In this document: positions 1 to 64,000 of the stretch, in pieces
How positions within the stretch are numbered: the first letter of the stretch is position 1
Layout: each line of letters starts with the position of its first letter
IMG/VR virus record: IMGVR_UViG_3300047539_000055
Origin: a virus
Taxonomy: Duplodnaviria; Caudoviricetes
DNA: 64,000 bases
Direction: 5' to 3' (one strand)
Notes under the pieces: generated by a model
What the model saw: the letters and a program-made list of their open reading frames with translations, nothing else
What the model was told of the DNA's origin: nothing
Database searches by the model: none
Made by a program: the position numbers and the translations under genes

Positions 1-2069
1 TGAACTCTTTCTGGCGTTTGCGCCCCCATACCTGAATAAGCATTTGGACTGGAAGGAGATGGTTGAATGTATTGACCATTTACTGTTACAGTTGATTTTG
101 CTTGAAGACTTACTTGAGAAGTTGGAGCAACTGTTCCTGGAGGTTGACCAGCGGGTGCATTTGCTCCAGTTCCCATACCTTTTGAGTTTTGATTAAATTG
201 TGCATATGTGAAAAAAGCGTTGCTAAAATTCAAATCAAAGTTGAGGATTTCTGTATTTTTCCCGGTAAAAATGTAATCATATGTCTTGACAACACGATTG
301 TTTGCAAGAGGATCATTGTTTGGTGCGCTAATACTACGTGAATTAAAAACTGGATATGGTTGAATTGTGTATGTAATGTTGTGTGCGTATATTCTTCGTA
401 TGCCATCATACTTGCCCATGGATACCGATGGTATAATTATAAACCAATCCAAAGTGGTATATTTTAGCTTATCCAATGCTTCTTGTAGGCTTTGCGGAAC
501 AGGTGTTCCAGTTTGATAATTAGTAGACACCACAGCTTTATTGACATCATCAACGCATTGATTATATTTTCGAATTTGGGCCACAATGTAGTCGCTGTTA
601 ACAAAAAGAGTATTTAGACAGTCTATAATACTGCTGCCACTACTAAAAGTAATGAGACTGTCTCCATATGTAACCCCTGCTGGAGTTTCTCCTTGTGCAT
701 TTGGTAAAAATGAAGCCATATGCTGTGCGTATTTTTTTGTATCAACGCTGTTATCTTTATTGACATAATTGGCTTGCATATTAGTGTCTTTGGCAGATGG
801 AGGAATTAGATTGGAAAATTGTATAAATTTTGCCGAATCTATTGTTCCATTGTTTGTTGACGGAACTTTCGAATACGCAATATTATATGTATCTGCTATG
901 GCTTGAGGAGCAGGTTTGTTATCTCCTGGACTTTTAAGTAAATTTTGTTGAATTCTATTTAAAACAGCAACAAGAGCATCTGTAATATCTTTCATTGAAG
1001 GATTTGGAGAACCTAATTGAGATAGAGTTATTGTATCGGCAATAGTTCCATCAGCTTCCATTGTTTGAGTTATTCCAGATTTATCTCCCTGTGAAACATA
1101 TATTTGATTTTGAACACCATTTTTTGTGTTGACAGCAACAACATTAACACCAGCGCTCGCTGCTTGTCCCGCTTCTTTTATAAAAGCATCCATTGTTCCA
1201 ATTTGAATATCCGTAGGAACTCGTCCATAACTTTCTGTGTTTCCAAGTTCATTGAAAGCAAAGGCAGTAATTTTGTAGATGGCTCCCATGTTAGTGACTT
1301 TGATATCCATGGATGCAAGCCGAATTGGAATATACTTAGTAGTGTATGGAATAGTTTGATTTGTTCCATCATCTAAAAATCCTTTGAATTCAATTTTTAG
1401 CATATACGGAATCTGACAATAATTTTTCTCTAAGAGTCCATCATTACAATAGTCATATAATTGTTCAATCAAATCCATGCCATATGGTTCAACAATAGTA
1501 AATTCAACATTGGTTGCATTACTGCCACGATTTTCATGACTCATTCCGCATAATGTTTCCACGGTTGCAGATTCAATATACAAATCACGACTAAAATATT
1601 GAGTTCCGCCTTCAACGAAATTACCAGTTGATTCATCAATCCCTTGTGCCTTGTTTGGCCCAACTCCACCAGATTTACAAATCACTTGCCAATCTGTTGT
1701 ATTAAACCCGAGAAATGGAGTATCGTTTAATTTGCCATATTTGGCAGGAGTGGTAACTAAAAGAGACAACACTGGATTGTATGAAGCATAGCTACGAAGC
1801 GCGTTTGGTGCTGGAACCAATGTTGGTGCTGTGGATGGAGGGGTAGTTACTGAACCTGCATTCGCAACCGCAGTTACAGTGGCTCCTGCCGCCGTAGTGG
1901 TTACTGAATCATCTCTTAATGTTGTTAAAAGATTATTTATCATTGGGCTTAACGTTACTGGCGAGTGGTTTAGTGATTCAATATATTCATCATCTTTTAT
2001 ATCTGATAAAAGAGTGGTTGTTGCTGTACTTGTTGTTACAGGTGCGGAAAATGATGGCGATGTTGGCAT
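1..2069 (-). CDS. Baseplate hub/tail-associated protein (partial, runs off the left edge)
   Basis: Not in ORF track; manual read from ATG 2069 (MPTSPSFSAP...PNALRSYASYN...EFTIVEPYGMDL...PYMLKIEFKG); adjacent to baseplate genes. Confidence 0.6.
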   Translation of the reverse strand, partial: MPTSPSFSAPVTTSTATTTLLSDIKDDEYIESLNHSPVTLSPMINNLLTTLRDDSVTTTAAGATVTAVANAGSVTTPPSTAPTLVPAPNALRSYASYNPVLSLLVTTPAKYGKLNDTPFLGFNTTDWQVICKSGGVGPNKAQGIDESTGNFVEGGTQYFSRDLYIESATVETLCGMSHENRGSNATNVEFTIVEPYGMDLIEQLYDYCNDGLLEKNYCQIPYMLKIEFKGFLDDGTNQTIPYTTKYIPIRLASMDIKVTNMGAIYKITAFAFNELGNTESYGRVPTDIQIGTMDAFIKEAGQAASAGVNVVAVNTKNGVQNQIYVSQGDKSGITQTMEADGTIADTITLSQLGSPNPSMKDITDALVAVLNRIQQNLLKSPGDNKPAPQAIADTYNIAYSKVPSTNNGTIDSAKFIQFSNLIPPSAKDTNMQANYVNKDNSVDTKKYAQHMASFLPNAQGETPAGVTYGDSLITFSSGSSIIDCLNTLFVNSDYIVAQIRKYNQCVDDVNKAVVSTNYQTGTPVPQSLQEALDKLKYTTLDWFIIIPSVSMGKYDGIRRIYAHNITYTIQPYPVFNSRSISAPNNDPLANNRVVKTYDYIFTGKNTEILNFDLNFSNAFFTYAQFNQNSKGMGTGANAPAGQPPGTVAPTSQVSLQAKSTVTVNGQYIQPSPSSPNAYSGMGAQTPERV

Positions 2070-2072
2070 ATT

Positions 2073-2384
2073 TTATAATCCTAACGCTGTTTTCAAAGTC
2101 GCCGCATCTGGAATATAGATTTGAAGACCAGCAACAAAATTCCCCAAAGGATCAGCGGCTAAACTATTTGGATTTCTTTGAGCAAAGACCCACCATAAAC
2201 GAGCGTCACCATATAAATCGTGTGCCATCAAATCGGGCCGTTGATCATAAGCCGCAGAAATCGTAACTACCGTATCACTCAAAGAAGCTGGGACAGGACG
2301 TGGAACCCAATAACTTAAACGTCCTTGAGTATCAATTGGGGTACGGTAATAAACGCTACTGCTACTGTATGCTGTAATTGTCAT
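2073..2384 (-). CDS. Baseplate wedge protein, T4 gp53-like
   Basis: YDQRPDLMAHDLYGDARLWWVF motif typical of gp53/LysM-like wedge proteins. Confidence 0.75.
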   Translation of the reverse strand: MTITAYSSSSVYYRTPIDTQGRLSYWVPRPVPASLSDTVVTISAAYDQRPDLMAHDLYGDARLWWVFAQRNPNSLAADPLGNFVAGLQIYIPDAATLKTALGL

Positions 2385-3301
2385 TATGATCCTGCATTTC
2401 TTAATGTTGTTAACAAATTATTTGTATATGTACTTGTTGTTATTGGAGATTGTGAAACTGTTGTAGTTGGTGAAACAGTTGTAGTAGGATTCGGAGTAGC
2501 AAGTGGTTCAACTTTAAGTAATTGATATCTTTGTTTTCCTGTTGAAAAATTGATTGCACTGAATTGCGAAGCAAATTGACGACTAAACATTGGTGTGCAA
2601 GTAACCGAAATTGTCATTAGTGTTGGAACTTTGATAAGTTCATTTGCCAAATTTTCTGCACCTGGCATAGTTATGGTTACATAATCAATATTTTCTGGAT
2701 AAGAAGTAGTCACATTAGTAATTGCAACTGGAATAGAATCAAGACCACCAAAACCCATACCTTGAAGACTAACAATCATTGGGGGTGAACCAGCCAGCAT
2801 TTGACCATTATTTGAAACATTATCGTCATTGCCTGTAAACATCATTGTAAGACTGCGTAAGAATGTAAGAGCCGCAATAACATATTGACCTTCATATGGA
2901 TTGCGCACTGGAAAATCACAGCTTAAATCAAATGGTTTGAGTTCACTATTTTCATAACTATAAAATGTAAAATTGCTTTGAATAACCTTTTGTGCTTGAT
3001 AGTTTGCTGCAAAAGAAATGTCAACTTTAGGTTGAAATGGAAATAAGACGCCATTTGTTGAGCTTAAATACTTATTGAGTAGTGTATTTGATGGGTCTTT
3101 GTAAAATATGGCAGGACTTCCTGGTAACATAGAAATTCGAACACGCTTGTCATTTAGAGGTGCGCCAGCTAGTGTGACAATGGGTGTTGAAGATAATGCC
3201 GGTGGCATATTCAATGTGTTTAACCGACTCCAAGTGGGATCAAGAGCGCTTGGATCGCTAATTTGCGAAGAAGCAGATGGTAAACTAAGAATTGGTGCCA
3301 T
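2384..3301 (-). CDS. Baseplate/tail-tube initiator-like protein
   Basis: GVLFPFQP, FLRSLTMM, GSPP motifs; baseplate context; TAAATA at 3349-3354 (-) upstream. Confidence 0.55.
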   Translation of the reverse strand: MAPILSLPSASSQISDPSALDPTWSRLNTLNMPPALSSTPIVTLAGAPLNDKRVRISMLPGSPAIFYKDPSNTLLNKYLSSTNGVLFPFQPKVDISFAANYQAQKVIQSNFTFYSYENSELKPFDLSCDFPVRNPYEGQYVIAALTFLRSLTMMFTGNDDNVSNNGQMLAGSPPMIVSLQGMGFGGLDSIPVAITNVTTSYPENIDYVTITMPGAENLANELIKVPTLMTISVTCTPMFSRQFASQFSAINFSTGKQRYQLLKVEPLATPNPTTTVSPTTTVSQSPITTSTYTNNLLTTLRNAGS

Positions 3302-3308
3302 TATTTTC

Positions 3309-3338
3309 TTGACCTCAGTTACAGAATGATGTTATAAT
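3309..3338 (+). promoter_or_regulatory. Sigma70-type promoter of the late sigma gene
   Basis: TTGACC-18 bp-TATAAT with TGn extended -10. Confidence 0.6.
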
Positions 3339-3353
3339 ATCGTATAAGTATTT

Positions 3354-4259
3354 ATGCGTAGTAACGGAGGCGTCATTAAACAAAATTATTTGAACAATCG
3401 CGATTTATTGAAAGAAATTCATATATCAAAAAATTCATACTGTTCTTTTTTAAATTCAACAAAGGATCATCAATATGATACAATTTTATTGTCCGTTGAT
3501 GATATTAACCCAGAATCTATTGAACAAGCCAAAATTAATAGGGCCGCACGACTGCTAAAGGAAGAAGGAAGCAGAATTGAAGCCGATGATATTCCGAATA
3601 CTGATTTAGTTTTTCGTGTTATGACTTGGCAACATATTCCATTGTTACCACCAAAGGTACCAAAAAATATTCGTCAACCCATCTTACAAACTGATGTTTT
3701 AAGCAAATTCTTTGATGAAGTGAAGTCAGAAGATGAATCTGATGATGTTGAAGAAGCAGAAATGGTTGAAATTTTAGTTCAGGAATCTCTAACCACTGTC
3801 AAAGCAGATCATATTCGATTAAATTTTCCGCCATTTTTTCATTATCGTATCAAAAAGAATGGACAATCGTACATAGTTGGTAAAAGTCATTGGCGTGGCT
3901 CATTTGATGGTGGTGAATTTTGCAAAACTCATGGTGGATTAACCGATAATTTGGCTAGGATGTTGATGAAGCTAACTGAAAAGTATGCTCTCAAGGGAAA
4001 TTGGCGAAATTATTCATACAGAGAAGAAATGCAAGGACAGGCAGTATTACAACTTTGTCAGGTTGCTTTACAATTTGATGAAAGTCGTAGCCAAAATCCA
4101 TTTGCGTTCCTCACTCAAATTTCATATAACAGTTTTCTTCGTATTTTGAATATGGAAAAGAAAAATCAAAAATTGAGAGATGATTTGCTCATTCAAAATT
4201 CGATGAATCCAAGTTATACTAGATCAAATAAAGATTCTAGTCATGATGATTATGACTAA
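3354..4259 (+). CDS. Late-transcription sigma factor, T4 gp55-like
   Basis: NYLNNRDLL; NWRNYSYREEM...FDESRSQNPFAFLTQISYNSFLR; synteny with gp47/gp46. Confidence 0.85.
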   Translation: MRSNGGVIKQNYLNNRDLLKEIHISKNSYCSFLNSTKDHQYDTILLSVDDINPESIEQAKINRAARLLKEEGSRIEADDIPNTDLVFRVMTWQHIPLLPPKVPKNIRQPILQTDVLSKFFDEVKSEDESDDVEEAEMVEILVQESLTTVKADHIRLNFPPFFHYRIKKNGQSYIVGKSHWRGSFDGGEFCKTHGGLTDNLARMLMKLTEKYALKGNWRNYSYREEMQGQAVLQLCQVALQFDESRSQNPFAFLTQISYNSFLRILNMEKKNQKLRDDLLIQNSMNPSYTRSNKDSSHDDYD

Positions 4260-4304
4260 AATACTTCTTTGTATTCAGCAAATCTTATTGTATAATAGAG
4301 ACAT

Positions 4305-4538
4305 ATGAAAGTAGAAAAAATCAAAAGTAAGGTTTTGAAAATGTATCCAGATGCATATGTTATGGAACACCATGATGACGTTACGGATTTATCAGAATTT
4401 TGCATAATCAAAGAACCATATAAAGGTCAATGGCGAGGTTCTTATGTAATATCGTGCTGGTGGTATAACAAAGATACAGCGTGGGTGAGTGCTTGGGAAA
4501 GTATTCAACTGGAAACATTGAAAAAATTTGAGGGCTAA
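4305..4538 (+). CDS. Small YPDA/KLES-family protein (solo copy)
   Basis: VLKMYPDA...AWVSAWESIQLETLKKFEG; TATAAT at 4291-4296. Confidence 0.8.
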   Translation: MKVEKIKSKVLKMYPDAYVMEHHDDVTDLSEFCIIKEPYKGQWRGSYVISCWWYNKDTAWVSAWESIQLETLKKFEG

Positions 4539-5557
4539 TGAAACAACTATTTAAGAAAGCAGCAATAATGACCGATCTTCATATGGGTTTGAAAACCAAT
4601 AGTGCAATTCATAATCAAGACTGTTTAGATTATTTACTTTGGTTTATTGAAGAAGCTCAAAAGAATAATTGTGATATGTGCTTGTTTTTGGGCGATTATT
4701 TTCATAACCGTAACAGCACAAATTTGGTAACTATGAATTATGGTCTTCGTGGATTGCGAATTCTAAGTGATGCCTTTGACAAGACAATCATAATTCCTGG
4801 AAATCACGATCTATTCTATAGGGATCAACGAACCATAAGTAGTATTGCTTGGGCCGAACACATTCCACATATTGAAATTTTCAACGAAATTACAACCATT
4901 GGTGATGCTGTGTTTGTTCCGTGGATGGTTCAAGATGAATATAAGCAAATACTCAAACAGCGCGGTCAATATTTATTTGGTCATTTTGAATTACCAAAAT
5001 TTCTTATGAACGCAATGGTAGAAATGCCAGAAGTTGGTGAATTACGTGCAGAACATTTCAGTGATTATCAACAAGTTTTTACTGGCCACTTTCATAAGCG
5101 TCAAACTCGTGGAAATATTACTTATATTGGTAATGCCTTTCCGCATAATTTTGGTGATGCGTGGGATGATGATCGAGGCATGATGATTTTGCCATGGGGA
5201 GAAGAACCAACTTTTGTTACATGGCCACAAGCACCAAAATATCGTACAGTAAAAGTCAGTGATTTGGTTGACGATCCAAGTAGATTTTTACCAGAACGCG
5301 GATATATTAAGTTGTATATGGATACAGATGTGTCCTATGAAGAAGCTGGTTATTTAAAAGAAAATTTAGTTGAAGAATACGATTTACGAGAACTCAGTCT
5401 TGTAACGATGAAAAAAGACGCGCACATGGATGATTCCTCTCTTGGCGGAAATGTTAATTTTGAATCAGTGGATACAATCGTGCAGGGCCAATTGCTAAAC
5501 ATCAACAGTGAATTTTATGATTCATCATTGCTGCTGGATATCTATAAGGGGTTGTAA
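4538..5557 (+). CDS. Recombination endonuclease subunit, T4 gp47/Mre11/SbcD-like
   Basis: Metallophosphoesterase motifs DLH, GDYFH, GNHD, GHFH. Confidence 0.92.
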   Translation: MKQLFKKAAIMTDLHMGLKTNSAIHNQDCLDYLLWFIEEAQKNNCDMCLFLGDYFHNRNSTNLVTMNYGLRGLRILSDAFDKTIIIPGNHDLFYRDQRTISSIAWAEHIPHIEIFNEITTIGDAVFVPWMVQDEYKQILKQRGQYLFGHFELPKFLMNAMVEMPEVGELRAEHFSDYQQVFTGHFHKRQTRGNITYIGNAFPHNFGDAWDDDRGMMILPWGEEPTFVTWPQAPKYRTVKVSDLVDDPSRFLPERGYIKLYMDTDVSYEEAGYLKENLVEEYDLRELSLVTMKKDAHMDDSSLGGNVNFESVDTIVQGQLLNINSEFYDSSLLLDIYKGL

Positions 5558-8011
5558 ATGAAAAATGTATTAAGAAGTTTGTTGTTATCTTGCTTGTTTT
5601 TAACTGCTTGTCCATCTCCAGCACCAATTCCTGTACCAATACCACCACCGATTCAACCAACCTATTCTTGCATTCCTAGTGTAACTGGTACTGGGTTAGG
5701 AACTAATGTTGGAATGGATTGTCCTGGGAGCGAATTAATCATTGGAACCAAATGGTCAACCACTGCAACTGCTAGTGAAGGAAGTAGTTTTTATATGTGG
5801 ACGGCTTGTTCAGGTACAATCACAAGAAATGTGTGTTCTGGAACTATTACTAATAGCGATGCGATTGCAGAAGCCTCTTTTATGTTGAATCCTCCAGTTG
5901 TACCGCCTGTTGTTCCGCCTGTTGTACCACCAGTGGTTCCTCCTGTGGTTCCTCCTGTGGTTCCGCCAGTAACACCACCTATGACATCATATACTTGGGG
6001 AGTAGTCGGAGATACTTCAAAATCGTGGACTGATGCAAATAGTTGGGATTCACAAAGTCAATTGCCGGTGGATATGGCAAATGCTAATGGAATTGTTTAT
6101 ACAGCCAATGCTTATTCTGAGGGTGGAAAGAACGCATCAAGTTTTTCTTTTACTTCACCACAACAACCAACTGCATTAAACAGTGCAGGTTATCTTGACG
6201 AGGATCAATATGTAACCACCGATGGTATCAATGTCTACTATGCTCAAGTGGGTTCTGGATGGCCAGCAAGCGTTCCTTATGTGATGGGATGGAACATTGC
6301 AACAAACAGCTACTACATATTTCCTTCAGGAATCAAACCCACTGATGGAACTCTAGTTCCGAGCGTCATTGATCAAGGAAACGTAGCTGGAGGTATAGCT
6401 GTCCAGTCAAATGGTCAATGGTTGGCCGTGAGTCATTTGGCTGCAAATGAGATTTTGATTTTTGACAAGACGAGCGGAGCGCTAGACAATACCATTAGTG
6501 TACCTTCGCCGGGTCGTATGTCATTTGAACCTGATGGCACACTGATGGTAGTGTCTGGGGTAAATGTTGTAAGAGTGACAGCATATGGTAATCCTATTCT
6601 TATGACTCCACCGCTGCCAGGTATTGTACTTCCATTGTCAGTCACAGTTGACCCCACGACTTCTAATATTCTTGTTGCAGATGGTGGGTCTTCTCAACAA
6701 ATAAAGATTTTTTCTGAAGCAGGAGTTTTACTTTCAACTTATGGTGATGCTGGTGGATACACAACTTGCTTTCCAAATGTAACTAAAACTAAACTGTGGT
6801 TGGATGATACCGCTGGAAGAGGGTATGCAAGGCAAACATTTCTTATGGTAGACCCAGATAGTTCATTTTGGGTTGGTGACCCCGGCAATGCGCGTATCTT
6901 GCACATATCAGCTACAGGAACTTATCTTGAAGAAATTAGTTTTATGAGGTATCTCTATTATGTCGCAGTCGATCACACAAACCCATCAAGAGTATTTGCC
7001 GATGCACTCGAATTTTCAGTTAATTACTCCGTCCCTCTCGTACCGGGAGATGGAGGAGGCGGTGCATGGTCACTTGCTCGTAACTGGGCAGCTTGTGTAC
7101 CACCAAGTTATACCGGCCAGTTTGGATTCAGATTCGCCCAAGTCCAAACCTTCCCAAACGGACTAACCTATGGGCTTCTTTACAATTATGTTGCTGCAAC
7201 CAATCAAGCCTACAACGAATTGGTTCAGTTTCCGGCAACCGGACCCTTAGTGCGTAGTGGACAATTCCTTTCACCTACCGGGTGGGCATTTGATTTCTTT
7301 GATCACTCTGGAAATCTGGTGAACTGGAGTATGACAACGATTAACAGCTTGCCGGTACAAGCGGCTTATTCAGCACCATTAACCGGATACAGTGCAACAG
7401 GTTTACCGCAATGGGGAACAGCGGTTTTAGTCGCTTCTGTTCCTAACGCCGGTGCCACGACTACGCCAAACGGGTACGCGGGTTGGGGACAGACGTTCCC
7501 TCCTATTCCAACGACAGGAGGTTACTACCCAACTTACCAGACAGCAATTAGTACGCCGGGACAGGACAAGCATTTAGGGGCTGTACTTGCAGGAGGAACC
7601 ACTTGGGCATGGACTGGTGCGCCGGGAGCGATGTTGACAGCGCCGGATGGACTTGGTACATTTACAGATGTGCAACCTTTTGGTGGACATGGAGGAATTG
7701 CAGCAGCGAGTGAAGGGAAATACATCATTCAGGGTTATGACGGACAGTGGGGACCGTATGCAAGTCAGTGGTTCTTGTATAATGAGACAGGGACATTTCT
7801 AGGACAGTATGGACACGGCTTCACGCTCCCGGCTCCAAGTGATGGGTCAGAGTACCCATTTGCTGCTGGAAACATCTGGACAATGGGTACGGCGATGTGT
7901 GGAACAAACTGCATAATCTTAATCAATTCTGATGAAGGATATCATCCCGGATTTCATTATACCATTATCAAGCCGCAAGTATTGGAAGATCGTGAGCATA
8001 AATATTATTGA
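5558..8011 (+). CDS. Putative lipoprotein with Pro-rich linker and beta-propeller (NHL-like) region
   Basis: Lipobox-like LFLTAC, PPVV repeats, repeated beta motifs (ILVADGG, FWVGDPGN); paralog of next gene. Confidence 0.6.
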   Translation: MKNVLRSLLLSCLFLTACPSPAPIPVPIPPPIQPTYSCIPSVTGTGLGTNVGMDCPGSELIIGTKWSTTATASEGSSFYMWTACSGTITRNVCSGTITNSDAIAEASFMLNPPVVPPVVPPVVPPVVPPVVPPVVPPVTPPMTSYTWGVVGDTSKSWTDANSWDSQSQLPVDMANANGIVYTANAYSEGGKNASSFSFTSPQQPTALNSAGYLDEDQYVTTDGINVYYAQVGSGWPASVPYVMGWNIATNSYYIFPSGIKPTDGTLVPSVIDQGNVAGGIAVQSNGQWLAVSHLAANEILIFDKTSGALDNTISVPSPGRMSFEPDGTLMVVSGVNVVRVTAYGNPILMTPPLPGIVLPLSVTVDPTTSNILVADGGSSQQIKIFSEAGVLLSTYGDAGGYTTCFPNVTKTKLWLDDTAGRGYARQTFLMVDPDSSFWVGDPGNARILHISATGTYLEEISFMRYLYYVAVDHTNPSRVFADALEFSVNYSVPLVPGDGGGGAWSLARNWAACVPPSYTGQFGFRFAQVQTFPNGLTYGLLYNYVAATNQAYNELVQFPATGPLVRSGQFLSPTGWAFDFFDHSGNLVNWSMTTINSLPVQAAYSAPLTGYSATGLPQWGTAVLVASVPNAGATTTPNGYAGWGQTFPPIPTTGGYYPTYQTAISTPGQDKHLGAVLAGGTTWAWTGAPGAMLTAPDGLGTFTDVQPFGGHGGIAAASEGKYIIQGYDGQWGPYASQWFLYNETGTFLGQYGHGFTLPAPSDGSEYPFAAGNIWTMGTAMCGTNCIILINSDEGYHPGFHYTIIKPQVLEDREHKYY
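5890..5970 (+). repeat. 12-bp coding tandem repeat (PPVV x ~7)
   Basis: cctccagttgta/ccgcctgttgtt/cctcctgtggtt units. Confidence 0.85.
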
Positions 8012-8028
8012 TAAAGCGGAGTGAAATA

Positions 8029-10497
8029 ATGAAACAGTTTCTAATAGCAATTGCATTATTGGTGTGTTCAAGCGTTGCTTTTGGACAAACTGGTACTGCA
8101 CTTGGTAGAGTAACTGGGATGCATGGTATACATGAAACTATTATTATGGATGCCGGAATAACAGTGACTTGTAATCAATCTTCTGCTCCAGTTTGTCCAC
8201 AAACAAGTGGAACATTCACTGGCCCAAACCAAGCTGTAGTCGGTACTATGAATTTTACTACAACTCTTGATGGCAGTGGTTACAGTTCTGGTACAGGTAG
8301 TGGTTCTGGTATTCTTTATGTTACTTGTAATGGTGGTTCTCCACTAGGAATCGCCACAATGACATTTCCAAGTACATCACGTTCATATCCTGGCAGTTCG
8401 TGTTCTGGCGTAACAAATTTGAATCAAGTACAATTTTATGCTGGTGTTTCTGGTGGTGGAGCATATGGATATTCGGAAACCTATACTTCTCCATCACAAA
8501 TTATTGTCAATACAAGTAGCCCTCCTCCTGCACCACCTATGACATCATTTACATGGGGTGTTATTGGAGACACGTCTACATCATGGACAAATGCTGCTAG
8601 TTGGGATACACAAAGTGCGTTGCCTGTGGATATAGCTATTGCAGGTACAACAGCATATACGGCCGGTGCCTATTCAGAGAGTGGAAAGAACTCATCCACT
8701 TTTGCTCTGGCGACTCCACAAGCGCCGACCTCATTGATGAGTCCTGGTTACTTGGATGAAGATCAATATGTAACTACTGATGGTATCAATGTCTACTTCG
8801 CTCAAATTGGTTCTGGATGGCCAGCGAGTGTTCCTTATGTAATGGCATGGAATATCTCAGCGAATGGGTATTATACTTTTTCATCTGGTGTAGTTCCATC
8901 AGATGGAACCCTTGTTCCGAGTGCAATTGATTACAACAATGTAGCCGGTGGAATAGCAGTACAAATTAGCGGTAGCACCCTTGCGGTAAGTCATACAGCA
9001 GCAAATCAAATTATCCTATTCAATAAGACCACTGGCGCAACCGTGTCAACAATGAGTGTTCCTTCTCCTGGGCGCATGGCCTATACTCCTGCTGGTGTTT
9101 TGTGGTATATATCTGGTACGACAGTAACGAATGGAACCATTACACTTCCAGGTCTTGTAGCACCACTTGCATTGGCTATAGACCCTACAACGTTAAATGT
9201 TCTTGTTGCCGATGGTAGCACTTCACAACAGGTAAAAACTTTTAGCGCGGCTGGGACTTTGCTTTCAACTTATGGCGTTCTTGGCGGTTACACTGATTGT
9301 TCTCCGACAGTTACTAAGACGCGCCTTTGGCTTGATAATACGGCTGGAGTTGGATATGTAAATCAGACATTGTTAGTAGTTCTATCTGATTCTTCATATT
9401 GGGTTGGTGATCCAGGAAACGCTCGTATCTTACACATTTCATCAGCAGGTTCATTCATTGAAGAGATTTCGTTCCTTAGATACTTATACCACGTCGTAAT
9501 TGACCACACGAATCCATCCAGAGTATTTGCCGACGCCTTGGAGTTTTCTGTAAATTATTCGATACCGATTATCCCCGGAGATGGCGGCGGTGGAAGTTGG
9601 GCACTCGTGAATAATTGGGCCGCTTGTGTACCCTCGGGGTACACACCAGCACAGTTTGGATTTAGTTTCGCTCAGGTTCAGACATTTCCTAATGGACATA
9701 CTTATGCACTGACTTCGAGCCTTATAGGTCCCGGACTCCAGCAACTTGCGGAGCTACCAGCAAGTGGGTCTATGAGATTTAGCGGCCAATTGTTTTCACC
9801 AACAGCCTATCAGTATGAGTATTTTGATCATAACGGAAATCTAGGGTATTGGAAATATAATGTTGGATACACGCTGCAACAGGCATGGAATGCCCCGCTT
9901 ACAGGCTATGATGGTAGTAATTGGCCTACCTATGGTACGGCTTCCGTGGTTGCCTCCGTGCCGTACACTGGGGCTACAACAACCCCTAACGGCTTTGCAG
10001 GGTGGGGAATGACATTTCCAGCAATCCCTACAACGGGCGGCTACTATCCGACCTATCAAACGGCTGTATCCACACCTGGTTTGGATCACCATCTTGGAGC
10101 AGTTATTTCTGGCGGAACGAATTGGTCATGGATGGCTGCACCTGGCGCTTTACTGATCAATCCTGATGGACTTGGAACATTCAATGATACATCCGGTTAT
10201 GGCGGTCACAACGGAATCGCAGCATTCAGCGAGGGTAGATATATCTTGCAAGGCTACGATGGACAATGGGGCACATATGCTTCGCAATGGTTTCTTTACA
10301 CTGAGACCGGCACATTTATTCATCAATTTGGTCATGGATTTACATTACCAGCACCTATAGATGGATCAGAATATCCAGCGGCGGCTGGAAACATCTGGTC
10401 AATGGATACAGCAATATCATCGGACGGAAAAACCATTTATCTTATTACTAGTGATGAAGGTTACCATCCGGGAGCGCATGTGTGGGTTATCAAATAA
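8029..10497 (+). CDS. Putative secreted beta-propeller (NHL-like) protein, paralog of upstream gene
   Basis: Start moved to ATG 8029 (GGAG upstream); signal peptide MKQFLIAIALLVCSSVAFG; shared blocks such as GYLDEDQYVTTDGINVY. Confidence 0.6.
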   Translation: MKQFLIAIALLVCSSVAFGQTGTALGRVTGMHGIHETIIMDAGITVTCNQSSAPVCPQTSGTFTGPNQAVVGTMNFTTTLDGSGYSSGTGSGSGILYVTCNGGSPLGIATMTFPSTSRSYPGSSCSGVTNLNQVQFYAGVSGGGAYGYSETYTSPSQIIVNTSSPPPAPPMTSFTWGVIGDTSTSWTNAASWDTQSALPVDIAIAGTTAYTAGAYSESGKNSSTFALATPQAPTSLMSPGYLDEDQYVTTDGINVYFAQIGSGWPASVPYVMAWNISANGYYTFSSGVVPSDGTLVPSAIDYNNVAGGIAVQISGSTLAVSHTAANQIILFNKTTGATVSTMSVPSPGRMAYTPAGVLWYISGTTVTNGTITLPGLVAPLALAIDPTTLNVLVADGSTSQQVKTFSAAGTLLSTYGVLGGYTDCSPTVTKTRLWLDNTAGVGYVNQTLLVVLSDSSYWVGDPGNARILHISSAGSFIEEISFLRYLYHVVIDHTNPSRVFADALEFSVNYSIPIIPGDGGGGSWALVNNWAACVPSGYTPAQFGFSFAQVQTFPNGHTYALTSSLIGPGLQQLAELPASGSMRFSGQLFSPTAYQYEYFDHNGNLGYWKYNVGYTLQQAWNAPLTGYDGSNWPTYGTASVVASVPYTGATTTPNGFAGWGMTFPAIPTTGGYYPTYQTAVSTPGLDHHLGAVISGGTNWSWMAAPGALLINPDGLGTFNDTSGYGGHNGIAAFSEGRYILQGYDGQWGTYASQWFLYTETGTFIHQFGHGFTLPAPIDGSEYPAAAGNIWSMDTAISSDGKTIYLITSDEGYHPGAHVWVIK

Positions 10498-10516
10498 TGA
10501 ATTATGTATATTGTTG

Positions 10517-10545
10517 TTGACAAATACGTTTAGATGGTTGATAAT
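10517..10545 (+). promoter_or_regulatory. Sigma70-type promoter of gp46
   Basis: TTGACA-17 bp-GATAAT, 6 nt before ATG 10552. Confidence 0.6.
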
Positions 10546-10551
10546 AAGAGC

Positions 10552-12348
10552 ATGGCAATAAAAATTAAAAATCTGACACTTCGTAATTTTCTAAGTATTG
10601 GAAATAACACACAAGCAATCAATTTAAATCGTGGAGAATTCATTCTAGTTTTGGGTGAAAACTTAGATTTGGGTGGAGAAGACGCAGGTTCCAGAAATGG
10701 TTGTGGCAAAACAACAATTCTGAATGCTGTGAGTTATGCATTGTTTAGTTGGCCGATTTCAGATATCAAAAAAGAACATTTGGTAAACACAACCAATGGT
10801 AAAAATATGGTTGTTACTATTGATTTTGAATCCAATAACAAAAGTTATCGCATTGTTCGTGGTTTGAAACCGCGTATTCTGGAATTTTATGAAAATGGTA
10901 AGAAGTTTGGAAAAGAGGAAATACCCGTAGTCAATTCAGACGATTCTGCGCAAGGTGATAATCGTGAAACTCAACGAGAAATTGAAAAAGTAATTGGTAT
11001 GTCTCACGATATGTTTTGTCAGATTGTAGCAATCAATACCTATACTCAACCATTTTTATTTCAAAAGATTTCAGATCAGCGTAATATCATTGAGCAATTG
11101 TTAGGTATTACTATGCTTAGTGAAAAGGCCGAACAACTCAAAGAAGAAATCAAATTTACTCGTGACAATCTTACTAAAGAACAAGCTAGAATCAAGGCGG
11201 TTGAATCAGCCAATAAGAGAATTCAAAATCAAATTGATAGTTTGTGTCTTCGTCAAAAAGCTTGGGAAAAACAAAAAGCTGAAGACTTGAACAAGTTGAA
11301 TACCAAAATTCAGAAGCTATCTAAGATTGATATTGATCTTGAATTGCTGGTTCACGCTGATTGGGAATCTTATAATACGGCTGAAAGAGAACGTGCTAAT
11401 CTGGAACAACAGCAAGCACAAATTCAATTAGCCGTTGTAAAAGAAAAGAAATTTTTGGCACAATGTGAAATAGATTTGGTTGCATTAAATGAACAGTGCT
11501 GTCAGACTTGTAAACAAAAATTACAGACAGCAACTCAAGCAGAACTTTTGGCCGAAGTGCTTGATAAGCAAGCAGAAAATAAAAATGAATTGGCTATTAT
11601 GCAGGAAAGCATTTCACTTCTCATAGTAGAAACTACTGCAATTCCAAATTTGCAAAAGCCAGAAGAAAAGAATTATGAAACTATCAATGAAGCGCACGAT
11701 CATCGTAATAAGTTGATGTTGTTGAATCAAGAATTTCAAAGCAAGCAGAATGAAATTGATCCATATCAATCACAGATTGATAGTATGCAGAGTTCTGCCA
11801 TTGAAATAATTGATAAAAGCGAATTGAATGTGTTGGCAAGATTTATAGATCATCAAGAATTTTTGCAGAAATTACTCACAAACAAAGATAGTTTTATTCG
11901 TAAGAAAATCATTGAACAAAATTTGAGTTACCTCAATGATCGTTTATCTCATTATTTGACTGCACTTGGATTGCCTCACGAAGTCATATTTCAAAACGAT
12001 TTGTCAGTTGGAATTTCAGAACTTGGCAGAGAATTAAGTAGTGGAAACTTGTCTCGTGGTGAAATGGCGCGATTGAGTTTAGGTCTTAGTTTCTCATTTA
12101 GAGATGTATTTGAATCAATTTTTCAACCAATAAACTTGCTTATGATTGATGAACAGTTGGATGCTGGCTTGGATTCTTCTGGAGTTGAATCCGCTGCGAA
12201 ATTACTTCATAATATGAGTCGGGAACATCATAAAGATATATGGCTGATTAGTCACAAGGATGAATTGATATCAAAATGTACGAGCATACTAAAAGTAGTT
12301 AAGGAAAATGGTTTTAGTAACTTTGAATTTTCTGATAACAATGGATAA
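10552..12348 (+). CDS. Recombination ATPase subunit, T4 gp46/Rad50/SbcC-like
   Basis: Walker A GSRNGCGKTT, coiled coil with CQTC hook, LSRGE signature, IDE Walker B, ISH. Confidence 0.92.
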   Translation: MAIKIKNLTLRNFLSIGNNTQAINLNRGEFILVLGENLDLGGEDAGSRNGCGKTTILNAVSYALFSWPISDIKKEHLVNTTNGKNMVVTIDFESNNKSYRIVRGLKPRILEFYENGKKFGKEEIPVVNSDDSAQGDNRETQREIEKVIGMSHDMFCQIVAINTYTQPFLFQKISDQRNIIEQLLGITMLSEKAEQLKEEIKFTRDNLTKEQARIKAVESANKRIQNQIDSLCLRQKAWEKQKAEDLNKLNTKIQKLSKIDIDLELLVHADWESYNTAERERANLEQQQAQIQLAVVKEKKFLAQCEIDLVALNEQCCQTCKQKLQTATQAELLAEVLDKQAENKNELAIMQESISLLIVETTAIPNLQKPEEKNYETINEAHDHRNKLMLLNQEFQSKQNEIDPYQSQIDSMQSSAIEIIDKSELNVLARFIDHQEFLQKLLTNKDSFIRKKIIEQNLSYLNDRLSHYLTALGLPHEVIFQNDLSVGISELGRELSSGNLSRGEMARLSLGLSFSFRDVFESIFQPINLLMIDEQLDAGLDSSGVESAAKLLHNMSREHHKDIWLISHKDELISKCTSILKVVKENGFSNFEFSDNNG

Positions 12349-12351
12349 ATT

Positions 12352-12627
12352 ATGATTCTTGTTCCTGATTTGATAAATGGTTGTTTTGAAGCGGTTGGTG
12401 GATGCACAGGGTTCATGAATTGTTGGAGACTTTATAAAGATAAGCAAGTTAAAGGAGTAATATGGCAGTTCAATCTGTTTTATATTACTTGGGGTTGTTA
12501 CAATCTTTATTTTTACCCACATTTACATCAAATATTTAGCTTTTTTGGTGGGTTGCTTATTTGCATAGGCAATGCACTTTGGGTTGCTCTTGTTATCCAT
12601 TATAGAAAATCAGTTTTTAAGAATTAG
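12352..12627 (+). CDS. Small membrane protein, PQ-loop/SemiSWEET-like
   Basis: Three hydrophobic segments; RLYKDKQVKGV loop. Confidence 0.45.
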   Translation: MILVPDLINGCFEAVGGCTGFMNCWRLYKDKQVKGVIWQFNLFYITWGCYNLYFYPHLHQIFSFFGGLLICIGNALWVALVIHYRKSVFKN

Positions 12628-14975
12628 CCCACTGAAGTTCCTGCCTGAATAGCAGTTGAACCTTGAGCATAATATTTGGCAGCAGTTGTTCCATTATCAT
12701 CAGAAGTAGTATAGTTTTTAGTTGGCGCACCATAGAGAGCCGCTCCTGGATTTTGTTCACGATAATAAGTTACGGTTCCGCCTATACCTACTAATTGACA
12801 TGCAGCTAACCAACCGCCAACTTGTTCGGGAGTACTGTTTGCATTTAAAATACCATATTTAGTAAGTTGTTTACAATTGGCTTGCATCATAGCTAATATA
12901 AGGGCTTCTTGTGCTGGTCCATTATTCATAAAAGCAACGACACTATCGCATCCCATATATTTCGGACTCCAATTTGCTGGGTTATTAATAGCTGTTGCAA
13001 CGGATACATTTTTAGAACTTCCTGTTTTAAGAAATCCAAATGTTTCCAACGTTTGCGCGCCAAATTGATATTTTCCAGTATAACCATCCTGATTTACTGC
13101 GTAATATCCAGTTCCACCATTACTAAGTTGCCATTCTGTTGTTCCGCCACGCCCTGGATGATTGCTTGGCCAACCAGATTCACTTTTTCCAAACGATGCA
13201 CACCACGCTGTTACTTGTTTGTCTGTTAAACCATGACTTGCACAACATTTTCCAGCCGTACATGGCGGTTGATTGGCAATATCTCCTTCGTTAACATTTG
13301 GACCGCGAGGCGTTCCACGCACTCCTGAACTTGTAGTATTAGATTGTGGACGAACAATTAGTTGAGCGGCATCAGTTCCTTGAGCGACGTTTATTGTTTT
13401 GATTCCATTAATTTCATGTGTTGGCCATGGCTCGTGTGCTGGGGCGCGAGAAGTAATTGATTTGAAAATTCCATTTTGCCACCATGCCTTACTTCCAGAT
13501 TGTTTAGTAATTGTAATTTGATTATTTTGCTGGAGCGTTCCTGGGTCTTTGACTGGATTTGCAGGACCAGGATGTTGAATATCAGCCGCTTGAACATAAA
13601 ATTGACTTCCAGTGCTAAATGTGGCCTGGGAACTAGATACTACTAATGGTCCGGATGTTCCCAGATTCATATTTGTAGTATCAAATATAGTTGTTCCTTG
13701 AGTGCTACGTGAAATGAAGGAACCTGCACTGTCAAGTTGTATAGCACTTTCGGCATGAAGTTGTAATGCTTTTCCAGCATGTATGCTGATATTTTTATCT
13801 GCGTGAAAATTGATATTACCTTGACTTCTAACAGAAAAATCATTAGATGCAAAAATATCAATACGCCCTGATGGAGATAGTTCAATCCATGCCGTGCCGG
13901 GGCTATTGATGATATAGATTTGACCATTTGTATCATCCATCAATATTTCATTACCAGCAGTAGTACGAATACGAATACCTTGATCGCCTCCTTGAATATT
14001 ACCATCATCCATAACAAATTGATGACCACCAGTTCTATATGTGCATTCAATAGCGGCTGCTACTTTTGTTCCTGCTCCTGATGTATCTTTTCCAGAGTTC
14101 AAGATATCTTGTAGTTCAGATAAAATATCGGTGCTGATGGATACATTTGCAAAACTAGTCAATCGTCCTGGAGTGCTAATACCAAATACTTGACTTGGAT
14201 TTTCTCGTACACTGCTTGCGCTAGTTGATCCACGAATAAAATCAAATGCCAAACCTTGTAAGCCAAGTTGTAAGGTTTGATAAACTTGAGGAACCATCAA
14301 TACTTGTGTAGGTGTAGATGGATTGGAATTATCTTGATTGACAATAACTGGTTCACTTACTGGAAGACGATATGGAATTTCTGAATTACTACCATCAGAA
14401 ATTTGAATATAATCTCGTAGCATTGTATGAGTTGGAATTTCTGGTGCGTTTGCAACATTATTTTTGGGTTGCCAAATATAACCACCATCATTTGGATTTC
14501 CAGAAGTTGACGCAACAACAGCCCCGATAGCTGGAACCATGTGAGAATCCATTGAATCTTGAATGCAAGAAGTCCAATATCCTTGAGATGGATCGCCGTT
14601 TGCAAAAAAGCAAAGAACTCTGCCATTTAGATCAGGCGGAACAAACCAGAATCCATAACTTTGAAAACTGTTTTCATGGATGAATTGCTCGGTGTTAGTA
14701 AAATCAACAGCTTGATCTACGTGCCAGTTAAGATCAACACGCTGTCTGGTTTGACCACGAAAGGGACTTGCATAGTTGACAATAAGCCAATTTGCAGAAT
14801 CATTTTCGTCTGGGCCACCGTGATGTGGAATGTAAACTTGTAATCGTCCAGCACGAGTTGGATCAATGTTATTTTTGATCACACCGATAAAAGGGCCGGA
14901 ACTAGAAAACATTCCGTTTTTATCGGTTCTCATAAAAGGGGCTGGCTTACTTCCCATTCTTACATTTTCAGACAT
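12624..14975 (-). CDS. Baseplate central spike, gp5/VgrG-like, with C-terminal lysozyme-like domain
   Basis: DPTRAGRLQVYIP OB-fold motif, GHQFVMDD beta-helix, C-terminal ESG...GKYQFG; TATAAATA and GAGG upstream of ATG 14975. Confidence 0.8.
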   Translation of the reverse strand: MSENVRMGSKPAPFMRTDKNGMFSSSGPFIGVIKNNIDPTRAGRLQVYIPHHGGPDENDSANWLIVNYASPFRGQTRQRVDLNWHVDQAVDFTNTEQFIHENSFQSYGFWFVPPDLNGRVLCFFANGDPSQGYWTSCIQDSMDSHMVPAIGAVVASTSGNPNDGGYIWQPKNNVANAPEIPTHTMLRDYIQISDGSNSEIPYRLPVSEPVIVNQDNSNPSTPTQVLMVPQVYQTLQLGLQGLAFDFIRGSTSASSVRENPSQVFGISTPGRLTSFANVSISTDILSELQDILNSGKDTSGAGTKVAAAIECTYRTGGHQFVMDDGNIQGGDQGIRIRTTAGNEILMDDTNGQIYIINSPGTAWIELSPSGRIDIFASNDFSVRSQGNINFHADKNISIHAGKALQLHAESAIQLDSAGSFISRSTQGTTIFDTTNMNLGTSGPLVVSSSQATFSTGSQFYVQAADIQHPGPANPVKDPGTLQQNNQITITKQSGSKAWWQNGIFKSITSRAPAHEPWPTHEINGIKTINVAQGTDAAQLIVRPQSNTTSSGVRGTPRGPNVNEGDIANQPPCTAGKCCASHGLTDKQVTAWCASFGKSESGWPSNHPGRGGTTEWQLSNGGTGYYAVNQDGYTGKYQFGAQTLETFGFLKTGSSKNVSVATAINNPANWSPKYMGCDSVVAFMNNGPAQEALILAMMQANCKQLTKYGILNANSTPEQVGGWLAACQLVGIGGTVTYYREQNPGAALYGAPTKNYTTSDDNGTTAAKYYAQGSTAIQAGTSVG

Positions 14976-15000
14976 AGTATCCTCATCTGTATTTATAGAC

Positions 15001-15030
15001 AAAAAAGTAGGGATTGCTCCCTACTTCTCT
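15001..15030 (-). terminator. Rho-independent terminator
   Basis: Stem AAGTAGGGA-ttgc-TCCCTACTT followed by a T-run on the minus strand. Confidence 0.7.
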
Positions 15031-15046
15031 TTGGCGAATGACGAGG

Positions 15047-15700
15047 TTAGGCTGCTGGCTTTGCCGTGAGAATTGTTTCAATTTCTGTAACGATACCACT
15101 TACAACTACTGTGATTTCATTGACTAATGCACTGCTTTTGATACCACTTAAGGTAAGCAATCCTTGAAGATTTGAAAGAAGTGAATTCAAAACATCTGTC
15201 AAATTTTGGCTGAAATCTAGCGCTTGAATGTATCTAGTTGCTAAAACAAGATCACGTTGAATATTTGTAATAACAGCCGATACCACTACATCTACAGTTG
15301 AACCATAGATTTTAGTTACGAGTGTGTTAATGGTTCCAGCGACATAAGCCAAATCGGTTTCTGCAACTGTTGCCCATGCTGGTTCCTTTTTGAAGAAAGT
15401 GACGAACAAGTTGTAAAGCTTGTCAAAATCTGTTTTTAAATTAAGGTCGGTAAATGCCATGTTAGGAGACTCCTGTGTAATAACTGGTGCTGGTGTCGGT
15501 GCTGGTGTCGGTGCTGGTGTCGGTGCTGCTGGTGACGGTGCTGGTATCGGTGCTGCTGATACCGCTGGTGCCATCGCTAAAACCGTTAAAATTGTTGGTG
15601 CTTTTATAACAACAGCAATATTATTTGGTTCTGAGTGATTTGTCAATACCGGCGGCGTGTTGAAGAACTTGTAGTCCCAAATTTTTTGAAATAGACTCAT
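15047..15700 (-). CDS. Hypothetical protein with PAPT repeat linker; possible internal start at 15460
   Basis: ORF track; 12-bp repeats at ~15485-15560. Confidence 0.6.
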   Translation of the reverse strand: MSLFQKIWDYKFFNTPPVLTNHSEPNNIAVVIKAPTILTVLAMAPAVSAAPIPAPSPAAPTPAPTPAPTPAPVITQESPNMAFTDLNLKTDFDKLYNLFVTFFKKEPAWATVAETDLAYVAGTINTLVTKIYGSTVDVVVSAVITNIQRDLVLATRYIQALDFSQNLTDVLNSLLSNLQGLLTLSGIKSSALVNEITVVVSGIVTEIETILTAKPAA

Positions 15701-16181
15701 TTGTAGGTATCCCTGATAATTGCTTCATTTCTGCTATTGGCGATATGACTTTTTCTTTGTATGCTCTTGGCGTGAGCGGAACATGCGCCTTGAGTTCTTC
15801 CTTAGTAACAGGATAATATTTATCATCGGTTACATAGCGAAACTTCCAATCTTTCTTATTTAGCCCGGACGCGGCGGTTAAATCGGAAGTTATCAATAAT
15901 ATTTGCGAAATTATTCTGGCTCTGCGTAATAACTCCACAAAAACCAAATAACTACCTGGTCTGATTTCACTAGCAGATATATCAGCATCTAAAATAAAAT
16001 CATAACCCTTTTCAAGAAAATCCACCAAATCAATGGAGGCTTCTTTATCGTTTACCAAAAAGCTAACTACCATGATTTCATCGTCTTTACCGATTTTAGA
16101 ACAGAAATCATCAATATGAATTTTTGGTTCAAGCACTAATTTCAAATCACCAACTTCAAATGCTTCAGATATTTTTGTCAT
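15621..16181 (-). CDS. Hypothetical phage protein
   Basis: ORF track, start moved to MTKISE. Confidence 0.65.
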   Translation of the reverse strand: MTKISEAFEVGDLKLVLEPKIHIDDFCSKIGKDDEIMVVSFLVNDKEASIDLVDFLEKGYDFILDADISASEIRPGSYLVFVELLRRARIISQILLITSDLTAASGLNKKDWKFRYVTDDKYYPVTKEELKAHVPLTPRAYKEKVISPIAEMKQLSGIPTNESISKNLGLQVLQHAAGIDKSLRTK

Positions 16182-16182
16182 A

Positions 16183-16758
16183 TTAGAATCCCTGTGGAGC
16201 AATTGGGGCTGGTTCATTAGTATCAGCACCACCTACTCCTGTCATTTCGTTTTCGTCTGGACTGATATTCTGCTCGTATGCATCATTAATATCAGACATA
16301 TCCATTTCCTGATCAATAATTTCCTTTGAACTTTGCTTGATTTCCTTAATCAAATAGTTTGGCATATTGATAGTAACCAGCCATACTTTGATTCTGGCAA
16401 GCTTTGGTTTCTTGATTCCCGGCCGAAAATCGTCTTCTGATTTGATTTTAATAGGATAAACCAGCCACGCTTTTTTATAATATACTTTTACGCCGTATGA
16501 CAATAAACGCTTTGCTCCTGCTGGATCGGGCATCTTTTCAAGAGGCCAGCAAAAGGTACAAGTAACACGATAGGCAGTGAGATTTGGGCCAGAAACGAGT
16601 TCTCCATCCTTCCAGTGTTGAAAGGCGTAAAGGCCATTTTCATCAATAACTCTTTCAAATTCGCATACAGCTTCAAGGGACGAAGGTGACATTGACACTT
16701 GCTTAATGTTTGTGAGTATAGCATCTATATCTATGCGATTGGTTTTCGTAGCGGCCAT
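16183..16758 (-). CDS. Hypothetical phage protein
   Basis: ORF with TAAATA and GAGG upstream. Confidence 0.7.
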   Translation of the reverse strand: MAATKTNRIDIDAILTNIKQVSMSPSSLEAVCEFERVIDENGLYAFQHWKDGELVSGPNLTAYRVTCTFCWPLEKMPDPAGAKRLLSYGVKVYYKKAWLVYPIKIKSEDDFRPGIKKPKLARIKVWLVTINMPNYLIKEIKQSSKEIIDQEMDMSDINDAYEQNISPDENEMTGVGGADTNEPAPIAPQGF

Positions 16759-16797
16759 TGTTATCCTCTACGGTATTTAGCATAGAAAGGCAAAGTA

Positions 16798-17010
16798 CTA
16801 ATCTTTAAGTTGATGCCAATATGGTGCAAGAACTGCTTCTAAAGCAATATGCGTTGCCAATTCAACATCTTTGGCTTCTTTTTCAGATAGTTCTAAAGTT
16901 TTTGGGAAAGAGACTGTAACTGATAACTTTTTTCCAATAATTGAGAAATGATATTGTACCTCTGGAGTAAGACATATCCTTTTTTCTAAAATAAATTCTT
17001 TGCTTTTCAT
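16798..17010 (-). CDS. Hypothetical late protein
   Basis: TAAATA 6 nt upstream of ATG. Confidence 0.6.
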   Translation of the reverse strand: MKSKEFILEKRICLTPEVQYHFSIIGKKLSVTVSFPKTLELSEKEAKDVELATHIALEAVLAPYWHQLKD

Positions 17011-17037
17011 ATTAGATATTTAGCGTGAAATAGAAAG

Positions 17038-17769
17038 TTAGTCCTTTACCAGATTGCCTGTCGGCCCAAGATTCCCTTCAACTCCAATTATTGGGATTTC
17101 AACCGTATACGGCCCACTAAAATATTTGAGCAAAAGGTGTTCAATATCTACATATTTTTGTTGACTCAGCATTCCAATAAAATGCTCTATCATGACATTG
17201 TACCTGAAGAAAATCATTGCAGTTTTTACTGTTGGCCAACTCCAGCATCGACTCATGACTTGTTCAGTTAATCCACCTGTCACTTGTGGAGGAAATTGGC
17301 TGGCGCGTCTGACAGCAAAAATATACGATTCCTGCATTTTAGGATCAAGATGAATTGCCATATTGAAATTTTCGTTGAGAATATATCTGCCACTCAATTT
17401 GAATACTCGGTCAATACCTTCCAATAGTGCTGGTTGTTGACGTATAATGAAATCCAATGCTTTACCAAAAACAATGAGTTCTGTGAGATTCTTGGCAACA
17501 TCCCAGTTCTTTTCAGACATTTTAGTTATATCTTGAACTTGTTGATCTGGATGAAAATTAAGAATGCCTTCAACATAAGGTTTCATCAAATCTGATTCAG
17601 CATCAGTAATTGATTCTTTGGAACTGCTTTCCACAAGTAAAATTCTTGCGTCGGGGTCTTTAGATTTGATAGACTCAAATGTTTTTATGGTTTGATTCAA
17701 GCGTTCTTCGGCACTATATACGCCATGAACAGTATGTATTGCTGATGATATAAGAAAAAGTGTTTTCAT
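17038..17769 (-). CDS. Glycosyltransferase-like protein
   Basis: ILLVESS, FKLSGRY, DIEH motifs resembling GT-A-like phage proteins. Confidence 0.45.
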   Translation of the reverse strand: MKTLFLISSAIHTVHGVYSAEERLNQTIKTFESIKSKDPDARILLVESSSKESITDAESDLMKPYVEGILNFHPDQQVQDITKMSEKNWDVAKNLTELIVFGKALDFIIRQQPALLEGIDRVFKLSGRYILNENFNMAIHLDPKMQESYIFAVRRASQFPPQVTGGLTEQVMSRCWSWPTVKTAMIFFRYNVMIEHFIGMLSQQKYVDIEHLLLKYFSGPYTVEIPIIGVEGNLGPTGNLVKD

Positions 17770-17770
17770 A

Positions 17771-18622
17771 TTACTCCATAAGGAAAAGATATTGATTTTG
17801 CTGAGCGAGTTTGTTTCGCAAAAACGCCCAATGTTGCATCATGTTGGGATATCCAGCAGATACCGCGATTTGTTTAATATCGCTGAGACAACGAAGTTCA
17901 TCAATGATTGGCTCTGGAAGTGTGGTTTTGGTAATAAGTTCTGCGCGTGTATATGCATAATGTGTTGCTGTGATACCATCTTTTCTCCCTCGTTCAAGAG
18001 AAAGAAATATACTAAATAATCGTTCTACTGCAAAGGTATAATATGGTAAAACTTTATTAGGGCCATAATTGGCGCTTTTTTGATACAGCATTTCAATATC
18101 TTTTGGATTATTGTTAACAGATTCTAAAAAATTGTTGACAAATTTTATATACTTGCCCCAAAATTTGTGATTGCCAACAAAAAAATTACATAGAGAAAAG
18201 GTATTACAATCCATATATAAAGAACCTAAGTCAATTTTGGATGCTTCTGTGATGTTTCGTTGTAATAAACTCAATAGACCGGGATGGCAGTTTTCTCCAT
18301 GTTGAATTGTTCCGGGGAAAATAGCTTCCACGATAGGGACCGGATTTATAAAATAAACATCACATAAATTTGTCTGTTGAGACGCTTTAACCCAATCAAG
18401 AAATTGACCACCAGTAATATTGGATTTCTTTTCAAATTTTGGACTTACTAAACCAAAATAATCTAGGTTTTTAGTTAAATTAGAATTGTATGCACATTCA
18501 AATATTGGATATTCTCGAAGTTGTGGCTGATCATTAGATAGATTATCCCAAAGATCAAATCCTGCTCCGAGTGAAGAAAGCTGTGATTGTTCATAACAAA
18601 TTTTGTATAATTTAGTTTTCAT
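17771..18622 (-). CDS. Putative glycosyltransferase-like protein
   Basis: LREYP, YFGLVSPKF, CNFFVG, FAVERLFS motifs. Confidence 0.4.
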   Translation of the reverse strand: MKTKLYKICYEQSQLSSLGAGFDLWDNLSNDQPQLREYPIFECAYNSNLTKNLDYFGLVSPKFEKKSNITGGQFLDWVKASQQTNLCDVYFINPVPIVEAIFPGTIQHGENCHPGLLSLLQRNITEASKIDLGSLYMDCNTFSLCNFFVGNHKFWGKYIKFVNNFLESVNNNPKDIEMLYQKSANYGPNKVLPYYTFAVERLFSIFLSLERGRKDGITATHYAYTRAELITKTTLPEPIIDELRCLSDIKQIAVSAGYPNMMQHWAFLRNKLAQQNQYLFLME

Positions 18623-19406
18623 TTTCTAATTTTTCAAACATCCATCCTTTGTGTGATTTTCTTCTACCATATAAACAATTAAATACATGCGCTATATTAA
18701 GATCATGTTCTTTAGCAAATTGACGAGGAATGTCTGAGATTATTTTTATACCATCGAGCGAAATAGCTTTAAATTTCAATTTTTTTATTTTTGCTGTAGA
18801 AAGTTTTTGTTTGTGAGTATACGAGAATTTTCTATCTTTTTGCGCTAACGACATTTTTTGCTTGGTTTGAAGGTTACGGTGAGTACCAAAATTAGGATTA
18901 TCTGAACCAAATTTTCCGAATATTGGATTATTTTTTCCAGAACGAGAAATAGACATTTCTATTTTTGTTTCTGTGGTATGTTTTTTGCCCTTCATCCATG
19001 TTTGTTTTCCTTTTCTACTTTTAGACATTTTTTCTTTTGATTCTGTTCGGTGATTTTTTCCAAACATTGGATGACTTGATCCACTATTCATTTTTGCTAT
19101 TTCAATAGAAAATTGAGTTCGTAATAATTCATAATCGTGACTCGTAATATGTAATTTTCGGCTACTTTTATTAATGCTCATCATATGCCAAGCATAAATC
19201 ATTTTTGCTCTAAATTTTTCATCTACAAATTTAATCAATAATTTATGGCATATATAGTGTTCTCTTGCTGTTAAGAAAACCATATTGTCTTTGGTATTAC
19301 TGCCACCCATACATTTGGGAATAATATGATGATCCTCTTTATAACCAAGTGGACAGTCTTTTTGTCGTTTTTCAATGATTTTGTAATAAATTTTACTATA
19401 ATCCAT
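18612..19406 (-). CDS. HNH homing endonuclease with NUMOD3 repeats
   Basis: EDHHIIPKCMGGSN...LTAREHYICH; repeated H..E.K.KMS units. Confidence 0.88.
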   Translation of the reverse strand: MDYSKIYYKIIEKRQKDCPLGYKEDHHIIPKCMGGSNTKDNMVFLTAREHYICHKLLIKFVDEKFRAKMIYAWHMMSINKSSRKLHITSHDYELLRTQFSIEIAKMNSGSSHPMFGKNHRTESKEKMSKSRKGKQTWMKGKKHTTETKIEMSISRSGKNNPIFGKFGSDNPNFGTHRNLQTKQKMSLAQKDRKFSYTHKQKLSTAKIKKLKFKAISLDGIKIISDIPRQFAKEHDLNIAHVFNCLYGRRKSHKGWMFEKLENEN

Positions 19407-19499
19407 ACATATAGTGTAACATATAGGAATTATAAAAGCAACTATATTTTCATATGCTTTTCCTCCATGATATTTATTTGCCCATTGCTAAATATAGAT

Positions 19500-21008
19500 A
19501 TGCAATATAATCAAATTATCAATGAAGCGGGATCGCGCGGCCTATTCGTAAGGACACAAAATGCGGCGGCTGGAGACACAGTAATATTCACAAATGATCA
19601 AGGTCAACAAATTACAGCCGTTGGTAACGCTGTTTTTCCAGTTGATGGCTTCTTTTTTGAGAATGATACTGTTAATAATCTTCCTTCGCAAGCACGAAAG
19701 TTAGCTCCAGTAGAGCAAAAAAAGCTTTTGAAAACTGGATTTCAAAAGGTTTCAGAAGCTTTAGAACAATATCAAATTAAAATGAAGATTAAGAGTCAAA
19801 ATTGGCATGTGGTTAACAATAATGGCCGCGCAGCTTTGGTAACTCTTTGGAAAAAGGACAATGGAGATTTGGTAGGTTTTATCAAGTTATTTAACATAAA
19901 AAGTGCGGGTGCCGTCCCATTCTTTTGGTCTAATAGTGATTTTGCTCGTGATACTACATATTCTATTCGTGATAATGCGCAACAGAAAACTGATCTAAAT
20001 CTTAAACCAAGCACTGTTGTTGGAATTGGAGAACGACTTACGGTTGAAGAAGCTGTAGAACAAATTGGAGTGAATATCTCCACACATACAGAAATACCAG
20101 CAGATGTTCGTAAACAAATAATTGGCCTTATTAAAAATGTTGAATCTGGATTTGCTACCCCAGTTGCTAATGCCGCCGCTAATGCCACATCATTTGAAGT
20201 TGATCTTGGTGAAACTGCTGCTCCAATTGCTCTATTGACAGGTCATTTTATTTCAGGATCGTATCGGGAAGTTGAAGAACAATTGCTCAAACCACAAGGT
20301 TCAAGCTGGCGCAAAATCAAAACTTTTACTTTTCCAATGAGCGGAACTGAGGCGTTGGTTGATAGTTATCTTAATCTAAGTAAAGATGTACATATTGGAA
20401 TTAGCAGTAAAAATAGCACTGGTGGGGCATCTGCCAGCGTTACAAGTTTGACTTCTGTTATTGAAAAGAATCCTGAGCGATTTGTAGACCTTCAGAGTGA
20501 GAAAAAGTATAAGTATCTATTCAACATTATGAATTTGATCAAGGATAAATCTGCCGAAGATGGACCGCTGGAATTGGGTGTGCTTTATAAGATTATCACA
20601 AAGGATGAAAAAAAAGAGATAAAGAATGCCATTGCAGATTTGAATATAGATAAGAAATACCTTTCAAAGACTTTGAAATCCTTATTGAAAAATTCAATTT
20701 ATAATCCTGTCACAGTTAACCAAAATTATACAATTGGTTATCACTTATTAACAACTGTCGCATTTTTAGTTACTGCACATTTAAATAAGAATTCAAATTT
20801 AGTAACGGCATTCTTCAAGGAAATCCTAAGTCGTTCTAATATGATTCAAGTAAAGACTAAGATGAAAATAGTTGATACTGGGGCTTATTTTTCTAATTTT
20901 GAAGTCATGTGGCCACCAGCATTTCCTGGAAAAGTTCAATTTTTTGCTCAAAAAAATTATTCTGCCAGCGCAAAACCAGGTGGAAAGATTTGTTTCAAAA
21001 TTGGCTAA
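19500..21008 (+). CDS. Hypothetical late (possibly virion-internal) protein
   Basis: Start moved to ATG 19500, 5 nt after TAAATA; N-terminus MQYNQIINEA. Confidence 0.65.
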   Translation: MQYNQIINEAGSRGLFVRTQNAAAGDTVIFTNDQGQQITAVGNAVFPVDGFFFENDTVNNLPSQARKLAPVEQKKLLKTGFQKVSEALEQYQIKMKIKSQNWHVVNNNGRAALVTLWKKDNGDLVGFIKLFNIKSAGAVPFFWSNSDFARDTTYSIRDNAQQKTDLNLKPSTVVGIGERLTVEEAVEQIGVNISTHTEIPADVRKQIIGLIKNVESGFATPVANAAANATSFEVDLGETAAPIALLTGHFISGSYREVEEQLLKPQGSSWRKIKTFTFPMSGTEALVDSYLNLSKDVHIGISSKNSTGGASASVTSLTSVIEKNPERFVDLQSEKKYKYLFNIMNLIKDKSAEDGPLELGVLYKIITKDEKKEIKNAIADLNIDKKYLSKTLKSLLKNSIYNPVTVNQNYTIGYHLLTTVAFLVTAHLNKNSNLVTAFFKEILSRSNMIQVKTKMKIVDTGAYFSNFEVMWPPAFPGKVQFFAQKNYSASAKPGGKICFKIG

Positions 21009-21202
21009 GATTCAAATTTCCTTAGCATTTCTTTCCGAATAATTTCCGCTGTATTATTCCAAGCAATTCTCTCGGTTGCTTCATAAAATCCCGCTGATAG
21101 AAGAACGCCTCCATTGCCATTATAAATTCCATAACTGGAACCAAAATCATCTACCTTGGCATTCGGATATATTTTAAGAACAAATTCTTTTGTATTCTTC
21201 AT
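21005..21202 (-). CDS. YPDA/KLES-family protein (array A)
   Basis: TKEFVLKIYPNA...MLRKFES. Confidence 0.85.
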   Translation of the reverse strand: MKNTKEFVLKIYPNAKVDDFGSSYGIYNGNGGVLLSAGFYEATERIAWNNTAEIIRKEMLRKFES

Positions 21203-21402
21203 GACTCAAACTTCTCCAGCATTTCTTGCAGAATAACTTCTGCTGCATGTTTCCAAGCAATAGTTGCGGTGCTTTCAAATTCATATGCTGATAAAAGCAT
21301 TTTGGTTTTTCTATCAAATATACCCCATCCGACATTATTTATTAAGGTATTTTCTGAATAGGCAGTTGGATATATTGAAAGAACAAATTTCTTATTTGTC
21401 AT
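21199..21402 (-). CDS. YPDA/KLES-family protein (array A)
   Basis: MTNKKFVLSIYPTA...MLEKFES. Confidence 0.85.
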   Translation of the reverse strand: MTNKKFVLSIYPTAYSENTLINNVGWGIFDRKTKMLLSAYEFESTATIAWKHAAEVILQEMLEKFES

Positions 21403-21608
21403 GATTCCAATTTCCTCAACATTAGCAAACGAATCTCTTCAGCCGCCGATTCCCATGCTAAATCATCTTCAAAAAACGCTGAACTAATCCATCTTCCAGA
21501 GATTGTTGGCTCTGAAACAACACGTCTCAGGGTTTCGTCTCTATGCCAAACCATGATTTGAATCTCAGCATCGGGATAAATTGATAATACAAATTCTTTA
21601 TCGGTCAT
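21399..21608 (-). CDS. YPDA/KLES-family protein (array A)
   Basis: MTDKEFVLSIYPDA...MLRKLES. Confidence 0.85.
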   Translation of the reverse strand: MTDKEFVLSIYPDAEIQIMVWHRDETLRRVVSEPTISGRWISSAFFEDDLAWESAAEEIRLLMLRKLES

Positions 21609-21832
21609 GATTCCAATTTTCTCAGAAATCGTTTTTGAATTGCTGCTTTATACCAAGCCAAGGCTTTTTTCCAAGCTTCGGCGCGAGTTGCACCATATGA
21701 AACGGAAATACCATTTACAGATACGCGAAATCTTATTTCCGGGCTTCCGTTGTAGGCTAGACCCCAGAGTCCATTTAATTTGTAGGAATGAACTTTGGGA
21801 TACACTTGCAAAATTATTTGGCGTGTTGTCAT
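21605..21832 (-). CDS. YPDA/KLES-family protein (array A)
   Basis: ILQVYPKV...EAWKKA...FLRKLES. Confidence 0.8.
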   Translation of the reverse strand: MTTRQIILQVYPKVHSYKLNGLWGLAYNGSPEIRFRVSVNGISVSYGATRAEAWKKALAWYKAAIQKRFLRKLES

Positions 21833-22020
21833 ACTGTTCTATTTCTCCATTCAATAGTGCAAAGACCATAACCAGCATCTTTGGGCAGGTGTCGTTTGCA
21901 CCAGTTTTTGATAATAGATTCAGCTTTTTTGTCGTTTGCGACCCCTTCGACAGAACCATCGGGCAACATGACAAGTAAACCGAATTCGCCTTTCTCAACA
22001 ATTGCTGTTCCTTGATTCAT
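21829..22020 (-). CDS. Unrelated small hypothetical protein inside array A
   Basis: Start moved to MNQGTA at a TAATG overlap. Confidence 0.6.
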   Translation of the reverse strand: MNQGTAIVEKGEFGLLVMLPDGSVEGVANDKKAESIIKNWCKRHLPKDAGYGLCTIEWRNRTV

Positions 22021-22205
22021 TAGCTTTCCAATTTCCTCAACATCATTTTTTGAATACCTTCCCAAGCACTTTGCCATGCTTGTTTTTCTGTTGGGAGTAA
22101 ATATGACATATAAATCATACTTTTTTCCGCAATTAGATATCCAGCACCAAATTCTTCTACCCTTGCATATGGATAAATGGCAAGCACTGATTTTTTAGCG
22201 GTCAT
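22020..22205 (-). CDS. YPDA/KLES-family protein (array A)
   Basis: MTAKKSVLAIYPYA...MLRKLES. Confidence 0.85.
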   Translation of the reverse strand: MTAKKSVLAIYPYARVEEFGAGYLIAEKSMIYMSYLLPTEKQAWQSAWEGIQKMMLRKLES

Positions 22206-22399
22206 GATTCAAACTTCCTCAACATTTCAACTTTGATGTTGTCGGCTGCATTTTTCCAAGCAATGGCTTCGGAGTTTTCGATATGTTTACTTGACAGCAC
22301 TCTCGCGTAACCTGGACTTGGGATAAAAATACCATAAGAATCTCCACCCACTAGAAAAGCCTCTGGATATATTGAAAGAACAAGTTGTTTATTTGTCAT
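22202..22399 (-). CDS. YPDA/KLES-family protein (array A)
   Basis: MTNKQLVLSIYPEA...MLRKFES. Confidence 0.85.
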   Translation of the reverse strand: MTNKQLVLSIYPEAFLVGGDSYGIFIPSPGYARVLSSKHIENSEAIAWKNAADNIKVEMLRKFES

Positions 22400-22599
22400 G
22401 ATTCCAACTTCTCCAACATATTCTTGTAAATTTTTTCTTTTAGTCGTTTCCATACTTCTTTTTTGCTTTTGCCAGTGACAAAAAATATATCAGAAAATCC
22501 ATAATACCGTCCATTAGTATTATTGCCACTATCATAATTACAATAGGCATTTGGTTCTATAGCAAGAACCAATTTCTTATCGGAGATAGACCCCGCCAT
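22396..22599 (-). CDS. YPDA/KLES-family protein with altered start (array A)
   Basis: (MAGSI)SDKKLVLAIEPNA...MLEKLES. Confidence 0.6.
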   Translation of the reverse strand: MAGSISDKKLVLAIEPNAYCNYDSGNNTNGRYYGFSDIFFVTGKSKKEVWKRLKEKIYKNMLEKLES

Positions 22600-22900
22600 A
22601 AATGTTGACTGCCTTCCCCCAACCATAGTTGGCATCAAAAATATTTCCACGAGAATGTTTTGCTGGTGCGTTCCAAGACGCGGCCTTGAGAATATTTCCC
22701 GTAGCCTTGTCAACAAAGCAATAAACACTTCGGCTACCAGACCCCGTAGTTATGAGTTTGAAATTCTTGCTTCCCTCTTTCATACTAATAACTGGGGGAG
22801 TGAGTATTGAAAATTCCTTGGCATAATGGAGAAGTGTTTCGCCTTGAACCTTGGCTACAAAACCGTTTACGCGAGTAATCATTTCTGGTGTTGCTGTCAT
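22577..22900 (-). CDS. Hypothetical phage early protein
   Basis: SVYCFVDKATGNILKAASWNAPAK; AGGAG RBS. Confidence 0.7.
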   Translation of the reverse strand: MTATPEMITRVNGFVAKVQGETLLHYAKEFSILTPPVISMKEGSKNFKLITTGSGSRSVYCFVDKATGNILKAASWNAPAKHSRGNIFDANYGWGKAVNIYGGVYLR

Positions 22901-22911
22901 TTCAATTCTCC

Positions 22912-23079
22912 TTAGCGAATAACAATTTTTGATTCATCCTTGCGAACATAAACAAAAAACTTGCTGTGCGTGATCACAGCGCGAAGTCCACGAAGTTCCA
23001 TAAGAGCATTGCGAACGGAATAATCTGAAGTGTTTTTTGAAGTCTCTTCAATCAGTTCATTCAACTTTTCGTCGGTCAT
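22912..23079 (-). CDS. Small hypothetical protein
   Basis: MTDEK start at an ATGA overlap. Confidence 0.55.
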   Translation of the reverse strand: MTDEKLNELIEETSKNTSDYSVRNALMELRGLRAVITHSKFFVYVRKDESKIVIR

Positions 23080-23351
23080 AAATACTCTTCGCCCCAATCG
23101 TCAACATAATCTTCAGAACAATCATCAATTTCATCTTCCCCAACAAGATCGTCGTTTTCCGTGGCAGATTCGGAATTCAAATCCAGATCATCGTTATAAT
23201 CCCAATCGTCACCATAGACGGATACGCCATAATAATCGTCATAGTCAAAATCACCATCAGCTTCAAATTCAACATCGTCAGCGATGGAATCGGCATAGAC
23301 AGTTCTGAGTTCTTCACGAAGAGTTATTTCACTGCGTTTTGCACGAGTCAT
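23076..23351 (-). CDS. Highly acidic small protein
   Basis: About 34 D/E in 91 aa. Confidence 0.65.
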   Translation of the reverse strand: MTRAKRSEITLREELRTVYADSIADDVEFEADGDFDYDDYYGVSVYGDDWDYNDDLDLNSESATENDDLVGEDEIDDCSEDYVDDWGEEYL

Positions 23352-23584
23352 TATGCCTTCTCCACACGACTGAGATAGAATGTGTCTGTTACGCCATGCG
23401 CAGAATCACATTCGGTCTTCTGCCAAGTAACTTTGATCAAACCCTTTACGATTAAAGAGTTACGCGCATTAACTCGGCGGTTTCCAAAAGACTTATGCTT
23501 GATAATACCATGCTCAATGCTGGTATATCCTTTGCGCTGAATCTCTTGAAGAATCTCATTCTCGGTTTTGTTCAATTTTATCAT
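23351..23584 (-). CDS. Small hypothetical protein
   Basis: TAATG-coupled ORF. Confidence 0.6.
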   Translation of the reverse strand: MIKLNKTENEILQEIQRKGYTSIEHGIIKHKSFGNRRVNARNSLIVKGLIKVTWQKTECDSAHGVTDTFYLSRVEKA

Positions 23585-23796
23585 TATGCTTTTTCCTGAA
23601 CAGCTACCAGATTGCCATCAGTCCACGAATAATTGACAGAATCTTCTGACTCTTCAATTTCAAAGCCAGTCATTAGCATCCACCGAGAAAATAGATTCTC
23701 CGCATAAGCCGTTGCTTCCGATGCCGTTGCAAACCGCAAGCTATTATAGCTCGGTTTAGATTCTCCAGATACCTTGACAGCAACTTTCAAACTCAT
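23584..23796 (-). CDS. Small hypothetical protein, first gene of leftward early operon
   Basis: GAGG RBS before MSLKVAVK. Confidence 0.65.
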   Translation of the reverse strand: MSLKVAVKVSGESKPSYNSLRFATASEATAYAENLFSRWMLMTGFEIEESEDSVNYSWTDGNLVAVQEKA

Positions 23797-23821
23797 ATTA
23801 TCCTCTCTCAATTACAAATAT

Positions 23822-23850
23822 AGTATATCAAATCCATAGGCAAAAGTCAA
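23822..23850 (-). promoter_or_regulatory. Sigma70-type early promoter (leftward)
   Basis: TTGACT-17 bp-TATACT on the minus strand. Confidence 0.75.
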
Positions 23851-23901
23851 CTAAAATATTATTTATCTAAGTCCTTTATTTTCAATAAGATATCTTTTAT
23901 C

Positions 23902-23930
23902 TTGACTTTATTAGAGAAGTTTGGTATGAT
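23902..23930 (+). promoter_or_regulatory. Sigma70-type early promoter (rightward)
   Basis: TTGACT-17 bp-TATGAT, 6 nt before ATG 23937. Confidence 0.75.
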
Positions 23931-23936
23931 TGAAAT

Positions 23937-25169
23937 ATGAAAACTAAGGAAAAGGTTACCGCAAAGCCAACTCGTTCGTTTCTGCCAGTAGACCTCAAGC
24001 CTATCAAAACACTGCATTTCCGTGGCGCTGGTGCCCCTTATATTGGTGAAGTAGAACCAGATTGGCCCATTTTAGAAGCGCAGAATAAATGGACTCGTAC
24101 CGAGTATGAGAAGTGTGTTAGTATGGCGCTAAATTGGTATTCTCATACGCAGGACGACAAGGAAATTATCTCCCTTGGTTTTGCAGCGCTTAACCTTAGC
24201 GGTCATTTTCCAGAATTGCTCGTCACACTCGATAATTCCACATTGACATTTTCTGTTACTGCCGCCCGATTGCTTCGCATGGCGCATAATGGATTGTTTC
24301 TGCGTTTCCGTGAAAGGCGTTTCATCGTCCGAGAGATTCGCAAGTGTGTCAACAACCAAAAAGAAATTCTTGAAAAGGTTGAAGGGCAATCCAAACCACA
24401 GATTCAAGATTACATCAATGCTCGTGTTCATCTTGTAAAGGGCGAGATTGATCAGTATTTTGATACCTTCATTGACGAAGACTATACATATGGTGGATTG
24501 AAGGTGAAAGACACCAACAATAAAAAGCCATTGCAACTTGTTGCGGCGATTCTCAAAGACCCAACAACTTCTGTTCCTGCAAATCGTACATCCGATTTGA
24601 TTGATTATTGCCAGAAGTATTTGACCGAATATCAAAGTGCTTTGGTTGGCAAACCGCCATCTCTTGCGGAAGCATACGCCCCGCTTGGTAAGCGTCATAT
24701 CAAGGCGGCAATTCAATGGTGGGAGCAAGCTATTACCGATATCAACGCATACTGTCAACAGAAACAGAGTATGCGAAAGACTCGTAAGCGTAAGATTCAA
24801 CCGCCAATCAAGATCGTTGGCAAGCTGAAGTATCTCAAGGTATTTCCTGGGTTGAAACTAGAAAGCATTGAGCCAACTCAAGTGTTGAAGTGCGCAGAAC
24901 TTTGGGTTTACAACACGAAGTTGAGAAAGTTGGGCAGATATGTTGCTATCAATGATGGATCGTTTGAAGTCAGGGGAACGCGATTGATCAATCTTGACAA
25001 GGGCAAGTGTGTTCAGAAGACTCTTCGCAAGCCAGCCGAACAATTGAAGGAGTTTGGTAACTACACGAAGGTTGGTGCGCTCAAGTGGTTCAATAACATT
25101 CGTGCAGTGGCAACACCGTTGCGTGAAGCAATTAGCGGAGATTGTATTCTTTTGAAGGGTATTAGATGA
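23937..25169 (+). CDS. Hypothetical phage protein heading array B
   Basis: 410-aa ORF with basic C-terminal domain (ELWVYNTKLRKLG...KTLRKP). Confidence 0.75.
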   Translation: MKTKEKVTAKPTRSFLPVDLKPIKTLHFRGAGAPYIGEVEPDWPILEAQNKWTRTEYEKCVSMALNWYSHTQDDKEIISLGFAALNLSGHFPELLVTLDNSTLTFSVTAARLLRMAHNGLFLRFRERRFIVREIRKCVNNQKEILEKVEGQSKPQIQDYINARVHLVKGEIDQYFDTFIDEDYTYGGLKVKDTNNKKPLQLVAAILKDPTTSVPANRTSDLIDYCQKYLTEYQSALVGKPPSLAEAYAPLGKRHIKAAIQWWEQAITDINAYCQQKQSMRKTRKRKIQPPIKIVGKLKYLKVFPGLKLESIEPTQVLKCAELWVYNTKLRKLGRYVAINDGSFEVRGTRLINLDKGKCVQKTLRKPAEQLKEFGNYTKVGALKWFNNIRAVATPLREAISGDCILLKGIR

Positions 25170-25408
25170 ACTTACGAAGTGTCAAAATCGTAAGAGCGGC
25201 ATGGCCCAAGGCCATATGTATGACCAAAAAAGAATATATGGAATTATCTAGCCCACGCCCAGAATGGGCCGCACCGCTTCGTGCCCCATATTATATTTAT
25301 GATTCTGATTTTTCGGGTGCAATTGGTTGGGGGCCAGATATCAAATCCGCGTGGAAAGAGGCGGCTGATTGGGTCAATAAGGAAATGATGAGAAAGTTGG
25401 AATCATGA
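25166..25408 (+). CDS. YPDA/KLES-family protein (array B)
   Basis: IVRAAWPKA...AWKEAA...MMRKLES. Confidence 0.8.
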   Translation: MNLRSVKIVRAAWPKAICMTKKEYMELSSPRPEWAAPLRAPYYIYDSDFSGAIGWGPDIKSAWKEAADWVNKEMMRKLES

Positions 25409-25644
25409 CAACATTGGAAGCAAAACGATTTGTGCTGTCCATCTATCCAAAAGCATTTCTTGGATTGGTCGCCGGTAATACTATCGTATTTCATGATGAT
25501 ATCCCACTCGAAAAAATCCACTGTTATACTGAATATTTGGGTTACGCATATGATTCTAATCAGCATAATAAGATAGTTAAACAAGCATGGATAGACGCAG
25601 CAGAAAATATTCAAAAAGAAATGTTGAGAAAGCTGGAATCATGA
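25405..25644 (+). CDS. YPDA/KLES-family protein (array B)
   Basis: FVLSIYPKA...MLRKLES. Confidence 0.85.
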   Translation: MTTLEAKRFVLSIYPKAFLGLVAGNTIVFHDDIPLEKIHCYTEYLGYAYDSNQHNKIVKQAWIDAAENIQKEMLRKLES

Positions 25645-25838
25645 CCAATAAAATTTTTGTCAAAAAGATTTATCGCAAAGCATTTTGTCGGTTAGACAGT
25701 TATTTTCCGACAACATATTATGTATATACAGGAGAAAATGATGATTATGTAATATCATGGGGACATTCTCCATTACAAGCTTGGTATAGAGCAAAAGACC
25801 TTGTAAATGAAAAGATTATGGCTAAGTTGGAATCATGA
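25641..25838 (+). CDS. YPDA/KLES-family protein (array B)
   Basis: MTNKIFVKKIYRKA...MAKLES. Confidence 0.85.
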   Translation: MTNKIFVKKIYRKAFCRLDSYFPTTYYVYTGENDDYVISWGHSPLQAWYRAKDLVNEKIMAKLES

Positions 25839-26044
25839 CAAATAGAAAACTTGTTCTTCTAATGTATTCAGATGCAGTATGCCATGACGAGCCAGCAGAT
25901 GATCCTCGTGAAGATAGATATTTTGTTTATAGTGAGAGTGCCGCTTTTTCTCTTTACCTTGGGTCAAGTAGAACTAGAATAGAAGCATGGAAGGAAGCCG
26001 CCGATTTTGTCAATAAGCGTGCGATAAATATGTTAGCATCATGA
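25835..26044 (+). CDS. YPDA/KLES-family protein (array B)
   Basis: MTNRKLVLLMYSDA...INMLAS. Confidence 0.85.
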   Translation: MTNRKLVLLMYSDAVCHDEPADDPREDRYFVYSESAAFSLYLGSSRTRIEAWKEAADFVNKRAINMLAS

Positions 26045-26292
26045 CAGAATATCAAGCCAAAAAATTCGTGAAATCAATGTATCCAGATGCAATTTGTGTG
26101 GATCATTCTCTAATTTATGAAGGTGTAGAAACTTTGTGGCGAGTGATAGAAGTTGATCACGATAGACATAGCCGTTGGTATAAAATGGAAATTGGTGCGA
26201 GTAGTACGAGTGAAAATCAAGCGTGGATTAATGCTGTGCCACTTTTGAAAGATTTTATTCTCTGTCAGATGGAAAAGAAGTTTGGATTATGA
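26041..26292 (+). CDS. YPDA/KLES-family protein (array B)
   Basis: FVKSMYPDA...AWINA...MEKKFGL. Confidence 0.8.
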   Translation: MTEYQAKKFVKSMYPDAICVDHSLIYEGVETLWRVIEVDHDRHSRWYKMEIGASSTSENQAWINAVPLLKDFILCQMEKKFGL

Positions 26293-26501
26293 CACACAAA
26301 CAGCTAGTTCAAAAGTCATATCCAAACGCACAGTTGCGTAAGGAAATGTATAACTTTGAAGGAAAAGCATATCCACTGTATCAGGTTGATCAAGGTGATA
26401 CTAATGTCTATATAAGTAATTGGACAGACACTCCGCTAATGGCATGGGATGCCGCATGGATAGAAGTTCAAGAAAGAATGTTGAGAAAGTTGGAATCATG
26501 A
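26289..26501 (+). CDS. YPDA/KLES-family protein (array B)
   Basis: MTHKQLVQKSYPNA...MLRKLES. Confidence 0.85.
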   Translation: MTHKQLVQKSYPNAQLRKEMYNFEGKAYPLYQVDQGDTNVYISNWTDTPLMAWDAAWIEVQERMLRKLES

Positions 26502-26719
26502 CAAATAAACAACTTGTTCTTCTAATGTATCCAGATGCGGAGTGTGAATTGGATGACTCTAATGACTCAATATATTACCGCACAGATAATTATATTGTGT
26601 GTTATCCACTTTCGACTAATTGGGAATTCGAACTTGGTCGCGGAAAAACTAGAATTTGTGCGTGGAAGAATGCGGCAAGTTATGTCAATAAGCGTGTGAT
26701 AAATATGTTGGAATCATAA
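26498..26719 (+). CDS. YPDA/KLES-family protein (array B)
   Basis: MTNKQLVLLMYPDA...INMLES. Confidence 0.85.
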   Translation: MTNKQLVLLMYPDAECELDDSNDSIYYRTDNYIVCYPLSTNWEFELGRGKTRICAWKNAASYVNKRVINMLES

Positions 26720-26727
26720 GGAGTAAA

Positions 26728-26943
26728 ATGACAAAGCAACCAGAAATTGAAAATATCGAAGAAAGAAAACTTGTGCGTTCTTTACACAAAACAGCACATT
26801 GTCGTAGAACAGAAGATGGCGGATTTCATATTTCTTATAAAGGTAAAGATGGTAAAGAAATTTCGCTTGGCCATAGAGCAGAGACTCGTACAGAAGCATG
26901 GGGTAATGCGGCAAAAAAGATTGATAAGGAAATATCGGAATAA
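26728..26943 (+). CDS. Divergent YPDA/KLES-family protein (array B)
   Basis: RKLVRSLHKTA...EAWGNAAKKI; own AGGAG RBS. Confidence 0.7.
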   Translation: MTKQPEIENIEERKLVRSLHKTAHCRRTEDGGFHISYKGKDGKEISLGHRAETRTEAWGNAAKKIDKEISE

Positions 26944-27146
26944 TGAATAACAACAAACATTTCGTTCGAGAAATTATTCCGTCTGCTTTTTGTGTTGAAG
27001 TCGTGTCTACATTCATAATCTATGGCTTTGATGCAGAAAACAGACAATATGTTATTGGACATAGTGCATGTTCAGAAGAAGATGCATGGGAACAAGTGGC
27101 GGAAACCTTCCGTCAAAAAATGTTGGCGAAATTGGAATCAGAATGA
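26943..27146 (+). CDS. YPDA/KLES-family protein (array B)
   Basis: KHFVREIIPSA...MLAKLESE. Confidence 0.8.
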   Translation: MNNNKHFVREIIPSAFCVEVVSTFIIYGFDAENRQYVIGHSACSEEDAWEQVAETFRQKMLAKLESE

Positions 27147-27349
27147 ATCCTCGCAATATAGTGTTGAGTTCTTATCCACAGGCAGTTTGTAATGAAATCG
27201 CTGGACAGACCAGTTCCTATTTTTTGATCCACGATATAGGATCAATGAGACAAGATTTGATTGGTTATAGTATGGTTAGCGAAAATGATGCTTGGGAACA
27301 CGCCGCAGATGTTATTGGTAAAAGAATGTTGGCACAGTTGGAGTGGTGA
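27143..27349 (+). CDS. YPDA/KLES-family protein (array B)
   Basis: MNPRNIVLSSYPQA...MLAQLEW. Confidence 0.8.
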   Translation: MNPRNIVLSSYPQAVCNEIAGQTSSYFLIHDIGSMRQDLIGYSMVSENDAWEHAADVIGKRMLAQLEW

Positions 27350-27564
27350 TGGACGAAGATAATCGTACAACTAAAGAACGAGTGTTAGCTTTGTATCCAA
27401 ATGCAGTATGTAAAACAAAATCAGAAACTTCGGCTGGAGTCAATCGTTGGACTATTTGGAGCGATGATGATTGGATTGCTAATAGTTATTTAAGCGAAGA
27501 ACATGCATGGAAGTGGGCGCTAGATTTAACAAATCGCGAAATTCTTCAAAAATTTAGAGATTAA
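27349..27564 (+). CDS. YPDA/KLES-family protein (array B)
   Basis: TKERVLALYPNA...ILQKFRD. Confidence 0.8.
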   Translation: MDEDNRTTKERVLALYPNAVCKTKSETSAGVNRWTIWSDDDWIANSYLSEEHAWKWALDLTNREILQKFRD

Positions 27565-27588
27565 CAGTAATTGGAGGGAACAAACTAA

Positions 27589-27804
27589 GTGCCGAAAAAT
27601 GAACAGGTGTCAATTCGTGGGAAGGTTATAAAGACTCTTCCTAATACAACATGGTTAGTTGAAATTCCCGGCGATCAGCAAGTCACCGCGTATTTGGGTG
27701 GAAGATTGCGCAAAAACAACATTCGTATTGAACCAGGCGATGAAGTAGCTCTTGAGTTGAGTCCATATTCTTTGGAACTCGCCAGAATTGTGTATCGTTT
27801 TTGA
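27589..27804 (+). CDS. infA: Translation initiation factor IF-1
   Basis: 71 aa; GKVIKTLPN...AYLGGRLRKNNIRIEPGDEVALELSPYSLELARIVYR; GGAGG RBS, GTG start. Confidence 0.93.
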   Translation: MPKNEQVSIRGKVIKTLPNTTWLVEIPGDQQVTAYLGGRLRKNNIRIEPGDEVALELSPYSLELARIVYRF

Positions 27805-28025
27805 TGACCGATAAAGAGCAAGTTCTAAATATATACCCAGAAGCAGAAATACATCATGATTGGAAAAAAATCTGTTATTATAGGTGTAAAGGCAAAGGGA
27901 TATACATCAAAGGAAAATGGCTGTTCCTTTGCCCCGATTCAAATATATATGTTTCTAATGATGAAATATGGGCTGAAGGTTGGAAAATCATTCAATGCGA
28001 AATGCTCAAGAAGTTGGAATCATGA
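27804..28025 (+). CDS. YPDA/KLES-family protein (array B)
   Basis: MTDKEQVLNIYPEA...MLKKLES. Confidence 0.85.
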   Translation: MTDKEQVLNIYPEAEIHHDWKKICYYRCKGKGIYIKGKWLFLCPDSNIYVSNDEIWAEGWKIIQCEMLKKLES

Positions 28026-28276
28026 CACCAGAACAAAGAGTAAAACTCGTTTATCCAGAAGCGATGCTTCGTCATTGTTGGGTAAAGTTACCAACAAAAT
28101 GGGATTGGTATATTGATTGTGCTAATTCTCCATTAGCTTTTGCTGGAGAACGATTCGTCATACATATTGTGGCTGGTAACAAATTGTTGGCATACGGCGG
28201 AAAATATGAAACTCCACTATGGCGTAGAGCATGGAAATCAATTGAAAAAGAAATGCTCAAGAAGTTGGAATCATGA
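28022..28276 (+). CDS. YPDA/KLES-family protein (array B)
   Basis: MTPEQRVKLVYPEA...MLKKLES. Confidence 0.85.
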   Translation: MTPEQRVKLVYPEAMLRHCWVKLPTKWDWYIDCANSPLAFAGERFVIHIVAGNKLLAYGGKYETPLWRRAWKSIEKEMLKKLES

Positions 28277-28455
28277 CAGATAAAAAATTTGTGATTGGTG
28301 TATATCCACATGCTTATTGTTCAAGACAGTGGCAAGGATTTTTTATCATGGAATATCAAAAGGTATTATCTCATGCATGTATTCTTGAAGAAGATGCATG
28401 GCTTTCAGCAAAATTGATTATCAATCATATAATGTTGGAAAAGTTGAAATCATGA
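28273..28455 (+). CDS. YPDA/KLES-family protein (array B)
   Basis: MTDKKFVIGVYPHA...MLEKLKS. Confidence 0.85.
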   Translation: MTDKKFVIGVYPHAYCSRQWQGFFIMEYQKVLSHACILEEDAWLSAKLIINHIMLEKLKS

Positions 28456-28667
28456 CTGCTAAAGAAAATGTTCTGAATAATTATCCACTGGCAAGAAGTT
28501 GCTATGTTACTTCTGAAAATAAGCCAACTTATTCTGTGATTGCGCCTGAAAAAACTGGAAGTCTTATTTGGGATATGTATCTTGGTTGCGCGTATTCGGA
28601 AGAAGCTGTTTGGGAATCAGCTTGGGAATATGTTCAAATTCGGATGTTACAAAAGTTGGAATCATGA
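28452..28667 (+). CDS. YPDA/KLES-family protein (array B)
   Basis: MTAKENVLNNYPLA...MLQKLES. Confidence 0.85.
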   Translation: MTAKENVLNNYPLARSCYVTSENKPTYSVIAPEKTGSLIWDMYLGCAYSEEAVWESAWEYVQIRMLQKLES

Positions 28668-28879
28668 CAGATAAAGAGTTTGTATTATCCATTTATCCTC
28701 GCGTATATTGTAACCAAGAATACATAGGAAATACACTATATTACACGGTATATGCTACAAGAAAAGGTCATCATGCTTCCATTGTAACTTTTGCAGAAAA
28801 AGGTAAAACCTTGGATGAAATGTGGGGAAATGCAAAAGAAAAAATCCTTCATAAAACATTACAGGTTTTTGAAAAATGA
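28664..28879 (+). CDS. YPDA/KLES-family protein (array B)
   Basis: MTDKEFVLSIYPRV...LQVFEK. Confidence 0.85.
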   Translation: MTDKEFVLSIYPRVYCNQEYIGNTLYYTVYATRKGHHASIVTFAEKGKTLDEMWGNAKEKILHKTLQVFEK

Positions 28880-29073
28880 CAGATGAAAAGTTTGTAAAAA
28901 GAATATATCCGAGTGCTTATTGTGTAATAAAACGGTATGAACCTACATTACAATGCTGTCATATAGTAGAATATCAAAATGTGATATCTTCTGTGATGGA
29001 CACCGAAGAGAATGCTTGGTATTCAGCAAAGAAATATATTAATCATAAAATGATGAGTTTATTGGAATCATGA
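28876..29073 (+). CDS. YPDA/KLES-family protein (array B)
   Basis: MTDEKFVKRIYPSA...MMSLLES. Confidence 0.85.
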   Translation: MTDEKFVKRIYPSAYCVIKRYEPTLQCCHIVEYQNVISSVMDTEENAWYSAKKYINHKMMSLLES

Positions 29074-29267
29074 CAGACAAAAAATTTGTAATCAAAATAT
29101 ATCCCGATGCTCATTGTGTAACAAATTATGGTATTGATGGTGCTGAATATTTCAAAATAATAGAACACAGTCATTCATTATCTTGTGTAATGGACACCGA
29201 AGAAAATGCTTGGTATGAAGCAAAAAATGTTATCAATCGTAGAATGTTGAAAAAGTTGGAGTCATGA
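29070..29267 (+). CDS. YPDA/KLES-family protein (array B)
   Basis: MTDKKFVIKIYPDA...MLKKLES. Confidence 0.85.
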   Translation: MTDKKFVIKIYPDAHCVTNYGIDGAEYFKIIEHSHSLSCVMDTEENAWYEAKNVINRRMLKKLES

Positions 29268-29476
29268 CCACAAAAGAAAATGTTTTGAATATCTACCCGA
29301 AGGCAGAACTTACTTGTATTGGCAACAATAAAGTATTTTGCCTCCGAAGCCCACATAGTACATCAAAATTATTAACATGGACTAATATTATAGGCACAGG
29401 TAGTACGGAAGAAAAAGCGTGGGAATCGGCTTGGAAAATAATTCAAAATGACATGCTTACAAAGTTGGAATCATGA
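29264..29476 (+). CDS. YPDA/KLES-family protein (array B)
   Basis: MTTKENVLNIYPKA...MLTKLES. Confidence 0.85.
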   Translation: MTTKENVLNIYPKAELTCIGNNKVFCLRSPHSTSKLLTWTNIIGTGSTEEKAWESAWKIIQNDMLTKLES

Positions 29477-29715
29477 ATTATGAAGAATCGGTCAAAGCAG
29501 TTTATTCAGATGCAAAGTGCTTCAAACCAGCCGCGCATATTATAATTCAAAACGATCCCATGTGGGGAGATTATTTCGTGTTTCATCGTCGTGAATACGG
29601 GAAAAAGTTTCACGAATTTGAAGTGTTGAGTAATCATTGTAAAACTGAAGAATTTGCTTGGAAAAATGCATGGGAAAAAATAGAACAAGCCATGCTTAGA
29701 AAGTTGGAATCATGA
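29473..29715 (+). CDS. YPDA/KLES-family protein (array B)
   Basis: MNYEESVKAVYSDA...MLRKLES. Confidence 0.85.
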   Translation: MNYEESVKAVYSDAKCFKPAAHIIIQNDPMWGDYFVFHRREYGKKFHEFEVLSNHCKTEEFAWKNAWEKIEQAMLRKLES

Positions 29716-29948
29716 CAGACAAAGAACAAGTTTTGAATGTATATCCCGATGCGAAAATGGAAAACGCGGCTCCCATGTGGATTGGGTGGGGTAGTAATTT
29801 TAGATGGTCTGTTAATATTGTTGATCAACTTCAGGGAAATAACTATCTCTCTACAATTTGCTATGGTGTAACAGAAAAAGAAGCATGGAAAAATGCTTGG
29901 AATGAAATTCAACAAATGATGCTCAGAAAGTTTGAAGATGAATTATAA
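29712..29948 (+). CDS. YPDA/KLES-family protein (array B)
   Basis: MTDKEQVLNVYPDA...MLRKFEDEL. Confidence 0.85.
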   Translation: MTDKEQVLNVYPDAKMENAAPMWIGWGSNFRWSVNIVDQLQGNNYLSTICYGVTEKEAWKNAWNEIQQMMLRKFEDEL

Positions 29949-30138
29949 AGAACAGGTGTTGGCAATCTATCCACATGCGAAAGCAGAATTCAGAATTTGT
30001 GTTTGGTTTTTGCTGGTAAGAAATGACAGAGATGAATGTGTATATGATCTTTGTGTTTGTGGTGATTCTGAAGAAAATGTTTGGAAAGGCGGTTGGGAAG
30101 TCATTGAACAAAGATTGTTGGCAAGGTTTGAATCATGA
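29938..30138 (+). CDS. YPDA/KLES-family protein (array B)
   Basis: MNYKEQVLAIYPHA...LARFES. Confidence 0.85.
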   Translation: MNYKEQVLAIYPHAKAEFRICVWFLLVRNDRDECVYDLCVCGDSEENVWKGGWEVIEQRLLARFES

Positions 30139-30365
30139 AATCATACAAAAACAAAGTTTTATCTGTGTATGGCCGAGCCGAAACTTGGGAAGATAATGAA
30201 TGTAGTTCGGTCACGCATTATCCTTGGCGAGTTCATTATTTGCAGACACCTGATGAGCGTTATACGATTCTTGGTTTTGGTTATACCGAAGCTGATGCGT
30301 GGAAATATGCGTGGAAAGTAATTGAAAAAGAAATGCTGTGGGAATTTGAAAATGATAGACTATAA
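30135..30365 (+). CDS. YPDA/KLES-family protein (array B)
   Basis: KNKVLSVYGRA...AWKYAWKVIEKEMLWEFE. Confidence 0.8.
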   Translation: MKSYKNKVLSVYGRAETWEDNECSSVTHYPWRVHYLQTPDERYTILGFGYTEADAWKYAWKVIEKEMLWEFENDRL

Positions 30366-30558
30366 AAAAAGAGTTCGGAAAATTTATCCAGAGGCAAATT
30401 CTGATCACCCTTTTTTCATTATTGGATATGGTGGATTTTATATATGGGAATCTCTGAAATATTTGAAATGTTTATCTTATGATACTTCTGAAATTCTTGC
30501 TTGGAAAAAAGCGTGGGAAAGAATAGAACAAATAACTTTGGAGAAATTTGAAGAATGA
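30352..30558 (+). CDS. YPDA/KLES-family protein (array B)
   Basis: MIDYKKRVRKIYPEA...LEKFEE. Confidence 0.8.
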   Translation: MIDYKKRVRKIYPEANSDHPFFIIGYGGFYIWESLKYLKCLSYDTSEILAWKKAWERIEQITLEKFEE

Positions 30559-30797
30559 CAGACAAAGAATTTGTAATATCAATTTATCCCGGTGCAAGAT
30601 ATACTTCTTGGTTTAATCTTCATGTAAAAGAATCAGGAATTGAAGTCATAGAAGATAATCAAATTTTATTTACTTTGGGCTGGGTGTTTAGGCTAAACAC
30701 CCAGCCGGGCTGGGTGTTTAGTCACGATGAGGGAAAGGCATGGAAAAATGCCAGAAAAATATTGGAAAAAGATATGCTGAGAAAGTTGGAATCATAA
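30555..30797 (+). CDS. YPDA/KLES-family protein (array B) with internal inverted triplication
   Basis: MTDKEFVISIYPGA...MLRKLES. Confidence 0.85.
   Translation: MTDKEFVISIYPGARYTSWFNLHVKESGIEVIEDNQILFTLGWVFRLNTQPGWVFSHDEGKAWKNARKILEKDMLRKLES
30677..30721. repeat. Direct-inverted-direct 14-15 bp triplication
   Basis: GGGCTGGGTGTTTAG-G-CTAAACACCCAGCC-GGGCTGGGTGTTTAG. Confidence 0.9.
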
Positions 30798-31018
30798 TGA
30801 CAGACAAAGAATTTGTGTTATCCATTTATGAAGATGCCAAGTATATTACTTGGCAATCAAATCGTCACAGTGGATCATCCAATGATTCCAGCATTGAACT
30901 AACTGACAATGGAAAATACCGTAGTATTGGATGGAACGCTGACGATATTGAAGAAAAAACTTGGTGGTATTGTAGAATAGATATTGAAAGAGAAATGTTG
31001 AGAAAATTGGAGTCATAA
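30797..31018 (+). CDS. YPDA/KLES-family protein (array B)
   Basis: MTDKEFVLSIYEDA...MLRKLES. Confidence 0.85.
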   Translation: MTDKEFVLSIYEDAKYITWQSNRHSGSSNDSSIELTDNGKYRSIGWNADDIEEKTWWYCRIDIEREMLRKLES

Positions 31019-31377
31019 TGAGCGAAGATGAAAAACTCGTAAGAACATATTGGCGAACTGTTGAGCCACATATCAAGGATAATGACAGTTACGCTCCTGA
31101 TTTATTCTGTCTTGATTTAAGCGGTGGTTTCCATGCTGCTCATAATGATCGGGAAAAAGAAAATGTATGGAAACAAGCCGCCATTTATACTTTGGAACGA
31201 CTCAAACTTCTGGAAGAACTTGACGAACAATTGAAATGGTTGAAAAATCTTGAAATGTATACAGAATACGAAGAAAAAGTAAGGGATCAGATAGTTCATA
31301 CAATAGAAGATAAAAAAAACCACAAATTGACTGGTATGACGATTGATCCAGCAACAAACCCAAATATTCCAAGGTAA
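31018..31377 (+). CDS. Possible divergent, C-terminally extended family member
   Basis: DEKLVRTYW...ENVWKQAA. Confidence 0.6.
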   Translation: MSEDEKLVRTYWRTVEPHIKDNDSYAPDLFCLDLSGGFHAAHNDREKENVWKQAAIYTLERLKLLEELDEQLKWLKNLEMYTEYEEKVRDQIVHTIEDKKNHKLTGMTIDPATNPNIPR

Positions 31378-31400
31378 TTATAAAGTAGATAAATAAGGGT

Positions 31401-34400
31401 ATGAGCCAGCCACAATGGATTACACCCGCAGGATTTTTATCTACCGCTAATAAGGGAGCGGCGTTTCAAGTTTCTCTTTCTTGCACCACTGGAAATGCAT
31501 TTACATCATTTTCGGTGATTGCTGGTGTTTTGCCATTGGGTCTTACCATTACTGGACCTGGAAATGAAGAACAACTTCAATTTCCTTCAGTTTGGGGTCA
31601 TATTGACACAAATTGTGCCACTGGAACTTTCGTTTTCACTATTAGAGCCAAAAATAACAATGGTCTATCAGATCGTGCTTTTTCCATCAACGTTTTAGAT
31701 ATTCAGCCGTCTTACAATTTCCCAAATTCTAATTTAGGCATATTTCCAGATGGAATGTGGACTTATCTATCTGTTGCACCCCTAACTGCAACTCCATCTT
31801 GGCCTACAAATATTCAAATCATTGCGGGAAGTCTACCAGATCAATTACTCTTGGATTCTAAAACTGGTGAGATTACTGGTTATATCAATCCAACTGTTCT
31901 TTATGAGTCCAGACTAAATCAACCAAATGCGGAAAGTGGCGCACCAGACCTTGCGCTGAGTGCCAATTCAAAAATATTTTCATTCGCTATTCGCTACGAT
32001 GCTTACAATACAGCCGATTATTATTTCATCGTGGAACGCCAAGATTTGTATAATACTGGCAATTGTAATGTAGCCCTCCCCGTTTATCACGATCCAATCT
32101 TTTTGGGTGCTGAGTTTGGCGATAATTCCTGCTCTGGTGGATTGGCAAATGTCAATTTGGGTGTTGTAGATGGTGACAATGTATACTATCAATTTGTAGC
32201 CGAAGATTTGGAAGGAAATACACTCGGATTTAGCCTTATCAATGGTGATTCAATTCCTGGCAACGTTACCATCAATCCAACAACCGGCTGGTTGTCTGGA
32301 TATATCAATCGTGATCTGACAGTTCCTCCTCCATACGAATTTCAAGTCATTGCTTATAAAAGTGCCAGTGTTTTTGCCAATATGAGTTTACAAGCCGTGG
32401 CATTTTGTAATCTTACAATTCAAAATCCAGCAGACAATAATATTGTGTGGACTAGTCCAGATAATCTGGGCAATCTATATCCTGGAATCCCAAGTTCACT
32501 GAGTGTTGAAGCGGAAATTATAGAACCATTTGTAACTTCCTCAGTAATTGGAGCCACAGCCAATTGCTCCATGAAACTTGTTGGAGTAACTATTATCAAT
32601 GGTGGAAATGCTTTTGCTAACGGTTCTATCTTCACGGTGCCGGGGGGAATCTGCACAAACAGTGCCAATATCATAGTAACAGGTAACACTGCAACAGGAA
32701 CTATCAATAGTGTAATGATTGATACTTCAATAGTTCAGCAGTATACTGAATTGCCAGCGGGATTTACTATGGTTTGGATCAATGAAACTGGAAATGTAAA
32801 CGCCCTCAATGCCATCTTTGAATTGAATTTTGGTGTGGATGCTGTTAATATTATTACCAAGGGTGGATTCTACGATACGGCCACTGTTGGCTTTGGATCG
32901 GCAGGAGAGTCAAATTCTGCCATTGCATCTGCTCAGATTTATAATGGTGGAATCAGTGATATCGTTGTTGATGAAACTGGTGATGATTATCAAGCAATTC
33001 CTACCGTAACTATTCTGGCAAAATCATTGATCACGCCAACAAATCCAATTCAATACAGTCTTACATCAGGATCAATTCCGGCTGGTTGTAATTTCCTTTC
33101 TAATGGATTGATTGTTGGTTTGCCAACTTCACAATATTTTACCTTGGATCATTCAACCATATTTGACAAGAATCAAACAGTGTTTGATACGGAATATGAT
33201 TTTACCATCACTGCATCTATCGGTCAAAATCGCAGTCTTGATTTTGTAGAAACAGATTTGATCGGAAATAATATTGTGGTTGAAGATTTTCAAACGCTAA
33301 CTCAGGTGAGCAAAGATTTCTCTTTGAATGTGCAAACCACTCTGAATAACAATATCACCGCCGCCCCAAAGACAAATCTCAGTTTGGAATTCTTGCTTGG
33401 TGATACAGATATGCAAACATTGTTTGGGCCAATTCTAAACGAATCGTTGGTTCCAAACGGTTCTATATTCAGACAAGCTGATTTCTATTTTGGAATTGCT
33501 TCGCATGTTCGTATGCTGTTGGCTTATGGAATTTCACCAGAATTACCAGTCACAATTCAAGATGCCATTGAAAGATATTTTCAAAACAAAACGGTGGTAT
33601 TCAATAATTTGAAATGGGCGCAAAGCACTTCTGAAGGATACGAAGTTATCTACATTGAACCTGTTGATGGTTTCATGAACGCTAACTATCAGTCTTTTTC
33701 TGGAGATATTTTGTATAATACTCCAACCGGAGAAATGCAAGCATTTCCAGCAACCATTCCAAATATGATCAATCAGTTGAATACTCATTTGAATGGCTTT
33801 GATTACAATTTCTTGCCATCTTGGATGCGAGACATTCAACCAAATAGTCAAATCCTTGGATTTGTTCCTGCTGTTCCATTGCTGTATGTAAAACCAGGAA
33901 CAGGCAAAAAGATTATGTTCTACCTCCAGCAATATTACAACAATGTTGGGCCAAATCTGACAACCATTGATGCCACTACTGATAGATTGATTTGGAATGC
34001 TGGTTATTCTCAGAATTGGGATCCGGTTCCATTGACAACTTTGCTTGCTCAGAATATTACGGCTCAATTTTCTGGTGTTTCAAATGTTGGCAATAGTGCC
34101 GTCTATTCTATTGACAGTGGAACTGGTTTCGTCAACACTGTTCCAATTGGAACTACGATGATTTTTGATGGTATGACAAATCCAGGAAATAATGGAAAGT
34201 TTACTATCACGAGTGCTAATATTGGAAACATAACTGTTACAAATCCATTGGTCATTGCAGAGGCGGGTGGAGCAGGATATGGATATAGTTTGAATTTGAC
34301 GGCAAATAGTAGCTTTGTTATCAATCCTGCTATTCCAGTAACTTATACACCAAATCTTACTCCGAGAACATTTGCTTATTCTGGTAATGTTACTATTAAT

Positions 34401-34868
34401 TTACCAGGAACGATGACAGATATTGCAAATGTAGCGTCAATCATAAATGGGTTGGAAATTGATGGCATTCAATCGGAAGTTGGCCCAAACAATGCTATTT
34501 TGATTCAGAATACCTATGGATGCCCTTTCATATTGTTTGATGGTGCGAATACGCCATTGGCAAATCTTGGTTTGTTACCGAGTGGCAATGTATATGCCAA
34601 TGTCAATGTGGCTGTCGTTGCTGGATGGTGGTCTTCTGAATTAACAGCCTTTGACCAAATTAATATTCCAATAGATTTAGATTCGGAGCAAGCATTAGAT
34701 TTAACCACCGAAAATTGTATCATTATCATTTCAGAAGGCTCTACATTTTTCTCGGATATTTCATCATTTTTTGATACTGGCGATGTATTTTTGAATGATG
34801 ACGATGGGGCAGTATATATCAAATTTAGGCATTCATCGTTTATAAATCAACCTATTGTCGGAGTTTAA
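31401..34868 (+). CDS. Large virion structural protein (baseplate wedge-like, Ig-like repeats)
   Basis: PQWITPAG start, repeated G.LP.GL.L...G.I.G Ig-like units, LPSWMR motif; TAAATA 5 nt upstream. Confidence 0.65.
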   Translation: MSQPQWITPAGFLSTANKGAAFQVSLSCTTGNAFTSFSVIAGVLPLGLTITGPGNEEQLQFPSVWGHIDTNCATGTFVFTIRAKNNNGLSDRAFSINVLDIQPSYNFPNSNLGIFPDGMWTYLSVAPLTATPSWPTNIQIIAGSLPDQLLLDSKTGEITGYINPTVLYESRLNQPNAESGAPDLALSANSKIFSFAIRYDAYNTADYYFIVERQDLYNTGNCNVALPVYHDPIFLGAEFGDNSCSGGLANVNLGVVDGDNVYYQFVAEDLEGNTLGFSLINGDSIPGNVTINPTTGWLSGYINRDLTVPPPYEFQVIAYKSASVFANMSLQAVAFCNLTIQNPADNNIVWTSPDNLGNLYPGIPSSLSVEAEIIEPFVTSSVIGATANCSMKLVGVTIINGGNAFANGSIFTVPGGICTNSANIIVTGNTATGTINSVMIDTSIVQQYTELPAGFTMVWINETGNVNALNAIFELNFGVDAVNIITKGGFYDTATVGFGSAGESNSAIASAQIYNGGISDIVVDETGDDYQAIPTVTILAKSLITPTNPIQYSLTSGSIPAGCNFLSNGLIVGLPTSQYFTLDHSTIFDKNQTVFDTEYDFTITASIGQNRSLDFVETDLIGNNIVVEDFQTLTQVSKDFSLNVQTTLNNNITAAPKTNLSLEFLLGDTDMQTLFGPILNESLVPNGSIFRQADFYFGIASHVRMLLAYGISPELPVTIQDAIERYFQNKTVVFNNLKWAQSTSEGYEVIYIEPVDGFMNANYQSFSGDILYNTPTGEMQAFPATIPNMINQLNTHLNGFDYNFLPSWMRDIQPNSQILGFVPAVPLLYVKPGTGKKIMFYLQQYYNNVGPNLTTIDATTDRLIWNAGYSQNWDPVPLTTLLAQNITAQFSGVSNVGNSAVYSIDSGTGFVNTVPIGTTMIFDGMTNPGNNGKFTITSANIGNITVTNPLVIAEAGGAGYGYSLNLTANSSFVINPAIPVTYTPNLTPRTFAYSGNVTINLPGTMTDIANVASIINGLEIDGIQSEVGPNNAILIQNTYGCPFILFDGANTPLANLGLLPSGNVYANVNVAVVAGWWSSELTAFDQINIPIDLDSEQALDLTTENCIIIISEGSTFFSDISSFFDTGDVFLNDDDGAVYIKFRHSSFINQPIVGV

Positions 34869-34894
34869 GACTAAATAATACAGAGGTAATTCAA

Positions 34895-35650
34895 ATGAGT
34901 TCACAAGTAAATCCAAGTGCCATTAACGCACAATTTCCTGTTCCTGGTGTAAATCAACCGTCTCAAGGTTTTCGTTCAAATTTTCTTGCCATACAAAATG
35001 CATTTTCACAGTATGTCATAGAAATGAACGATGTAATTAACAAGGTAATTGTGTCTGCACCATTATTGTATGGAGCGAATGTTGCCACCAATAATTTTGG
35101 AGGTATGCAAAATGCCAACCTTTCATTGCTTGATTTTGCCTATTCTTCAGCTAACATTACCGCATCGACAGCTAACTCGGTTCCCACATTGAGTTTCACA
35201 AGTTCTGCCGTTGCGAATATTAACATCACTGCTGGATCGCCAACTACTCAAACAATCAATGTGGCAAATTTCCCTGCTCTTGGTTACTCAGAACTTACAT
35301 TACAAGTTGAAGCAACAAATGTTCCACAGTATCTCAATTTTGCAAATGTTGTTCCCGGCGGAACAATTTCAACTTATGGGAATGTTGGAATTTCTGGTTA
35401 TAACAGTTCAACAGCTAATTTTGCGATCACTACAACTATACCATATTTGATTACTTTGGGTAGTTCTGATGGACTAAATTGGTTTATCAATTCTCCAACA
35501 TCTGCTGTTGCAAAAGCCAAAACTCCTACAGGAATCGGACTTCCGGGGGACGTTCTTGGAAGTATTGCAATTGATTCTGGTTTTATCTATGCTTGTATAG
35601 GAAATTATGACGGTGCAACAACCATTTGGAAGAAAGTAGCTATTGCTTAA
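34895..35650 (+). CDS. Virion structural protein (tail/baseplate-associated)
   Basis: FPVPGVNQPSQGFRSNF start, fibre-like C-terminus; TAAATA and GAGG upstream. Confidence 0.55.
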   Translation: MSSQVNPSAINAQFPVPGVNQPSQGFRSNFLAIQNAFSQYVIEMNDVINKVIVSAPLLYGANVATNNFGGMQNANLSLLDFAYSSANITASTANSVPTLSFTSSAVANINITAGSPTTQTINVANFPALGYSELTLQVEATNVPQYLNFANVVPGGTISTYGNVGISGYNSSTANFAITTTIPYLITLGSSDGLNWFINSPTSAVAKAKTPTGIGLPGDVLGSIAIDSGFIYACIGNYDGATTIWKKVAIA

Positions 35651-35689
35651 CCATATCCTTTCATGGTAAAATAAAAGAAAGGAGATTTT

Positions 35690-36139
35690 ATGTTATATTG
35701 CGTTTCGTTAGCCGAAGGAGCCAAACTTCCAACCGTTTCACATCCGGGCGAAGATTTGGGTTATGATATATATGCTTTAGACGCCGCCGTTTTATATCCC
35801 GGCGTGGTAACAAAAGTAAGGACTGGAATCAGTGCGAGATTTGTAGATGATTCCAATAATGTTTTTGTAACTGTGTATGGTTTACTATTCCGTGATAGAA
35901 GCAGTATGGCATCCCTTGGAATCACAGTTAGTGGTGGGGTAATTGATGCTGGTTACACTGGTGAGTTGATTGTTCTACTCACAAATCATAATACTCGTTC
36001 ATATACGGTTGAAGCTGGAGCAAAGATAGTTCAAATGATACCAACTGTTGTTCAGACAGTGCATGGAGTTGCAGATTGGGTTTCTGAACTACCAGCATCC
36101 AGCAGAGCAGCAAAAGGATTTGGGAGTAGTGGTAAATAA
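35690..36139 (+). CDS. dut: dUTPase
   Basis: GYDIYA, RSS, GVIDAGYTGE, KIVQ, RAAKGFGSSG motifs. Confidence 0.93.
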   Translation: MLYCVSLAEGAKLPTVSHPGEDLGYDIYALDAAVLYPGVVTKVRTGISARFVDDSNNVFVTVYGLLFRDRSSMASLGITVSGGVIDAGYTGELIVLLTNHNTRSYTVEAGAKIVQMIPTVVQTVHGVADWVSELPASSRAAKGFGSSGK

Positions 36140-36154
36140 ATTGAGGTAAATAGT

Positions 36155-36379
36155 ATGGCAGTGGAAGAGAGATTAGTAGATATAACTGATGAGAAATTAG
36201 ATGAAAAGATTCAGAAATTAACTCAGATTGTGTTTTCAAATAATGTAAATTTAGCAAGACAAGCACAACCACATTTGATGGATTTTTATGCAGAACAAAG
36301 TCGTAGAAATGCTGAAAAGTTTGAAGACCATCTTAAAAAGAATGGTGTAAAGATGGACGATATTATTAATATTGGGTGA
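36155..36379 (+). CDS. Hypothetical protein
   Basis: ORF with GAGG RBS. Confidence 0.6.
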   Translation: MAVEERLVDITDEKLDEKIQKLTQIVFSNNVNLARQAQPHLMDFYAEQSRRNAEKFEDHLKKNGVKMDDIINIG

Positions 36380-36383
36380 CATA

Positions 36384-36992
36384 ATGAATGTTAAACTTTC
36401 GCATGATGTGAGTTTTTCAGCCGTTGTAATTGAAGGGACAAAAGTGTTTCCAAATTTTTATAATGTGAAAATTAATATGGAAACGCTAACGGAAGACAAC
36501 GTACATCAAAATATAGCAATTCAACGCATTGTAGTTTTTTTAACTGAAATTATTAACGGTAGTGTATTTTGTTGTGAAAAGAATCCAGCCGCAATAAAAT
36601 TTGCTCGTATTGCCAAAGGCAGTCGTGTAATCATGTTTCCAGAAGAACCATTTGATCAAATTCTTGGAATGATTCTCTTTCAAAAATTGAACGCAATTAT
36701 TGAAGATAAAATGGAAATTGAAAGCGTCACTATTAGTAGCGAACTTGCTCAACATTTGACATTTACAGTTGATGATTTTGAAGAGTTCAAATATACTCCA
36801 ATCAAAGATGAATTACCATGGTGGAATCGCCGCGAATTGATCGTGTCTAACGATCCAAAAAAAATAAAATCTTCGGATTCTTGGGATGATTATGGTTTAG
36901 ACTGGAATAGTGTTGACATTGTGCTGGATTTAGAGCATAATAAAAGACAGCCAGTAGTAATTATTCTGGATGGTGGCGGGGCGCATGTTTAG
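36384..36992 (+). CDS. Hypothetical phage protein
   Basis: ORF track; start uncertain (36372 or 36384). Confidence 0.65.
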   Translation: MNVKLSHDVSFSAVVIEGTKVFPNFYNVKINMETLTEDNVHQNIAIQRIVVFLTEIINGSVFCCEKNPAAIKFARIAKGSRVIMFPEEPFDQILGMILFQKLNAIIEDKMEIESVTISSELAQHLTFTVDDFEEFKYTPIKDELPWWNRRELIVSNDPKKIKSSDSWDDYGLDWNSVDIVLDLEHNKRQPVVIILDGGGAHV

Positions 36993-37004
36993 AAAGGGAA
37001 TAAA

Positions 37005-37526
37005 TTGATAGTTGATGAATACGGAACAGTAGGATACGCACAGCAAGAAATAGTTGACCATCTCCGTATAAATCCAAATTTTGATATTGAGAACTTGTTT
37101 TTTACAGACGGCGAACAGTATGAAGCTTCGCGTCTAAAAACAAATTTGGATGTTCCACAAATTAGCTTGTGGAATGATCGGAAGTATGATATAGTATTAG
37201 ATGAGTATCATAAGGTGTTGCAACAATCTTGGTTGATGCCTGACAACTATGCTCAATTAAATATTGAAGAATGGTTACTGGAGCAATGTAAGACACCCGA
37301 AGAATTGAAACGAGTCAATTTAGAATTAGAATTATACCGAAAATATGATTTGTTGAATTTACTGCGATATTTGAAGTATCTTAGGAATATAGCCGATTTA
37401 AATGAGATTGTGTGGGGTGTGGGTAGAGGTTCAAGTTGTGCGAGTTATTGTCTGTTTTTGTTGAGAGTTCATAGAGTTGACAGTTTGAAATACGGGCTGG
37501 ATATCAAAGAGTTTTTAAGAGATTAG
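37005..37526 (+). CDS. Short DNA polymerase III alpha (DnaE)-like fragment protein
   Basis: RVNLELELY...VWGVGRGSSCASYCLFLLRVHRVDSLKYGL..EFL matches the DnaE GRGS region. Confidence 0.75.
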   Translation: MIVDEYGTVGYAQQEIVDHLRINPNFDIENLFFTDGEQYEASRLKTNLDVPQISLWNDRKYDIVLDEYHKVLQQSWLMPDNYAQLNIEEWLLEQCKTPEELKRVNLELELYRKYDLLNLLRYLKYLRNIADLNEIVWGVGRGSSCASYCLFLLRVHRVDSLKYGLDIKEFLRD

Positions 37527-37533
37527 GAGAAAT

Positions 37534-37722
37534 ATGTCAGAACAAGCATTACGAGTTATGATAGAATTTCAAGGAATTAGTTATGTAGTAGGGACGCTTT
37601 CTTTTTCTAAGGATATTACAATAAGCGATCAAAAAAATAACTTACTAATAGAATGGTATGACACACATCCAGAAATGCATAAAGAAAATTCAAAAGTTAG
37701 CACAGTTCTAACACAGGAGTAG
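37534..37722 (+). CDS. Hypothetical protein
   Basis: AGGAG RBS. Confidence 0.55.
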   Translation: MSEQALRVMIEFQGISYVVGTLSFSKDITISDQKNNLLIEWYDTHPEMHKENSKVSTVLTQE

Positions 37723-37723
37723 T

Positions 37724-38080
37724 ATGGCAAAGAAAGTAGTAGTCACATCAAGAGGACTTAAATTGGATATGGACGCATTGAAACGTTCACAGCCAAATGT
37801 AAAGACGCTCATTACCGGTAGAAAGTCTGCACCAAAAGCCGCCGTAGTGAAATCAACAATCAATCCTGTATACAAACCAAGACTTCACGCAACAATTCCA
37901 TCTCCATTACCAAAGCCTGTTCATGAAAAGGTTGAGGTTGTCAAGGTTGCTGCTTCTAAAGTAGTATCCAAGGTTAGTGAATTAGCATCCAAAGTTAGTG
38001 AATTAGCTAAGAGAGAAACATCCATTGGTTCTAGGGTATCCGCTGTAGAAAATGGAAAGGTTATCGGAGAGCAAGGATAA
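37724..38080 (+). CDS. Basic hypothetical protein with SKVSELA repeat
   Basis: AGGAG RBS; 21-bp tandem repeat at ~37968-38010. Confidence 0.6.
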   Translation: MAKKVVVTSRGLKLDMDALKRSQPNVKTLITGRKSAPKAAVVKSTINPVYKPRLHATIPSPLPKPVHEKVEVVKVAASKVVSKVSELASKVSELAKRETSIGSRVSAVENGKVIGEQG

Positions 38081-38081
38081 T

Positions 38082-38276
38082 ATGGAAGAATTAAAACCGT
38101 GTCCATTTTGCGGCGGTGAAGCAAGAGCATATCTTGGTTCTTATGCTGTTGGTTGGGTGCAATGCCTTGAATGTCGAGTAATAACACAGACATACAATAC
38201 CAAGGGCGAAGCAATTGAGATGTGGAATACAAGAGTGAAATCAAAGGAACAATATGAAATCAAAGAAATTTTCTAA
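38082..38276 (+). CDS. Lar-family restriction-alleviation-like zinc-finger protein
   Basis: ELKPCPFCGGEA...C..C...EAIEMWNTR. Confidence 0.75.
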   Translation: MEELKPCPFCGGEARAYLGSYAVGWVQCLECRVITQTYNTKGEAIEMWNTRVKSKEQYEIKEIF

Positions 38277-38447
38277 TAGTAAATTATTTGAATGCCTGAT
38301 GCAATGCTCGGCTAAACAATTATCTGAACATCCAGAAAGAGAAAAAATTATTAGGCGTGATGCTAAAATTCTTGCGCAGAGTTTTGAACGAGATACTGTT
38401 AAGAATTTTGTTAAAAGTCAAAGGAATAAATAATTTGGAGATTTATA

Positions 38448-38819
38448 ATGTCAGAACAAGCACCAGTTAGCGCAACGATAACGGCATCAACGATCACACC
38501 AATACATAAAGACATTTTGGTATACGATATGTTTTTTGGTGAGCAAGTAACAAAAGCTGGCTTGATTCTTCTCGGTGATGATAAGACAGATAGAGGCATT
38601 CATCCACGATGGGCGAGAGTTTATGCTGTTGGTCCAGAAGATCAGAGCGGCCTAAAAGCAGAAGAATGGGTTTTGATTGAACACGGAAGATGGTCAAGAG
38701 AAATGGAAGTTACTGACGGAACCAAAACTTTTATTATTCGTAAGGTTGATCCAAAATGCGTACTACTGAAATATGATGGTGAATTAGACCCAGAAAAGGC
38801 TTGCCTATTGGGGAAATAG
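38448..38819 (+). CDS. groES: Co-chaperonin GroES-like
   Basis: PIHKDILV...TKAGLIL...ARVYAVGP; late TAAATA upstream. Confidence 0.75.
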   Translation: MSEQAPVSATITASTITPIHKDILVYDMFFGEQVTKAGLILLGDDKTDRGIHPRWARVYAVGPEDQSGLKAEEWVLIEHGRWSREMEVTDGTKTFIIRKVDPKCVLLKYDGELDPEKACLLGK

Positions 38820-39011
38820 CGAGTATGCTTGTAGTATGAACAAATATATAACTACCTCAAATATATCACTAGAAACTGGACTTTCAAAAATTCCAGACGC
38901 TCCTCCGCGCCCATTGGGTATGTCGAGTGGAGAACGTTATCAAACCCTTAAATATTATTTACACAGTTGGAAAAGAGAAGAGGGAGAGTATATTTTTGTA
39001 TGGGAATTGAA

Positions 39012-39281
39012 ATGATCTTTACCGAAGAAGAAGTAAAATCCTTAAACGATTATCAGAAAGCAGGAGTCTTTCATCCCTTTACTTGTGGCGGAAATCGCTG
39101 CGACGAAAAACATTTGGATGGTGAAGGACTTCTTGTTGCTACAACCGAAGGATGGATTTGTCCATTCTGTGATTATAAGCAAGATTGGGCGCATCCATGG
39201 ATGAAAAATAGAGCGTGGGAAGAGTCTGCACTTGCTAATAAATTTTCTTTCAATAAATGGGTTGAGGATCATGGAAGATGA
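39012..39281 (+). CDS. Hypothetical zinc-binding protein
   Basis: HPFTC...WICPFCDY; start moved to ATGA overlap. Confidence 0.55.
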   Translation: MIFTEEEVKSLNDYQKAGVFHPFTCGGNRCDEKHLDGEGLLVATTEGWICPFCDYKQDWAHPWMKNRAWEESALANKFSFNKWVEDHGR

Positions 39282-39360
39282 GCGAATGTAATGGAACTTT
39301 GGATGAATTAATTTTACTCGGACAATGGGCTAAAAATCATAAAAGCAAAGGAATTTACTA

Positions 39361-40287
39361 ATGTCAATTTTGGAATCAACATTGTGGATTGAAAAATACA
39401 GACCGAAAACGATAGAGGGATATGTTTTTTCTGATTTGAATCAAAAAGAACAAGTTGAAGCGTGGATTAGAAATAAGGACGTTCCTCATATTCTTTTTTC
39501 TGGTGGACCCGGAACAGGTAAGACTACGTTGGCACAAATTTTAGTAAACGAGATAGGCATTGATCCTTATGATTTTCTATTCCTCAATGCCAGCCGTGAA
39601 AATAACATTGATATCATGAAAGATAAGATTTACAATTTTATTGCTTTGACTCCGTGGGGAAAGCAAAGAATTGTTTTATTGGATGAAGCTGATTATCTCA
39701 CACCATATTCACAGGCAAATATGCGCGGTATGATGGAACAGTTTTCAAGCACTAGTAGATTCTTATTAACTTGTAATTATCCAAATCGCATTATTCCAGC
39801 TATTCATAGTCGTGTTCAAGATATTACCATCAACAAACTTCAATTGACAGAATTTACTATTCGTATGGCCGAGATTCTGGCTGCGGAAAATGTTGAATTT
39901 GAACTTGATGTGCTAGATGCTTATGTTCGTGGAACTTGGCCCGATCTTCGTAAGTGTATCAATAATTGTCAACAGAATTCTTTATCTGGTACATTGATCA
40001 AACCCGATAGTATTGATTCAACTAGAGATTATAAGATTGATGCTGTGGAATTATTCAAGAATGGCAAGATGCGTGAGGCAAGAGCATTGATTTGTAGTCA
40101 GATTCGTTCAGAAGATTTGGAAGACTTTTTCAAGTTTCTCTACACTAATTTGGACTTGTGGGGTCAGAGCAACGAAAAGAAAGACGCTGCAATTTTGATT
40201 ATTAGAAAAGGATTGATTCAGATTCCCATGGCGGCAGATGCCGAGATTTTGGTTGCGGCTGTGTTGGTGGAGTTGAGTCAACTATAA
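39361..40287 (+). CDS. Sliding-clamp loader ATPase, T4 gp44/RFC-like
   Basis: LWIEKYRP, GGPGTGKTT, LNAS, LDEAD, SR motifs. Confidence 0.93.
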   Translation: MSILESTLWIEKYRPKTIEGYVFSDLNQKEQVEAWIRNKDVPHILFSGGPGTGKTTLAQILVNEIGIDPYDFLFLNASRENNIDIMKDKIYNFIALTPWGKQRIVLLDEADYLTPYSQANMRGMMEQFSSTSRFLLTCNYPNRIIPAIHSRVQDITINKLQLTEFTIRMAEILAAENVEFELDVLDAYVRGTWPDLRKCINNCQQNSLSGTLIKPDSIDSTRDYKIDAVELFKNGKMREARALICSQIRSEDLEDFFKFLYTNLDLWGQSNEKKDAAILIIRKGLIQIPMAADAEILVAAVLVELSQL

Positions 40288-40300
40288 AAGGAAGAATAAT

Positions 40301-41224
40301 ATGAAAGTAACGCCTAAAGTATTAAACGCTGCTATTGGAGCCGCTTGGATAGTACATAATACCGCAAACTCAAATTTTTGGGAGTATATAAGTGCTGCGA
40401 TTAATTCTATACCAGAACCAGGTGTATTTGTTGAAGAGAAAAAGGAATCAAAAATGGAATGGATAAATGTAAAAGTTAGAATGCCAAAACTTAATGACTT
40501 GGTTCTATTTTGGGTTAACGGGGTATCAGTAGAAGGATTTCCTGGATTAACAGATGGTTATGCCGAAACAGGATCATATCGTAATTATTTGACACTTGTA
40601 CCAGATTGTGGAGATTTTAGATCATATAGTGGTGATAGGATTGAATCAGAATGGTGGATGCCATTCCCAGCACCTCCAGGTGTATTTGTTGAAGAGAAAA
40701 AATGTAAAAATCATCGTTGGTGCTACAAGGAAGGATATGAAGGTGTTCAATGTGATTGGTGTGGAGAACATAAGGAGGCAACCATGGCAACCGTGGAAAC
40801 AGTTATAGAAATGAGTGGTGTTGATTTGATTGCTGCTGAAAGAAGGCGTCAAGTAGTTTTTGAAGGTTGGACTCCAGAACACGATGATGATCATGAGTAT
40901 GGAGAACTTGCAATTGAAGCGGCTTGTCTTGCAGTTGATGGTACTGATGCAATCATTGATCATCCTGAATGGGATGAAAACCAACAAACTGATCCTTGGG
41001 GATTGGTTGAGAAGCATAGAAATAATCGAGTGCGTCAACTTGTAATAGCTGGTGCTTTGCTTGCGGCTGAAATTGATCGTCAACAACGTCTCGCGGTCAA
41101 GAAGAATCCTACGCGGGAGGAAGAAATAGCACAAATACTAGTAAACACATTGGATTCTACTAACTTGCCAGCGTATTATATGCCTGTGGCTGAAAAGATC
41201 GTTGCTCTATGGAAGAAAAAATGA
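40301..41224 (+). CDS. Composite protein (DUF551-like module plus Ead/Ea22-like module)
   Basis: MEWINVKVRMP...WWMPFPAPP; AERRRQ..EGWTPEHDD...AGALLAAEIDR. Confidence 0.6.
   Translation: MKVTPKVLNAAIGAAWIVHNTANSNFWEYISAAINSIPEPGVFVEEKKESKMEWINVKVRMPKLNDLVLFWVNGVSVEGFPGLTDGYAETGSYRNYLTLVPDCGDFRSYSGDRIESEWWMPFPAPPGVFVEEKKCKNHRWCYKEGYEGVQCDWCGEHKEATMATVETVIEMSGVDLIAAERRRQVVFEGWTPEHDDDHEYGELAIEAACLAVDGTDAIIDHPEWDENQQTDPWGLVEKHRNNRVRQLVIAGALLAAEIDRQQRLAVKKNPTREEEIAQILVNTLDSTNLPAYYMPVAEKIVALWKKK
40418..40701 (+). repeat. 26-bp perfect direct repeat (40418-40443 and 40676-40701)
   Basis: CCAGGTGTATTTGTTGAAGAGAAAAA twice. Confidence 0.9.
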
Positions 41225-41601
41225 AACGTATAATTATCATAATTTTGATTGGACTTGGTATGCTTGCTTTAGCCGCAATAGTGTTTCCACAAACTACAAT
41301 TGTGTTTCCGCAAATAGCCATCAATGCAACTGGCACTGGTAGGCAAGTAACTGTTGTGCCTCTCACAGAAAAAGAACAAGCTGATTTGGATGACGCCAGC
41401 GCAGCGATTGTTATCGCACAAAAAGTGAAACAAGACCTTGAAGATAAAATCGTTATAGAACATGGTGGATATATTCAAATGTGTGGTTATGATTTTGGTG
41501 CGCGTTTATGTGGTGGAGTCGGTGGACAAAGAATGAGTGATGAAGTGGAATGGAAACTCCCTTATTTGATTATAACAAAAAGATACTGGCCGCAAAATTA
41601 G
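41221..41601 (+). CDS. Membrane-anchored or secreted hypothetical protein
   Basis: N-terminal hydrophobic segment MKRIIIIILIGLGMLALAA. Confidence 0.6.
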   Translation: MKRIIIIILIGLGMLALAAIVFPQTTIVFPQIAINATGTGRQVTVVPLTEKEQADLDDASAAIVIAQKVKQDLEDKIVIEHGGYIQMCGYDFGARLCGGVGGQRMSDEVEWKLPYLIITKRYWPQN

Positions 41602-41614
41602 GTGAGAAATGGGA

Positions 41615-41680
41615 TAAATAGATATGTAGTTCGCGGGAGGAAAGCCCCAACTACCCTAATACTATTGAGGAGTATCAGCT
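41615..41680 (+). promoter_or_regulatory. Late promoter plus structured leader of endonuclease gene
   Basis: TAAATA; stem GTAGTT/AACTAC; stem ATACT/AGTAT overlapping GAGGAG. Confidence 0.55.
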
Positions 41681-42259
41681 ATGTCTATTTATAATCCAGA
41701 GAAAAAGAAAGAAAGTGATAAAATTTATCGCGAGAAGAACCGTGAGAAAATTAAAGAGCGAGGTAAGAAATTTTACGAAGAGCATAAAACACAGATAAAA
41801 GAACGAAATAAAAAATATTATGAGGCGCATAGAGAGCAGAAATTAGCGTATAGTAAAAAATGGCATACAGAAAATAAAGAAAGTCAGCGGTTGGTAAGCA
41901 AGGAATGGAGACTACTGAACCAAGAAAAAATTAAAGCGGCGGGAGAAAAATATCGAGAAGAACATAAAACTGAGATTAATCGCAAAAATAAAGAAGACCG
42001 CCGCGCCCGTCTCAGAGAGTATAGATATAAAAGAAAATATGATACTACAACAGATAACTATGATCAATTATATGCAGATCAAGGCGGAAAATGTAAAATA
42101 TGCTCAACTTTTTATTCATTGCTGAACATTGATCATAATCATAAGACGGGAAAAATTCGAGGATTGCTATGCAGAAAATGTAATATGGGAATTGGATTAT
42201 TACAAGATAGTGCGATTATTTTGAAAAACGCGCTGAAATATGTTGAAAACGAGGGTTAA
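41681..42259 (+). CDS. Endonuclease VII-family (HNH-like) endonuclease
   Basis: QGGKCKIC...IDHNHKTGKIRGLLCRKCNMGIG; charged repeat N-terminus. Confidence 0.85.
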   Translation: MSIYNPEKKKESDKIYREKNREKIKERGKKFYEEHKTQIKERNKKYYEAHREQKLAYSKKWHTENKESQRLVSKEWRLLNQEKIKAAGEKYREEHKTEINRKNKEDRRARLREYRYKRKYDTTTDNYDQLYADQGGKCKICSTFYSLLNIDHNHKTGKIRGLLCRKCNMGIGLLQDSAIILKNALKYVENEG

Positions 42260-42261
42260 AT

Positions 42262-43041
42262 ATGGAGGAAATTTTAGATGGGATGGTATCTATCAAAGGC
42301 AATGCAACTGGACTTAGAGAACTTGCGCTTTTCGCAGGTTGCGGAGGGGGTATTCTCGGAGGAAAACTCCTTGGCTGGAGAACAGTATGCGCCGTTGAAA
42401 TCAACCAATTCTGCATTGACAGACTTATGCAAAGACAAGATGAAGGATTTTTGCCACCCTTTCCTATCTTCGACAATGTATGTACCTTCGACGGAATTCC
42501 TTGGAATGGAAAGGTGGATGTCATGTCTGGGGGATTCCCCTGCCAAGATATTAGCGCAGCAAATAATAAAGCCGAAGGAATCTCAGGAAAACGAAGTGGA
42601 CTCTGGAGTGAATTCGCTCGGATCATTGATGAAGTACGACCAAAGTTCGCATTCGTGGAAAACTCCCCCCTCCTTGTTTTACGAGGACTGCATAGAGTCC
42701 TCGGTGACCTTGCCGAAATCGGGTACGATGCGGAATGGACTTGTTTATCAGCAAAAGCAATCGGTGCCTCTCACAAAAGAGAAAGAATCTGGATTCTCGC
42801 ATCCAACACCCGCCGCGACGGATTGGAAAGGGGCTTCAGTAAACAGGACTTACTCGGACCTACCACAATGGCTACACAAGGTTTGTTCCCCCATAACCAA
42901 AACGAGTTATCCACACCCAGAATTGTTGGAACAAGTAATGGGGTGGCCGATAGGATGGACCGCACGAGAGCCATTGGAAATGGACAAGTACCGCTTGTGG
43001 CTGCGACAGCATGGAATATTCTCATAAATAGGGGAAAATGA
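42262..43041 (+). CDS. DNA (cytosine-5) methyltransferase, large polypeptide
   Basis: LFAGCGG (I), GGFPCQD (IV), VENS (VI), HKRERIW (VIII), AIGNG (X). Confidence 0.9.
   Translation: MEEILDGMVSIKGNATGLRELALFAGCGGGILGGKLLGWRTVCAVEINQFCIDRLMQRQDEGFLPPFPIFDNVCTFDGIPWNGKVDVMSGGFPCQDISAANNKAEGISGKRSGLWSEFARIIDEVRPKFAFVENSPLLVLRGLHRVLGDLAEIGYDAEWTCLSAKAIGASHKRERIWILASNTRRDGLERGFSKQDLLGPTTMATQGLFPHNQNELSTPRIVGTSNGVADRMDRTRAIGNGQVPLVAATAWNILINRGK
42278..43027 (+). CDS. Overlapping alternative-frame ORF, probable MTase small (beta-type) polypeptide
   Basis: 249 codons open in +1 frame; HPELLEQVMGWPIGWT resembles motif IX; true start unknown. Confidence 0.6.
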   Translation: MGWYLSKAMQLDLENLRFSQVAEGVFSEENSLAGEQYAPLKSTNSALTDLCKDKMKDFCHPFLSSTMYVPSTEFLGMERWMSCLGDSPAKILAQQIIKPKESQENEVDSGVNSLGSLMKYDQSSHSWKTPPSLFYEDCIESSVTLPKSGTMRNGLVYQQKQSVPLTKEKESGFSHPTPAATDWKGASVNRTYSDLPQWLHKVCSPITKTSYPHPELLEQVMGWPIGWTAREPLEMDKYRLWLRQHGIFS

Positions 43042-43196
43042 TGACAGATTCTCGTTATTTTAGGATTTTAAGTCTTATGGCTATAGCAATCTCTGTACTT
43101 GCATTGCCGTTAGCGTCAAACCAAGTAGTTTGGACAATTCTCGCTATTGCTGGGGTTTTAGCACTTATTTCAATCTCCGTTAACGAACCAAAATAA
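43038..43196 (+). CDS. Small two-TM membrane protein
   Basis: Manual read MMTDSRYFRILSLMAIAISVLALPL...; 52 aa. Confidence 0.45.
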   Translation: MMTDSRYFRILSLMAIAISVLALPLASNQVVWTILAIAGVLALISISVNEPK

Positions 43197-43230
43197 TCTT
43201 TTTCAAAAACTAAATAAGGACAGGTGTAAT

Positions 43231-43521
43231 ATGTATATTACAGCTCTATATTTGTACAATCGTGACAAAAATAATGAAATGGTTGCCGATGAAGTGGTTT
43301 CCATTGTCAGAAAGATCAGAGATAATGATATCAAACGATGTAATGTAATTTTGGATGTGGTCAAAGGCGAAGTGTTCAAATGCCGTGGATTTCACATCTA
43401 TGGAAAAGAAATTGATGGATATGAGAAGGATAGTTACCAGAGATTGTTAGACTATTTTCATGCCATGCACCCACAACAGATCGACAACTTACTAAAGGCT
43501 ATCCAAACGATCCAGGTATAA
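43231..43521 (+). CDS. Hypothetical late protein
   Basis: TAAATA upstream. Confidence 0.6.
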   Translation: MYITALYLYNRDKNNEMVADEVVSIVRKIRDNDIKRCNVILDVVKGEVFKCRGFHIYGKEIDGYEKDSYQRLLDYFHAMHPQQIDNLLKAIQTIQV

Positions 43522-43527
43522 AACTAA

Positions 43528-44007
43528 ATGATCGAACGAATCATTGTCCATAAGACGCTGATTGACTCATTCAAAAGGAAGGCCGTAAAAGCCCTTCCAA
43601 ATGAAATAATCGTTGCTGTTCTTGGAAAAATGGAAAAAAATGATTTGCACGTTTATGCTTTTGATAAATTGGAAGTAGTAAAATCCAAACATACATTTAT
43701 TCAATATGAACAACCAGAAGAAGAACTTGAAGCTGGATCAGATTTAAAATATTTTGGTACGCTGCATAGCCATCCAAATGGAACTCTACATACTTCTGAA
43801 GATGATAGAGAAAGTTTTTTCAATGCCCATAATTCCGATCATTTTATATTAGAAGATCATGAGGGAGAACAACTCATGGACGAAATAATGGGAATTATGG
43901 GTATAGTTCGTAAAAGAAAAGTGATTCATTATGGAATTGCTTTTTACAATAGTGAACTTAAACCTCTTGAAGTAATATTTTCGGAAAATCGAAAAGAAAT
44001 TTCCTAA
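43528..44007 (+). CDS. JAB/MPN (JAMM) metalloprotease domain protein
   Basis: PNE...GTLHSHPNGTLHTSEDD = E...HxH-x7-S-x2-D. Confidence 0.8.
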   Translation: MIERIIVHKTLIDSFKRKAVKALPNEIIVAVLGKMEKNDLHVYAFDKLEVVKSKHTFIQYEQPEEELEAGSDLKYFGTLHSHPNGTLHTSEDDRESFFNAHNSDHFILEDHEGEQLMDEIMGIMGIVRKRKVIHYGIAFYNSELKPLEVIFSENRKEIS

Positions 44008-44014
44008 ATAACAG

Positions 44015-44068
44015 TTGCCTTTCCTATTTCTTTATGATACACTGTTAGTGTATTGAAGGAAACAAATG
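44015..44068 (+). promoter_or_regulatory. Sigma70-type promoter/palindrome cassette, copy 1
   Basis: TTGCCT-17-TACACT; ATACACT-NNN-AGTGTAT; near-identical to 55840-55894. Confidence 0.65.
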
Positions 44069-46378
44069 AAATTAGATTTACAAAATCATCTACTTCCAAT
44101 ACCTACTCGCGTTGCTTTTGTTGGGAATTATTCTCCTCGTCAATGCGGCATCGCTACATTTACTACGGATTTATGTGAAGCTCTTTCAACAGAATTCAGT
44201 GACAGTAAAATATTTGCTGTTCCAGTCAACGATCCAAACTCAAAATATGATTATCCAGAAAAAGTTCGATTAGAAATTGATCAAGAAGATTTGAGTTCCT
44301 ATGAACGTGCCGCAGAATTTCTAAATTTTAATGGTAATGATTTGGTTTGTATTCAACATGAATATGGCATCTATGGCGGGATCGCTGGCAGTCATATTAT
44401 CGCTTTAATGAAAAAATTAAAGATGCCGATTGTGACAACATTTCATACTGTTTTAGAGTCCCCAACTAAAGAACAACGAGATGCCCTTATAGAAGTTGCT
44501 CATCTTTCTGATAGAGTAGTTGTGATGAGTAATCAAGCGGCAAAATTTTTGCAGAAGATTTATGATATCTCTCATGAAAAAATTGACATTATTCCTCACG
44601 GTGTTCCAGAGTTTCAATTTATAGACCCAAATTATTTCAAAGACAAATTTAATACCGAAGGAAAATTTGTTCTGTTGACTTTCGGACTATTATCACCAAA
44701 TAAAGGTATTGAAAATGTAATTAGTGCGTTACCTGCAATTTTAACTAAGCATCCAAATGTGGTATATATTGTGTCTGGTGTTACACATCCTCAGATTCGT
44801 CGGGAAGAAGGAGAAAAATATCGCGAGTCATTGGAAAGATTGGCAACAAATTTGGGAGTTTCGGAAAATTTAATTCTAATCAATCGCTTTGTGAGTACCG
44901 AAGAATTAATTGAACATATAGGCGCGGCAGATATTTACATCACACCTTACCGTCAAAAAGACCAAATTGTTTCTGGAACATTGGCTATCGCTTTTGGCGC
45001 AGGAAAGGCCATTATTTCCACTCCTTATTTATTTGCCACGGAACTTTTGGCAGATAAGTGTGGAATATTAGTTCCATTTGAAAGGCCACTTGCAATTGCA
45101 AAAGCAGTAATTGGTTTATTGGATAATGACGGTGAACGCCATGCAATGAGAAAGCGTGCATATTTAGCTTCTCGTGAAACAGTATGGCCTAAGACAGCAC
45201 AAAAATATATGGCAAGTTTTCAACGTGCCAGATTTGAGCGAACATTATTGCCTAAAGCTTTGCCGCATTTTGCAAAAATGGCAACATTACCAGACGAATT
45301 GCCGGAGCTAAACCTTGCTCATTTGTTAATAATGACGGATGATACAGCAATGTTGCAACATGCTATTTTTTCCATACCAAATTCATATGAAGGTTATACC
45401 ACTGACGATAATGCACGAGCGCTTATTGTATCAACATTTTTGGAAGGAAATGCTTGTAATGCAAATATTGCTCATCTTTCAAATCGTTATTTGGCTTTCT
45501 TATGGCTTGCTTTTGACCGAGACAAAAAAAGATTTAGAAATTTTCTTGGTTATGATAGAAAATGGTTAGAGGATGTTGGTTCCGAAGATAGTCATGGCCG
45601 TGCTATATGGTCGTTGGGAAAAGTTCTGGAACATTCACAAGATAAAGGGTTGCGTGGGGCAGCAGGAAGACTTTTTGAAGCGGCGTTACCAGAAACGCTA
45701 AATTTTAACAGCCCTCGTACATGGGCGTTTACTATTCTTGGTTGCCAAGCGTATCTTTCTTGGTTTCCTGGTGATCGAGATGTACAAAAAATTCAAAATG
45801 ATTTGGCATATCGTTTGATGGAACTCTATAAAATCAACCATTCTTCAACTTGGTCTTGGTTTGAGAAAGTTCTTTCATATTCAAATGCAAGATTATCACA
45901 AGCACTCATTCTTGCAGGTTCTAATACAGATGATAAAAAAATGATCAAAGTTGGTGTTGACTCTCTTAAATGGCTAATCTCGGAACAACATCGAGACGAT
46001 CCAGAAATTTTTGTTCCCATTGGTTCAAATGGATTCTTTATTGAAGGAAGTGAGAAGGCACGATTTGATCAGCAACCTGTTGAAGCGTGCGGAACAATCT
46101 CTGCTTGCTTAGCCATGTTTAAAATAACAAAAGAAATATACTGGTTTGATGAAGCTCAGAGAGTTTTTCGTTGGTTCCTTGGCAAAAATGATTTACAGAT
46201 TCCTTTATATGATTCCGTAACGGGTGGATGTAAAGATGGCCTTCATCCAGATCATATCAATGAGAATCAGGGAGCGGAATCGACACTTTCGTTCTTGATG
46301 GCTCTTATTGAAATGCAAGAGGCTGTCAAGGTTATTAATGAAGATAGTGCTTCATTGTTAATGAAGCTAGTGGTTTAG
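44066..46378 (+). CDS. GT4 (GT-B) glycosyltransferase with C-terminal helical glycosidase-like domain
   Basis: PRQCGIATFT, QHEYGIYGG, NKGIE, SGTL; GYTTDDNARA, FDQQP, NQGAEST. Confidence 0.85.
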   Translation: MKLDLQNHLLPIPTRVAFVGNYSPRQCGIATFTTDLCEALSTEFSDSKIFAVPVNDPNSKYDYPEKVRLEIDQEDLSSYERAAEFLNFNGNDLVCIQHEYGIYGGIAGSHIIALMKKLKMPIVTTFHTVLESPTKEQRDALIEVAHLSDRVVVMSNQAAKFLQKIYDISHEKIDIIPHGVPEFQFIDPNYFKDKFNTEGKFVLLTFGLLSPNKGIENVISALPAILTKHPNVVYIVSGVTHPQIRREEGEKYRESLERLATNLGVSENLILINRFVSTEELIEHIGAADIYITPYRQKDQIVSGTLAIAFGAGKAIISTPYLFATELLADKCGILVPFERPLAIAKAVIGLLDNDGERHAMRKRAYLASRETVWPKTAQKYMASFQRARFERTLLPKALPHFAKMATLPDELPELNLAHLLIMTDDTAMLQHAIFSIPNSYEGYTTDDNARALIVSTFLEGNACNANIAHLSNRYLAFLWLAFDRDKKRFRNFLGYDRKWLEDVGSEDSHGRAIWSLGKVLEHSQDKGLRGAAGRLFEAALPETLNFNSPRTWAFTILGCQAYLSWFPGDRDVQKIQNDLAYRLMELYKINHSSTWSWFEKVLSYSNARLSQALILAGSNTDDKKMIKVGVDSLKWLISEQHRDDPEIFVPIGSNGFFIEGSEKARFDQQPVEACGTISACLAMFKITKEIYWFDEAQRVFRWFLGKNDLQIPLYDSVTGGCKDGLHPDHINENQGAESTLSFLMALIEMQEAVKVINEDSASLLMKLVV

Positions 46379-46463
46379 TAATCCCCAAAAATTTTTAGGA
46401 CTTCTTTGATGTGATAGAGACTATTTTCTCATTGATGGATAAATAGATGTATAGGAGAAAAAT

Positions 46464-47252
46464 ATGTCCAATAGATCAACCACAGCAGAATTCATTGAAA
46501 AAGCCATAGTAGTTCATGGTGATCTATTTGATTATAGTAAAACATATTATGTAAATAACGCATCAAAAGTTATAATCATTTGTCCTATTCATAAAGACTT
46601 TGAACAGATTGCGAGAAATCATATATTCTTGAAGCAAGGGTGTCCTGTTTGCGGGGAGATTAAGGTTGGATTAGCTAACAGAAGCAATACAAAAGAATTT
46701 GTACAAAAAGCCGAAAAATTGCACGATGGTAAATATGATTATTCAAAAGTTGAATACATTAAAAATTCAGAATCAATTAACATTATTTGTGCGATCCATG
46801 GAGATTTTAGTCAAACACCAGCCAACCATTTAAGCGGAAAGGGATGTCCGTTATGTGCAACAAAAAGTGTTGGAGAAAAAACAATTAAAGATTTTTTGTC
46901 AAATGAAAAAGTGTCATTTAGAACACAAGTTAAAATTAAAGAATGTAAAAGAGTTAAGTCATTACCGTTTGATTTTGGTATTTATAACGGTGATGAATTA
47001 TTGGGGTTGATTGAATTTCAAGGAAGACAACATTATAAGGAAGGTAGTTGGATTAACCCGAAAAATACAACGCGGATTAAAAAAGAATTTGCTGATTTAT
47101 TAGACAGAGATAGGATCAAACTGGAATATTGTAAGGTACATAATATTCCCCTACTCTTAATTAAATATGATGATTTTGATTTACTTAAACATCTCCAAAT
47201 ATTTTTAGTATCTCTGCAACAATTGGATGTCGTTGATTGTCAAGGATACTAA
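46464..47252 (+). CDS. Zinc-ribbon repeat (DUF723-like) homing-type endonuclease
   Basis: Two YDYSK..Y...IICP.H..F.Q...H..G.GCP.C repeats; LPFDF...IEFQGRQH...D..K. Confidence 0.8.
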   Translation: MSNRSTTAEFIEKAIVVHGDLFDYSKTYYVNNASKVIIICPIHKDFEQIARNHIFLKQGCPVCGEIKVGLANRSNTKEFVQKAEKLHDGKYDYSKVEYIKNSESINIICAIHGDFSQTPANHLSGKGCPLCATKSVGEKTIKDFLSNEKVSFRTQVKIKECKRVKSLPFDFGIYNGDELLGLIEFQGRQHYKEGSWINPKNTTRIKKEFADLLDRDRIKLEYCKVHNIPLLLIKYDDFDLLKHLQIFLVSLQQLDVVDCQGY

Positions 47253-47925
47253 ATTCTATGGCGGCGATATAATTAGCGTTGCCGTGTTTATGTAATAAAT
47301 TTTTGAAAACTAAAAGCCCGTTTTCTCCTGACTTTCTATCGCTTTGCGCATTATCTCCTGTAATTATTAATTTTGAATTTTCACATAATCTTGTCATTAC
47401 ACTTTTAATAGCCGCAACAGAAATATTTTGTGCCTCATCAAGAATCACATAGCAATTTTTGAAATTGCGTCCTCGTATTAACATCAGAGGAACAATTTCA
47501 ATGATTTGTTTTTCTAACATATCTTCAATGTCCTTGACTGAGTAATACTCAGTCAAACATTCTAATAATGGTGTCACCCAAATTTTTACCTTATCCAACA
47601 AGGTTCCAGGAACAAATCCATGTTCTTCTTCTGATACCCCTACAGCCGGCCGGCAGAGAATTAATTTGTCAATCTTTCTTTCGCTGAGTGCCTTAATACC
47701 TGCCATCATTGCTAATTGTGTTTTCCCGCATCCCGCCGGTCCAGTAGCAATAACAATAATTTTGTCAATATCTAATAATGATTCAAGATAATCTTCTTGT
47801 CTTAAATTTCTTGGAATAATATGAACTGCTTTTCTAATGCCACTTTTTGTTGTGTATTTGGCGGCTTCATGTTGAAGGAAAGGCGATTTTTCAGGCGGGG
47901 GATTTTGTTTTTTTATGCGTGACAT
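47185..47925 (-). CDS. phoH: PhoH-family ATPase
   Basis: GPAGCGKT, RGRNF, LDEAQN, TRL, GD..Q.D, RHP. Confidence 0.92.
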   Translation of the reverse strand: MSRIKKQNPPPEKSPFLQHEAAKYTTKSGIRKAVHIIPRNLRQEDYLESLLDIDKIIVIATGPAGCGKTQLAMMAGIKALSERKIDKLILCRPAVGVSEEEHGFVPGTLLDKVKIWVTPLLECLTEYYSVKDIEDMLEKQIIEIVPLMLIRGRNFKNCYVILDEAQNISVAAIKSVMTRLCENSKLIITGDNAQSDRKSGENGLLVFKNLLHKHGNANYIAAIEFSILDNQRHPIVAEILKIFGDV

Positions 47926-48028
47926 TGGGCTATTTCTCCAGTCTTCATCAATATTTATGCGTATTTGAGATGTTTTGGTATTGAAGGGATGTTGAGATAA
48001 ATACCTATTAGTCTAAGGAGAATACGGT

Positions 48029-48289
48029 ATGACGCAAAATGATGATCTTGAAAAATATAGAAAAATTATCTCAGAATCTAACAAACCTGTAAATGAAGAT
48101 ATGTGGGAAGTATTAGCAGACCCTATGGTAAGAGCCACTGCCCAAGCAGATATTGTTGGTCTTCTTACTGTTTTAGTATTGAAGAAAACAGGAAGTCTTG
48201 ATGCCGCCGCCGAAGTGATGAGTAAAGTAGTAGATAAAATTGAAGCTATGGGCGGTAAAGTAGGTAGAGTAATAGATACTTTGAAATAA
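48029..48289 (+). CDS. Hypothetical late protein
   Basis: TAAATA plus AGGAG. Confidence 0.6.
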   Translation: MTQNDDLEKYRKIISESNKPVNEDMWEVLADPMVRATAQADIVGLLTVLVLKKTGSLDAAAEVMSKVVDKIEAMGGKVGRVIDTLK

Positions 48290-48290
48290 T

Positions 48291-48545
48291 ATGAAACTAT
48301 TTGAATTTGACGCAGTTGATGATAATGGTTACCGCGTGCCTCGCGCACATCGTGATGAAGTTGGTTGCAGTGAATGTGGAAGTGAAAAAGACCTGCAACT
48401 ATGTGGCTCATATCCAAATGTTGCCGATCCAATATGCGGAACTTGCCGTAAACGATGGAAATATCAATGGTGTGATCCTTGTCAATTGAATCATATTCAG
48501 GGTGTTTGTCCACAAATTGGCTCAATGGCTGGAAAATATTCTTGA
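48291..48545 (+). CDS. Cys-rich hypothetical protein
   Basis: Several CxxC pairs. Confidence 0.55.
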   Translation: MKLFEFDAVDDNGYRVPRAHRDEVGCSECGSEKDLQLCGSYPNVADPICGTCRKRWKYQWCDPCQLNHIQGVCPQIGSMAGKYS

Positions 48546-48580
48546 AAAGTGTATAATATTATACACAATCATAAATATAA

Positions 48581-49450
48581 GTGATACTAAATCCAAAGAA
48601 ATTTAGCTCGTTGGAGAATCACTTGAAGAATATTCTGACTTTTCTATCCCTATTTTTCGTTTCATCCATCATATCTGTTGCACAAGGTAGTTATGTTGAT
48701 CAATATGCTTCAGATGCTCCGTTTATCAAGAATACACTATATCCAGCAGTAACGTTGTTATACACGCAAGATGACATGGGAACTATGGATATGAGATGTA
48801 CAGCTACGGCTTTTGAAGCCGTTTCTAACGGATATTTATTCTCAACTGCTGCACATTGTGCTGTTGAAAATAGTGCAGAGTCAGATGAATTTGGTAAGAT
48901 TAAAAATGCATCTTTTTTCATTACGTTAGATGAAGCCGCCTCCACTAAGACATTTCTTAAGGCTAATGTAATTGCTTGTGGTAAACAGATAAAAGGCAAT
49001 GATTTTTGCATTATTTACGTGAAGACTGCTAATTTGTTTCCTGTCGTTCCAATTGGTAAGGATGCTGCAAAACTTGTTGGAGAAAGTGTTGTTAATGTAT
49101 CGAGTCCTTTGGGATTGGGTAAGCAAACATTTTATGGTCGTATTACATTGCCAATATTGGACAGATCGGTAGTTGTTGATCAAATGAATTGGACTCATAC
49201 TGTTCTAATGCAGTTACCAGGCACAAATTCTGGATCAAGTGGTTCAGCCATTGTTTGCTTGGAGCAACATGCAATTTGTGGATTTTTGGTTGGAACAATC
49301 GCTGGTTCAACTGTTGTTGCTGTTCCAGTAAGCAGATTTTCAAACTTTTTAACAACGGTTAAAGCTTGTAAGAAAGATGAATTTTTGGAAAACACAAATG
49401 CAGAAGATGTTGCCTTCTCTTTCAAATGCAAGGATGATAAAAAGAAGTAA
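48581..49450 (+). CDS. Trypsin-like serine protease with signal peptide
   Basis: TAAHC, NDF, GSSGS triad; hydrophobic N-terminus; start may be TTG 48623. Confidence 0.8.
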   Translation: MILNPKKFSSLENHLKNILTFLSLFFVSSIISVAQGSYVDQYASDAPFIKNTLYPAVTLLYTQDDMGTMDMRCTATAFEAVSNGYLFSTAAHCAVENSAESDEFGKIKNASFFITLDEAASTKTFLKANVIACGKQIKGNDFCIIYVKTANLFPVVPIGKDAAKLVGESVVNVSSPLGLGKQTFYGRITLPILDRSVVVDQMNWTHTVLMQLPGTNSGSSGSAIVCLEQHAICGFLVGTIAGSTVVAVPVSRFSNFLTTVKACKKDEFLENTNAEDVAFSFKCKDDKKK

Positions 49451-49458
49451 ATACTGGT

Positions 49459-51204
49459 ATGGAATTCAGCCCACAATTCAAAGCATGGTTTGGAAGTTCT
49501 TTGGTTACTGACGCCGAAGATAATCCGCTAAGAGTTTATCACGGATCAAATAGATTAGAAGATATCTCAATATTTAAATCTGAATATAACAATGGATATT
49601 ACTTTACATCCGATCCAAATTATGCAGTGGAGTATTCAGGAACTACAAACATTGGTGCAAAAACGATTCCAGTATATCTTAGATTAGAACACCCGATGGA
49701 CTTCTTTGAATTTAGGGACATCGTTAGGGCAGCAAGAAAAGATGGAAGTGATCCTGTTAAAAAAACCATAAAACTTGGTTATGATGGAGTAATTACAGAT
49801 AAGGCGCATGAATTTGGTTGTCTTGATGTAAAGAATACGCCGAAAACATTTATTGTTTTCAGTCCTAATCAAATCAAATCTGCCATTGGAAATAAAGGAA
49901 CATATAATAGAGAAGACCCAAATATTACAGAATCCAAAGAATTGTTTTCAATTTTTAAAGAATCCAAAGCATTCAGAAATGATTCAATGGTAGAAAAGTA
50001 TTCCGTCAAAGAACTCAGTGAAATCCTGTTCGCAATGATGTTGACCTTACACCTTATTGGAGTTACAGAGCAATCTAAAAAATACTGCCACAATTCATTG
50101 AAATTTCCAAAATTCAATCATATTTTTTTGAGTAGCACAGATTTGGCTAATGCCATCACCACTTTGGTTCACGCAAAAGAGTACCTTGACAAACCAAATG
50201 TTGATGTTCCTGTCAATGAATTAAAAAGATATCTTCGTGGAATTATTTTAGGCACAAATACTGATCAATTTTCTCGTGCATTTTTCTTTCGTTTACAGAC
50301 GAAGCTTCGAATCAAAGATAGTTTGTTATCTACTTTGCGCCGAGAAATTGTTGATGGAAAAATACAAAAAAATAAAAATAAACTTGCAGTCCAGTTATAT
50401 CAATATCTAAGAAAATATAATAATTGTGATTTATTAGTTGTTTTGCAATCCTTGTTGGATGAATCATTAACAGAATCTAAAAAACATATTGCTTCGGAGT
50501 CCGAAATTCGTGCCTATATGGAGATTCTGAAACAAAAATATATTGAATCTGAAGGATCACTTGATGGAATGTGTTATGATGCTTGTTTGGATATGCAAAG
50601 AAAATTTCCTCAACTTCATTGGTTTAAAGGGATGGTAGAAATTTATAATGGTAAACGTTATAGTTGGGTGTCTCATAGTTGGATGGTATCTGATGATGGA
50701 ACTATATACGATCCAACAGTGAGTCAATTTAAAGATGTACCATCATATGAATTTGATGGAGACAAATGTTTGGTACAGAGAATTGATGGGAAACAGGGCA
50801 AATTATTCAAATCTTTAGAAGCAGCAAATAATTCAAAATCTATAACAGAATCTGTTAACCCTTCACAAATGATTTATCATGGAACTTTTGCTCCTCGTGC
50901 TAAACAGATTTTACAAACCAAGTTTTTAAACCCATCCTTGGCCGATACCTATGAATATGGAAAGGCAGTTTGGTTTACTTCAGACTTGGAAGATGCTTGT
51001 GAGTACGCTGGCAATGCTGGTGTTGTATTCATGATGCCAGAAGAAACTTCAAAACAATTTCGCTGTAAAAGAATTGTCTATCGTGATCCAAGCACGAAGG
51101 TAGTTGAACTCACTGTTTTAGTTAAAGAGCCGATTCCATTAAAATTGGTGAAGTATGAACGCGCCAGTGTTCTCCGCAAAACCTATGTAAGTAAATATAT
51201 TTAG
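49459..51204 (+). CDS. Multidomain (polyvalent-type) late protein with ADP-ribosyltransferase-like and Cys-His-Asp domains
   Basis: FKAWFG...PLRVYHGS...YFT...A.EY; GMCYDAC...HSW...YDPT; IYHGT...VWFTSD...EYA. Confidence 0.6.
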   Translation: MEFSPQFKAWFGSSLVTDAEDNPLRVYHGSNRLEDISIFKSEYNNGYYFTSDPNYAVEYSGTTNIGAKTIPVYLRLEHPMDFFEFRDIVRAARKDGSDPVKKTIKLGYDGVITDKAHEFGCLDVKNTPKTFIVFSPNQIKSAIGNKGTYNREDPNITESKELFSIFKESKAFRNDSMVEKYSVKELSEILFAMMLTLHLIGVTEQSKKYCHNSLKFPKFNHIFLSSTDLANAITTLVHAKEYLDKPNVDVPVNELKRYLRGIILGTNTDQFSRAFFFRLQTKLRIKDSLLSTLRREIVDGKIQKNKNKLAVQLYQYLRKYNNCDLLVVLQSLLDESLTESKKHIASESEIRAYMEILKQKYIESEGSLDGMCYDACLDMQRKFPQLHWFKGMVEIYNGKRYSWVSHSWMVSDDGTIYDPTVSQFKDVPSYEFDGDKCLVQRIDGKQGKLFKSLEAANNSKSITESVNPSQMIYHGTFAPRAKQILQTKFLNPSLADTYEYGKAVWFTSDLEDACEYAGNAGVVFMMPEETSKQFRCKRIVYRDPSTKVVELTVLVKEPIPLKLVKYERASVLRKTYVSKYI

Positions 51205-51254
51205 AATCAATAACTTACAATCATATTGACATTCCAGATCAAAACTGATATACT
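51205..51254 (+). promoter_or_regulatory. IHF-consensus site plus sigma70-type promoter of array C
   Basis: AATCAATAACTTA (WATCAANNNNTTR); TTGACA-17-TATACT. Confidence 0.7.
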
Positions 51255-51269
51255 CATTCTAGGTAAAAT

Positions 51270-51473
51270 ATGACCGATAAACAGTTTGTTAAAAACATTT
51301 ATCCTGACGCCAAGGCTCATACAGATTTTGGCGATAATGGTTACGTCGATTGGGCTATTTATAGTCATGCTAGAATCATATCAAAGTTTGTTCCGGAACC
51401 AACAGCAAAAATTGCGTGGAAAAATGCGGTAGCAAGAATTAACGAACAGATGATGGAAAAGTTGGAATCATGA
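51270..51473 (+). CDS. YPDA/KLES-family protein (array C)
   Basis: MTDKQFVKNIYPDA...MMEKLES. Confidence 0.85.
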   Translation: MTDKQFVKNIYPDAKAHTDFGDNGYVDWAIYSHARIISKFVPEPTAKIAWKNAVARINEQMMEKLES

Positions 51474-51664
51474 CCGACAAAGAATTTGTTTTACGAGTTT
51501 ATCCAGAGGCTATGGCTAAAAAAGATTTCTTTACCCATGATTGGGGTATTTGGAATAATGGTTCTTTATTGTCAAAATATGCACCCGAACTAACAGAAGA
51601 TATTGCTTGGGAAAATGCGAAAAAAAGAATTAACAAAGAAATGATGAGAAAGTTGGAATCCTAA
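51470..51664 (+). CDS. YPDA/KLES-family protein (array C)
   Basis: MTDKEFVLRVYPEA...MMRKLES. Confidence 0.85.
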   Translation: MTDKEFVLRVYPEAMAKKDFFTHDWGIWNNGSLLSKYAPELTEDIAWENAKKRINKEMMRKLES

Positions 51665-51861
51665 TGACTGCCAAAGAATTTGTTCTACGAATTTATCCAG
51701 ATGCTAAAGCCAGAAATGATAGTAATCATAATAATTGGGGTGTTTGGGACTATGACAATATCTTACTATCAAAATATGCTGTTGAAGTAACAGAAGAAAT
51801 CGCGTGGCAACACGTAGTTGATAATATCAACAACAAGATAATGAGAAAGTTGGAATCGTAA
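51664..51861 (+). CDS. YPDA/KLES-family protein (array C)
   Basis: MTAKEFVLRIYPDA...IMRKLES. Confidence 0.85.
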   Translation: MTAKEFVLRIYPDAKARNDSNHNNWGVWDYDNILLSKYAVEVTEEIAWQHVVDNINNKIMRKLES

Positions 51862-52175
51862 TGAAGTGGATGCCTTTTGTAAGTCTTGTATTTTCTTTCT
51901 TTTCATTGGGAATGGCATTTTATCTTGGTAAGAAAGCAATTGTGATGCGTAGTGAACAGGTGCTTCCCATTTATGTTGGTGTTCAACTATTTATGTCATG
52001 GGTGAATGGTGTGATATTTTTTAATGATATGAAATTGTATCACCCGATTGAATTAGTCTATGTCATTGGTTTTCCTATTGCCGCCGTATATGGATATTTT
52101 CGCGTCAAGCGTAAGATTCTTGGTGATCAATTTTTAGCAAAGTTGGAGACAGAATATGATGATCCTATTTTGTAG
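51861..52175 (+). CDS. Three-TM membrane protein with FLAKLET tail
   Basis: Hydrophobic segments; KLES-like motif near C-terminus. Confidence 0.7.
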   Translation: MKWMPFVSLVFSFFSLGMAFYLGKKAIVMRSEQVLPIYVGVQLFMSWVNGVIFFNDMKLYHPIELVYVIGFPIAAVYGYFRVKRKILGDQFLAKLETEYDDPIL

Positions 52176-52443
52176 TTCTCTTTTATTTTGGATTCTATGT
52201 GCGATAATGTCGTTCATGTTAGAAAGAGGTTTTGATTTGATTAATTTTCCGTTTAGTAAGCAACCAATGGAAAATCTATTTATAATGTTTATTTTCTTTG
52301 TTGGGCCGTTTGCTCTTATATCATCTATTTCTTGTGGTATAAATCGTAAAAATCTCAAAAAGGCTTTTTTAGCAAATTGGAAGCGATGGAGACACGATCA
52401 TCCAACTAAAGCTGAATGGGTGCTGAGAAAGTTTGAGTCATAA
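52156..52443 (+). CDS. Two-TM membrane protein with LRKFES tail
   Basis: Ends DHPTKAEWVLRKFES. Confidence 0.7.
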   Translation: MMILFCSSLLFWILCAIMSFMLERGFDLINFPFSKQPMENLFIMFIFFVGPFALISSISCGINRKNLKKAFLANWKRWRHDHPTKAEWVLRKFES

Positions 52444-52444
52444 T

Positions 52445-52732
52445 ATGCTTATTGGTATCATAATTTGGAGTCTGTGTAGTATATTAGTGCTGAATCTTAT
52501 GCTTGGTGAGACAGTAGTCAGAGATGATAGTTATTTTGGCTCACTAGAGACTTTACTGATTACGACGGGGATGATGACTTTATTAGGACCACTCGGAATA
52601 ATAGTCATTTTTGTTTGTTGTTTTATTACTCATGATTGGAATTTTCATAATGGGATATATCTATTTTGGAAGAAATGGAAATATGATCATCCAACTAAAG
52701 CCGAATGGGTATTGAGAAAGTTTGAATCATGA
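52445..52732 (+). CDS. Two-TM membrane protein with LRKFES tail (paralog of previous)
   Basis: Ends DHPTKAEWVLRKFES. Confidence 0.7.
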   Translation: MLIGIIIWSLCSILVLNLMLGETVVRDDSYFGSLETLLITTGMMTLLGPLGIIVIFVCCFITHDWNFHNGIYLFWKKWKYDHPTKAEWVLRKFES

Positions 52733-53031
52733 ATCTAATATATTTTGTGAATATTTCCTGTTTGCTAGTGAGTGGTGGTTGGGCAATAACGAAAGTAAAA
52801 CAGGCTTTCAAAAAACTAGATTTAGAGGAATTGTGGGCAGATTCTTTTCTGTTTCTCGGCCCCATAATGTTTTTGGACGGTATAGTATGGAAATTGGCGC
52901 ATTATTCATATTCATATTATGAAGGCGTAATAATTGGAATAATACTTATGCTTTTTGTTATGCAAATAATTGCTGGAAGACTTAAGAAAAAGAGATATCA
53001 ATATGCATTTTTGGAAAAGTTGGAATCTTGA
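52729..53031 (+). CDS. Three-TM membrane protein with LEKLES tail
   Basis: Ends FLEKLES. Confidence 0.7.
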   Translation: MNLIYFVNISCLLVSGGWAITKVKQAFKKLDLEELWADSFLFLGPIMFLDGIVWKLAHYSYSYYEGVIIGIILMLFVMQIIAGRLKKKRYQYAFLEKLES

Positions 53032-53080
53032 GTAGTAGATGAAAATTGGTGGGAAAACAGGTTTTGAAAAGGAGCAACAA

Positions 53081-53482
53081 ATGACGTATGATTTTGGATT
53101 TAACGATGACCTTGATGATGAAGAAGTAGTGGCCGATAACCATTTCCTGATCATGTGGGATGAACTTGGGTTGGATGGCATGGTTTCCGTTGACTATTGT
53201 AAACTGGGCGACGGCGGCGATATGCTTGCCAAATTGGAAGGTGTTCAAAATACTTACGCTCAAGAAATCGGCAGAACTTTGTGTATGTTCAAACTTAGAG
53301 CGCAAGCCAACTCTCAGCGTCATTATGAAATTTATTCTCTGACCACAACTGGTGATATTACAGAGAAATTCATCAAGGATATGTTTGAAAGCAATCCTCA
53401 GAATATCGTTGACCTCATTCGTGAGAAGGGTGTACAGGTGTATTCAAATCGTGTTTCAAAGAAAAGACCAAGGATTGTGTAA
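53081..53482 (+). CDS. Hypothetical phage protein
   Basis: AAGGAG RBS before ATG 53081; LRAQANSQRHYEIY. Confidence 0.7.
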   Translation: MTYDFGFNDDLDDEEVVADNHFLIMWDELGLDGMVSVDYCKLGDGGDMLAKLEGVQNTYAQEIGRTLCMFKLRAQANSQRHYEIYSLTTTGDITEKFIKDMFESNPQNIVDLIREKGVQVYSNRVSKKRPRIV

Positions 53483-53724
53483 TGATAGTTCGTGACAAAT
53501 ACGGTGTGAAATTGGCTGAGAAGGATTGGATAAGGCATTGTTGGTGGGATATTGTCACTGATAAATTTTTCTATGAGGTTGTACAAATCAGAGAATTGAC
53601 TCATTATGGTAATGTATTACCCGATTCAGGAGTAAGATTATTCAGTTCAAATGATTGTGAAAGACTTCCGAAAAATGAAAAAAAGAGAGAACAATTTTTA
53701 TTCCTGAGAAAGCTTGAACAATGA
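53482..53724 (+). CDS. Second small paralog family member (KLE tail)
   Basis: DKYGVKL..KDW...ERLPKNEKKREQFLFLRKLEQ. Confidence 0.8.
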   Translation: MIVRDKYGVKLAEKDWIRHCWWDIVTDKFFYEVVQIRELTHYGNVLPDSGVRLFSSNDCERLPKNEKKREQFLFLRKLEQ

Positions 53725-53981
53725 CAGATAAATTCGGAACGCCATTAAAAGTCGGAGATTGGATACATTATCACTTTTGGAATGCTGTTAATGATGGAGG
53801 TTTTTATGCTTCAAAAATAACAAGGATATGGCCTACCTTTATGCATGAAAACTGTGAGATGGCGTTCTTTATTGATAATGAAGGATATGAAGTACTGCGT
53901 TATGATTACTCTTTAGAAAAACTTCCAAGTAACAAGAAAGAACGAGAGCAACTTATATTTCTCAGAAAGCTTGAACAATGA
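53721..53981 (+). CDS. Second small paralog family member (KLE tail)
   Basis: MTDKFGTPLKVGDW...EKLPSNKKEREQLIFLRKLEQ. Confidence 0.8.
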   Translation: MTDKFGTPLKVGDWIHYHFWNAVNDGGFYASKITRIWPTFMHENCEMAFFIDNEGYEVLRYDYSLEKLPSNKKEREQLIFLRKLEQ

Positions 53982-54229
53982 TAGATATGAACGGTAAACG
54001 AGTACGAGTTGGAAGTTGGTTATTGTATCCATATTGGGATAGTAATAGTGGCCGTTACCGTGGCCGTTGTGTTGGCCAGATTACAAGCTTTTTTACAGGT
54101 GGTGCTGGATTGTCATATGCAGAAATTCGAGACAGTGCAAATCTGAGTTTTCTTGAAAATTCAGAAAGATTGCCATATCAGAAAAAGAAACGCGACGAAA
54201 TTTTGTTTCTGAAGAAGTTGGAAAGCTAA
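53978..54229 (+). CDS. Second small paralog family member (KLES tail)
   Basis: DMNGKRVRVGSW...ERLP...FLKKLES. Confidence 0.8.
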   Translation: MIDMNGKRVRVGSWLLYPYWDSNSGRYRGRCVGQITSFFTGGAGLSYAEIRDSANLSFLENSERLPYQKKKRDEILFLKKLES

Positions 54230-54516
54230 TGCGATTGAAACGAAGCGACAAAAATGGAAAGAGATTGAAAATTGGCGATTGGGTATATTATCCAAAGCTA
54301 AGGCTGTTTACAAATGATTTTGTATATGATTTTTTCGTTGGACAAATTACATCTTTTGGCGAGAATTTGGGTGGATGTTATGTCATACTAACTAATGATC
54401 CCGGAAGATACATTAATTATGTTGAAAAACTCCCGAAAAATGAAAAGAAACGAGAACAGATTGTACTTTTGAAAAAGTTTGAAGGTTGCCACACCATTAT
54501 TCAGCAACCCAAATAG
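54229..54516 (+). CDS. Second small paralog family member
   Basis: DKNGKRLKIGDW...EKLPKNEKKREQIVLLKKFEG. Confidence 0.8.
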   Translation: MRLKRSDKNGKRLKIGDWVYYPKLRLFTNDFVYDFFVGQITSFGENLGGCYVILTNDPGRYINYVEKLPKNEKKREQIVLLKKFEGCHTIIQQPK

Positions 54517-55024
54517 TATCAACCACTCTATAATTCACGACACATTCTTGAACAGCATGAACAACCCCTGACCACCATGGATGAAAATCGTGTCCACAAA
54601 GAATTCCATTCTCTTTCAATAATGGCTTCCACGCTAGAATATCAGCTTTTACATTTTCATAATCATGGGCAGCATCCAGAAAAATCAGGTCAAATTTTTG
54701 ATCAGCAAAATATTTGGCCGCTTCTAACGATGGCATCCGACAAGGTTCTACATTAGTATACAAAGCCATGTTTGATTTGAAGGCATCAAAGATATAGTCT
54801 TCTGACTTACCTTTCAATATTTCGGCATGTTCAACCGATCCTTTCCAGGTGTCAATAGCATGAACGATTCCTAAAGTGTTGGCGGCTATGGCTGAAGTGC
54901 TGCGGCCCATCCATGATCCAATTTCTGCGATGTTTTGGCAATTGCTACCTAAATCTCCCAATAATAGCAATTCTGTATCTGACATCCACCCTTCGGTAGC
55001 CAGCGCTGATGTAATATCTATCAT
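54497..55024 (-). CDS. Class I SAM-dependent methyltransferase (Methyltransf_24-like)
   Basis: EIGSWMGRS, IDTW, DLIFLDAAH.Y, G.LCGHD. Confidence 0.85.
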   Translation of the reverse strand: MIDITSALATEGWMSDTELLLLGDLGSNCQNIAEIGSWMGRSTSAIAANTLGIVHAIDTWKGSVEHAEILKGKSEDYIFDAFKSNMALYTNVEPCRMPSLEAAKYFADQKFDLIFLDAAHDYENVKADILAWKPLLKENGILCGHDFHPWWSGVVHAVQECVVNYRVVDTIWVAE

Positions 55025-55800
55025 GCTAATCTCCTTTTCAATTCTGGTAAAAATTTTTGAATAGATAAGTCTTCCACACCACAATTTAACGCATTGAATA
55101 CACTCCAATCAAATTTATCATCTTCCTTGGGAATATCGGCTCGTCCTCTATTACGTTTTTCAATATACTCATTTTTGCTCTTAGTTAAATAGTGATTTAT
55201 ACGAAATATATTTGATGAGGGATCAGAAGTTGCGCTGGTAATGAAAACGCCATTTTCATTGACCGTGCTTGATGTTGTTTGAAAAAAATGTGGATCGCCA
55301 CCAACTATTACTGGTTGATCTAATCGAATGATACTTTTGATATGTTTATCGCCATAAAATTCTAATGGATGATAAGTAAAACGTTCAATAACTGACCTTG
55401 AATCGTATTCTTCTAATCCAGAACTACCAAAGCATTTCCAATTGATTCCAATTGCTCCTGGTTGATCAATAAAATTTAACATATCTGGGAGTGGCATATT
55501 TGTGGGGCCGAAACAAAATTCATCAACATCAAAAAAACCGGTCCAAATTGGTTTTTGATTATTTTGATTAATAAAATGTTGGTATGCTTGTAATTGACAT
55601 GGTGGATCGCGATCCCACTCTGTAAGATCAACTATTCCTTGATCAATAAATGGTTGTAAAACTTCCAAATAATTATCGGTTGAATTGTTATTATAGAGGA
55701 AAAATTTAGAAAAACCTACGATTTGATGGAAAATTATCCACTCAGAAATATATTTTGCTTCGTTTTTGAAAATGGCACATATAACTAGCGGAACTGTCAT
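55021..55800 (-). CDS. Glycosyltransferase, GT92/GT2-like
   Basis: CAIFKNEAKYISEW..FH...G...YNN.S.D; DVDEF; NHY; TATAAATA upstream. Confidence 0.82.
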   Translation of the reverse strand: MTVPLVICAIFKNEAKYISEWIIFHQIVGFSKFFLYNNNSTDNYLEVLQPFIDQGIVDLTEWDRDPPCQLQAYQHFINQNNQKPIWTGFFDVDEFCFGPTNMPLPDMLNFIDQPGAIGINWKCFGSSGLEEYDSRSVIERFTYHPLEFYGDKHIKSIIRLDQPVIVGGDPHFFQTTSSTVNENGVFITSATSDPSSNIFRINHYLTKSKNEYIEKRNRGRADIPKEDDKFDWSVFNALNCGVEDLSIQKFLPELKRRLA

Positions 55801-55839
55801 AGAATCTCCTGCTTTATTTATAAATCGTCAAAATACTAT

Positions 55840-55894
55840 TTGCTTTTCCTATTCCTATGTGATACACTAAAAGTGTATTGAAGGAAACCAAATG
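55840..55894 (+). promoter_or_regulatory. Sigma70-type promoter/palindrome cassette, copy 2
   Basis: TTGCTT-17-TACACT; ATACACT-AAA-AGTGTAT; GAAGGAAAC RBS. Confidence 0.65.
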
Positions 55895-56101
55895 CATATA
55901 ATGAAACCAATTTGGTTAGCTACCGTAGATAAGATTCCTAGCTTATCAATAGTGGGTCATGAAATTTGTGATCCAAAACCACTTACTAGCGAAGAAGTTT
56001 GTGATATGTGGGAATGTCTCAAAAAGAGATGTGAAGTGTTAGAAGCAGAGAATAAAGACTTAAAGATATTAGGAGAAGTATGGCACATGCCCAGCAATTA
56101 A
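55892..56101 (+). CDS. Hypothetical protein
   Basis: ORF behind the promoter cassette. Confidence 0.55.
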   Translation: MHIMKPIWLATVDKIPSLSIVGHEICDPKPLTSEEVCDMWECLKKRCEVLEAENKDLKILGEVWHMPSN

Positions 56102-56616
56102 ATTTTATCGGTTCTGTTAACTCAAAATTTCCCAATCATTTTACCAAACAAAAAGTTCTTGAGATTGGTTCTTATAATGTCAATGGCTCTGTTCGTTCAT
56201 TTTTCAAGGATTGTGATTATCTTGGTATTGATGTTGCAGAAGGTAAAGAAGTTGATCTTGTTTGTAAGGGAGAAGAATTTAATGCGGAAGGTGGTTCATT
56301 TGATGTAGTTATTTCTTGTGAATGCCTTGAACATAATCCAGAATGGATTGACACCTTTGCCAATATGATTCGTTTGACGCGGCCCGGTGGATTGGTGATT
56401 ATGACATGCGCTACTGTTGGTAGAGCAGAGCATGGAACTACAAGAACTACTCCTTTGGATTCTCCTCTAACAATTAGTCTGGGATGGGATTATTATCGTA
56501 ATCTTGTGGTGGATGATTTTACGTCAAATTTTGATCTGGATGCCAATTTTGAAGAGTATGAATTTGTGCTAGAAATCATGAATCATGATCTGTATTTCTG
56601 GGGTATAAAGCAATAA
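56080..56616 (+). CDS. Class I SAM-dependent methyltransferase (Methyltransf_11-like)
   Basis: VLEIGS, GID, FDVVISCECLEH, RPGG. Confidence 0.85.
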   Translation: MAHAQQLNFIGSVNSKFPNHFTKQKVLEIGSYNVNGSVRSFFKDCDYLGIDVAEGKEVDLVCKGEEFNAEGGSFDVVISCECLEHNPEWIDTFANMIRLTRPGGLVIMTCATVGRAEHGTTRTTPLDSPLTISLGWDYYRNLVVDDFTSNFDLDANFEEYEFVLEIMNHDLYFWGIKQ

Positions 56617-56630
56617 AGAAAAGCTAAGCT

Positions 56631-56665
56631 AAAAGAAAAGGCCCACAAATTGTGGGCCTTTCTTG
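56631..56665. terminator. Bidirectional rho-independent terminator
   Basis: AAAGGCCCACA-aat-TGTGGGCCTTT between convergent genes. Confidence 0.8.
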
Positions 56666-56680
56666 TTGTGTTTGTAAAAC

Positions 56681-57169
56681 TTAGAATGTTACGCCTACTG
56701 GGAAACCGTTTGACTGACCGCCCAATGGACCAGGTTGTGGTGCGCCTACGGTGATAGCCGCTACTGTTACGCCAGCCACATTTACATTTGACCACGGAGC
56801 GGAAGCCGAACCGTTGCCAGTTGCAATTGTTCCAAGAGCCTGAATTGCGGTCTGGAGAGCAGTTGCGTTAGCTGCGTTAACACCTGTGGTAAGCAAACGA
56901 ACACCAATATTTGCATTGCCGCCGTTTTGACTAAGCAAAACGCAGTTGGCAGTAAGTGAGCCAAGAACTTCAATTGATGCGACCTGTTCAATGGTTTGAA
57001 TAACTACTGGCCATGCACCGTTTGGTCCCACGTTCCATGCACTGGTAATGTTTGCTGTTGCTGGAATAGTTCCGTTGCCAAAATTGATTTCAACGTAGTC
57101 AACGTTCTTACCGAATACTGAAATAGCGTTGCCATCAATTGCTGGATTTACTTTGTAAAGCTGTGCCAT
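56681..57169 (-). CDS. Probable virion structural protein
   Basis: A/G/N/T-rich; TAAATA, AGGAG RBS and own terminator. Confidence 0.55.
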   Translation of the reverse strand: MAQLYKVNPAIDGNAISVFGKNVDYVEINFGNGTIPATANITSAWNVGPNGAWPVVIQTIEQVASIEVLGSLTANCVLLSQNGGNANIGVRLLTTGVNAANATALQTAIQALGTIATGNGSASAPWSNVNVAGVTVAAITVGAPQPGPLGGQSNGFPVGVTF

Positions 57170-57277
57170 AATATTACTCCTAAAACTGAATTTCGAGCTA
57201 TTACACTCGTTATGAATCTATTTATCCTTGAAAGAAAAAAATCTCCGTTATTAGCGAAAAAATAACTAAATAAGGCT

Positions 57278-57700
57278 ATGATTGAGATTTGTACCCTTAT
57301 AGACATTACTCAAACGAAGATTTATCGAAATATTAGGCCACAAGGTTCGACATTATCTCAGGAAGTCTGGGAATTTAAGAGAAATCAAGAACGCAATTGG
57401 AATACTATTATTCAACTGTTAGGTCTAAGATTTCAGCCCGAAGAAATTATTGCACCTGTGCGTTTGGAACACCAACGTCCAGCCGCTTATGGTTTTGGTT
57501 GGTTATATGGCCCGTTGAATGACATAACAGTTTGGAAGTGTAAATGTAGATTTGAACGACCCATAGATTTGTGGTTATTTCGTGCAGATTTTGATTATAT
57601 TCCTGTAGTTACTGGTCTTAATGAATCCATTATTTTTCCAAAATCCTGTTTGGTTTCAATGGGAGAGCATCTAAACATAGTTTTCAAAGAAGTGGACTAA
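57278..57700 (+). CDS. Hypothetical late protein
   Basis: TAAATA 5 nt upstream; TLIDIT...RNQERNWNT. Confidence 0.65.
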   Translation: MIEICTLIDITQTKIYRNIRPQGSTLSQEVWEFKRNQERNWNTIIQLLGLRFQPEEIIAPVRLEHQRPAAYGFGWLYGPLNDITVWKCKCRFERPIDLWLFRADFDYIPVVTGLNESIIFPKSCLVSMGEHLNIVFKEVD

Positions 57701-57745
57701 TTTTTGGTTTTTCCATAAATATAATAGATGCAATAAGGAAAAGAT

Positions 57746-58702
57746 ATGTTTCTTGAAGAATTTGAACATCCCGTTACCACAGTAACAATTCATAATCTTT
57801 TGCGTGAGCATTTTGATTATGAATTGCCAGTTGGAAATTTGACTGTGGAAAAGGCTCAAATTGTCTTAGAAGAAATTTGTATTCGGATTGACAATTTTCG
57901 TAAAAGCAATGATTATTATCTTGGTGAACGTAACGCACGATATTTAAGTATGTTAGCTACAGCAAACTTTTTGACAGAATTTTTGAAAGATAAAGCGGTT
58001 TTGGTTGAAGCCCTGCCAACCAATTCATCTGCATATCATGCTGGTATGGGTAAGGGAATTGCACATGGAGTAGATACTGCTGGATCATTTGTTCCTCATG
58101 TTGCTGGATCGGCCATTGGTGCATTTATGGGTGGTTTGAAAGGACAGGCATTACAATCTGATGCTGGTAGGGTAAAAATTGCCAATGTTGATTTAGAAAA
58201 TGATATGAAAGGATTGAACCCAAAAAATCCAGCACAGGTAAAAGATTTTTTTCAAAAGCAACTCAAAAAACATTTTAGTGAATATGATACTGTTCAACAG
58301 GGTAATATTTTGACTTATATGACTGGGATATATCAGGCTGGTGTAGACAATAAAAATACCTCAGAAAATGATATTGCCGCTGGTTTAAAGACAATTCCAG
58401 GTAATCCGTTTGAAAAAGATATTGACCCTACCAAGCGTAAAGTATTGGTTGATTATTTTTTTAGTATATATAATAAGGCCAAAGGATCAGCAAAAGATTC
58501 TGCGAACCCCCAAGCGAAACCAGAAGATAAAAAAACGCCCCCGACACAAGAAATGCATGATGTGTTATCTGCATTAGAAAATTTAAAATATTCTAAGAAA
58601 GACGCACAAGAGTTAATTTTACAAGTAGTTAATAAAGATCATAAATTAGCAACTGATTTTGATGGGCTTTTTAGGGCCGTTCAAGCGGTAAATAGGAAGT
58701 AA
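57746..58702 (+). CDS. Hypothetical late protein with C-terminal RuvA domain III-like segment
   Basis: DVLSALENLKYSKKDAQELI...DFDGLFRAV. Confidence 0.55.
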   Translation: MFLEEFEHPVTTVTIHNLLREHFDYELPVGNLTVEKAQIVLEEICIRIDNFRKSNDYYLGERNARYLSMLATANFLTEFLKDKAVLVEALPTNSSAYHAGMGKGIAHGVDTAGSFVPHVAGSAIGAFMGGLKGQALQSDAGRVKIANVDLENDMKGLNPKNPAQVKDFFQKQLKKHFSEYDTVQQGNILTYMTGIYQAGVDNKNTSENDIAAGLKTIPGNPFEKDIDPTKRKVLVDYFFSIYNKAKGSAKDSANPQAKPEDKKTPPTQEMHDVLSALENLKYSKKDAQELILQVVNKDHKLATDFDGLFRAVQAVNRK

Positions 58703-58729
58703 CTAAGCTAAATAGATACAAGGTGGAAT

Positions 58730-59914
58730 ATGACTATGAAAAAGAGACTAATTGAACATCCCGTAAAGACATATGCTCGTCAGATGCTTCGCGAGGGTGA
58801 AATTGAAAATGCTGAAGCAGCATTGGCAGCAAAGGATCAAGTTGATCGTTTGCAGGATATGGTTGAAGAACTCGGCAAGATGAACAATGATGAATTGCCA
58901 AAGCTTGTTGACAAGATTCGTGCCAGTTTTGGCTCCGAACAATCAACTGCATATCAACAGGCGGCAAGCGCCGTTCTATCTGAGTTATTGTCCACAGTGA
59001 CAGCAAGTAAAACAACCCTTGAACAAGCTGTGTTAGTGCTTACTGGCGATGCACAGGCGGTTCCAGGCGATAAAACTCAACTTGCGTTGCCTGATGGTAG
59101 CGAAGGTGGCGATGATCTTTCTGGTGAATTTGGATCAGAAGGTGGCCCAGAAGCAAACGCTGCGCCTCCAGCACCCCTTGGTAGAGCGCCACGTCTTCCA
59201 GCCGAAGAATCTCGCAAATTCAATAAGAAGCTAAATGATGCCAAAATCATTGCTTTGAAGGAAGCATTGGACAATACAGATGCCAAAAAGTATCCACTTC
59301 GTGCGCGTAGATTGGCTGAAGAATTGAATCTTGTTGCTACCAAAGCCATCAAGGAAGAAGCAAAGGCAATCAATGTCAAGAAGAATAGCAAGGAATTCTT
59401 GAAGAAAGTAGCACCTAAAAAAAAAGTAAATGAAAATTATACTGAGCGTCTTCGTAAAGTTTATAGTGGTTTTAAAGAATGGGAACAATATGACGATGTG
59501 TATAAGTTAGCTGAACGCTTAGGCTTTGACAGTGCAGAAGAAGCTTGGGACAGGAATCCACTTGTTACTGGATCAAGTGATCCTCGCGATTTTAAAGTCG
59601 TTCCAGAACACAAAATGAAGTATGGCAGCGCTCAGCAATTGAAGGGTCATATTGCCAGAAGAAAGGAAAAGGAAGCTAGTCTTCCATTACAAGATAAACA
59701 GAAGATTACAAAGCCAGCTAGTAAAGGAGATTGGAATGCTCCTAAACGTGAGCAAGATCGTAAGGCGGCACTTAAAGTTGGCGATCCATCCAAATCAAAA
59801 TCAGGAATTGTAAAGAAAGAATTCAAGAAAGCTGGCGTTCCTGTTGGGAAAGATGCGGGTGTAAAGAAATCTAAACCAGAAGATTTGAAGGGTCTACCAT
59901 TTAAGAAGAAATAA
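58730..59914 (+). CDS. Putative head scaffold/core-like protein
   Basis: Coiled-coil N-terminus, Lys-rich tail, TAAATA upstream. Confidence 0.45.
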   Translation: MTMKKRLIEHPVKTYARQMLREGEIENAEAALAAKDQVDRLQDMVEELGKMNNDELPKLVDKIRASFGSEQSTAYQQAASAVLSELLSTVTASKTTLEQAVLVLTGDAQAVPGDKTQLALPDGSEGGDDLSGEFGSEGGPEANAAPPAPLGRAPRLPAEESRKFNKKLNDAKIIALKEALDNTDAKKYPLRARRLAEELNLVATKAIKEEAKAINVKKNSKEFLKKVAPKKKVNENYTERLRKVYSGFKEWEQYDDVYKLAERLGFDSAEEAWDRNPLVTGSSDPRDFKVVPEHKMKYGSAQQLKGHIARRKEKEASLPLQDKQKITKPASKGDWNAPKREQDRKAALKVGDPSKSKSGIVKKEFKKAGVPVGKDAGVKKSKPEDLKGLPFKKK

Positions 59915-59915
59915 A

Positions 59916-60098
59916 ATGACAGAACAAAACGCAAAGATAAAGTCAAAGGTTGAAGATAAAACTCTGTTGCTATTATGTGATCTTCAACCTGTTATTGGAC
60001 GCTTAGATAACGAAACTATGAAACGCATTCAGGGTATGATTTATACTGCGTTTTCTTGTTTAGCTGACGAAATTAGAAATATTGAAGGTCATAGATAA
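59916..60098 (+). CDS. Hypothetical protein
   Basis: ORF track. Confidence 0.5.
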   Translation: MTEQNAKIKSKVEDKTLLLLCDLQPVIGRLDNETMKRIQGMIYTAFSCLADEIRNIEGHR

Positions 60099-60583
60099 TG
60101 CCAAATCCTCTAATCAAAAATTCATTTTTGGCCATTGTTACTCTTTGCAAACACAAGGCAGAAGAAAAGAACCTAAATCCTGTAATCAGTGTTTCTAAAA
60201 TAACAGATATGCTGCGTGCAAGTGGATTGCGTATTACATATCAGCAAATTGTAGACCTGACAAAAGACCCGACGATTGCGCCTTCTATTAAATCAATCAA
60301 TCAAAATCAAATTGAATTTAATTTGGGAGATGAGGAAGCGTCGGCACCAGTAGATTTAGATTTTGATCAAGGACAGGAAGCACCACCAGAGAATGGTGAA
60401 GAGCATGGAGAGGGAAATGGCGAAGAATACAATCCAGACGATTTCTCTTTCCCCGAAGGTGAAGGTCAAGAAGGTCAAGCGCCACAAGAAAATCCTAATG
60501 ATGAAATGGCGAACCAAGGGCAAGGGCCGCAACCGAGTGTTATCTCTGCGATGGCGAAAAGGGCGATGAATCGTCCAGATTAA
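60098..60583 (+). CDS. Hypothetical protein with acidic linker
   Basis: ORF track; ends SAMAKRAM. Confidence 0.65.
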   Translation: MPNPLIKNSFLAIVTLCKHKAEEKNLNPVISVSKITDMLRASGLRITYQQIVDLTKDPTIAPSIKSINQNQIEFNLGDEEASAPVDLDFDQGQEAPPENGEEHGEGNGEEYNPDDFSFPEGEGQEGQAPQENPNDEMANQGQGPQPSVISAMAKRAMNRPD

Positions 60584-60592
60584 TGGTGAGAA

Positions 60593-61021
60593 ATGACCAA
60601 GCAAAAACTTGAACAAGATCAATGGGGTAGAAACGAAGTTTATCTAGCTGAATATAAAAATGTGTCCTATGGAGGACATTGTATCTTTGCAAGTCTTGAT
60701 GCTGCAATTTTTTATGTAATATCTGGTTTAGGTAATTCGGTTGATTGGTCTAAGTTTCCCGATCCTATCAAAAACTATCCTGATGAAGATAGAAATGGAA
60801 CTAACAAGGATCGCACTCCCATATTCATTGTCAAGCAATTTAATTCCAGGGGAGTTGCAGAAGTTAGCGGTTCTGTTACTAAAACGGCTGTAATGGGTGC
60901 ATGGATTGTGGGCAATGGTATTGCAGAAGCAAGTAAAAAATATTTTGCACAGGCTACTGGCCGTGATGTTGTTGAATTATCAGGGATTGGCGACAAGTTA
61001 CAAGGCAAAGTTGGTAAATAG
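60593..61021 (+). CDS. Hypothetical protein
   Basis: ORF track. Confidence 0.6.
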   Translation: MTKQKLEQDQWGRNEVYLAEYKNVSYGGHCIFASLDAAIFYVISGLGNSVDWSKFPDPIKNYPDEDRNGTNKDRTPIFIVKQFNSRGVAEVSGSVTKTAVMGAWIVGNGIAEASKKYFAQATGRDVVELSGIGDKLQGKVGK

Positions 61022-61060
61022 TTCTTGCTTTTTTAAATGGAAGTAGTGTATACTAAACAT

Positions 61061-61750
61061 ATGCTAATTAACAAATTTCCATACCAGAAGTTGAATAGAA
61101 AATCAGTGGACGGTATACGACTATATTCCTGCCCAGATGGGTCTAAACTTCCCAGTGTTACGACAATCCTCTCACAAACTGAAGCCAAAGAAAAAACAAT
61201 TGCTTTAGAAAATTGGAGAAAGCGTGTGGGTCACGTCAATGCGGCGGCTATTACCAAAGCAGCAGGGCAGCGCGGAACCAAAATTCATACTTTTCTTGAA
61301 AATTATATGCGTACCGATTCTCTTGGTGAAATAGGTACTAATCCATTTTCAATTGAAAGTCACACAATGGCAAACCATATTGTTGCCAATGGTTTGAAGG
61401 ATGTAACTGAATTTTATGGAACAGAAGTAAATTTGTATTATCCAGAAATGTATGCTGGTGCTACCGATTGTGTTGGCTTGTATAAAAATGAAATTGCCAT
61501 CTGCGATTTCAAACAAACTAATAAACCAAAAAAGAAAGAATGGATTAATGATTATTGCACGCAGCTTGCAGCATATATTCTTGCGCACGATGTGTTATAT
61601 AATACCACTATCAAATATGGAATCATTATGATGTGTGATCCTACACTAACTTATCAGCAATGGGTGTTGGAAGGTGATGAATTAGAAAAGCATAAGGAAA
61701 TATGGTGGAAAAAATTAGACGAGTATTATACTAAAAAATTTGGGGTGTAG
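61061..61750 (+). CDS. PD-(D/E)XK exonuclease (Cas4/RecB-like)
   Basis: LPSVTTIL, RGT..H, E..L, AG.TD, DFKQ, QLAAY; start 6 nt after TATACT of TTGCTT-18-TATACT. Confidence 0.85.
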   Translation: MLINKFPYQKLNRKSVDGIRLYSCPDGSKLPSVTTILSQTEAKEKTIALENWRKRVGHVNAAAITKAAGQRGTKIHTFLENYMRTDSLGEIGTNPFSIESHTMANHIVANGLKDVTEFYGTEVNLYYPEMYAGATDCVGLYKNEIAICDFKQTNKPKKKEWINDYCTQLAAYILAHDVLYNTTIKYGIIMMCDPTLTYQQWVLEGDELEKHKEIWWKKLDEYYTKKFGV

Positions 61751-61753
61751 CCT

Positions 61754-62176
61754 ATGAATAATCACATTTCTTGGTTGGGAACTCCTGAATCCAGAATCAT
61801 CAGTATTCGGAAATTTAGACAATACATTGACGAGTTGCCGTTTGAAAAGGCCGTTGATTTAACCAGAGAAAATTGGAATTCTGGCCCACGAATAAATAAA
61901 CCACATTTTGATATTGCTAAGGTGGAAGAATGGCCGACTCCTTGGGATTTGTTTAGTCAAAATACATTTTGTGCTAATTCACAAGCGCTTGGATTTTTTT
62001 ATACGCTTGTTCTGAGTGAGCATGGTAAGCAACATGATATCAAACTGGCAATTACTGAAGATATTATTTTCGGTGAACAACCACTTATCATTATGGATAA
62101 TGAACCCATTCAAGATTTGGCCGTATCATGCATGATTGGTCAGAATGACATTAAAAATAAATTAGGAAGGGACTAA
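61754..62176 (+). CDS. Hypothetical phage protein
   Basis: WPTPWDL motif. Confidence 0.65.
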   Translation: MNNHISWLGTPESRIISIRKFRQYIDELPFEKAVDLTRENWNSGPRINKPHFDIAKVEEWPTPWDLFSQNTFCANSQALGFFYTLVLSEHGKQHDIKLAITEDIIFGEQPLIIMDNEPIQDLAVSCMIGQNDIKNKLGRD

Positions 62177-62475
62177 TGAAAGAATTAGATTTAATATCAG
62201 TAAAGTTAGTAACTGGCGAAGAAATTATTTGTAAATTTGTCAAGCAAGATGTCGTTTGTTGGGTTTTAAAGGATGCGCGAACACTGGTTATGATGCCAGA
62301 TGGATTAGTTCGTTTTGGACAAGTTCTATTCTCAGCAGATAAAGATATGGATATTTTTGTACCAGTCACCGCGATTCTTGTTTATAGTGATTATGTACGA
62401 GCCGAGTTTGCGAATGCTTATAATCAAGCAGTAAGTCCATTATCTTTGCCAACAAAGCAAATTCTCAAGGGATAA
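62176..62475 (+). CDS. Small Sm-like-fold hypothetical protein
   Basis: VKLVTGEEIIC motif. Confidence 0.55.
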   Translation: MKELDLISVKLVTGEEIICKFVKQDVVCWVLKDARTLVMMPDGLVRFGQVLFSADKDMDIFVPVTAILVYSDYVRAEFANAYNQAVSPLSLPTKQILKG

Positions 62476-62493
62476 ACGCCACTAAATACTCAT

Positions 62494-64000
62494 ATGGCAA
62501 ACAGTTTATCAGGATTCCAGATCGTTGCGTCAAATGGATTAGTTAACGGCGAAGGTATTGCTCCACCAAATATTACAGCCAATTTGTCTGCATATCAGAC
62601 TTTTGCTCCCGTAGCAAATTTCAGCAATATTTACGCAACATCAAACACCCTTCCATTTGGATTGACTCTAACTAACGCAAATTTGTTGCAGAGCATCGGC
62701 GCAAATAGTTTTCCTCATGTTTTCGGACAAGTTCCAAATGATTTTTCATCCAATTTAGGGAGTGGCCCACTCTTTTCTATCGCTCCTGCCAGAACAACAG
62801 CATGGTTTGGAAATTCTTCCACTGCTAATGTTTATCTGCAAATTCTTGGACAAGCACAAAATTATGCGGCGACCGCACAAGCTGTGGTTGCATCAGCAGC
62901 ATCCACTCAATGGAGTGGAGGACCGGCCGCAAGCGCGACTGGAGGCTTCTCTTCTTTTGCTGGAAATGATCCAACTGCATTTCAAAATGTTGCAAATGTC
63001 ATTGGACAACTTGGAACTCTTATGGTTCCCACTATTCCACAGAATGGATTCAGCAATGCCGATTGCTTCAATAGAATATTGGAAGCAGGAAACGATACCA
63101 TTGGAAATTTGCATCTTACTTTTTTTGGTAATCCCATTATTGATCCAACTACTGGAAATACTTGGGTGATTGGCAGCGAATTATTTTCTTACATATTAGA
63201 TAATCCTGTTGGACTTTCAGAAAATGATACTTTACAAATTGTTGCACTGAATCCTTTTGATGTAGTGCTTGGACAAGCGGCAGACGCCGCCCTTACACAG
63301 ACTGGAGATTTAGATGCGGTAATTACATTCTTTGGTCTTGGTGCCAATGTTGCTCCACAAGTTTATAAATGGACGGATTGTTTGAATATTCCATTGTTGC
63401 TTGGAACAGCGGTCACACAAACAATAAGCAATGCGTTGAATCTTGGCGTTACACCATTAGATGCTTATCATTTTATCAATGGACTCATAACAAATATTCC
63501 TGGTCTAACAAATCTCAATTCAATGACTGCTCTTGGAACAACAATGAATCAGATTGTTCCATTGACTAATTCTCCTGCTTTATTGGCAATGTCAGCGCCA
63601 GTCTCACAGAGTGATTTTGCAAATGTTCAAGCAACTTTTGGTCCTGGTTCTGGTACGAATGGCAATCCAACAGTTGATGATGTTTTGGGTTCTACAAATT
63701 ACAATCAAGCATTGTCAGATACAATCACTGGTTTGACAGCGTTGACTTCATCATCTCACTATGCAAATATTAGTGCTGATACAACCAAGATTTCTTCGGC
63801 ATTGCACACAAATACTTTCCCTGTTACATTGAGTAATGGTTCATCATATTTGAATATTAACACCTTGGCTGCCGGTGGTTCAACATTGGTAAATCAAAAT
63901 GCTTTGAATCTTGCAAATATTGCTCCCTCACTAACAAATACTTCTCTGTTTACGGCATTCAATGGAATTGCTGAAACACATAATAATAGCGCAAGTTTAA
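62494..64000 (+). CDS. Probable virion structural protein (partial, runs off the right edge)
   Basis: Not in ORF track; ATG 5 nt after TAAATA; MANSLSGFQIVASNGL..., A/N/S/T-rich. Confidence 0.65.
   Translation, partial: MANSLSGFQIVASNGLVNGEGIAPPNITANLSAYQTFAPVANFSNIYATSNTLPFGLTLTNANLLQSIGANSFPHVFGQVPNDFSSNLGSGPLFSIAPARTTAWFGNSSTANVYLQILGQAQNYAATAQAVVASAASTQWSGGPAASATGGFSSFAGNDPTAFQNVANVIGQLGTLMVPTIPQNGFSNADCFNRILEAGNDTIGNLHLTFFGNPIIDPTTGNTWVIGSELFSYILDNPVGLSENDTLQIVALNPFDVVLGQAADAALTQTGDLDAVITFFGLGANVAPQVYKWTDCLNIPLLLGTAVTQTISNALNLGVTPLDAYHFINGLITNIPGLTNLNSMTALGTTMNQIVPLTNSPALLAMSAPVSQSDFANVQATFGPGSGTNGNPTVDDVLGSTNYNQALSDTITGLTALTSSSHYANISADTTKISSALHTNTFPVTLSNGSSYLNINTLAAGGSTLVNQNALNLANIAPSLTNTSLFTAFNGIAETHNNSASL

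Follow-up and report, generated by a model that had tools for sequence, protein, structure and literature searches.

The tandem small-protein genes of this phage probably form a birth-and-death multigene family whose operons, translationally coupled and driven from sigma-70-like promoters, are remodelled by general recombination at coding junctions. The window, the 64,000-nucleotide stretch analysed here, comes from an uncultured soil jumbo phage (353-kb contig), a distant relative of PA5oct and Atu_ph07. A family profile seeded with 10 copies, with member starts refined afterwards, was searched against all stop-to-stop frames and recovered exactly 37 members at E<0.01. This is the number given in a preliminary description of the sequence, with the same distribution: 7 on the minus strand, 26 on the plus strand, 3 at 51.3 kb and 1 at 4.3 kb. 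The family and its immediate neighbours are:

4305-4538, plus strand: solo family member of 77 aa (profile match E=3.9e-11)
21005-22599, minus strand: array L, 7 members (21005-21202, 21199-21402, 21399-21608, 21605-21832, 22020-22205, 22202-22399, 22396-22599)
21829-22077, minus strand: unrelated 82-aa ORF inside array L, which it splits
25166-31018, plus strand: array R, 26 members (family profile and alignment), starting at 25166, 25405, 25641, 25835, 26041, 26289, 26498, 26728, 26943, 27143, 27349, 27804, 28022, 28273, 28452, 28664, 28876, 29070, 29264, 29473, 29712, 29938, 30135, 30352, 30555 and 30797
27589-27804, plus strand: IF-1 homologue in array R (PF01176, E=2e-16)
31018-31377, plus strand: 119-aa gene after array R, TAATG-coupled to the last family member
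51270-51861, plus strand: array C, 3 members (51270-51473, 51470-51664, 51664-51861; profile search)

The family proteins are 60-84 residues long; their ends are fixed and the middle varies. Measured units of 183-255 nt agree with the ~180-255 bp described earlier. The family alignment gives the consensus MT.K..VL.IYP.A-[core]-E..AW..A...I...ML.KLES, in agreement with the one proposed there; a Trp is the sole invariant residue, and paralogs are 25-51% identical in pairs. The first plus-strand copy does start at 25166, with a head reading WPKA, not YPxA. The preliminary description did not recognise the family, and our searches of Pfam, PHROG, PDB sequences and cultured phages likewise found no match that would make it a known domain. 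Metagenomes contain ~1,500 family clusters at 50% identity, which may derive from rather few phage genomes because each genome gives dozens of diverged copies. The 82-aa ORF in array L matched neither the family profile nor Pfam or PHROG. The 119-aa gene aligned to the profile over 14 residues (3.9 bits), too little to make it a member, and is possibly a degenerate relative that retains only the E..VW..AA motif.

Sigma-70-like promoters precede long chains of these genes, arranged head to tail, in which the stop of one gene mostly overlaps the start of the next as ATGA:

23822-23930, both strands: divergent control region, two sigma-70-like promoters back to back (consensus matches)
23850-23822, minus strand: predicted leftward promoter TTGACT-17-TATACT (10/12 plus TG extension)
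23902-23930, plus strand: predicted rightward promoter TTGACT-17-TATGAT (10/12 plus TG extension)
23774-23801, plus strand: neighbouring sigma-70-like site (11/12)
23885-23858, minus strand: neighbouring sigma-70-like site (10/12)
22577-23811, minus strand: genes nearest the promoter in the leftward operon (DUF7717 protein at 22577-22900 and four small ORFs)
23937-25169, plus strand: gene for a 410-aa protein (phrog_11903), first in the rightward operon; its stop overlaps the first family gene
51227-51255, plus strand: predicted promoter of array C, TTGACA-17-TATACT (11/12 consensus positions)

Strong matches of this kind lie ahead of all three arrays, and the back-to-back pair and its two neighbouring sites are four of the six best sigma-70-like matches in 19-32 kb. 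Judged by promoter consensus, the arrays would be expressed early, and the chains may act as early, translationally coupled operons.

Two related uncultured jumbo phages, G001 and G002, keep the locus layout in the order p560, array L, promoter gap, p410, array R with the IF-1 gene, p1155. The 410-aa protein stands at the array head in both (62% and 46% aa identity, respectively), and the DUF7717 protein and the 23584-23811 ORF occupy the same position in G001. The two relatives carry at least 85 and at least 19 family copies. In the regions fetched, array R has 26 copies in the window, ~58 in G001 and at least 11 in G002, and array L has 7, 14 and 7. The window and G001 share 11 supported 1:1 sister pairs; 7 of the 8 in array R are colinear, and the flanking proteins of this relative are only ~62-66% identical to those of the window. 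The solo member, which is TAATG-coupled to a gp47/SbcD-like gene, has a supported sister in G001 that occupies the corresponding site next to a Metallophos gene. Array C members share 51-55% mutual identity and form a supported window-specific clade (0.94). The arrays expand through local tandem duplication, and the adjacent gene is the nearest paralogue in 13 of the 37 members against 2 expected (p<0.0005).

Consecutive genes are joined by a 15-nt junction, AAGTTGGAATCATGA, which has 10 exact matches in the window, at the positions where at least 10 exact copies had been reported. Allowing up to 2 mismatches gave 24 matches against 0.48 expected, a number reached in none of 100 shuffles. As described earlier, the genes overlap by ATGA or TAATG: 24 junctions are ATGA overlaps, and most of the rest are TAATG or have a start just 5' of the stop. 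At the junction tail, Lys is encoded by AAG in 19 of 27 cases (background 0.18-0.33, p=8e-5) and Leu by TTG in 22 of 24 (background 0.21-0.30, p=4e-10). These wobble positions are conserved in all three phages, whose consensus junction DNA is identical despite only ~65-68% DNA identity between their common genes. Tail wobble conservation thus exceeds what the protein requires, and neither protein nor ribosome-binding constraint, the explanation that the preliminary description had set against its own, fully explains the codons. The bias is no weaker in members without visible coupling (AAG in 8/10) than in coupled ones (37/57). Conservation of the AAG-TTG wobble positions is not accounted for by the birth-and-death model alone, and a statistical tie to coupling was not obtained.

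The array was 99.9-100% identical in five other samples. A variant strain, V, with 85-97% nucleotide identity to the window, has two genes that the window lacks, lacks one that the window has, and carries one swap in gene order and one head/body chimera. The swap, from 28664-28876-29070 to 28876-28664-29070, was found in four independent assemblies, with its junctions exactly at ATGACAGA. An additional 72-aa gene (four contigs) has its crossover in AGTTGGAGT, a second, of 65 aa, occurs in three contigs, and window gene 26498 is missing with a crossover in GTTGGAATCAT. In the chimera the head comes from 26041 and the body from 26289, with the join at the YP.A motif. All five events have their breakpoints within the conserved tail/ATGA/head motifs and leave the ORF chain intact. 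Gene content and order therefore differ between close strains, at junctions, as the cassette-like recombination proposed in the preliminary description predicted. All the variants were read from short metagenome contigs. They are unlikely to be misassemblies, since assembly k-mers greatly exceed the repeats in length and independent assemblies show the same variants.

Whole-gene remodelling proceeds through recombination between short conserved stretches at the gene ends. The recombination itself would be the work of the general T4-type machinery of the phage or of template switching, not of a dedicated recombinase. Candidate components of such machinery are encoded in the window:

4538-5557, plus strand: gp47/SbcD-like phosphoesterase, general recombination nuclease subunit (PF00149)
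10534-12348, plus strand: gp46/SbcC-like recombination endonuclease subunit (phrog_77, E=8.7e-82)
41681-42259, plus strand: protein with an Endonuclease VII (T4 gp49-type junction resolvase) domain (PF02945, E=1.7e-21)

Cultured-phage homologues of the first are annotated as the SbcD-like subunit, and the second is 43% identical to a protein of Pseudomonas phage PA5oct. The crossover homologies span only ~8-13 nt, which is short for classical homologous recombination. The repeat-spacer appearance of the arrays could also suggest a programmed diversity generator (shufflon, DGR or cassette switching) that varies within the phage population over short times, and ~45 nt of the 25166 core are replaced between strains with flanks ~95% identical. 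We give this reading hardly any credence. In agreement with the preliminary description, the scanned ORFs include no integrase, invertase or other site-specific recombinase and no reverse transcriptase; all four bases are substituted, not adenines alone, and breakpoints fall at several motifs, not at one site. Nor did the comparisons above indicate rapid or programmed shuffling, given the divergence of the paralogs, the seven pairs colinear with G001 and the near-identity of the array in other samples.

The cores described as hypervariable are so between paralogs, because these are old, but not in the sense of recent change, as the array is nearly invariant across samples. By dN/dS (heads 0.23, cores 0.68, tails 0.39), the ends are shown to be under purifying selection and the cores under relaxed or diversifying selection, and pN exceeds pS in four cores. 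Three genes have a dS of 0.44-0.64 where their flanking genes have ~0.1, a difference that points to allele replacement.

Array C continues into genes of other families:

51861-54516, plus strand: run of eight unrelated small genes continuing the chain of array C (tail peptide and DNA)

Four encode membrane proteins and four belong to a second soluble family. All eight carry a family-like (F/V)L.K(L/F)E(S/Q) tail with AGAAAG(T/C)T(T/G)GA DNA, at the stop or within nine codons of it, and in two genes whose stop lies further downstream TT(T/G)GAA still directly precedes the next ATG. In G001 the second soluble family is present in 3 copies, and FL..LE-type tails end two of these. The same tail peptide and DNA thus close genes of at least two unrelated families, which raises the possibility, doubtful in our view, that the junction (tail, ATGA and next head) is a selected portable cassette boundary, both re-initiation signal and recombination site. 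Any ORF gaining it could be captured and moved, as in PeSLs or integrons but inside coding sequence. The wobble bias, the junction DNA identical in three phages, the five strain events and the presence of IF-1 and one unrelated ORF inside the arrays are consistent with this. Non-array genes, however, use ordinary GGAG-type sites 5-9 nt upstream, whereas all that the junction has as a ribosome site is GGA at -6 to -4, and in a quarter of cases TTTGAA with no GG; the AAG bias is as strong where coupling is not visible, and the tail also belongs to the C-terminal helix, so that peptide-level constraint contributes. The IF-1 gene, which splits array R and whose position is kept in strain V (100% aa) and G001 (79% aa), has a GTG start and its own GGAGG site; because it keeps its own spacer and ribosome-binding site, it was not captured via the junction.

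An AF2 model of member 29264-29473 (pLDDT 90.3, pTM 0.76; H3-10, E15-19, E24-33, E36-46, H49-69) predicts with high confidence an alpha-beta-beta-beta-alpha domain of helix, three-stranded sheet and long helix, the topology of the dsRNA-binding domain (dsRBD). In the model, the conserved K..VL.IYP.A and E..AW..A...I...ML.KLES segments form the N- and C-terminal helices, and the variable core forms the sheet and loops. The best 28 entries of an exhaustive structural search all have the dsRBD fold (Z 4.9-6.5), and Foldseek against the PDB and the ESM Atlas agreed. The match to the model is middling (Z<8), and the topology is small and very common.

True dsRNA-binding proteins, hiding or processing dsRNA from convergent and divergent phage transcripts, would suit the best matches, which are dsRBDs of RNase III, Dicer, TRBP, PKR, Staufen and DHX9. 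The predicted domain also resembles PF00035 in its ~65-70 residues and in the small residues spaced along the last helix, and the family tail G.G.(T/S)EE.AW..A...I has a spacing that we take to be like that of dsRBD G.G.SKK.AK..AA..AL. We nevertheless consider this function very improbable: PF00035 gave no match at E<=1, dsRBD RNA-binding motifs are absent from the family, an acidic (T/S)EE.AW replaces the basic KK.AK patch, and the beta1-beta2 loop is hypervariable, not GPxH. The pI ranges from 4.6 to 10.4 (median 6.3), and dozens of diverged copies, 37-85 per genome, fit poorly with one generic ligand.

Structural matches to HicB N-terminal domains/UPF0150 (PF15919, PF21748; Z 4.1-4.7), including 2dsy (Z 4.7), 6g1c (Z 4.6) and 6u0i (Z 4.2), and Atlas rows 4 and 10 (TM 0.61) could instead suggest antitoxin-like decoys, HicB-N-domain-like or functionally Dmd-like, with a separate host toxin or abortive-infection effector neutralised by each protein. 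The small size, the three-stranded sheet with a helix, the promoter context and the copy diversity may suit such counter-defence. It is an unlikely reading all the same, as these matches come after 28 with dsRBDs and leave out the N-terminal helix (model residues 9-70), Pfam HicB families gave no match at E<=1, the DNA-binding C-terminal domain is absent, and the arrays have no adjacent HicA-like partner gene. For the birth-and-death family that we favour, the architecture suggests a host-interaction or anti-defence library: the proteins may be scaffolded binders against varied host or rival targets, with anti-defence, antitoxin-like or take-over roles.

Among known systems, the arrays recall the PeSL 'mobile regulatory cassettes' in the hyperplastic regions of T4-type phages (Arbiol et al. 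2010, PMC2839356; Comeau et al. 2014, PMC4122927). In both, short conserved motifs bound small, mostly orphan early genes, and recombination at the motifs inserts, deletes or replaces whole genes between close phages through general recombination, with no site-specific enzyme. PeSLs, however, are intergenic promoter-plus-terminator units (PMC2839356; PMC4122927), whereas the arrays have no intergenic DNA: their boundary is coding (C-terminal helix, ATGA, next N-terminal helix) and links translation, not transcription. Array genes are mostly paralogues of one family; PeSL genes are unrelated orphans. Integron cassette arrays share the one-directional, promoterless small ORFs, the single upstream promoter and the whole-cassette changes in content, but the phage arrays have no integrase and no attC hairpins, their boundaries are coding and their cassettes are paralogous. 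Large eukaryotic DNA viruses provide comparable multigene families in their paralogue expansions, or 'genomic accordions'. The MASP family of Trypanosoma cruzi (PMC2691823) likewise combines conserved termini, a variable centre and clustered copies with birth and death, and host interaction is presumed for both. What differs here is the phage setting, the tiny, single-domain cytoplasmic proteins, their polycistronic coupling and the scale of 37-85 copies per ~355 kb genome.

A profile made from ten obvious copies of the repeated gene was run against the stop-to-stop ORFs of all six frames of the window. This search returned 37 family members at E<0.01, and otherwise only noise. The members are located as follows:

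4305-4538: one solo family member
21005-22599, minus strand: array L, seven copies
25166-31018, plus strand: array R, 26 copies
51270-51861, plus strand: array C, three copies

Profile search and an alignment of the members (A1) bore out the copy number, locations, strands and consensus of the preliminary description. The consensus reads MT.K..VL.IYP.A, variable core, E..AW..A...I...ML.KLES, with a single fully conserved Trp, near-invariant V, Y, P and A, and a pairwise identity of 25-51%. The start of the first plus-strand copy at 25166 was likewise confirmed, with WPKA replacing YPxA in its head. The stretch 31018-31377 was considered as a 38th member and dropped as unproven, with a profile score of 3.9 bits.

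That the family is unrecognised also held up, with no match in searches of Pfam, PHROGs, PDB sequences and GenBank phages. Eight window and ten metagenomic members, multi-repeat forms included, gave nothing significant in Pfam or PHROGs. Among PDB sequences the family profile found nothing below E=0.3, with no dsRBD among the results, and a feature search of the ESM Atlas gave a sole match of 0.78, which is chance level. In 50,697 GenBank phage records, neither megablast of 15 kb nor tblastn of two members produced a match. An exhaustive profile search of 1.84 billion metagenomic cluster representatives recovered 1,503 clusters at E<=0.001 and 106 at E<=1e-10; because one phage may hold dozens of diverged copies, the figure of 1,503 overstates the number of genomes with the family. 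Naturally fused forms with two to four repeats of the mini-domain are present in other phage contigs. An unrelated, more GC-rich phage contig (L131; Logan SRR29476927) has four repeats fused into one 275-aa protein at 3488-4315, between DHFR/thymidylate synthase and PhoH, and P0066, P0112 and P0142 are further two- and three-repeat proteins.

The window lies inside a JGI metagenome contig of 353,395 bp, locus L114 shows 100% identity across 20 kb, and contigs with an identical array were found in several soil metagenomes. The genome encodes a baseplate hub, gp46/gp47-like recombination nucleases, a clamp loader, Endonuclease VII, PhoH, an ADP-ribosyltransferase and glycosyltransferases. By its gp46-like protein, the closest cultured relatives are Pseudomonas phage PA5oct (43% aa identity), Sinorhizobium phage Phosso, Agrobacterium phage Atu_ph07 and Salicola phage SCTP-2; a profile search of these four phages found no real family member. 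Between the gp47-like and gp46-like genes (5558-10497) lie two ~820-aa proteins that match nothing in Pfam or PHROGs; G+C is raised where they lie (0.44-0.46 vs ~0.37 in the flanks). A C5 cytosine methyltransferase gene (42262-43041) wholly contains a second open frame of 249 codons on the same strand (42278-43027). An HNH/NUMOD3 homing-type endonuclease (18612-19406), whose C-terminus reads ..FEKLENEN, stands beside the arrays. A few kb downstream of array R, a 64-aa gene (38082-38276; L114 19013-19207) has a match to the Lar restriction-alleviation family PF14354 in the precomputed Pfam table.

The protein structure was predicted by AlphaFold2 with a 130-sequence alignment (A2), which yielded a confident model (pLDDT 90.3, pTM 0.76). 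The predicted fold is a short N-terminal helix, an antiparallel three-stranded sheet and a long C-terminal helix (alpha1-beta1-beta2-beta3-alpha2: H3-10, E15-19, E24-33, E36-46, H49-69). In the model, the two helices correspond to the conserved head and tail, and the sheet with its loops to the variable core. When 48,161 PDB representatives were compared using VIA-align, independently of Foldseek, the top 28 entries were all dsRBD folds (Z 4.9-6.5), including RNase III, Dicer, TRBP, PKR, Staufen, DRB4 and mitoribosomal mL44; Foldseek against PDB and the ESM Atlas gave the same fold neighbours. On this model the likeness is one of fold and not of membership, with Z values that are middling for a small common topology. 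Despite these neighbours, true dsRNA binding by the family is unlikely. PF00035 (dsrm) had no match at E<=1 among eight window and ten metagenomic members, and the family alignments lack two RNA-contact motifs of dsRBDs, namely the basic KK.AK with which alpha2 begins and the GPxH of the beta1-beta2 loop. The start of alpha2 instead reads (T/S)EE.AW, the loop has no conserved column, and charge is mixed (median pI 6.3, range 4.6-10.4).

HicB/UPF0150 domains rank next (Z 4.1-4.7), aligning with model residues 9-70 only and without the first helix. A HicB-like antitoxin role for the family is possible, with a low probability and weak structural support; the same set of members had no Pfam match to PF15919 or PF21748 at E<=1, and no HicA gene adjoins the family, whose neighbours are other members, IF-1 and one unrelated ORF without a Pfam match. 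A homodimer prediction for one member scored 0.02 ('no answer') and weighs neither for nor against a dimer. The simplest reading of the model is a scaffold that would present a variable sheet face.

Arrays L and R diverge from a single 125-bp gap (23812-23936). Of the six sigma-70-like matches that scored best across the 13 kb scanned, four fall within this gap. These consensus matches are TTGACT-17-TATACT and TTGACT-17-TATGAT, each with a TG extension, plus two more; array C has TTGACA-17-TATACT 15 nt upstream. Within the arrays there were 49 promoter-like sites vs 47.4 in shuffles and 13 terminator-like sites vs 8.5, both judged no commoner than in shuffled sequence. The T4-type late promoter TATAAATA was not enriched, and none occurs inside the arrays. 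Together with the gene overlaps, the promoter matches point to long polycistronic, translationally coupled operons that are probably early. The junction, which is the tail of one family gene, an ATGA overlap and the head of the next, was also considered as a promoter with ATGACA as the -35 element; this was rejected, with three weak matches only and no enrichment.

Three further genes lie near the promoters or within the arrays. The leftward operon has a very acidic 91-aa ORF with D/E runs (23076-23351) in a promoter-proximal position, and a 581-aa protein directly upstream of array C (49459-51204) combines an N-terminal ART-PolyVal ADP-ribosyltransferase domain with a C-terminal PARP-like stretch. 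The third lies in array R:

27589-27804, inside array R: IF-1 (infA) homologue, intact, with its own GGAGG site (PF01176, E=2e-16)

The window shares this position of IF-1 with a close variant strain, V (100% aa identity), and with G001, a related uncultured phage (79%). Its placement amid dozens of re-initiation junctions may be no coincidence.

The preliminary description had reported a junction sequence repeated exactly at least 10 times, and the 15-mer AAGTTGGAATCATGA indeed has 10 exact copies; 24 copies have up to two mismatches, vs 0.48 expected. Overlaps of ATGA occur at 24 junctions, and the remainder mostly have TAATG or a next start a few codons before the stop. Whether the junction is conserved beyond the need of the protein receives a partly affirmative answer. 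In the K-L-E-S tail, Lys is AAG in 19/27 cases vs 18-33% in family cores and large genes (p=8e-5), and Leu is TTG in 22/24 vs a background of 21-30% (p=4e-10). These two wobble positions bear the claim out, whereas Ser TCA is forced by the ATGA overlap and usage of GAA equals the background. The consensus ATG-yTG-ArA-AAG-TTG-GAA-TCA-TGA-CAG-ATA-AAG-AAt-TTG is common to all three phages (the window, G001 and a second relative, G002), despite only ~65-68% DNA identity in their shared genes.

A simple ribosome-binding-site explanation for this conservation has sequence evidence against it. Ordinary genes of the phage have GGAG-type sites 5-9 nt upstream, whereas the junction has only GGA at -6 to -4, and TTTGAA stands at one junction in four. 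Members without a visible coupled start, which are few and include some with GTGA overlaps, show an AAG bias that is no weaker. In two genes with later stops, TT(T/G)GAA is still immediately 5' of the next ATG, which ties the motif to the downstream start. Candidates for the residual conservation are a re-initiation signal, homogenisation by recombination, exchange during co-infection and a peptide constraint on the last helix.

Eight unrelated genes are chained behind array C (51861-54516), of which four encode membrane proteins and four belong to a second soluble family (GDW-type). Like the main family, they carry the tail (F/V)L.K(L/F)E(S/Q) and the junction DNA AGAAAG(T/C)T(T/G)GA, placed either at the stop or no more than nine codons from it. 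G001 has three copies of the second soluble family (219271-220080), two of which end in FL..LE-type tails. This tail in unrelated genes is the main support for a reading that we regard as possible, though rather doubtful. The junction would be a selected portable boundary, serving both re-initiation of the next ORF and as a patch of homology for general recombination by the phage. Through it, whole ORFs, those of unrelated families among them, could be captured, duplicated and swapped, also between co-infecting jumbo phages, and the arrays would be an evolvable arsenal of dsRBD-fold binders, for example antitoxins or anti-defence proteins. For the family-crossing tail itself, shared descent and convergence look alike over so short a stretch.

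The two relatives were found by scanning viral contigs for a junction 16-mer, which for the most part gave chance single matches. Two records are real relatives:

G001, IMG/VR UViG_3300024331_000007, 359,890 bp: flanking proteins 62-66% identical to those of the window
G002, 19.5-kb fragment: flanking proteins 46-48% identical to those of the window

Both keep the locus plan of the window. G001 has at least 85 family profile matches, with ~58 copies in array R and 14 in array L; the G002 fragment has 19, vs 37 members in the 64-kb window. The HNH/NUMOD3 endonuclease has four matches in the 80 kb of G001 examined. A maximum-likelihood tree of 118 family members contained 11 supported 1:1 window/G001 sister pairs, one of which matches a window gene in array L with a G001 gene in array R. 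The preliminary description had named a gene order static among relatives as evidence against its reading; we found a backbone in which 7/8 array R pairs are colinear, with copy number and content that differ. Counts between anchors vary greatly, with two genes vs ~17 in one such interval. Clades specific to the window or to G001 consist of neighbouring genes, and for 13/37 members in the window and 15/71 in G001 (expected 2 in each) the closest paralogue lies next door. The order is therefore neither static nor freely shuffled, and the sequences point to a colinear backbone that is old, with genes duplicated locally, lost and sometimes relocated in each lineage. Marks of tandem birth-and-death evolution were found: adjacent nearest paralogues, varying copy number and some orthologues in order.

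At closer range, the window array recurs at 99.9-100% identity in five other samples, and strain V (contigs L117, L120, L121, L123, L124-L127 and L130) is 85-97% identical in DNA. Gene-by-gene protein mapping, HSP boundaries and junction sequences revealed five array differences between the window and V:

Event a: order 28876-28664-29070 in V vs 28664-28876-29070 in the window, each ORF moving together with its own tail; crossover exactly at the start of ATGACAGA; four independent assemblies
Event b: extra 72-aa member in V between the orthologues of 27143 and 27349; crossover within AGTTGGAGT of both tails; four contigs
Event c: extra 65-aa member in V ahead of the 29938 orthologue; the extra copy aligns to 29938 itself and the crossover is not pinned to a motif; three contigs
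Event d: window gene 26498 missing from V; crossover within GTTGGAATCAT; one contig shown (L124)
Event e: chimera in V of the 26041 head and the 26289 body, with the intervening gene-length deleted; crossover at the YP.A motif; one contig shown (L124)

The ORF chain is intact after all five events. The four sequence-pinned crossovers (a, b, d and e) each fall in a conserved end motif of 8-13 nt. The comparison of close strains proposed in the preliminary description yielded whole-gene gains, losses and a swap, with 4/5 crossovers at junction or end motifs. The contigs are metagenome assemblies; misassembly is an unlikely source of the variants, since assembler k-mers greatly exceed the repeats in length and independent assemblies show the variants again. 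That the array is a programmed switching system is unlikely as well, given its stability from sample to sample, the age of the paralogues and the breakpoints at several different motifs.

Protein identity between the window and V is 100% for IF-1 and 92% for the downstream 119-aa gene, and ranges from 49% to 100% for family orthologues. Nei-Gojobori dN/dS was 0.23 in the first 14 codons, 0.68 in the cores and 0.39 in the last 22 codons, and pN exceeded pS in four cores (25835, 27804, 29712 and 30135). Three family genes had a dS of 0.44-0.64 vs ~0.1 in flanking genes, which points to replacement by more distant alleles and not to hypermutation in place. The strains also differ by the replacement of a ~45-nt patch in 25166, with flanks roughly 95% identical. 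Two orthologues differ in the sheet region of the core, by a 10-residue tandem duplication (25641; L124 234-461) and a 10-residue deletion (30555; L117 3197-3409). We infer from architecture, promoter context and selection pattern that the family may be a library of binders that share a scaffold and address varied targets in hosts or rivals.

The best-supported account is a birth-and-death family in coupled operons, remodelled by whole genes through homology at the conserved ends. General recombination could carry this out, with the gp46/47-like nucleases and Endonuclease VII encoded in the window. As the preliminary description had stated, no dedicated recombinase is visible: the window ORFs scanned include no site-specific recombinase, integrase or reverse transcriptase.

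Phage genomes are usually held to be too compact for big paralogue families, and paralogue expansions occur in large eukaryotic viruses. Here, one unnamed mini-domain occupies ~8 kb of a 64-kb window, and a ~360-kb relative has 85 profile matches. The strain comparison shows the array changing gene by gene at conserved coding junctions, which gives a testable picture of how a phage might enlarge and reshuffle its repertoire of accessory proteins with the coupled operon unbroken. If the members are counter-defence or take-over binders, they would amount to a big natural library, ready-made on a single small scaffold, with ~1,500 sequence clusters, and the junction would be a coding counterpart to the promoter/terminator cassettes (PeSL) of T4-type phages.

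Multigene families with conserved ends and variable cores exist in eukaryotic parasites, for example MASP (PMC2691823). In the open-access literature we found neither a phage family as large as this one nor this domain described. Diversity-generating retroelements (DGR) differ from the arrays, in which the ORFs scanned include no RT and adenine-specific changes are absent; the variable patches change at all four bases, and so carry no DGR signature. Integron cassettes differ as well, as no tyrosine integrase was found among the ORFs scanned and the cassette ends are coding overlaps with no attC. The closest described mechanism is PeSL-mediated modular shuffling, in which recombination at boundary motifs leaves gene-wise differences between close relatives (PMC2839356, PMC4122927). 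Breakpoints at boundary motifs, as in PeSL shuffling, were seen here in the four sequence-pinned of five window/V events. PeSL are intergenic promoter/terminator units, whereas the boundary here is coding and couples translation: the array genes overlap by ATGA or TAATG, and an intergenic sigma-70 promoter with a stem-loop terminator of the PeSL type is absent between them. What appears to be new here is an uncharacterised domain family and, perhaps, a wobble-conserved junction that crosses families.

Follow-up and report, generated by a model that had tools for sequence, protein, structure and literature searches.

A helix-end tail shared at gene junctions by three unrelated families of small proteins in an operon of an uncultured jumbo phage

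A helical tail of seven residues, hydrophobic-L-x-K-(L/F)-E-x, is common to three families of small proteins that an uncultured jumbo phage encodes and that are structurally unrelated to one another. In the window, that is, the whole stretch of 64,000 nucleotides analysed here, the motif is present in 12 of the 12 consecutive genes at 51270-54516 and lies at or near the C-terminus in ten of them; the count includes all 12 because the 147-aa gene carries an internal copy, DMLAKLEG. The tail is real and far above chance, as [MFLIV][LM]xK[LF]E occurs 23 times in the gene set of the window, whereas 200 shuffles gave 0.38 on average and never more than 3. The explanation we favor, to which we give about an even chance, is that the tail is a dual-use junction module, which both closes a helix and belongs to the start region of the following cistron, and which recombination exchanges between the genes of the array.

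The operon, which is putatively early, is summarized in Table 1. Nine of its 11 junctions overlap (as ATGA, as TAATG or with the start lying within the upstream gene), and in the other two the start falls 1 and 7 bases past the stop; the start following 52729-53031 is not overlapped. The ATG at 52156 is located inside the gene at 51861-52175, three codons past the tail FLAKLET. The membrane protein gene at 52445-52732 is a paralog of that at 52156-52443 (37% identity), and for the 147-aa gene the start at 53082, which is preceded by an AAGGAG site, is likelier than that at 53039. Promoter-like sites inside the operon showed no excess over shuffled sequences (15 versus 14.7), no plus-strand terminator was found within it, and terminator-like sites were no commoner than in shuffles. 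The junction DNA and its overlaps, ATGA or TAATG, are as the initial annotation described them. The eight proteins that it listed as ending in the tail, four membrane proteins and four of family 2, were all found with their tails at the coordinates given; however, two of these tails, FLAKLET and LLKKFEG, are not terminal. In 51861-52175, in 54229-54516 and in several family-2 homologs the protein runs on for another 5-15 residues past the motif, such that a strictly C-terminal recognition is unlikely.

Table 1. Promoter and genes of the operon, with the tail or internal motif of each product.
Feature	Position	Strand	Tail or motif	Remarks
Sigma-70-type promoter	51226..51254	+		Near-consensus (11/12 matches, TG-extended -10); heads the 12-gene operon
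Main-family gene 1	51270..51473	+	MMEKLES	ATGA overlap into next gene
Main-family gene 2	51470..51664	+	MMRKLES	TAATG overlap
Main-family gene 3	51664..51861	+	IMRKLES	TAATG overlap; missing in close relative L027
Membrane protein, 104 aa	51861..52175	+	FLAKLET (52131-52151)	Seven more codons after the tail
Membrane protein, 95 aa	52156..52443	+	VLRKFES (52420-52440)	
Membrane protein	52445..52732	+	VLRKFES (52709-52729)	ATGA overlap
Membrane protein, 100 aa	52729..53031	+	FLEKLES (53008-53028)	Missing in L027
147-aa protein	53039..53482	+	DMLAKLEG, internal (~53222-53245)	No terminal tail
Family 2 member 1	53482..53724	+	FLRKLEQ (53701-53721)	
Family 2 member 2	53721..53981	+	FLRKLEQ (53958-53978)	
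Family 2 member 3	53978..54229	+	FLKKLES (54206-54226)	Ser = AGC; TAATG overlap
Family 2 member 4	54229..54516	+	LLKKFEG (54466-54486)	Last gene of the operon; nine codons after the tail

The family to which the helix-end tail is native is the main family. These small dsRBD-like proteins of phages are very numerous, with 1582 clusters at E<=1e-3 (about 1,600, from metagenomes), and most of the best 150 share the ending. At the loci examined, every gene with the tail sits within a main-family array, and some array-embedded genes of related phages are without it. The tail is missing from the other coupled junctions of the window, of which more than 15 were compared, and from another tandem array that the genome contains; both present other ends instead, therefore stop/start coupling in general does not yield the tail. 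This comparison with the overlap constraint, a check proposed in the initial annotation, thus came out in favor of the tail as a feature of its own.

The bodies to which the tail is attached are unrelated, since hhalign profile-profile comparisons between families align only the last 15-17 columns, the main-family profile finds no match beyond the tail in any frame of 51800-54600, and the predicted folds differ; the initial claim that the membrane and family-2 bodies are foreign to the main family was thereby borne out. These proteins also fail the 'YP.A' test of the main family (an N-terminal helix with Y-P-x-A, and A-W starting the C-terminal helix). A frame-shifted descent of their genes from main-family genes was considered and rejected, as no frame of 51800-54600 matches.

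The AlphaFold2 (AF2) model of main-family gene 1 (51270-51473) is an alpha-beta3-alpha fold with a pLDDT of 93 and the tail inside helix 46-66. The best 30 matches in a structure search were nearly all dsRBDs, with Z of 5-6.3 over 57-65 of 67 residues (for the best match, Z up to 6.3 and rmsd 2.6 over 65 residues), scores that lie below the level separating true relatives from a common arrangement. The main-family body thus probably has a dsRBD-like fold, with putative RNA binding; it resembles the dsRBD in its alpha-beta-beta-beta-alpha topology but differs from it in lacking a Pfam sequence match, as two main-family members had no Pfam match at E<=1 and so none to PF00035. For family 2, the AF2 model of member 2 (53721-53981; pLDDT 89.5) shows a beta-barrel and a C-terminal helix at 72-85, and its structural matches are of the Tudor/chromo/PWWP type, such that an SH3/Tudor-like barrel plus C-terminal helix is the likely architecture. 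The models of both soluble folds show the tail as the last two turns of the C-terminal helix, the mean pLDDT of the last blocks being 93 and 86. The four membrane proteins each have one or two strongly hydrophobic 19-residue windows, which are absent from the soluble proteins.

Pfam and PHROGs searches with ten proteins gave no significant family for any of them. The DNA at 49000-57000 had no match among cultured phages, protein searches with the main family and family 2 returned chance-level matches only, and tblastn of two main-family members against the cultured-phage collection returned none. The membrane proteins had no homologs beyond near-identical contigs, a search for related loci with the family-2 alignment found no relative, and the exact 19-base junction pattern had a single, unrelated chance match in IMG/VR (L001). 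A predicted complex of a main-family and a family-2 member scored 0.01, which is evidence neither for nor against their interaction.

Sequence comparison shows the tail to be under purifying selection as a peptide, both across the three families and in other phages: its codons change synonymously and its residues do not. The first Leu is written with all six of its codons, and Ser as both TCN and AGC; related phages encode the same tail through TTA/CTG/CTT, AAA/AAG and TCT/AGC, also in non-family membrane and SH3-like proteins. The membrane-protein orthologs at L013:3705-3950 and L026:282-527 keep FLRKLES and differ in its Arg codon (CGG versus AGG), and the residues just upstream have diverged. 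The suggested comparison of DNA with amino-acid conservation hence favors the residues, which were kept through synonymous changes. As for homologs in other phages, ends such as this FLRKLES and the TMLRMLER of a family-2 homolog were retained, although some array-embedded genes in relatives are tail-less. No G-rich, residue-changing swaps at the Leu position, e.g., GTG (Val) or TGG (Trp), were seen in the tails. Conservation is no weaker for the surface K and E than for the buried positions, which helix packing alone does not account for, and terminal genes without a coupled successor retain the peptide. Variants look phage-specific in some genomes, with 7 of 7 members lacking the Glu in L019, and the nearest body neighbors come from the same phage in only 35 of 129 cases and usually from other phages, the body identities behind this comparison being low (0.3-0.5). 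Some orthologs of different phages have unusual tail variants in common, which argues against a strong homogenization of tails within a genome.

Superimposed on the peptide constraint is a second bias at the nucleotide level (AAG, NTG, AGR). In the tails of the window AAG is used in 27 of 35 cases versus 21% in the bodies of the same genes, TTG in 24 of 27 versus 24%, and AGR in 18 of 18 versus 50%; the bias is weaker yet present in 60 tails from eight other phages. Between the window and the L027 orthologs the last 21 nt are identical, and four of the five codons just upstream have synonymous changes. Codon context, namely avoidance of A runs and the identity of neighboring codons, was ruled out as the cause of the AAG and TTG bias. 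The link to a downstream gene was not significant (AAG in 53/75 coupled versus 6/8 uncoupled tails; NTG in 53/72 versus 5/8), and a relaxation of the bias in genes without a downstream partner fits single cases and was not significant with 11 uncoupled tails. Pairing of the tail with the anti-Shine-Dalgarno sequence was slightly stronger than that of synonymous recodings (-4.15 versus -3.16 kcal/mol, p ~9e-4), but the commonest junction sequence ranks no higher than the median of its 864 synonymous recodings, and its GGA is just 3 bases from the ATG, where 5-9 bases is the usual distance in this genome. An additional reading frame running across the tail was rejected, with 11 of 36 tails placing a TGA in the downstream frame just before the ATG. 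The GANTC sites created by the tail were also dropped as a signal, their number in the window being otherwise unremarkable (271 versus 227 expected).

Gains and losses of genes between close relatives mostly break at tail junctions. Against L002 (91% identical) both indels of the array do so, and against L027 (90% identical) three of the four break points fall at tails or junctions; one gene of L027 corresponds to two window genes fused together. In a tandem array of any kind, breaks are expected to fall at the ends of genes, and within family 2 the shared homology extends over about 65 nt and is wider than the tail.

According to the dual-use reading, the last seven codons and the overlapping stop/start would constitute one junction module under two superimposed constraints. 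As protein, it would supply the last two turns of a C-terminal, amphipathic helix and be held by purifying selection, and as nucleic acid it would be the stretch just upstream of, and overlapping, the start codon of the next cistron, with its own extra codon bias. Genes of the array would be gained, lost and fused through recombination within or beside the junction, in such a way that guest genes, those of the membrane and SH3-like proteins, would have acquired the same end and then kept it by selection. That recombination carried the tail into the other families and that the junction supports re-initiation is what we infer. Counting against the dual-use reading are a codon bias not significantly tied to the downstream gene and a main junction with only median anti-Shine-Dalgarno pairing; moreover, the tail is old and conserved across phages in three families, which a function of the peptide would fit no less well than a history of recombination.

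Such a function could be that of a dedicated tag, i.e., a portable C-terminal handle linking the three families to one partner, whether adaptor, protease, membrane complex or one another, with the likeness of the DNA as a by-product and about 45 hypervariable dsRBD-like proteins involved. Peptide-level purifying selection across three unrelated folds and several phages is what this proposal of the initial annotation would predict, and that part of it held; it would also be in keeping with the conserved surface K and E, with the restriction of the tail to genes embedded in main-family arrays, with the terminal genes that keep the peptide without a coupled successor, and with phage-specific variants as in L019, though the closest bodies are usually in other phages. 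We nevertheless regard the tag as rather unlikely: no common partner was found, and the tail is modeled with high confidence as the integral end of a helix and not as a flexible extension. Some proteins continue for 5-15 residues beyond the motif, some array-embedded genes of relatives lack it, the identities in the nearest-neighbor comparison are low, and a separate explanation would be needed for the codon bias as well as for the 21 nt that are identical in diverged orthologs. It is similarly doubtful, if conceivable, that more than 40 dsRBD-like binders plus the membrane and SH3-like proteins are wired to a common partner by a handle written in the junction and gained automatically on recombination. 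A degradation tag at the C-terminus (of the ssrA type, or another ClpXP/Tsp degron) does not fit, since it would call for an exposed, unstructured end with non-polar residues and the tail is helical in both models and ends in polar E-S or E-Q.

At the other extreme, the junction might be selected purely as nucleic acid, as RNA for re-initiation or as DNA for crossover, with the peptide as a passenger. The strong codon bias relative to bodies of the same genes, found across phages, the break points at junctions, the slightly better anti-Shine-Dalgarno pairing than in synonymous recodings and the position of the tail beside the downstream ATG even where it is not terminal (51861-52175) would agree with this; yet the residues are kept despite synonymous changes that remove the GG (TTA, CTT, CTA) and with Ser written AGC, G-rich residue-changing codons at Leu are absent, uncoupled terminal genes keep the peptide, and other coupled junctions use other sequences, hence we consider it improbable. 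A crossover or coupling element had been the other proposal of the initial annotation, and the codon bias and the indel breaks at junctions support it, but not the idea that any gene can be plugged into the array, as some array genes carry no tail. Convergence or chance, in which the constraints of the ATGA overlap and of a ribosome-binding site, or a hidden homology of the bodies, would give the same ending, has been largely refuted already and is very improbable. The ATGA overlap does force the last codon to end in A, and Glu as the second-to-last residue would be favored by a GGA core lying three bases before the ATG, but the tail-less coupled junctions and second array, the 0.38 motifs expected from shuffles, the different folds and the profiles that align over the tail only are contrary to it.

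Large phages possess long arrays of small early genes, and gene gain by such arrays is poorly understood. The operon offers a concrete and testable case, in which a coding junction that is common to three folds, and that several uncultured phages conserve as a peptide, coincides with the break points of recent gains, losses and fusions of genes. If the junction reading is true, a phage can swap gene bodies between fixed ends while the expression of the next gene is kept, and if the tag reading is true, some 45 diversified proteins have a common partner.

Overlapping stop and start codons (ATGA, TAATG) mediate translational coupling in bacterial and phage operons, and the genes studied here share with these the same overlaps, the single strand and the single operon headed by a promoter, the coupling itself being putative; ordinary junctions, in contrast, have no conserved upstream peptide, and the tail would seem to match the Shine-Dalgarno sequence rather poorly. 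The ankyrin/PRANC proteins of poxviruses and unrelated secreted effectors combine diverse bodies with a common C-terminal element that has known partners. By analogy, the array may be compared with them in joining many diverse bodies to a short conserved C-terminal element, but theirs are domains or disordered signals, whereas here seven residues of a structured helix are tied to the next start and have no known partner.

PeSL (promoter-early stem-loop) cassettes of T4-type phages, which are non-coding and intergenic, consist of a sigma-70-like promoter and a terminator hairpin, and recombination between their copies leads to the insertion, deletion and replacement of small genes of unknown function (Arbiol et al. 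2010, PMC2839356; Comeau et al. 2014, PMC4122927). The junctions described here are alike in being short conserved repeats that sit where genes adjoin in the accessory regions of large myoviruses, with probable recombination between copies, and in bounding the indels between close relatives (both versus L002; 3/4 break points versus L027). They differ from PeSL in that the repeat is coding, spans a stop/start overlap of 1 or 4 bases and imposes a shared peptide, and in that, instead of a promoter and hairpin per copy, there is a single strong promoter (51226-51254).

In the window, four membrane proteins and four members of a second family had been described as ending, downstream of three genes of the main 'YP.A' family, in the same seven-residue tail, hydrophobic-L-x-K-(L/F)-E-x. 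The initial annotation is correct on the eight proteins and their tails save for three points: the tail is not terminal in two of them, being followed by seven residues in 51861-52175 and by nine in 54229-54516, and an additional, internal copy of the motif lies in the 147-aa gene between the membrane and family-2 groups. With this internal copy and the tails elsewhere, the motif is therefore present in all 12 consecutive genes. It was counted 23 times in the gene set of the window vs 0.38 (maximum 3) in shuffled proteins, and a looser scan gave 36 tails, most of them held by the main family. The internal copy of the 147-aa protein (53039-53482), DMLAKLEG, is encoded by tail-like DNA and could be the fossil junction of a two-gene fusion; a likelier start for this protein is 53082, behind an AAGGAG site, and in the close relative L027 an AAGGAG site lies directly 3' of a membrane-protein tail. 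Outside the arrays, the 291-aa protein of 18612-19487 (minus strand) ends in the tail-like MFEKLENEN, written with different codons (AAA TTA), and its final codons contain the ATG of the next gene. The resemblance may be due to chance, or this may be one more unrelated protein with the motif.

The window derives from a metagenomic contig of 353,395 bp, whose clamp loader is 51.5% identical to its counterpart in the Pseudomonas jumbo phage PA5oct group; no DNA-level match of the region was found in cultured phages. Shine-Dalgarno sites in the genome are ordinary (GGAG-like, 5-9 bases 5' of ATG), and gene starts were picked by rule. Because a promoter precedes the 12 same-strand genes (see table), and promoter-like or terminator-like sites within 51270-54516 are not in excess of shuffles, we infer that this stretch is one early-type operon. 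Directly 5' of it lie two genes whose products were identified by eye only: a trypsin-like serine protease that seems to have a signal peptide, and a 581-aa protein whose two halves resemble each other.

Coordinates of features in the window and in related loci (L-numbers)
Feature	Position	Remark
Sigma-70-type promoter, near-consensus	51226-51254	heads 12 same-strand genes ending at 54516
Main 'YP.A' family	4305-4538, 21005-22728 (-), 25166-31018, 51270-51861	at least 33 paralogs in window
Second tandem array	L006:15123-18668	about 3-6.5 kb past window end; ~20 paralogs, ~60 residues each
Example tails with AAG, TTG/CTG and AGR preference	25385-25405, 26478-26498, 29692-29712	
IF-1-like translation-factor genes	27589-27804; L009:5442-5657	L009 copy: Pfam eIF-1a match
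Clamp loader	39361-40287	
Trypsin-like serine protease	48581-49450	
581-aa protein	49459-51204	

The main family is very large: in a library of 50%-identity clusters, 1582 belong to it at E<=1e-3. The same motif, variable in its last residue, ends most of the best 150 of these clusters, and the tail is thus native to the family, a few distant members of which are without it. The 'YP.A' proteins belong to no Pfam or PHROG family, and a tblastn search with two members gave no match in cultured phages; their middle is hypervariable, and the prediction of a dsRBD-like alpha-beta3-alpha structure is of high confidence. No description of the family or of the tail was found in the literature searched, which is weak evidence of novelty. 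In two phages, an IF-1-like gene lies inside or at the end of a main-family array. At L015:3804, L015:6834 and L014:5658, in related phages, the downstream family gene has lost its ATG, with TAAC, TAGA or CTAA in place of ATGA and an otherwise continuing reading frame; such genes may be decaying members or have non-canonical starts. The public gene calls of many members (P0021, P0032, P0045, P0060 and others) start about 19 codons too early, at an out-of-frame ATG that arises where the upstream gene encodes the conserved Ala-Trp, and their false N-terminal extensions are tail DNA read out of frame.

Hidden homology of the bodies, which the initial annotation had named as a possible objection, was not found: those of the main family, of family 2 and of the membrane proteins are unrelated. 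Profile-profile comparisons among the alignments of the main family (A1, 30 paralogs), family 2 (A2) and the membrane proteins (A3) aligned only the last 15-17 columns, and in no frame of 51800-54600 did the main-family profile find anything but the third family gene's tail. With AlphaFold2, an alpha-beta-beta-beta-alpha fold is predicted for the main family (pLDDT 93.1), whose best structural matches are almost throughout dsRBDs (Z 5-6.3 over 57-65 of 67 residues), and a small beta-barrel followed by a helix for family 2 (pLDDT 89.5), for which the structural matches are of the Tudor, chromo-barrel and PWWP types. The four membrane proteins contain hydrophobic segments and have no relatives beyond near-identical contigs; with a pairwise E of about 0.03, these four may form a single fast-evolving family. 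The two soluble models both predict the tail as the final two turns of the C-terminal helix, and its hydrophobics in the main family, as read from A1, extend an i, i+4 stripe starting at the conserved A-W.

The tail is selected at the peptide level, on and off the main family. In the window tails, the first Leu occurs in all six codons and Ser as TCN and AGC, and in arrays taken from IMG/VR and JGI metagenomes, which represent no fewer than eight further phages, the same peptide is encoded via TTA, CTG, CTT, AAA, AAG, AGG, TCT and AGC. Residue-changing replacements that would keep the RNA G-rich (Val or Trp for Leu, for instance) were found neither in these tails nor in those of the window. 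Ortholog tails of the window and its close relative L002 gain synonymous changes freely. An array-embedded membrane protein of a 360-kb phage (L013:3705-3950) and its ortholog (L026:282-527) both end in FLRKLES but differ in the Arg codon (CGG versus AGG) and in the residues just upstream; a further array-embedded membrane ORF (L026 145-285) has the same end. A family-2 homolog of the 360-kb phage ends in TMLRMLER and a 68-residue guest of the L014 array in MLYFLERD, and family-2 homologs from close relatives keep the tail in 13/13 cases, inside a longer conserved C-terminal helix and, in some, with 5-15 residues beyond it.

Codon choice in the window tails departs from that in the bodies of the same 38 genes: Lys is AAG in 27/35 vs 21% (p about 2e-12), the second Leu TTG in 24/27 vs 24% (p about 2e-12) and Arg AGR in 18/18 vs 50% (p about 4e-6), p-values that overstate significance given the non-independence of paralogs. 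In the eight non-family tails, Lys is always AAG. The bias is weaker but persistent in 60 tails of other phages (AAG 32/48 vs 25%, AGR 28/31 vs 46%, NTG 32/51 vs 36%). Between 52445-52732 and its ortholog in L027, which is 90% identical to the window, the last 21 bases are identical, and just upstream of the tail 4/5 codons have synonymous changes and four nearby residues are changed. The preference is not accounted for by neighbouring-codon context, by anti-Shine-Dalgarno pairing, in which the tails are only slightly better than synonymous recodings (-4.15 vs -3.16 kcal/mol) and the dominant consensus is median among them, or by the presence of a downstream gene, as the bias is not significantly weaker in the 11 tails without a coupled successor. 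Coupled and uncoupled tails differ only in the Ser codon TCA (49/56 vs 1/6), which the ATGA overlap requires. The minus-strand array favours AGG-AAA and the plus-strand arrays AGA-AAG, which hints at array-specific history or gene conversion; unusual variants common to orthologs in different phages speak against strong homogenisation.

The family-2 array has eight members in L002 (91% identical) vs four in the window, and the two sequences cease to be co-linear precisely where the first member ends (53724 / L002 508) and once more inside 54216-54247. Window segments 51664-51861, 51928-52443 and 52733-53064 are absent from L027, with 3/4 break points at tails or junctions, and its single 117-residue membrane gene corresponds to the first 22 codons of 51861-52175 plus the entire 52445-52732. 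Unequal recombination between repeated junctions would be expected to leave this pattern, which is supportive and not decisive, because any tandem array shows it and the family-2 homology spans ~65 bases.

The best fit, with about an even chance of being correct, is a junction module, made of the tail codons and the overlapping stop/start (ATGA, TAATG), under two simultaneous constraints: the helix end would be selected as a peptide, and the nucleic-acid stretch would hold the start of the next gene and often be the site of crossover. Through such a module, any gene settling in the array would receive the same ending, which selection would then retain. That the tail is purely a tag for a common partner is possible though distinctly less probable; a tag explains why Lys and Glu at the surface are conserved across three folds and why only array genes carry the tail, but does not account for the nucleotide layer, and no such partner was found. 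A pure RNA or DNA element is improbable, being difficult to reconcile with the synonymous variation.

Generic convergence or chance is largely excluded, and we hold it to be very improbable. The initial annotation had allowed that ordinary coupling of genes might impose the tail; it is not forced by generic stop/start coupling, since over 15 further junctions of the window, overlapping or abutting, have unrelated end residues and a second array of tandem paralogs, located just past the window in this genome (L006, about 15.1-18.7 kb), has quite different ends and longer overlaps. The nearest described system is that of the PeSL cassettes of T4-type phages, short gene-boundary repeats at which recombination shuffles small accessory genes (PMC2839356; PMC4122927). 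As in PeSL, the indels of the window junction are bounded by repeats; unlike the intergenic PeSL, the window junction is coding and has no promoter or hairpin. Its form is that of an ordinary overlapping stop/start, but ordinary junctions lack a common peptide. The second array, without a K-L-E-S tail, has a D-D-E-K-x-M-Y-L-M-F-x-G-W core, overlaps of roughly 10-20 bases and a conserved junction of its own.
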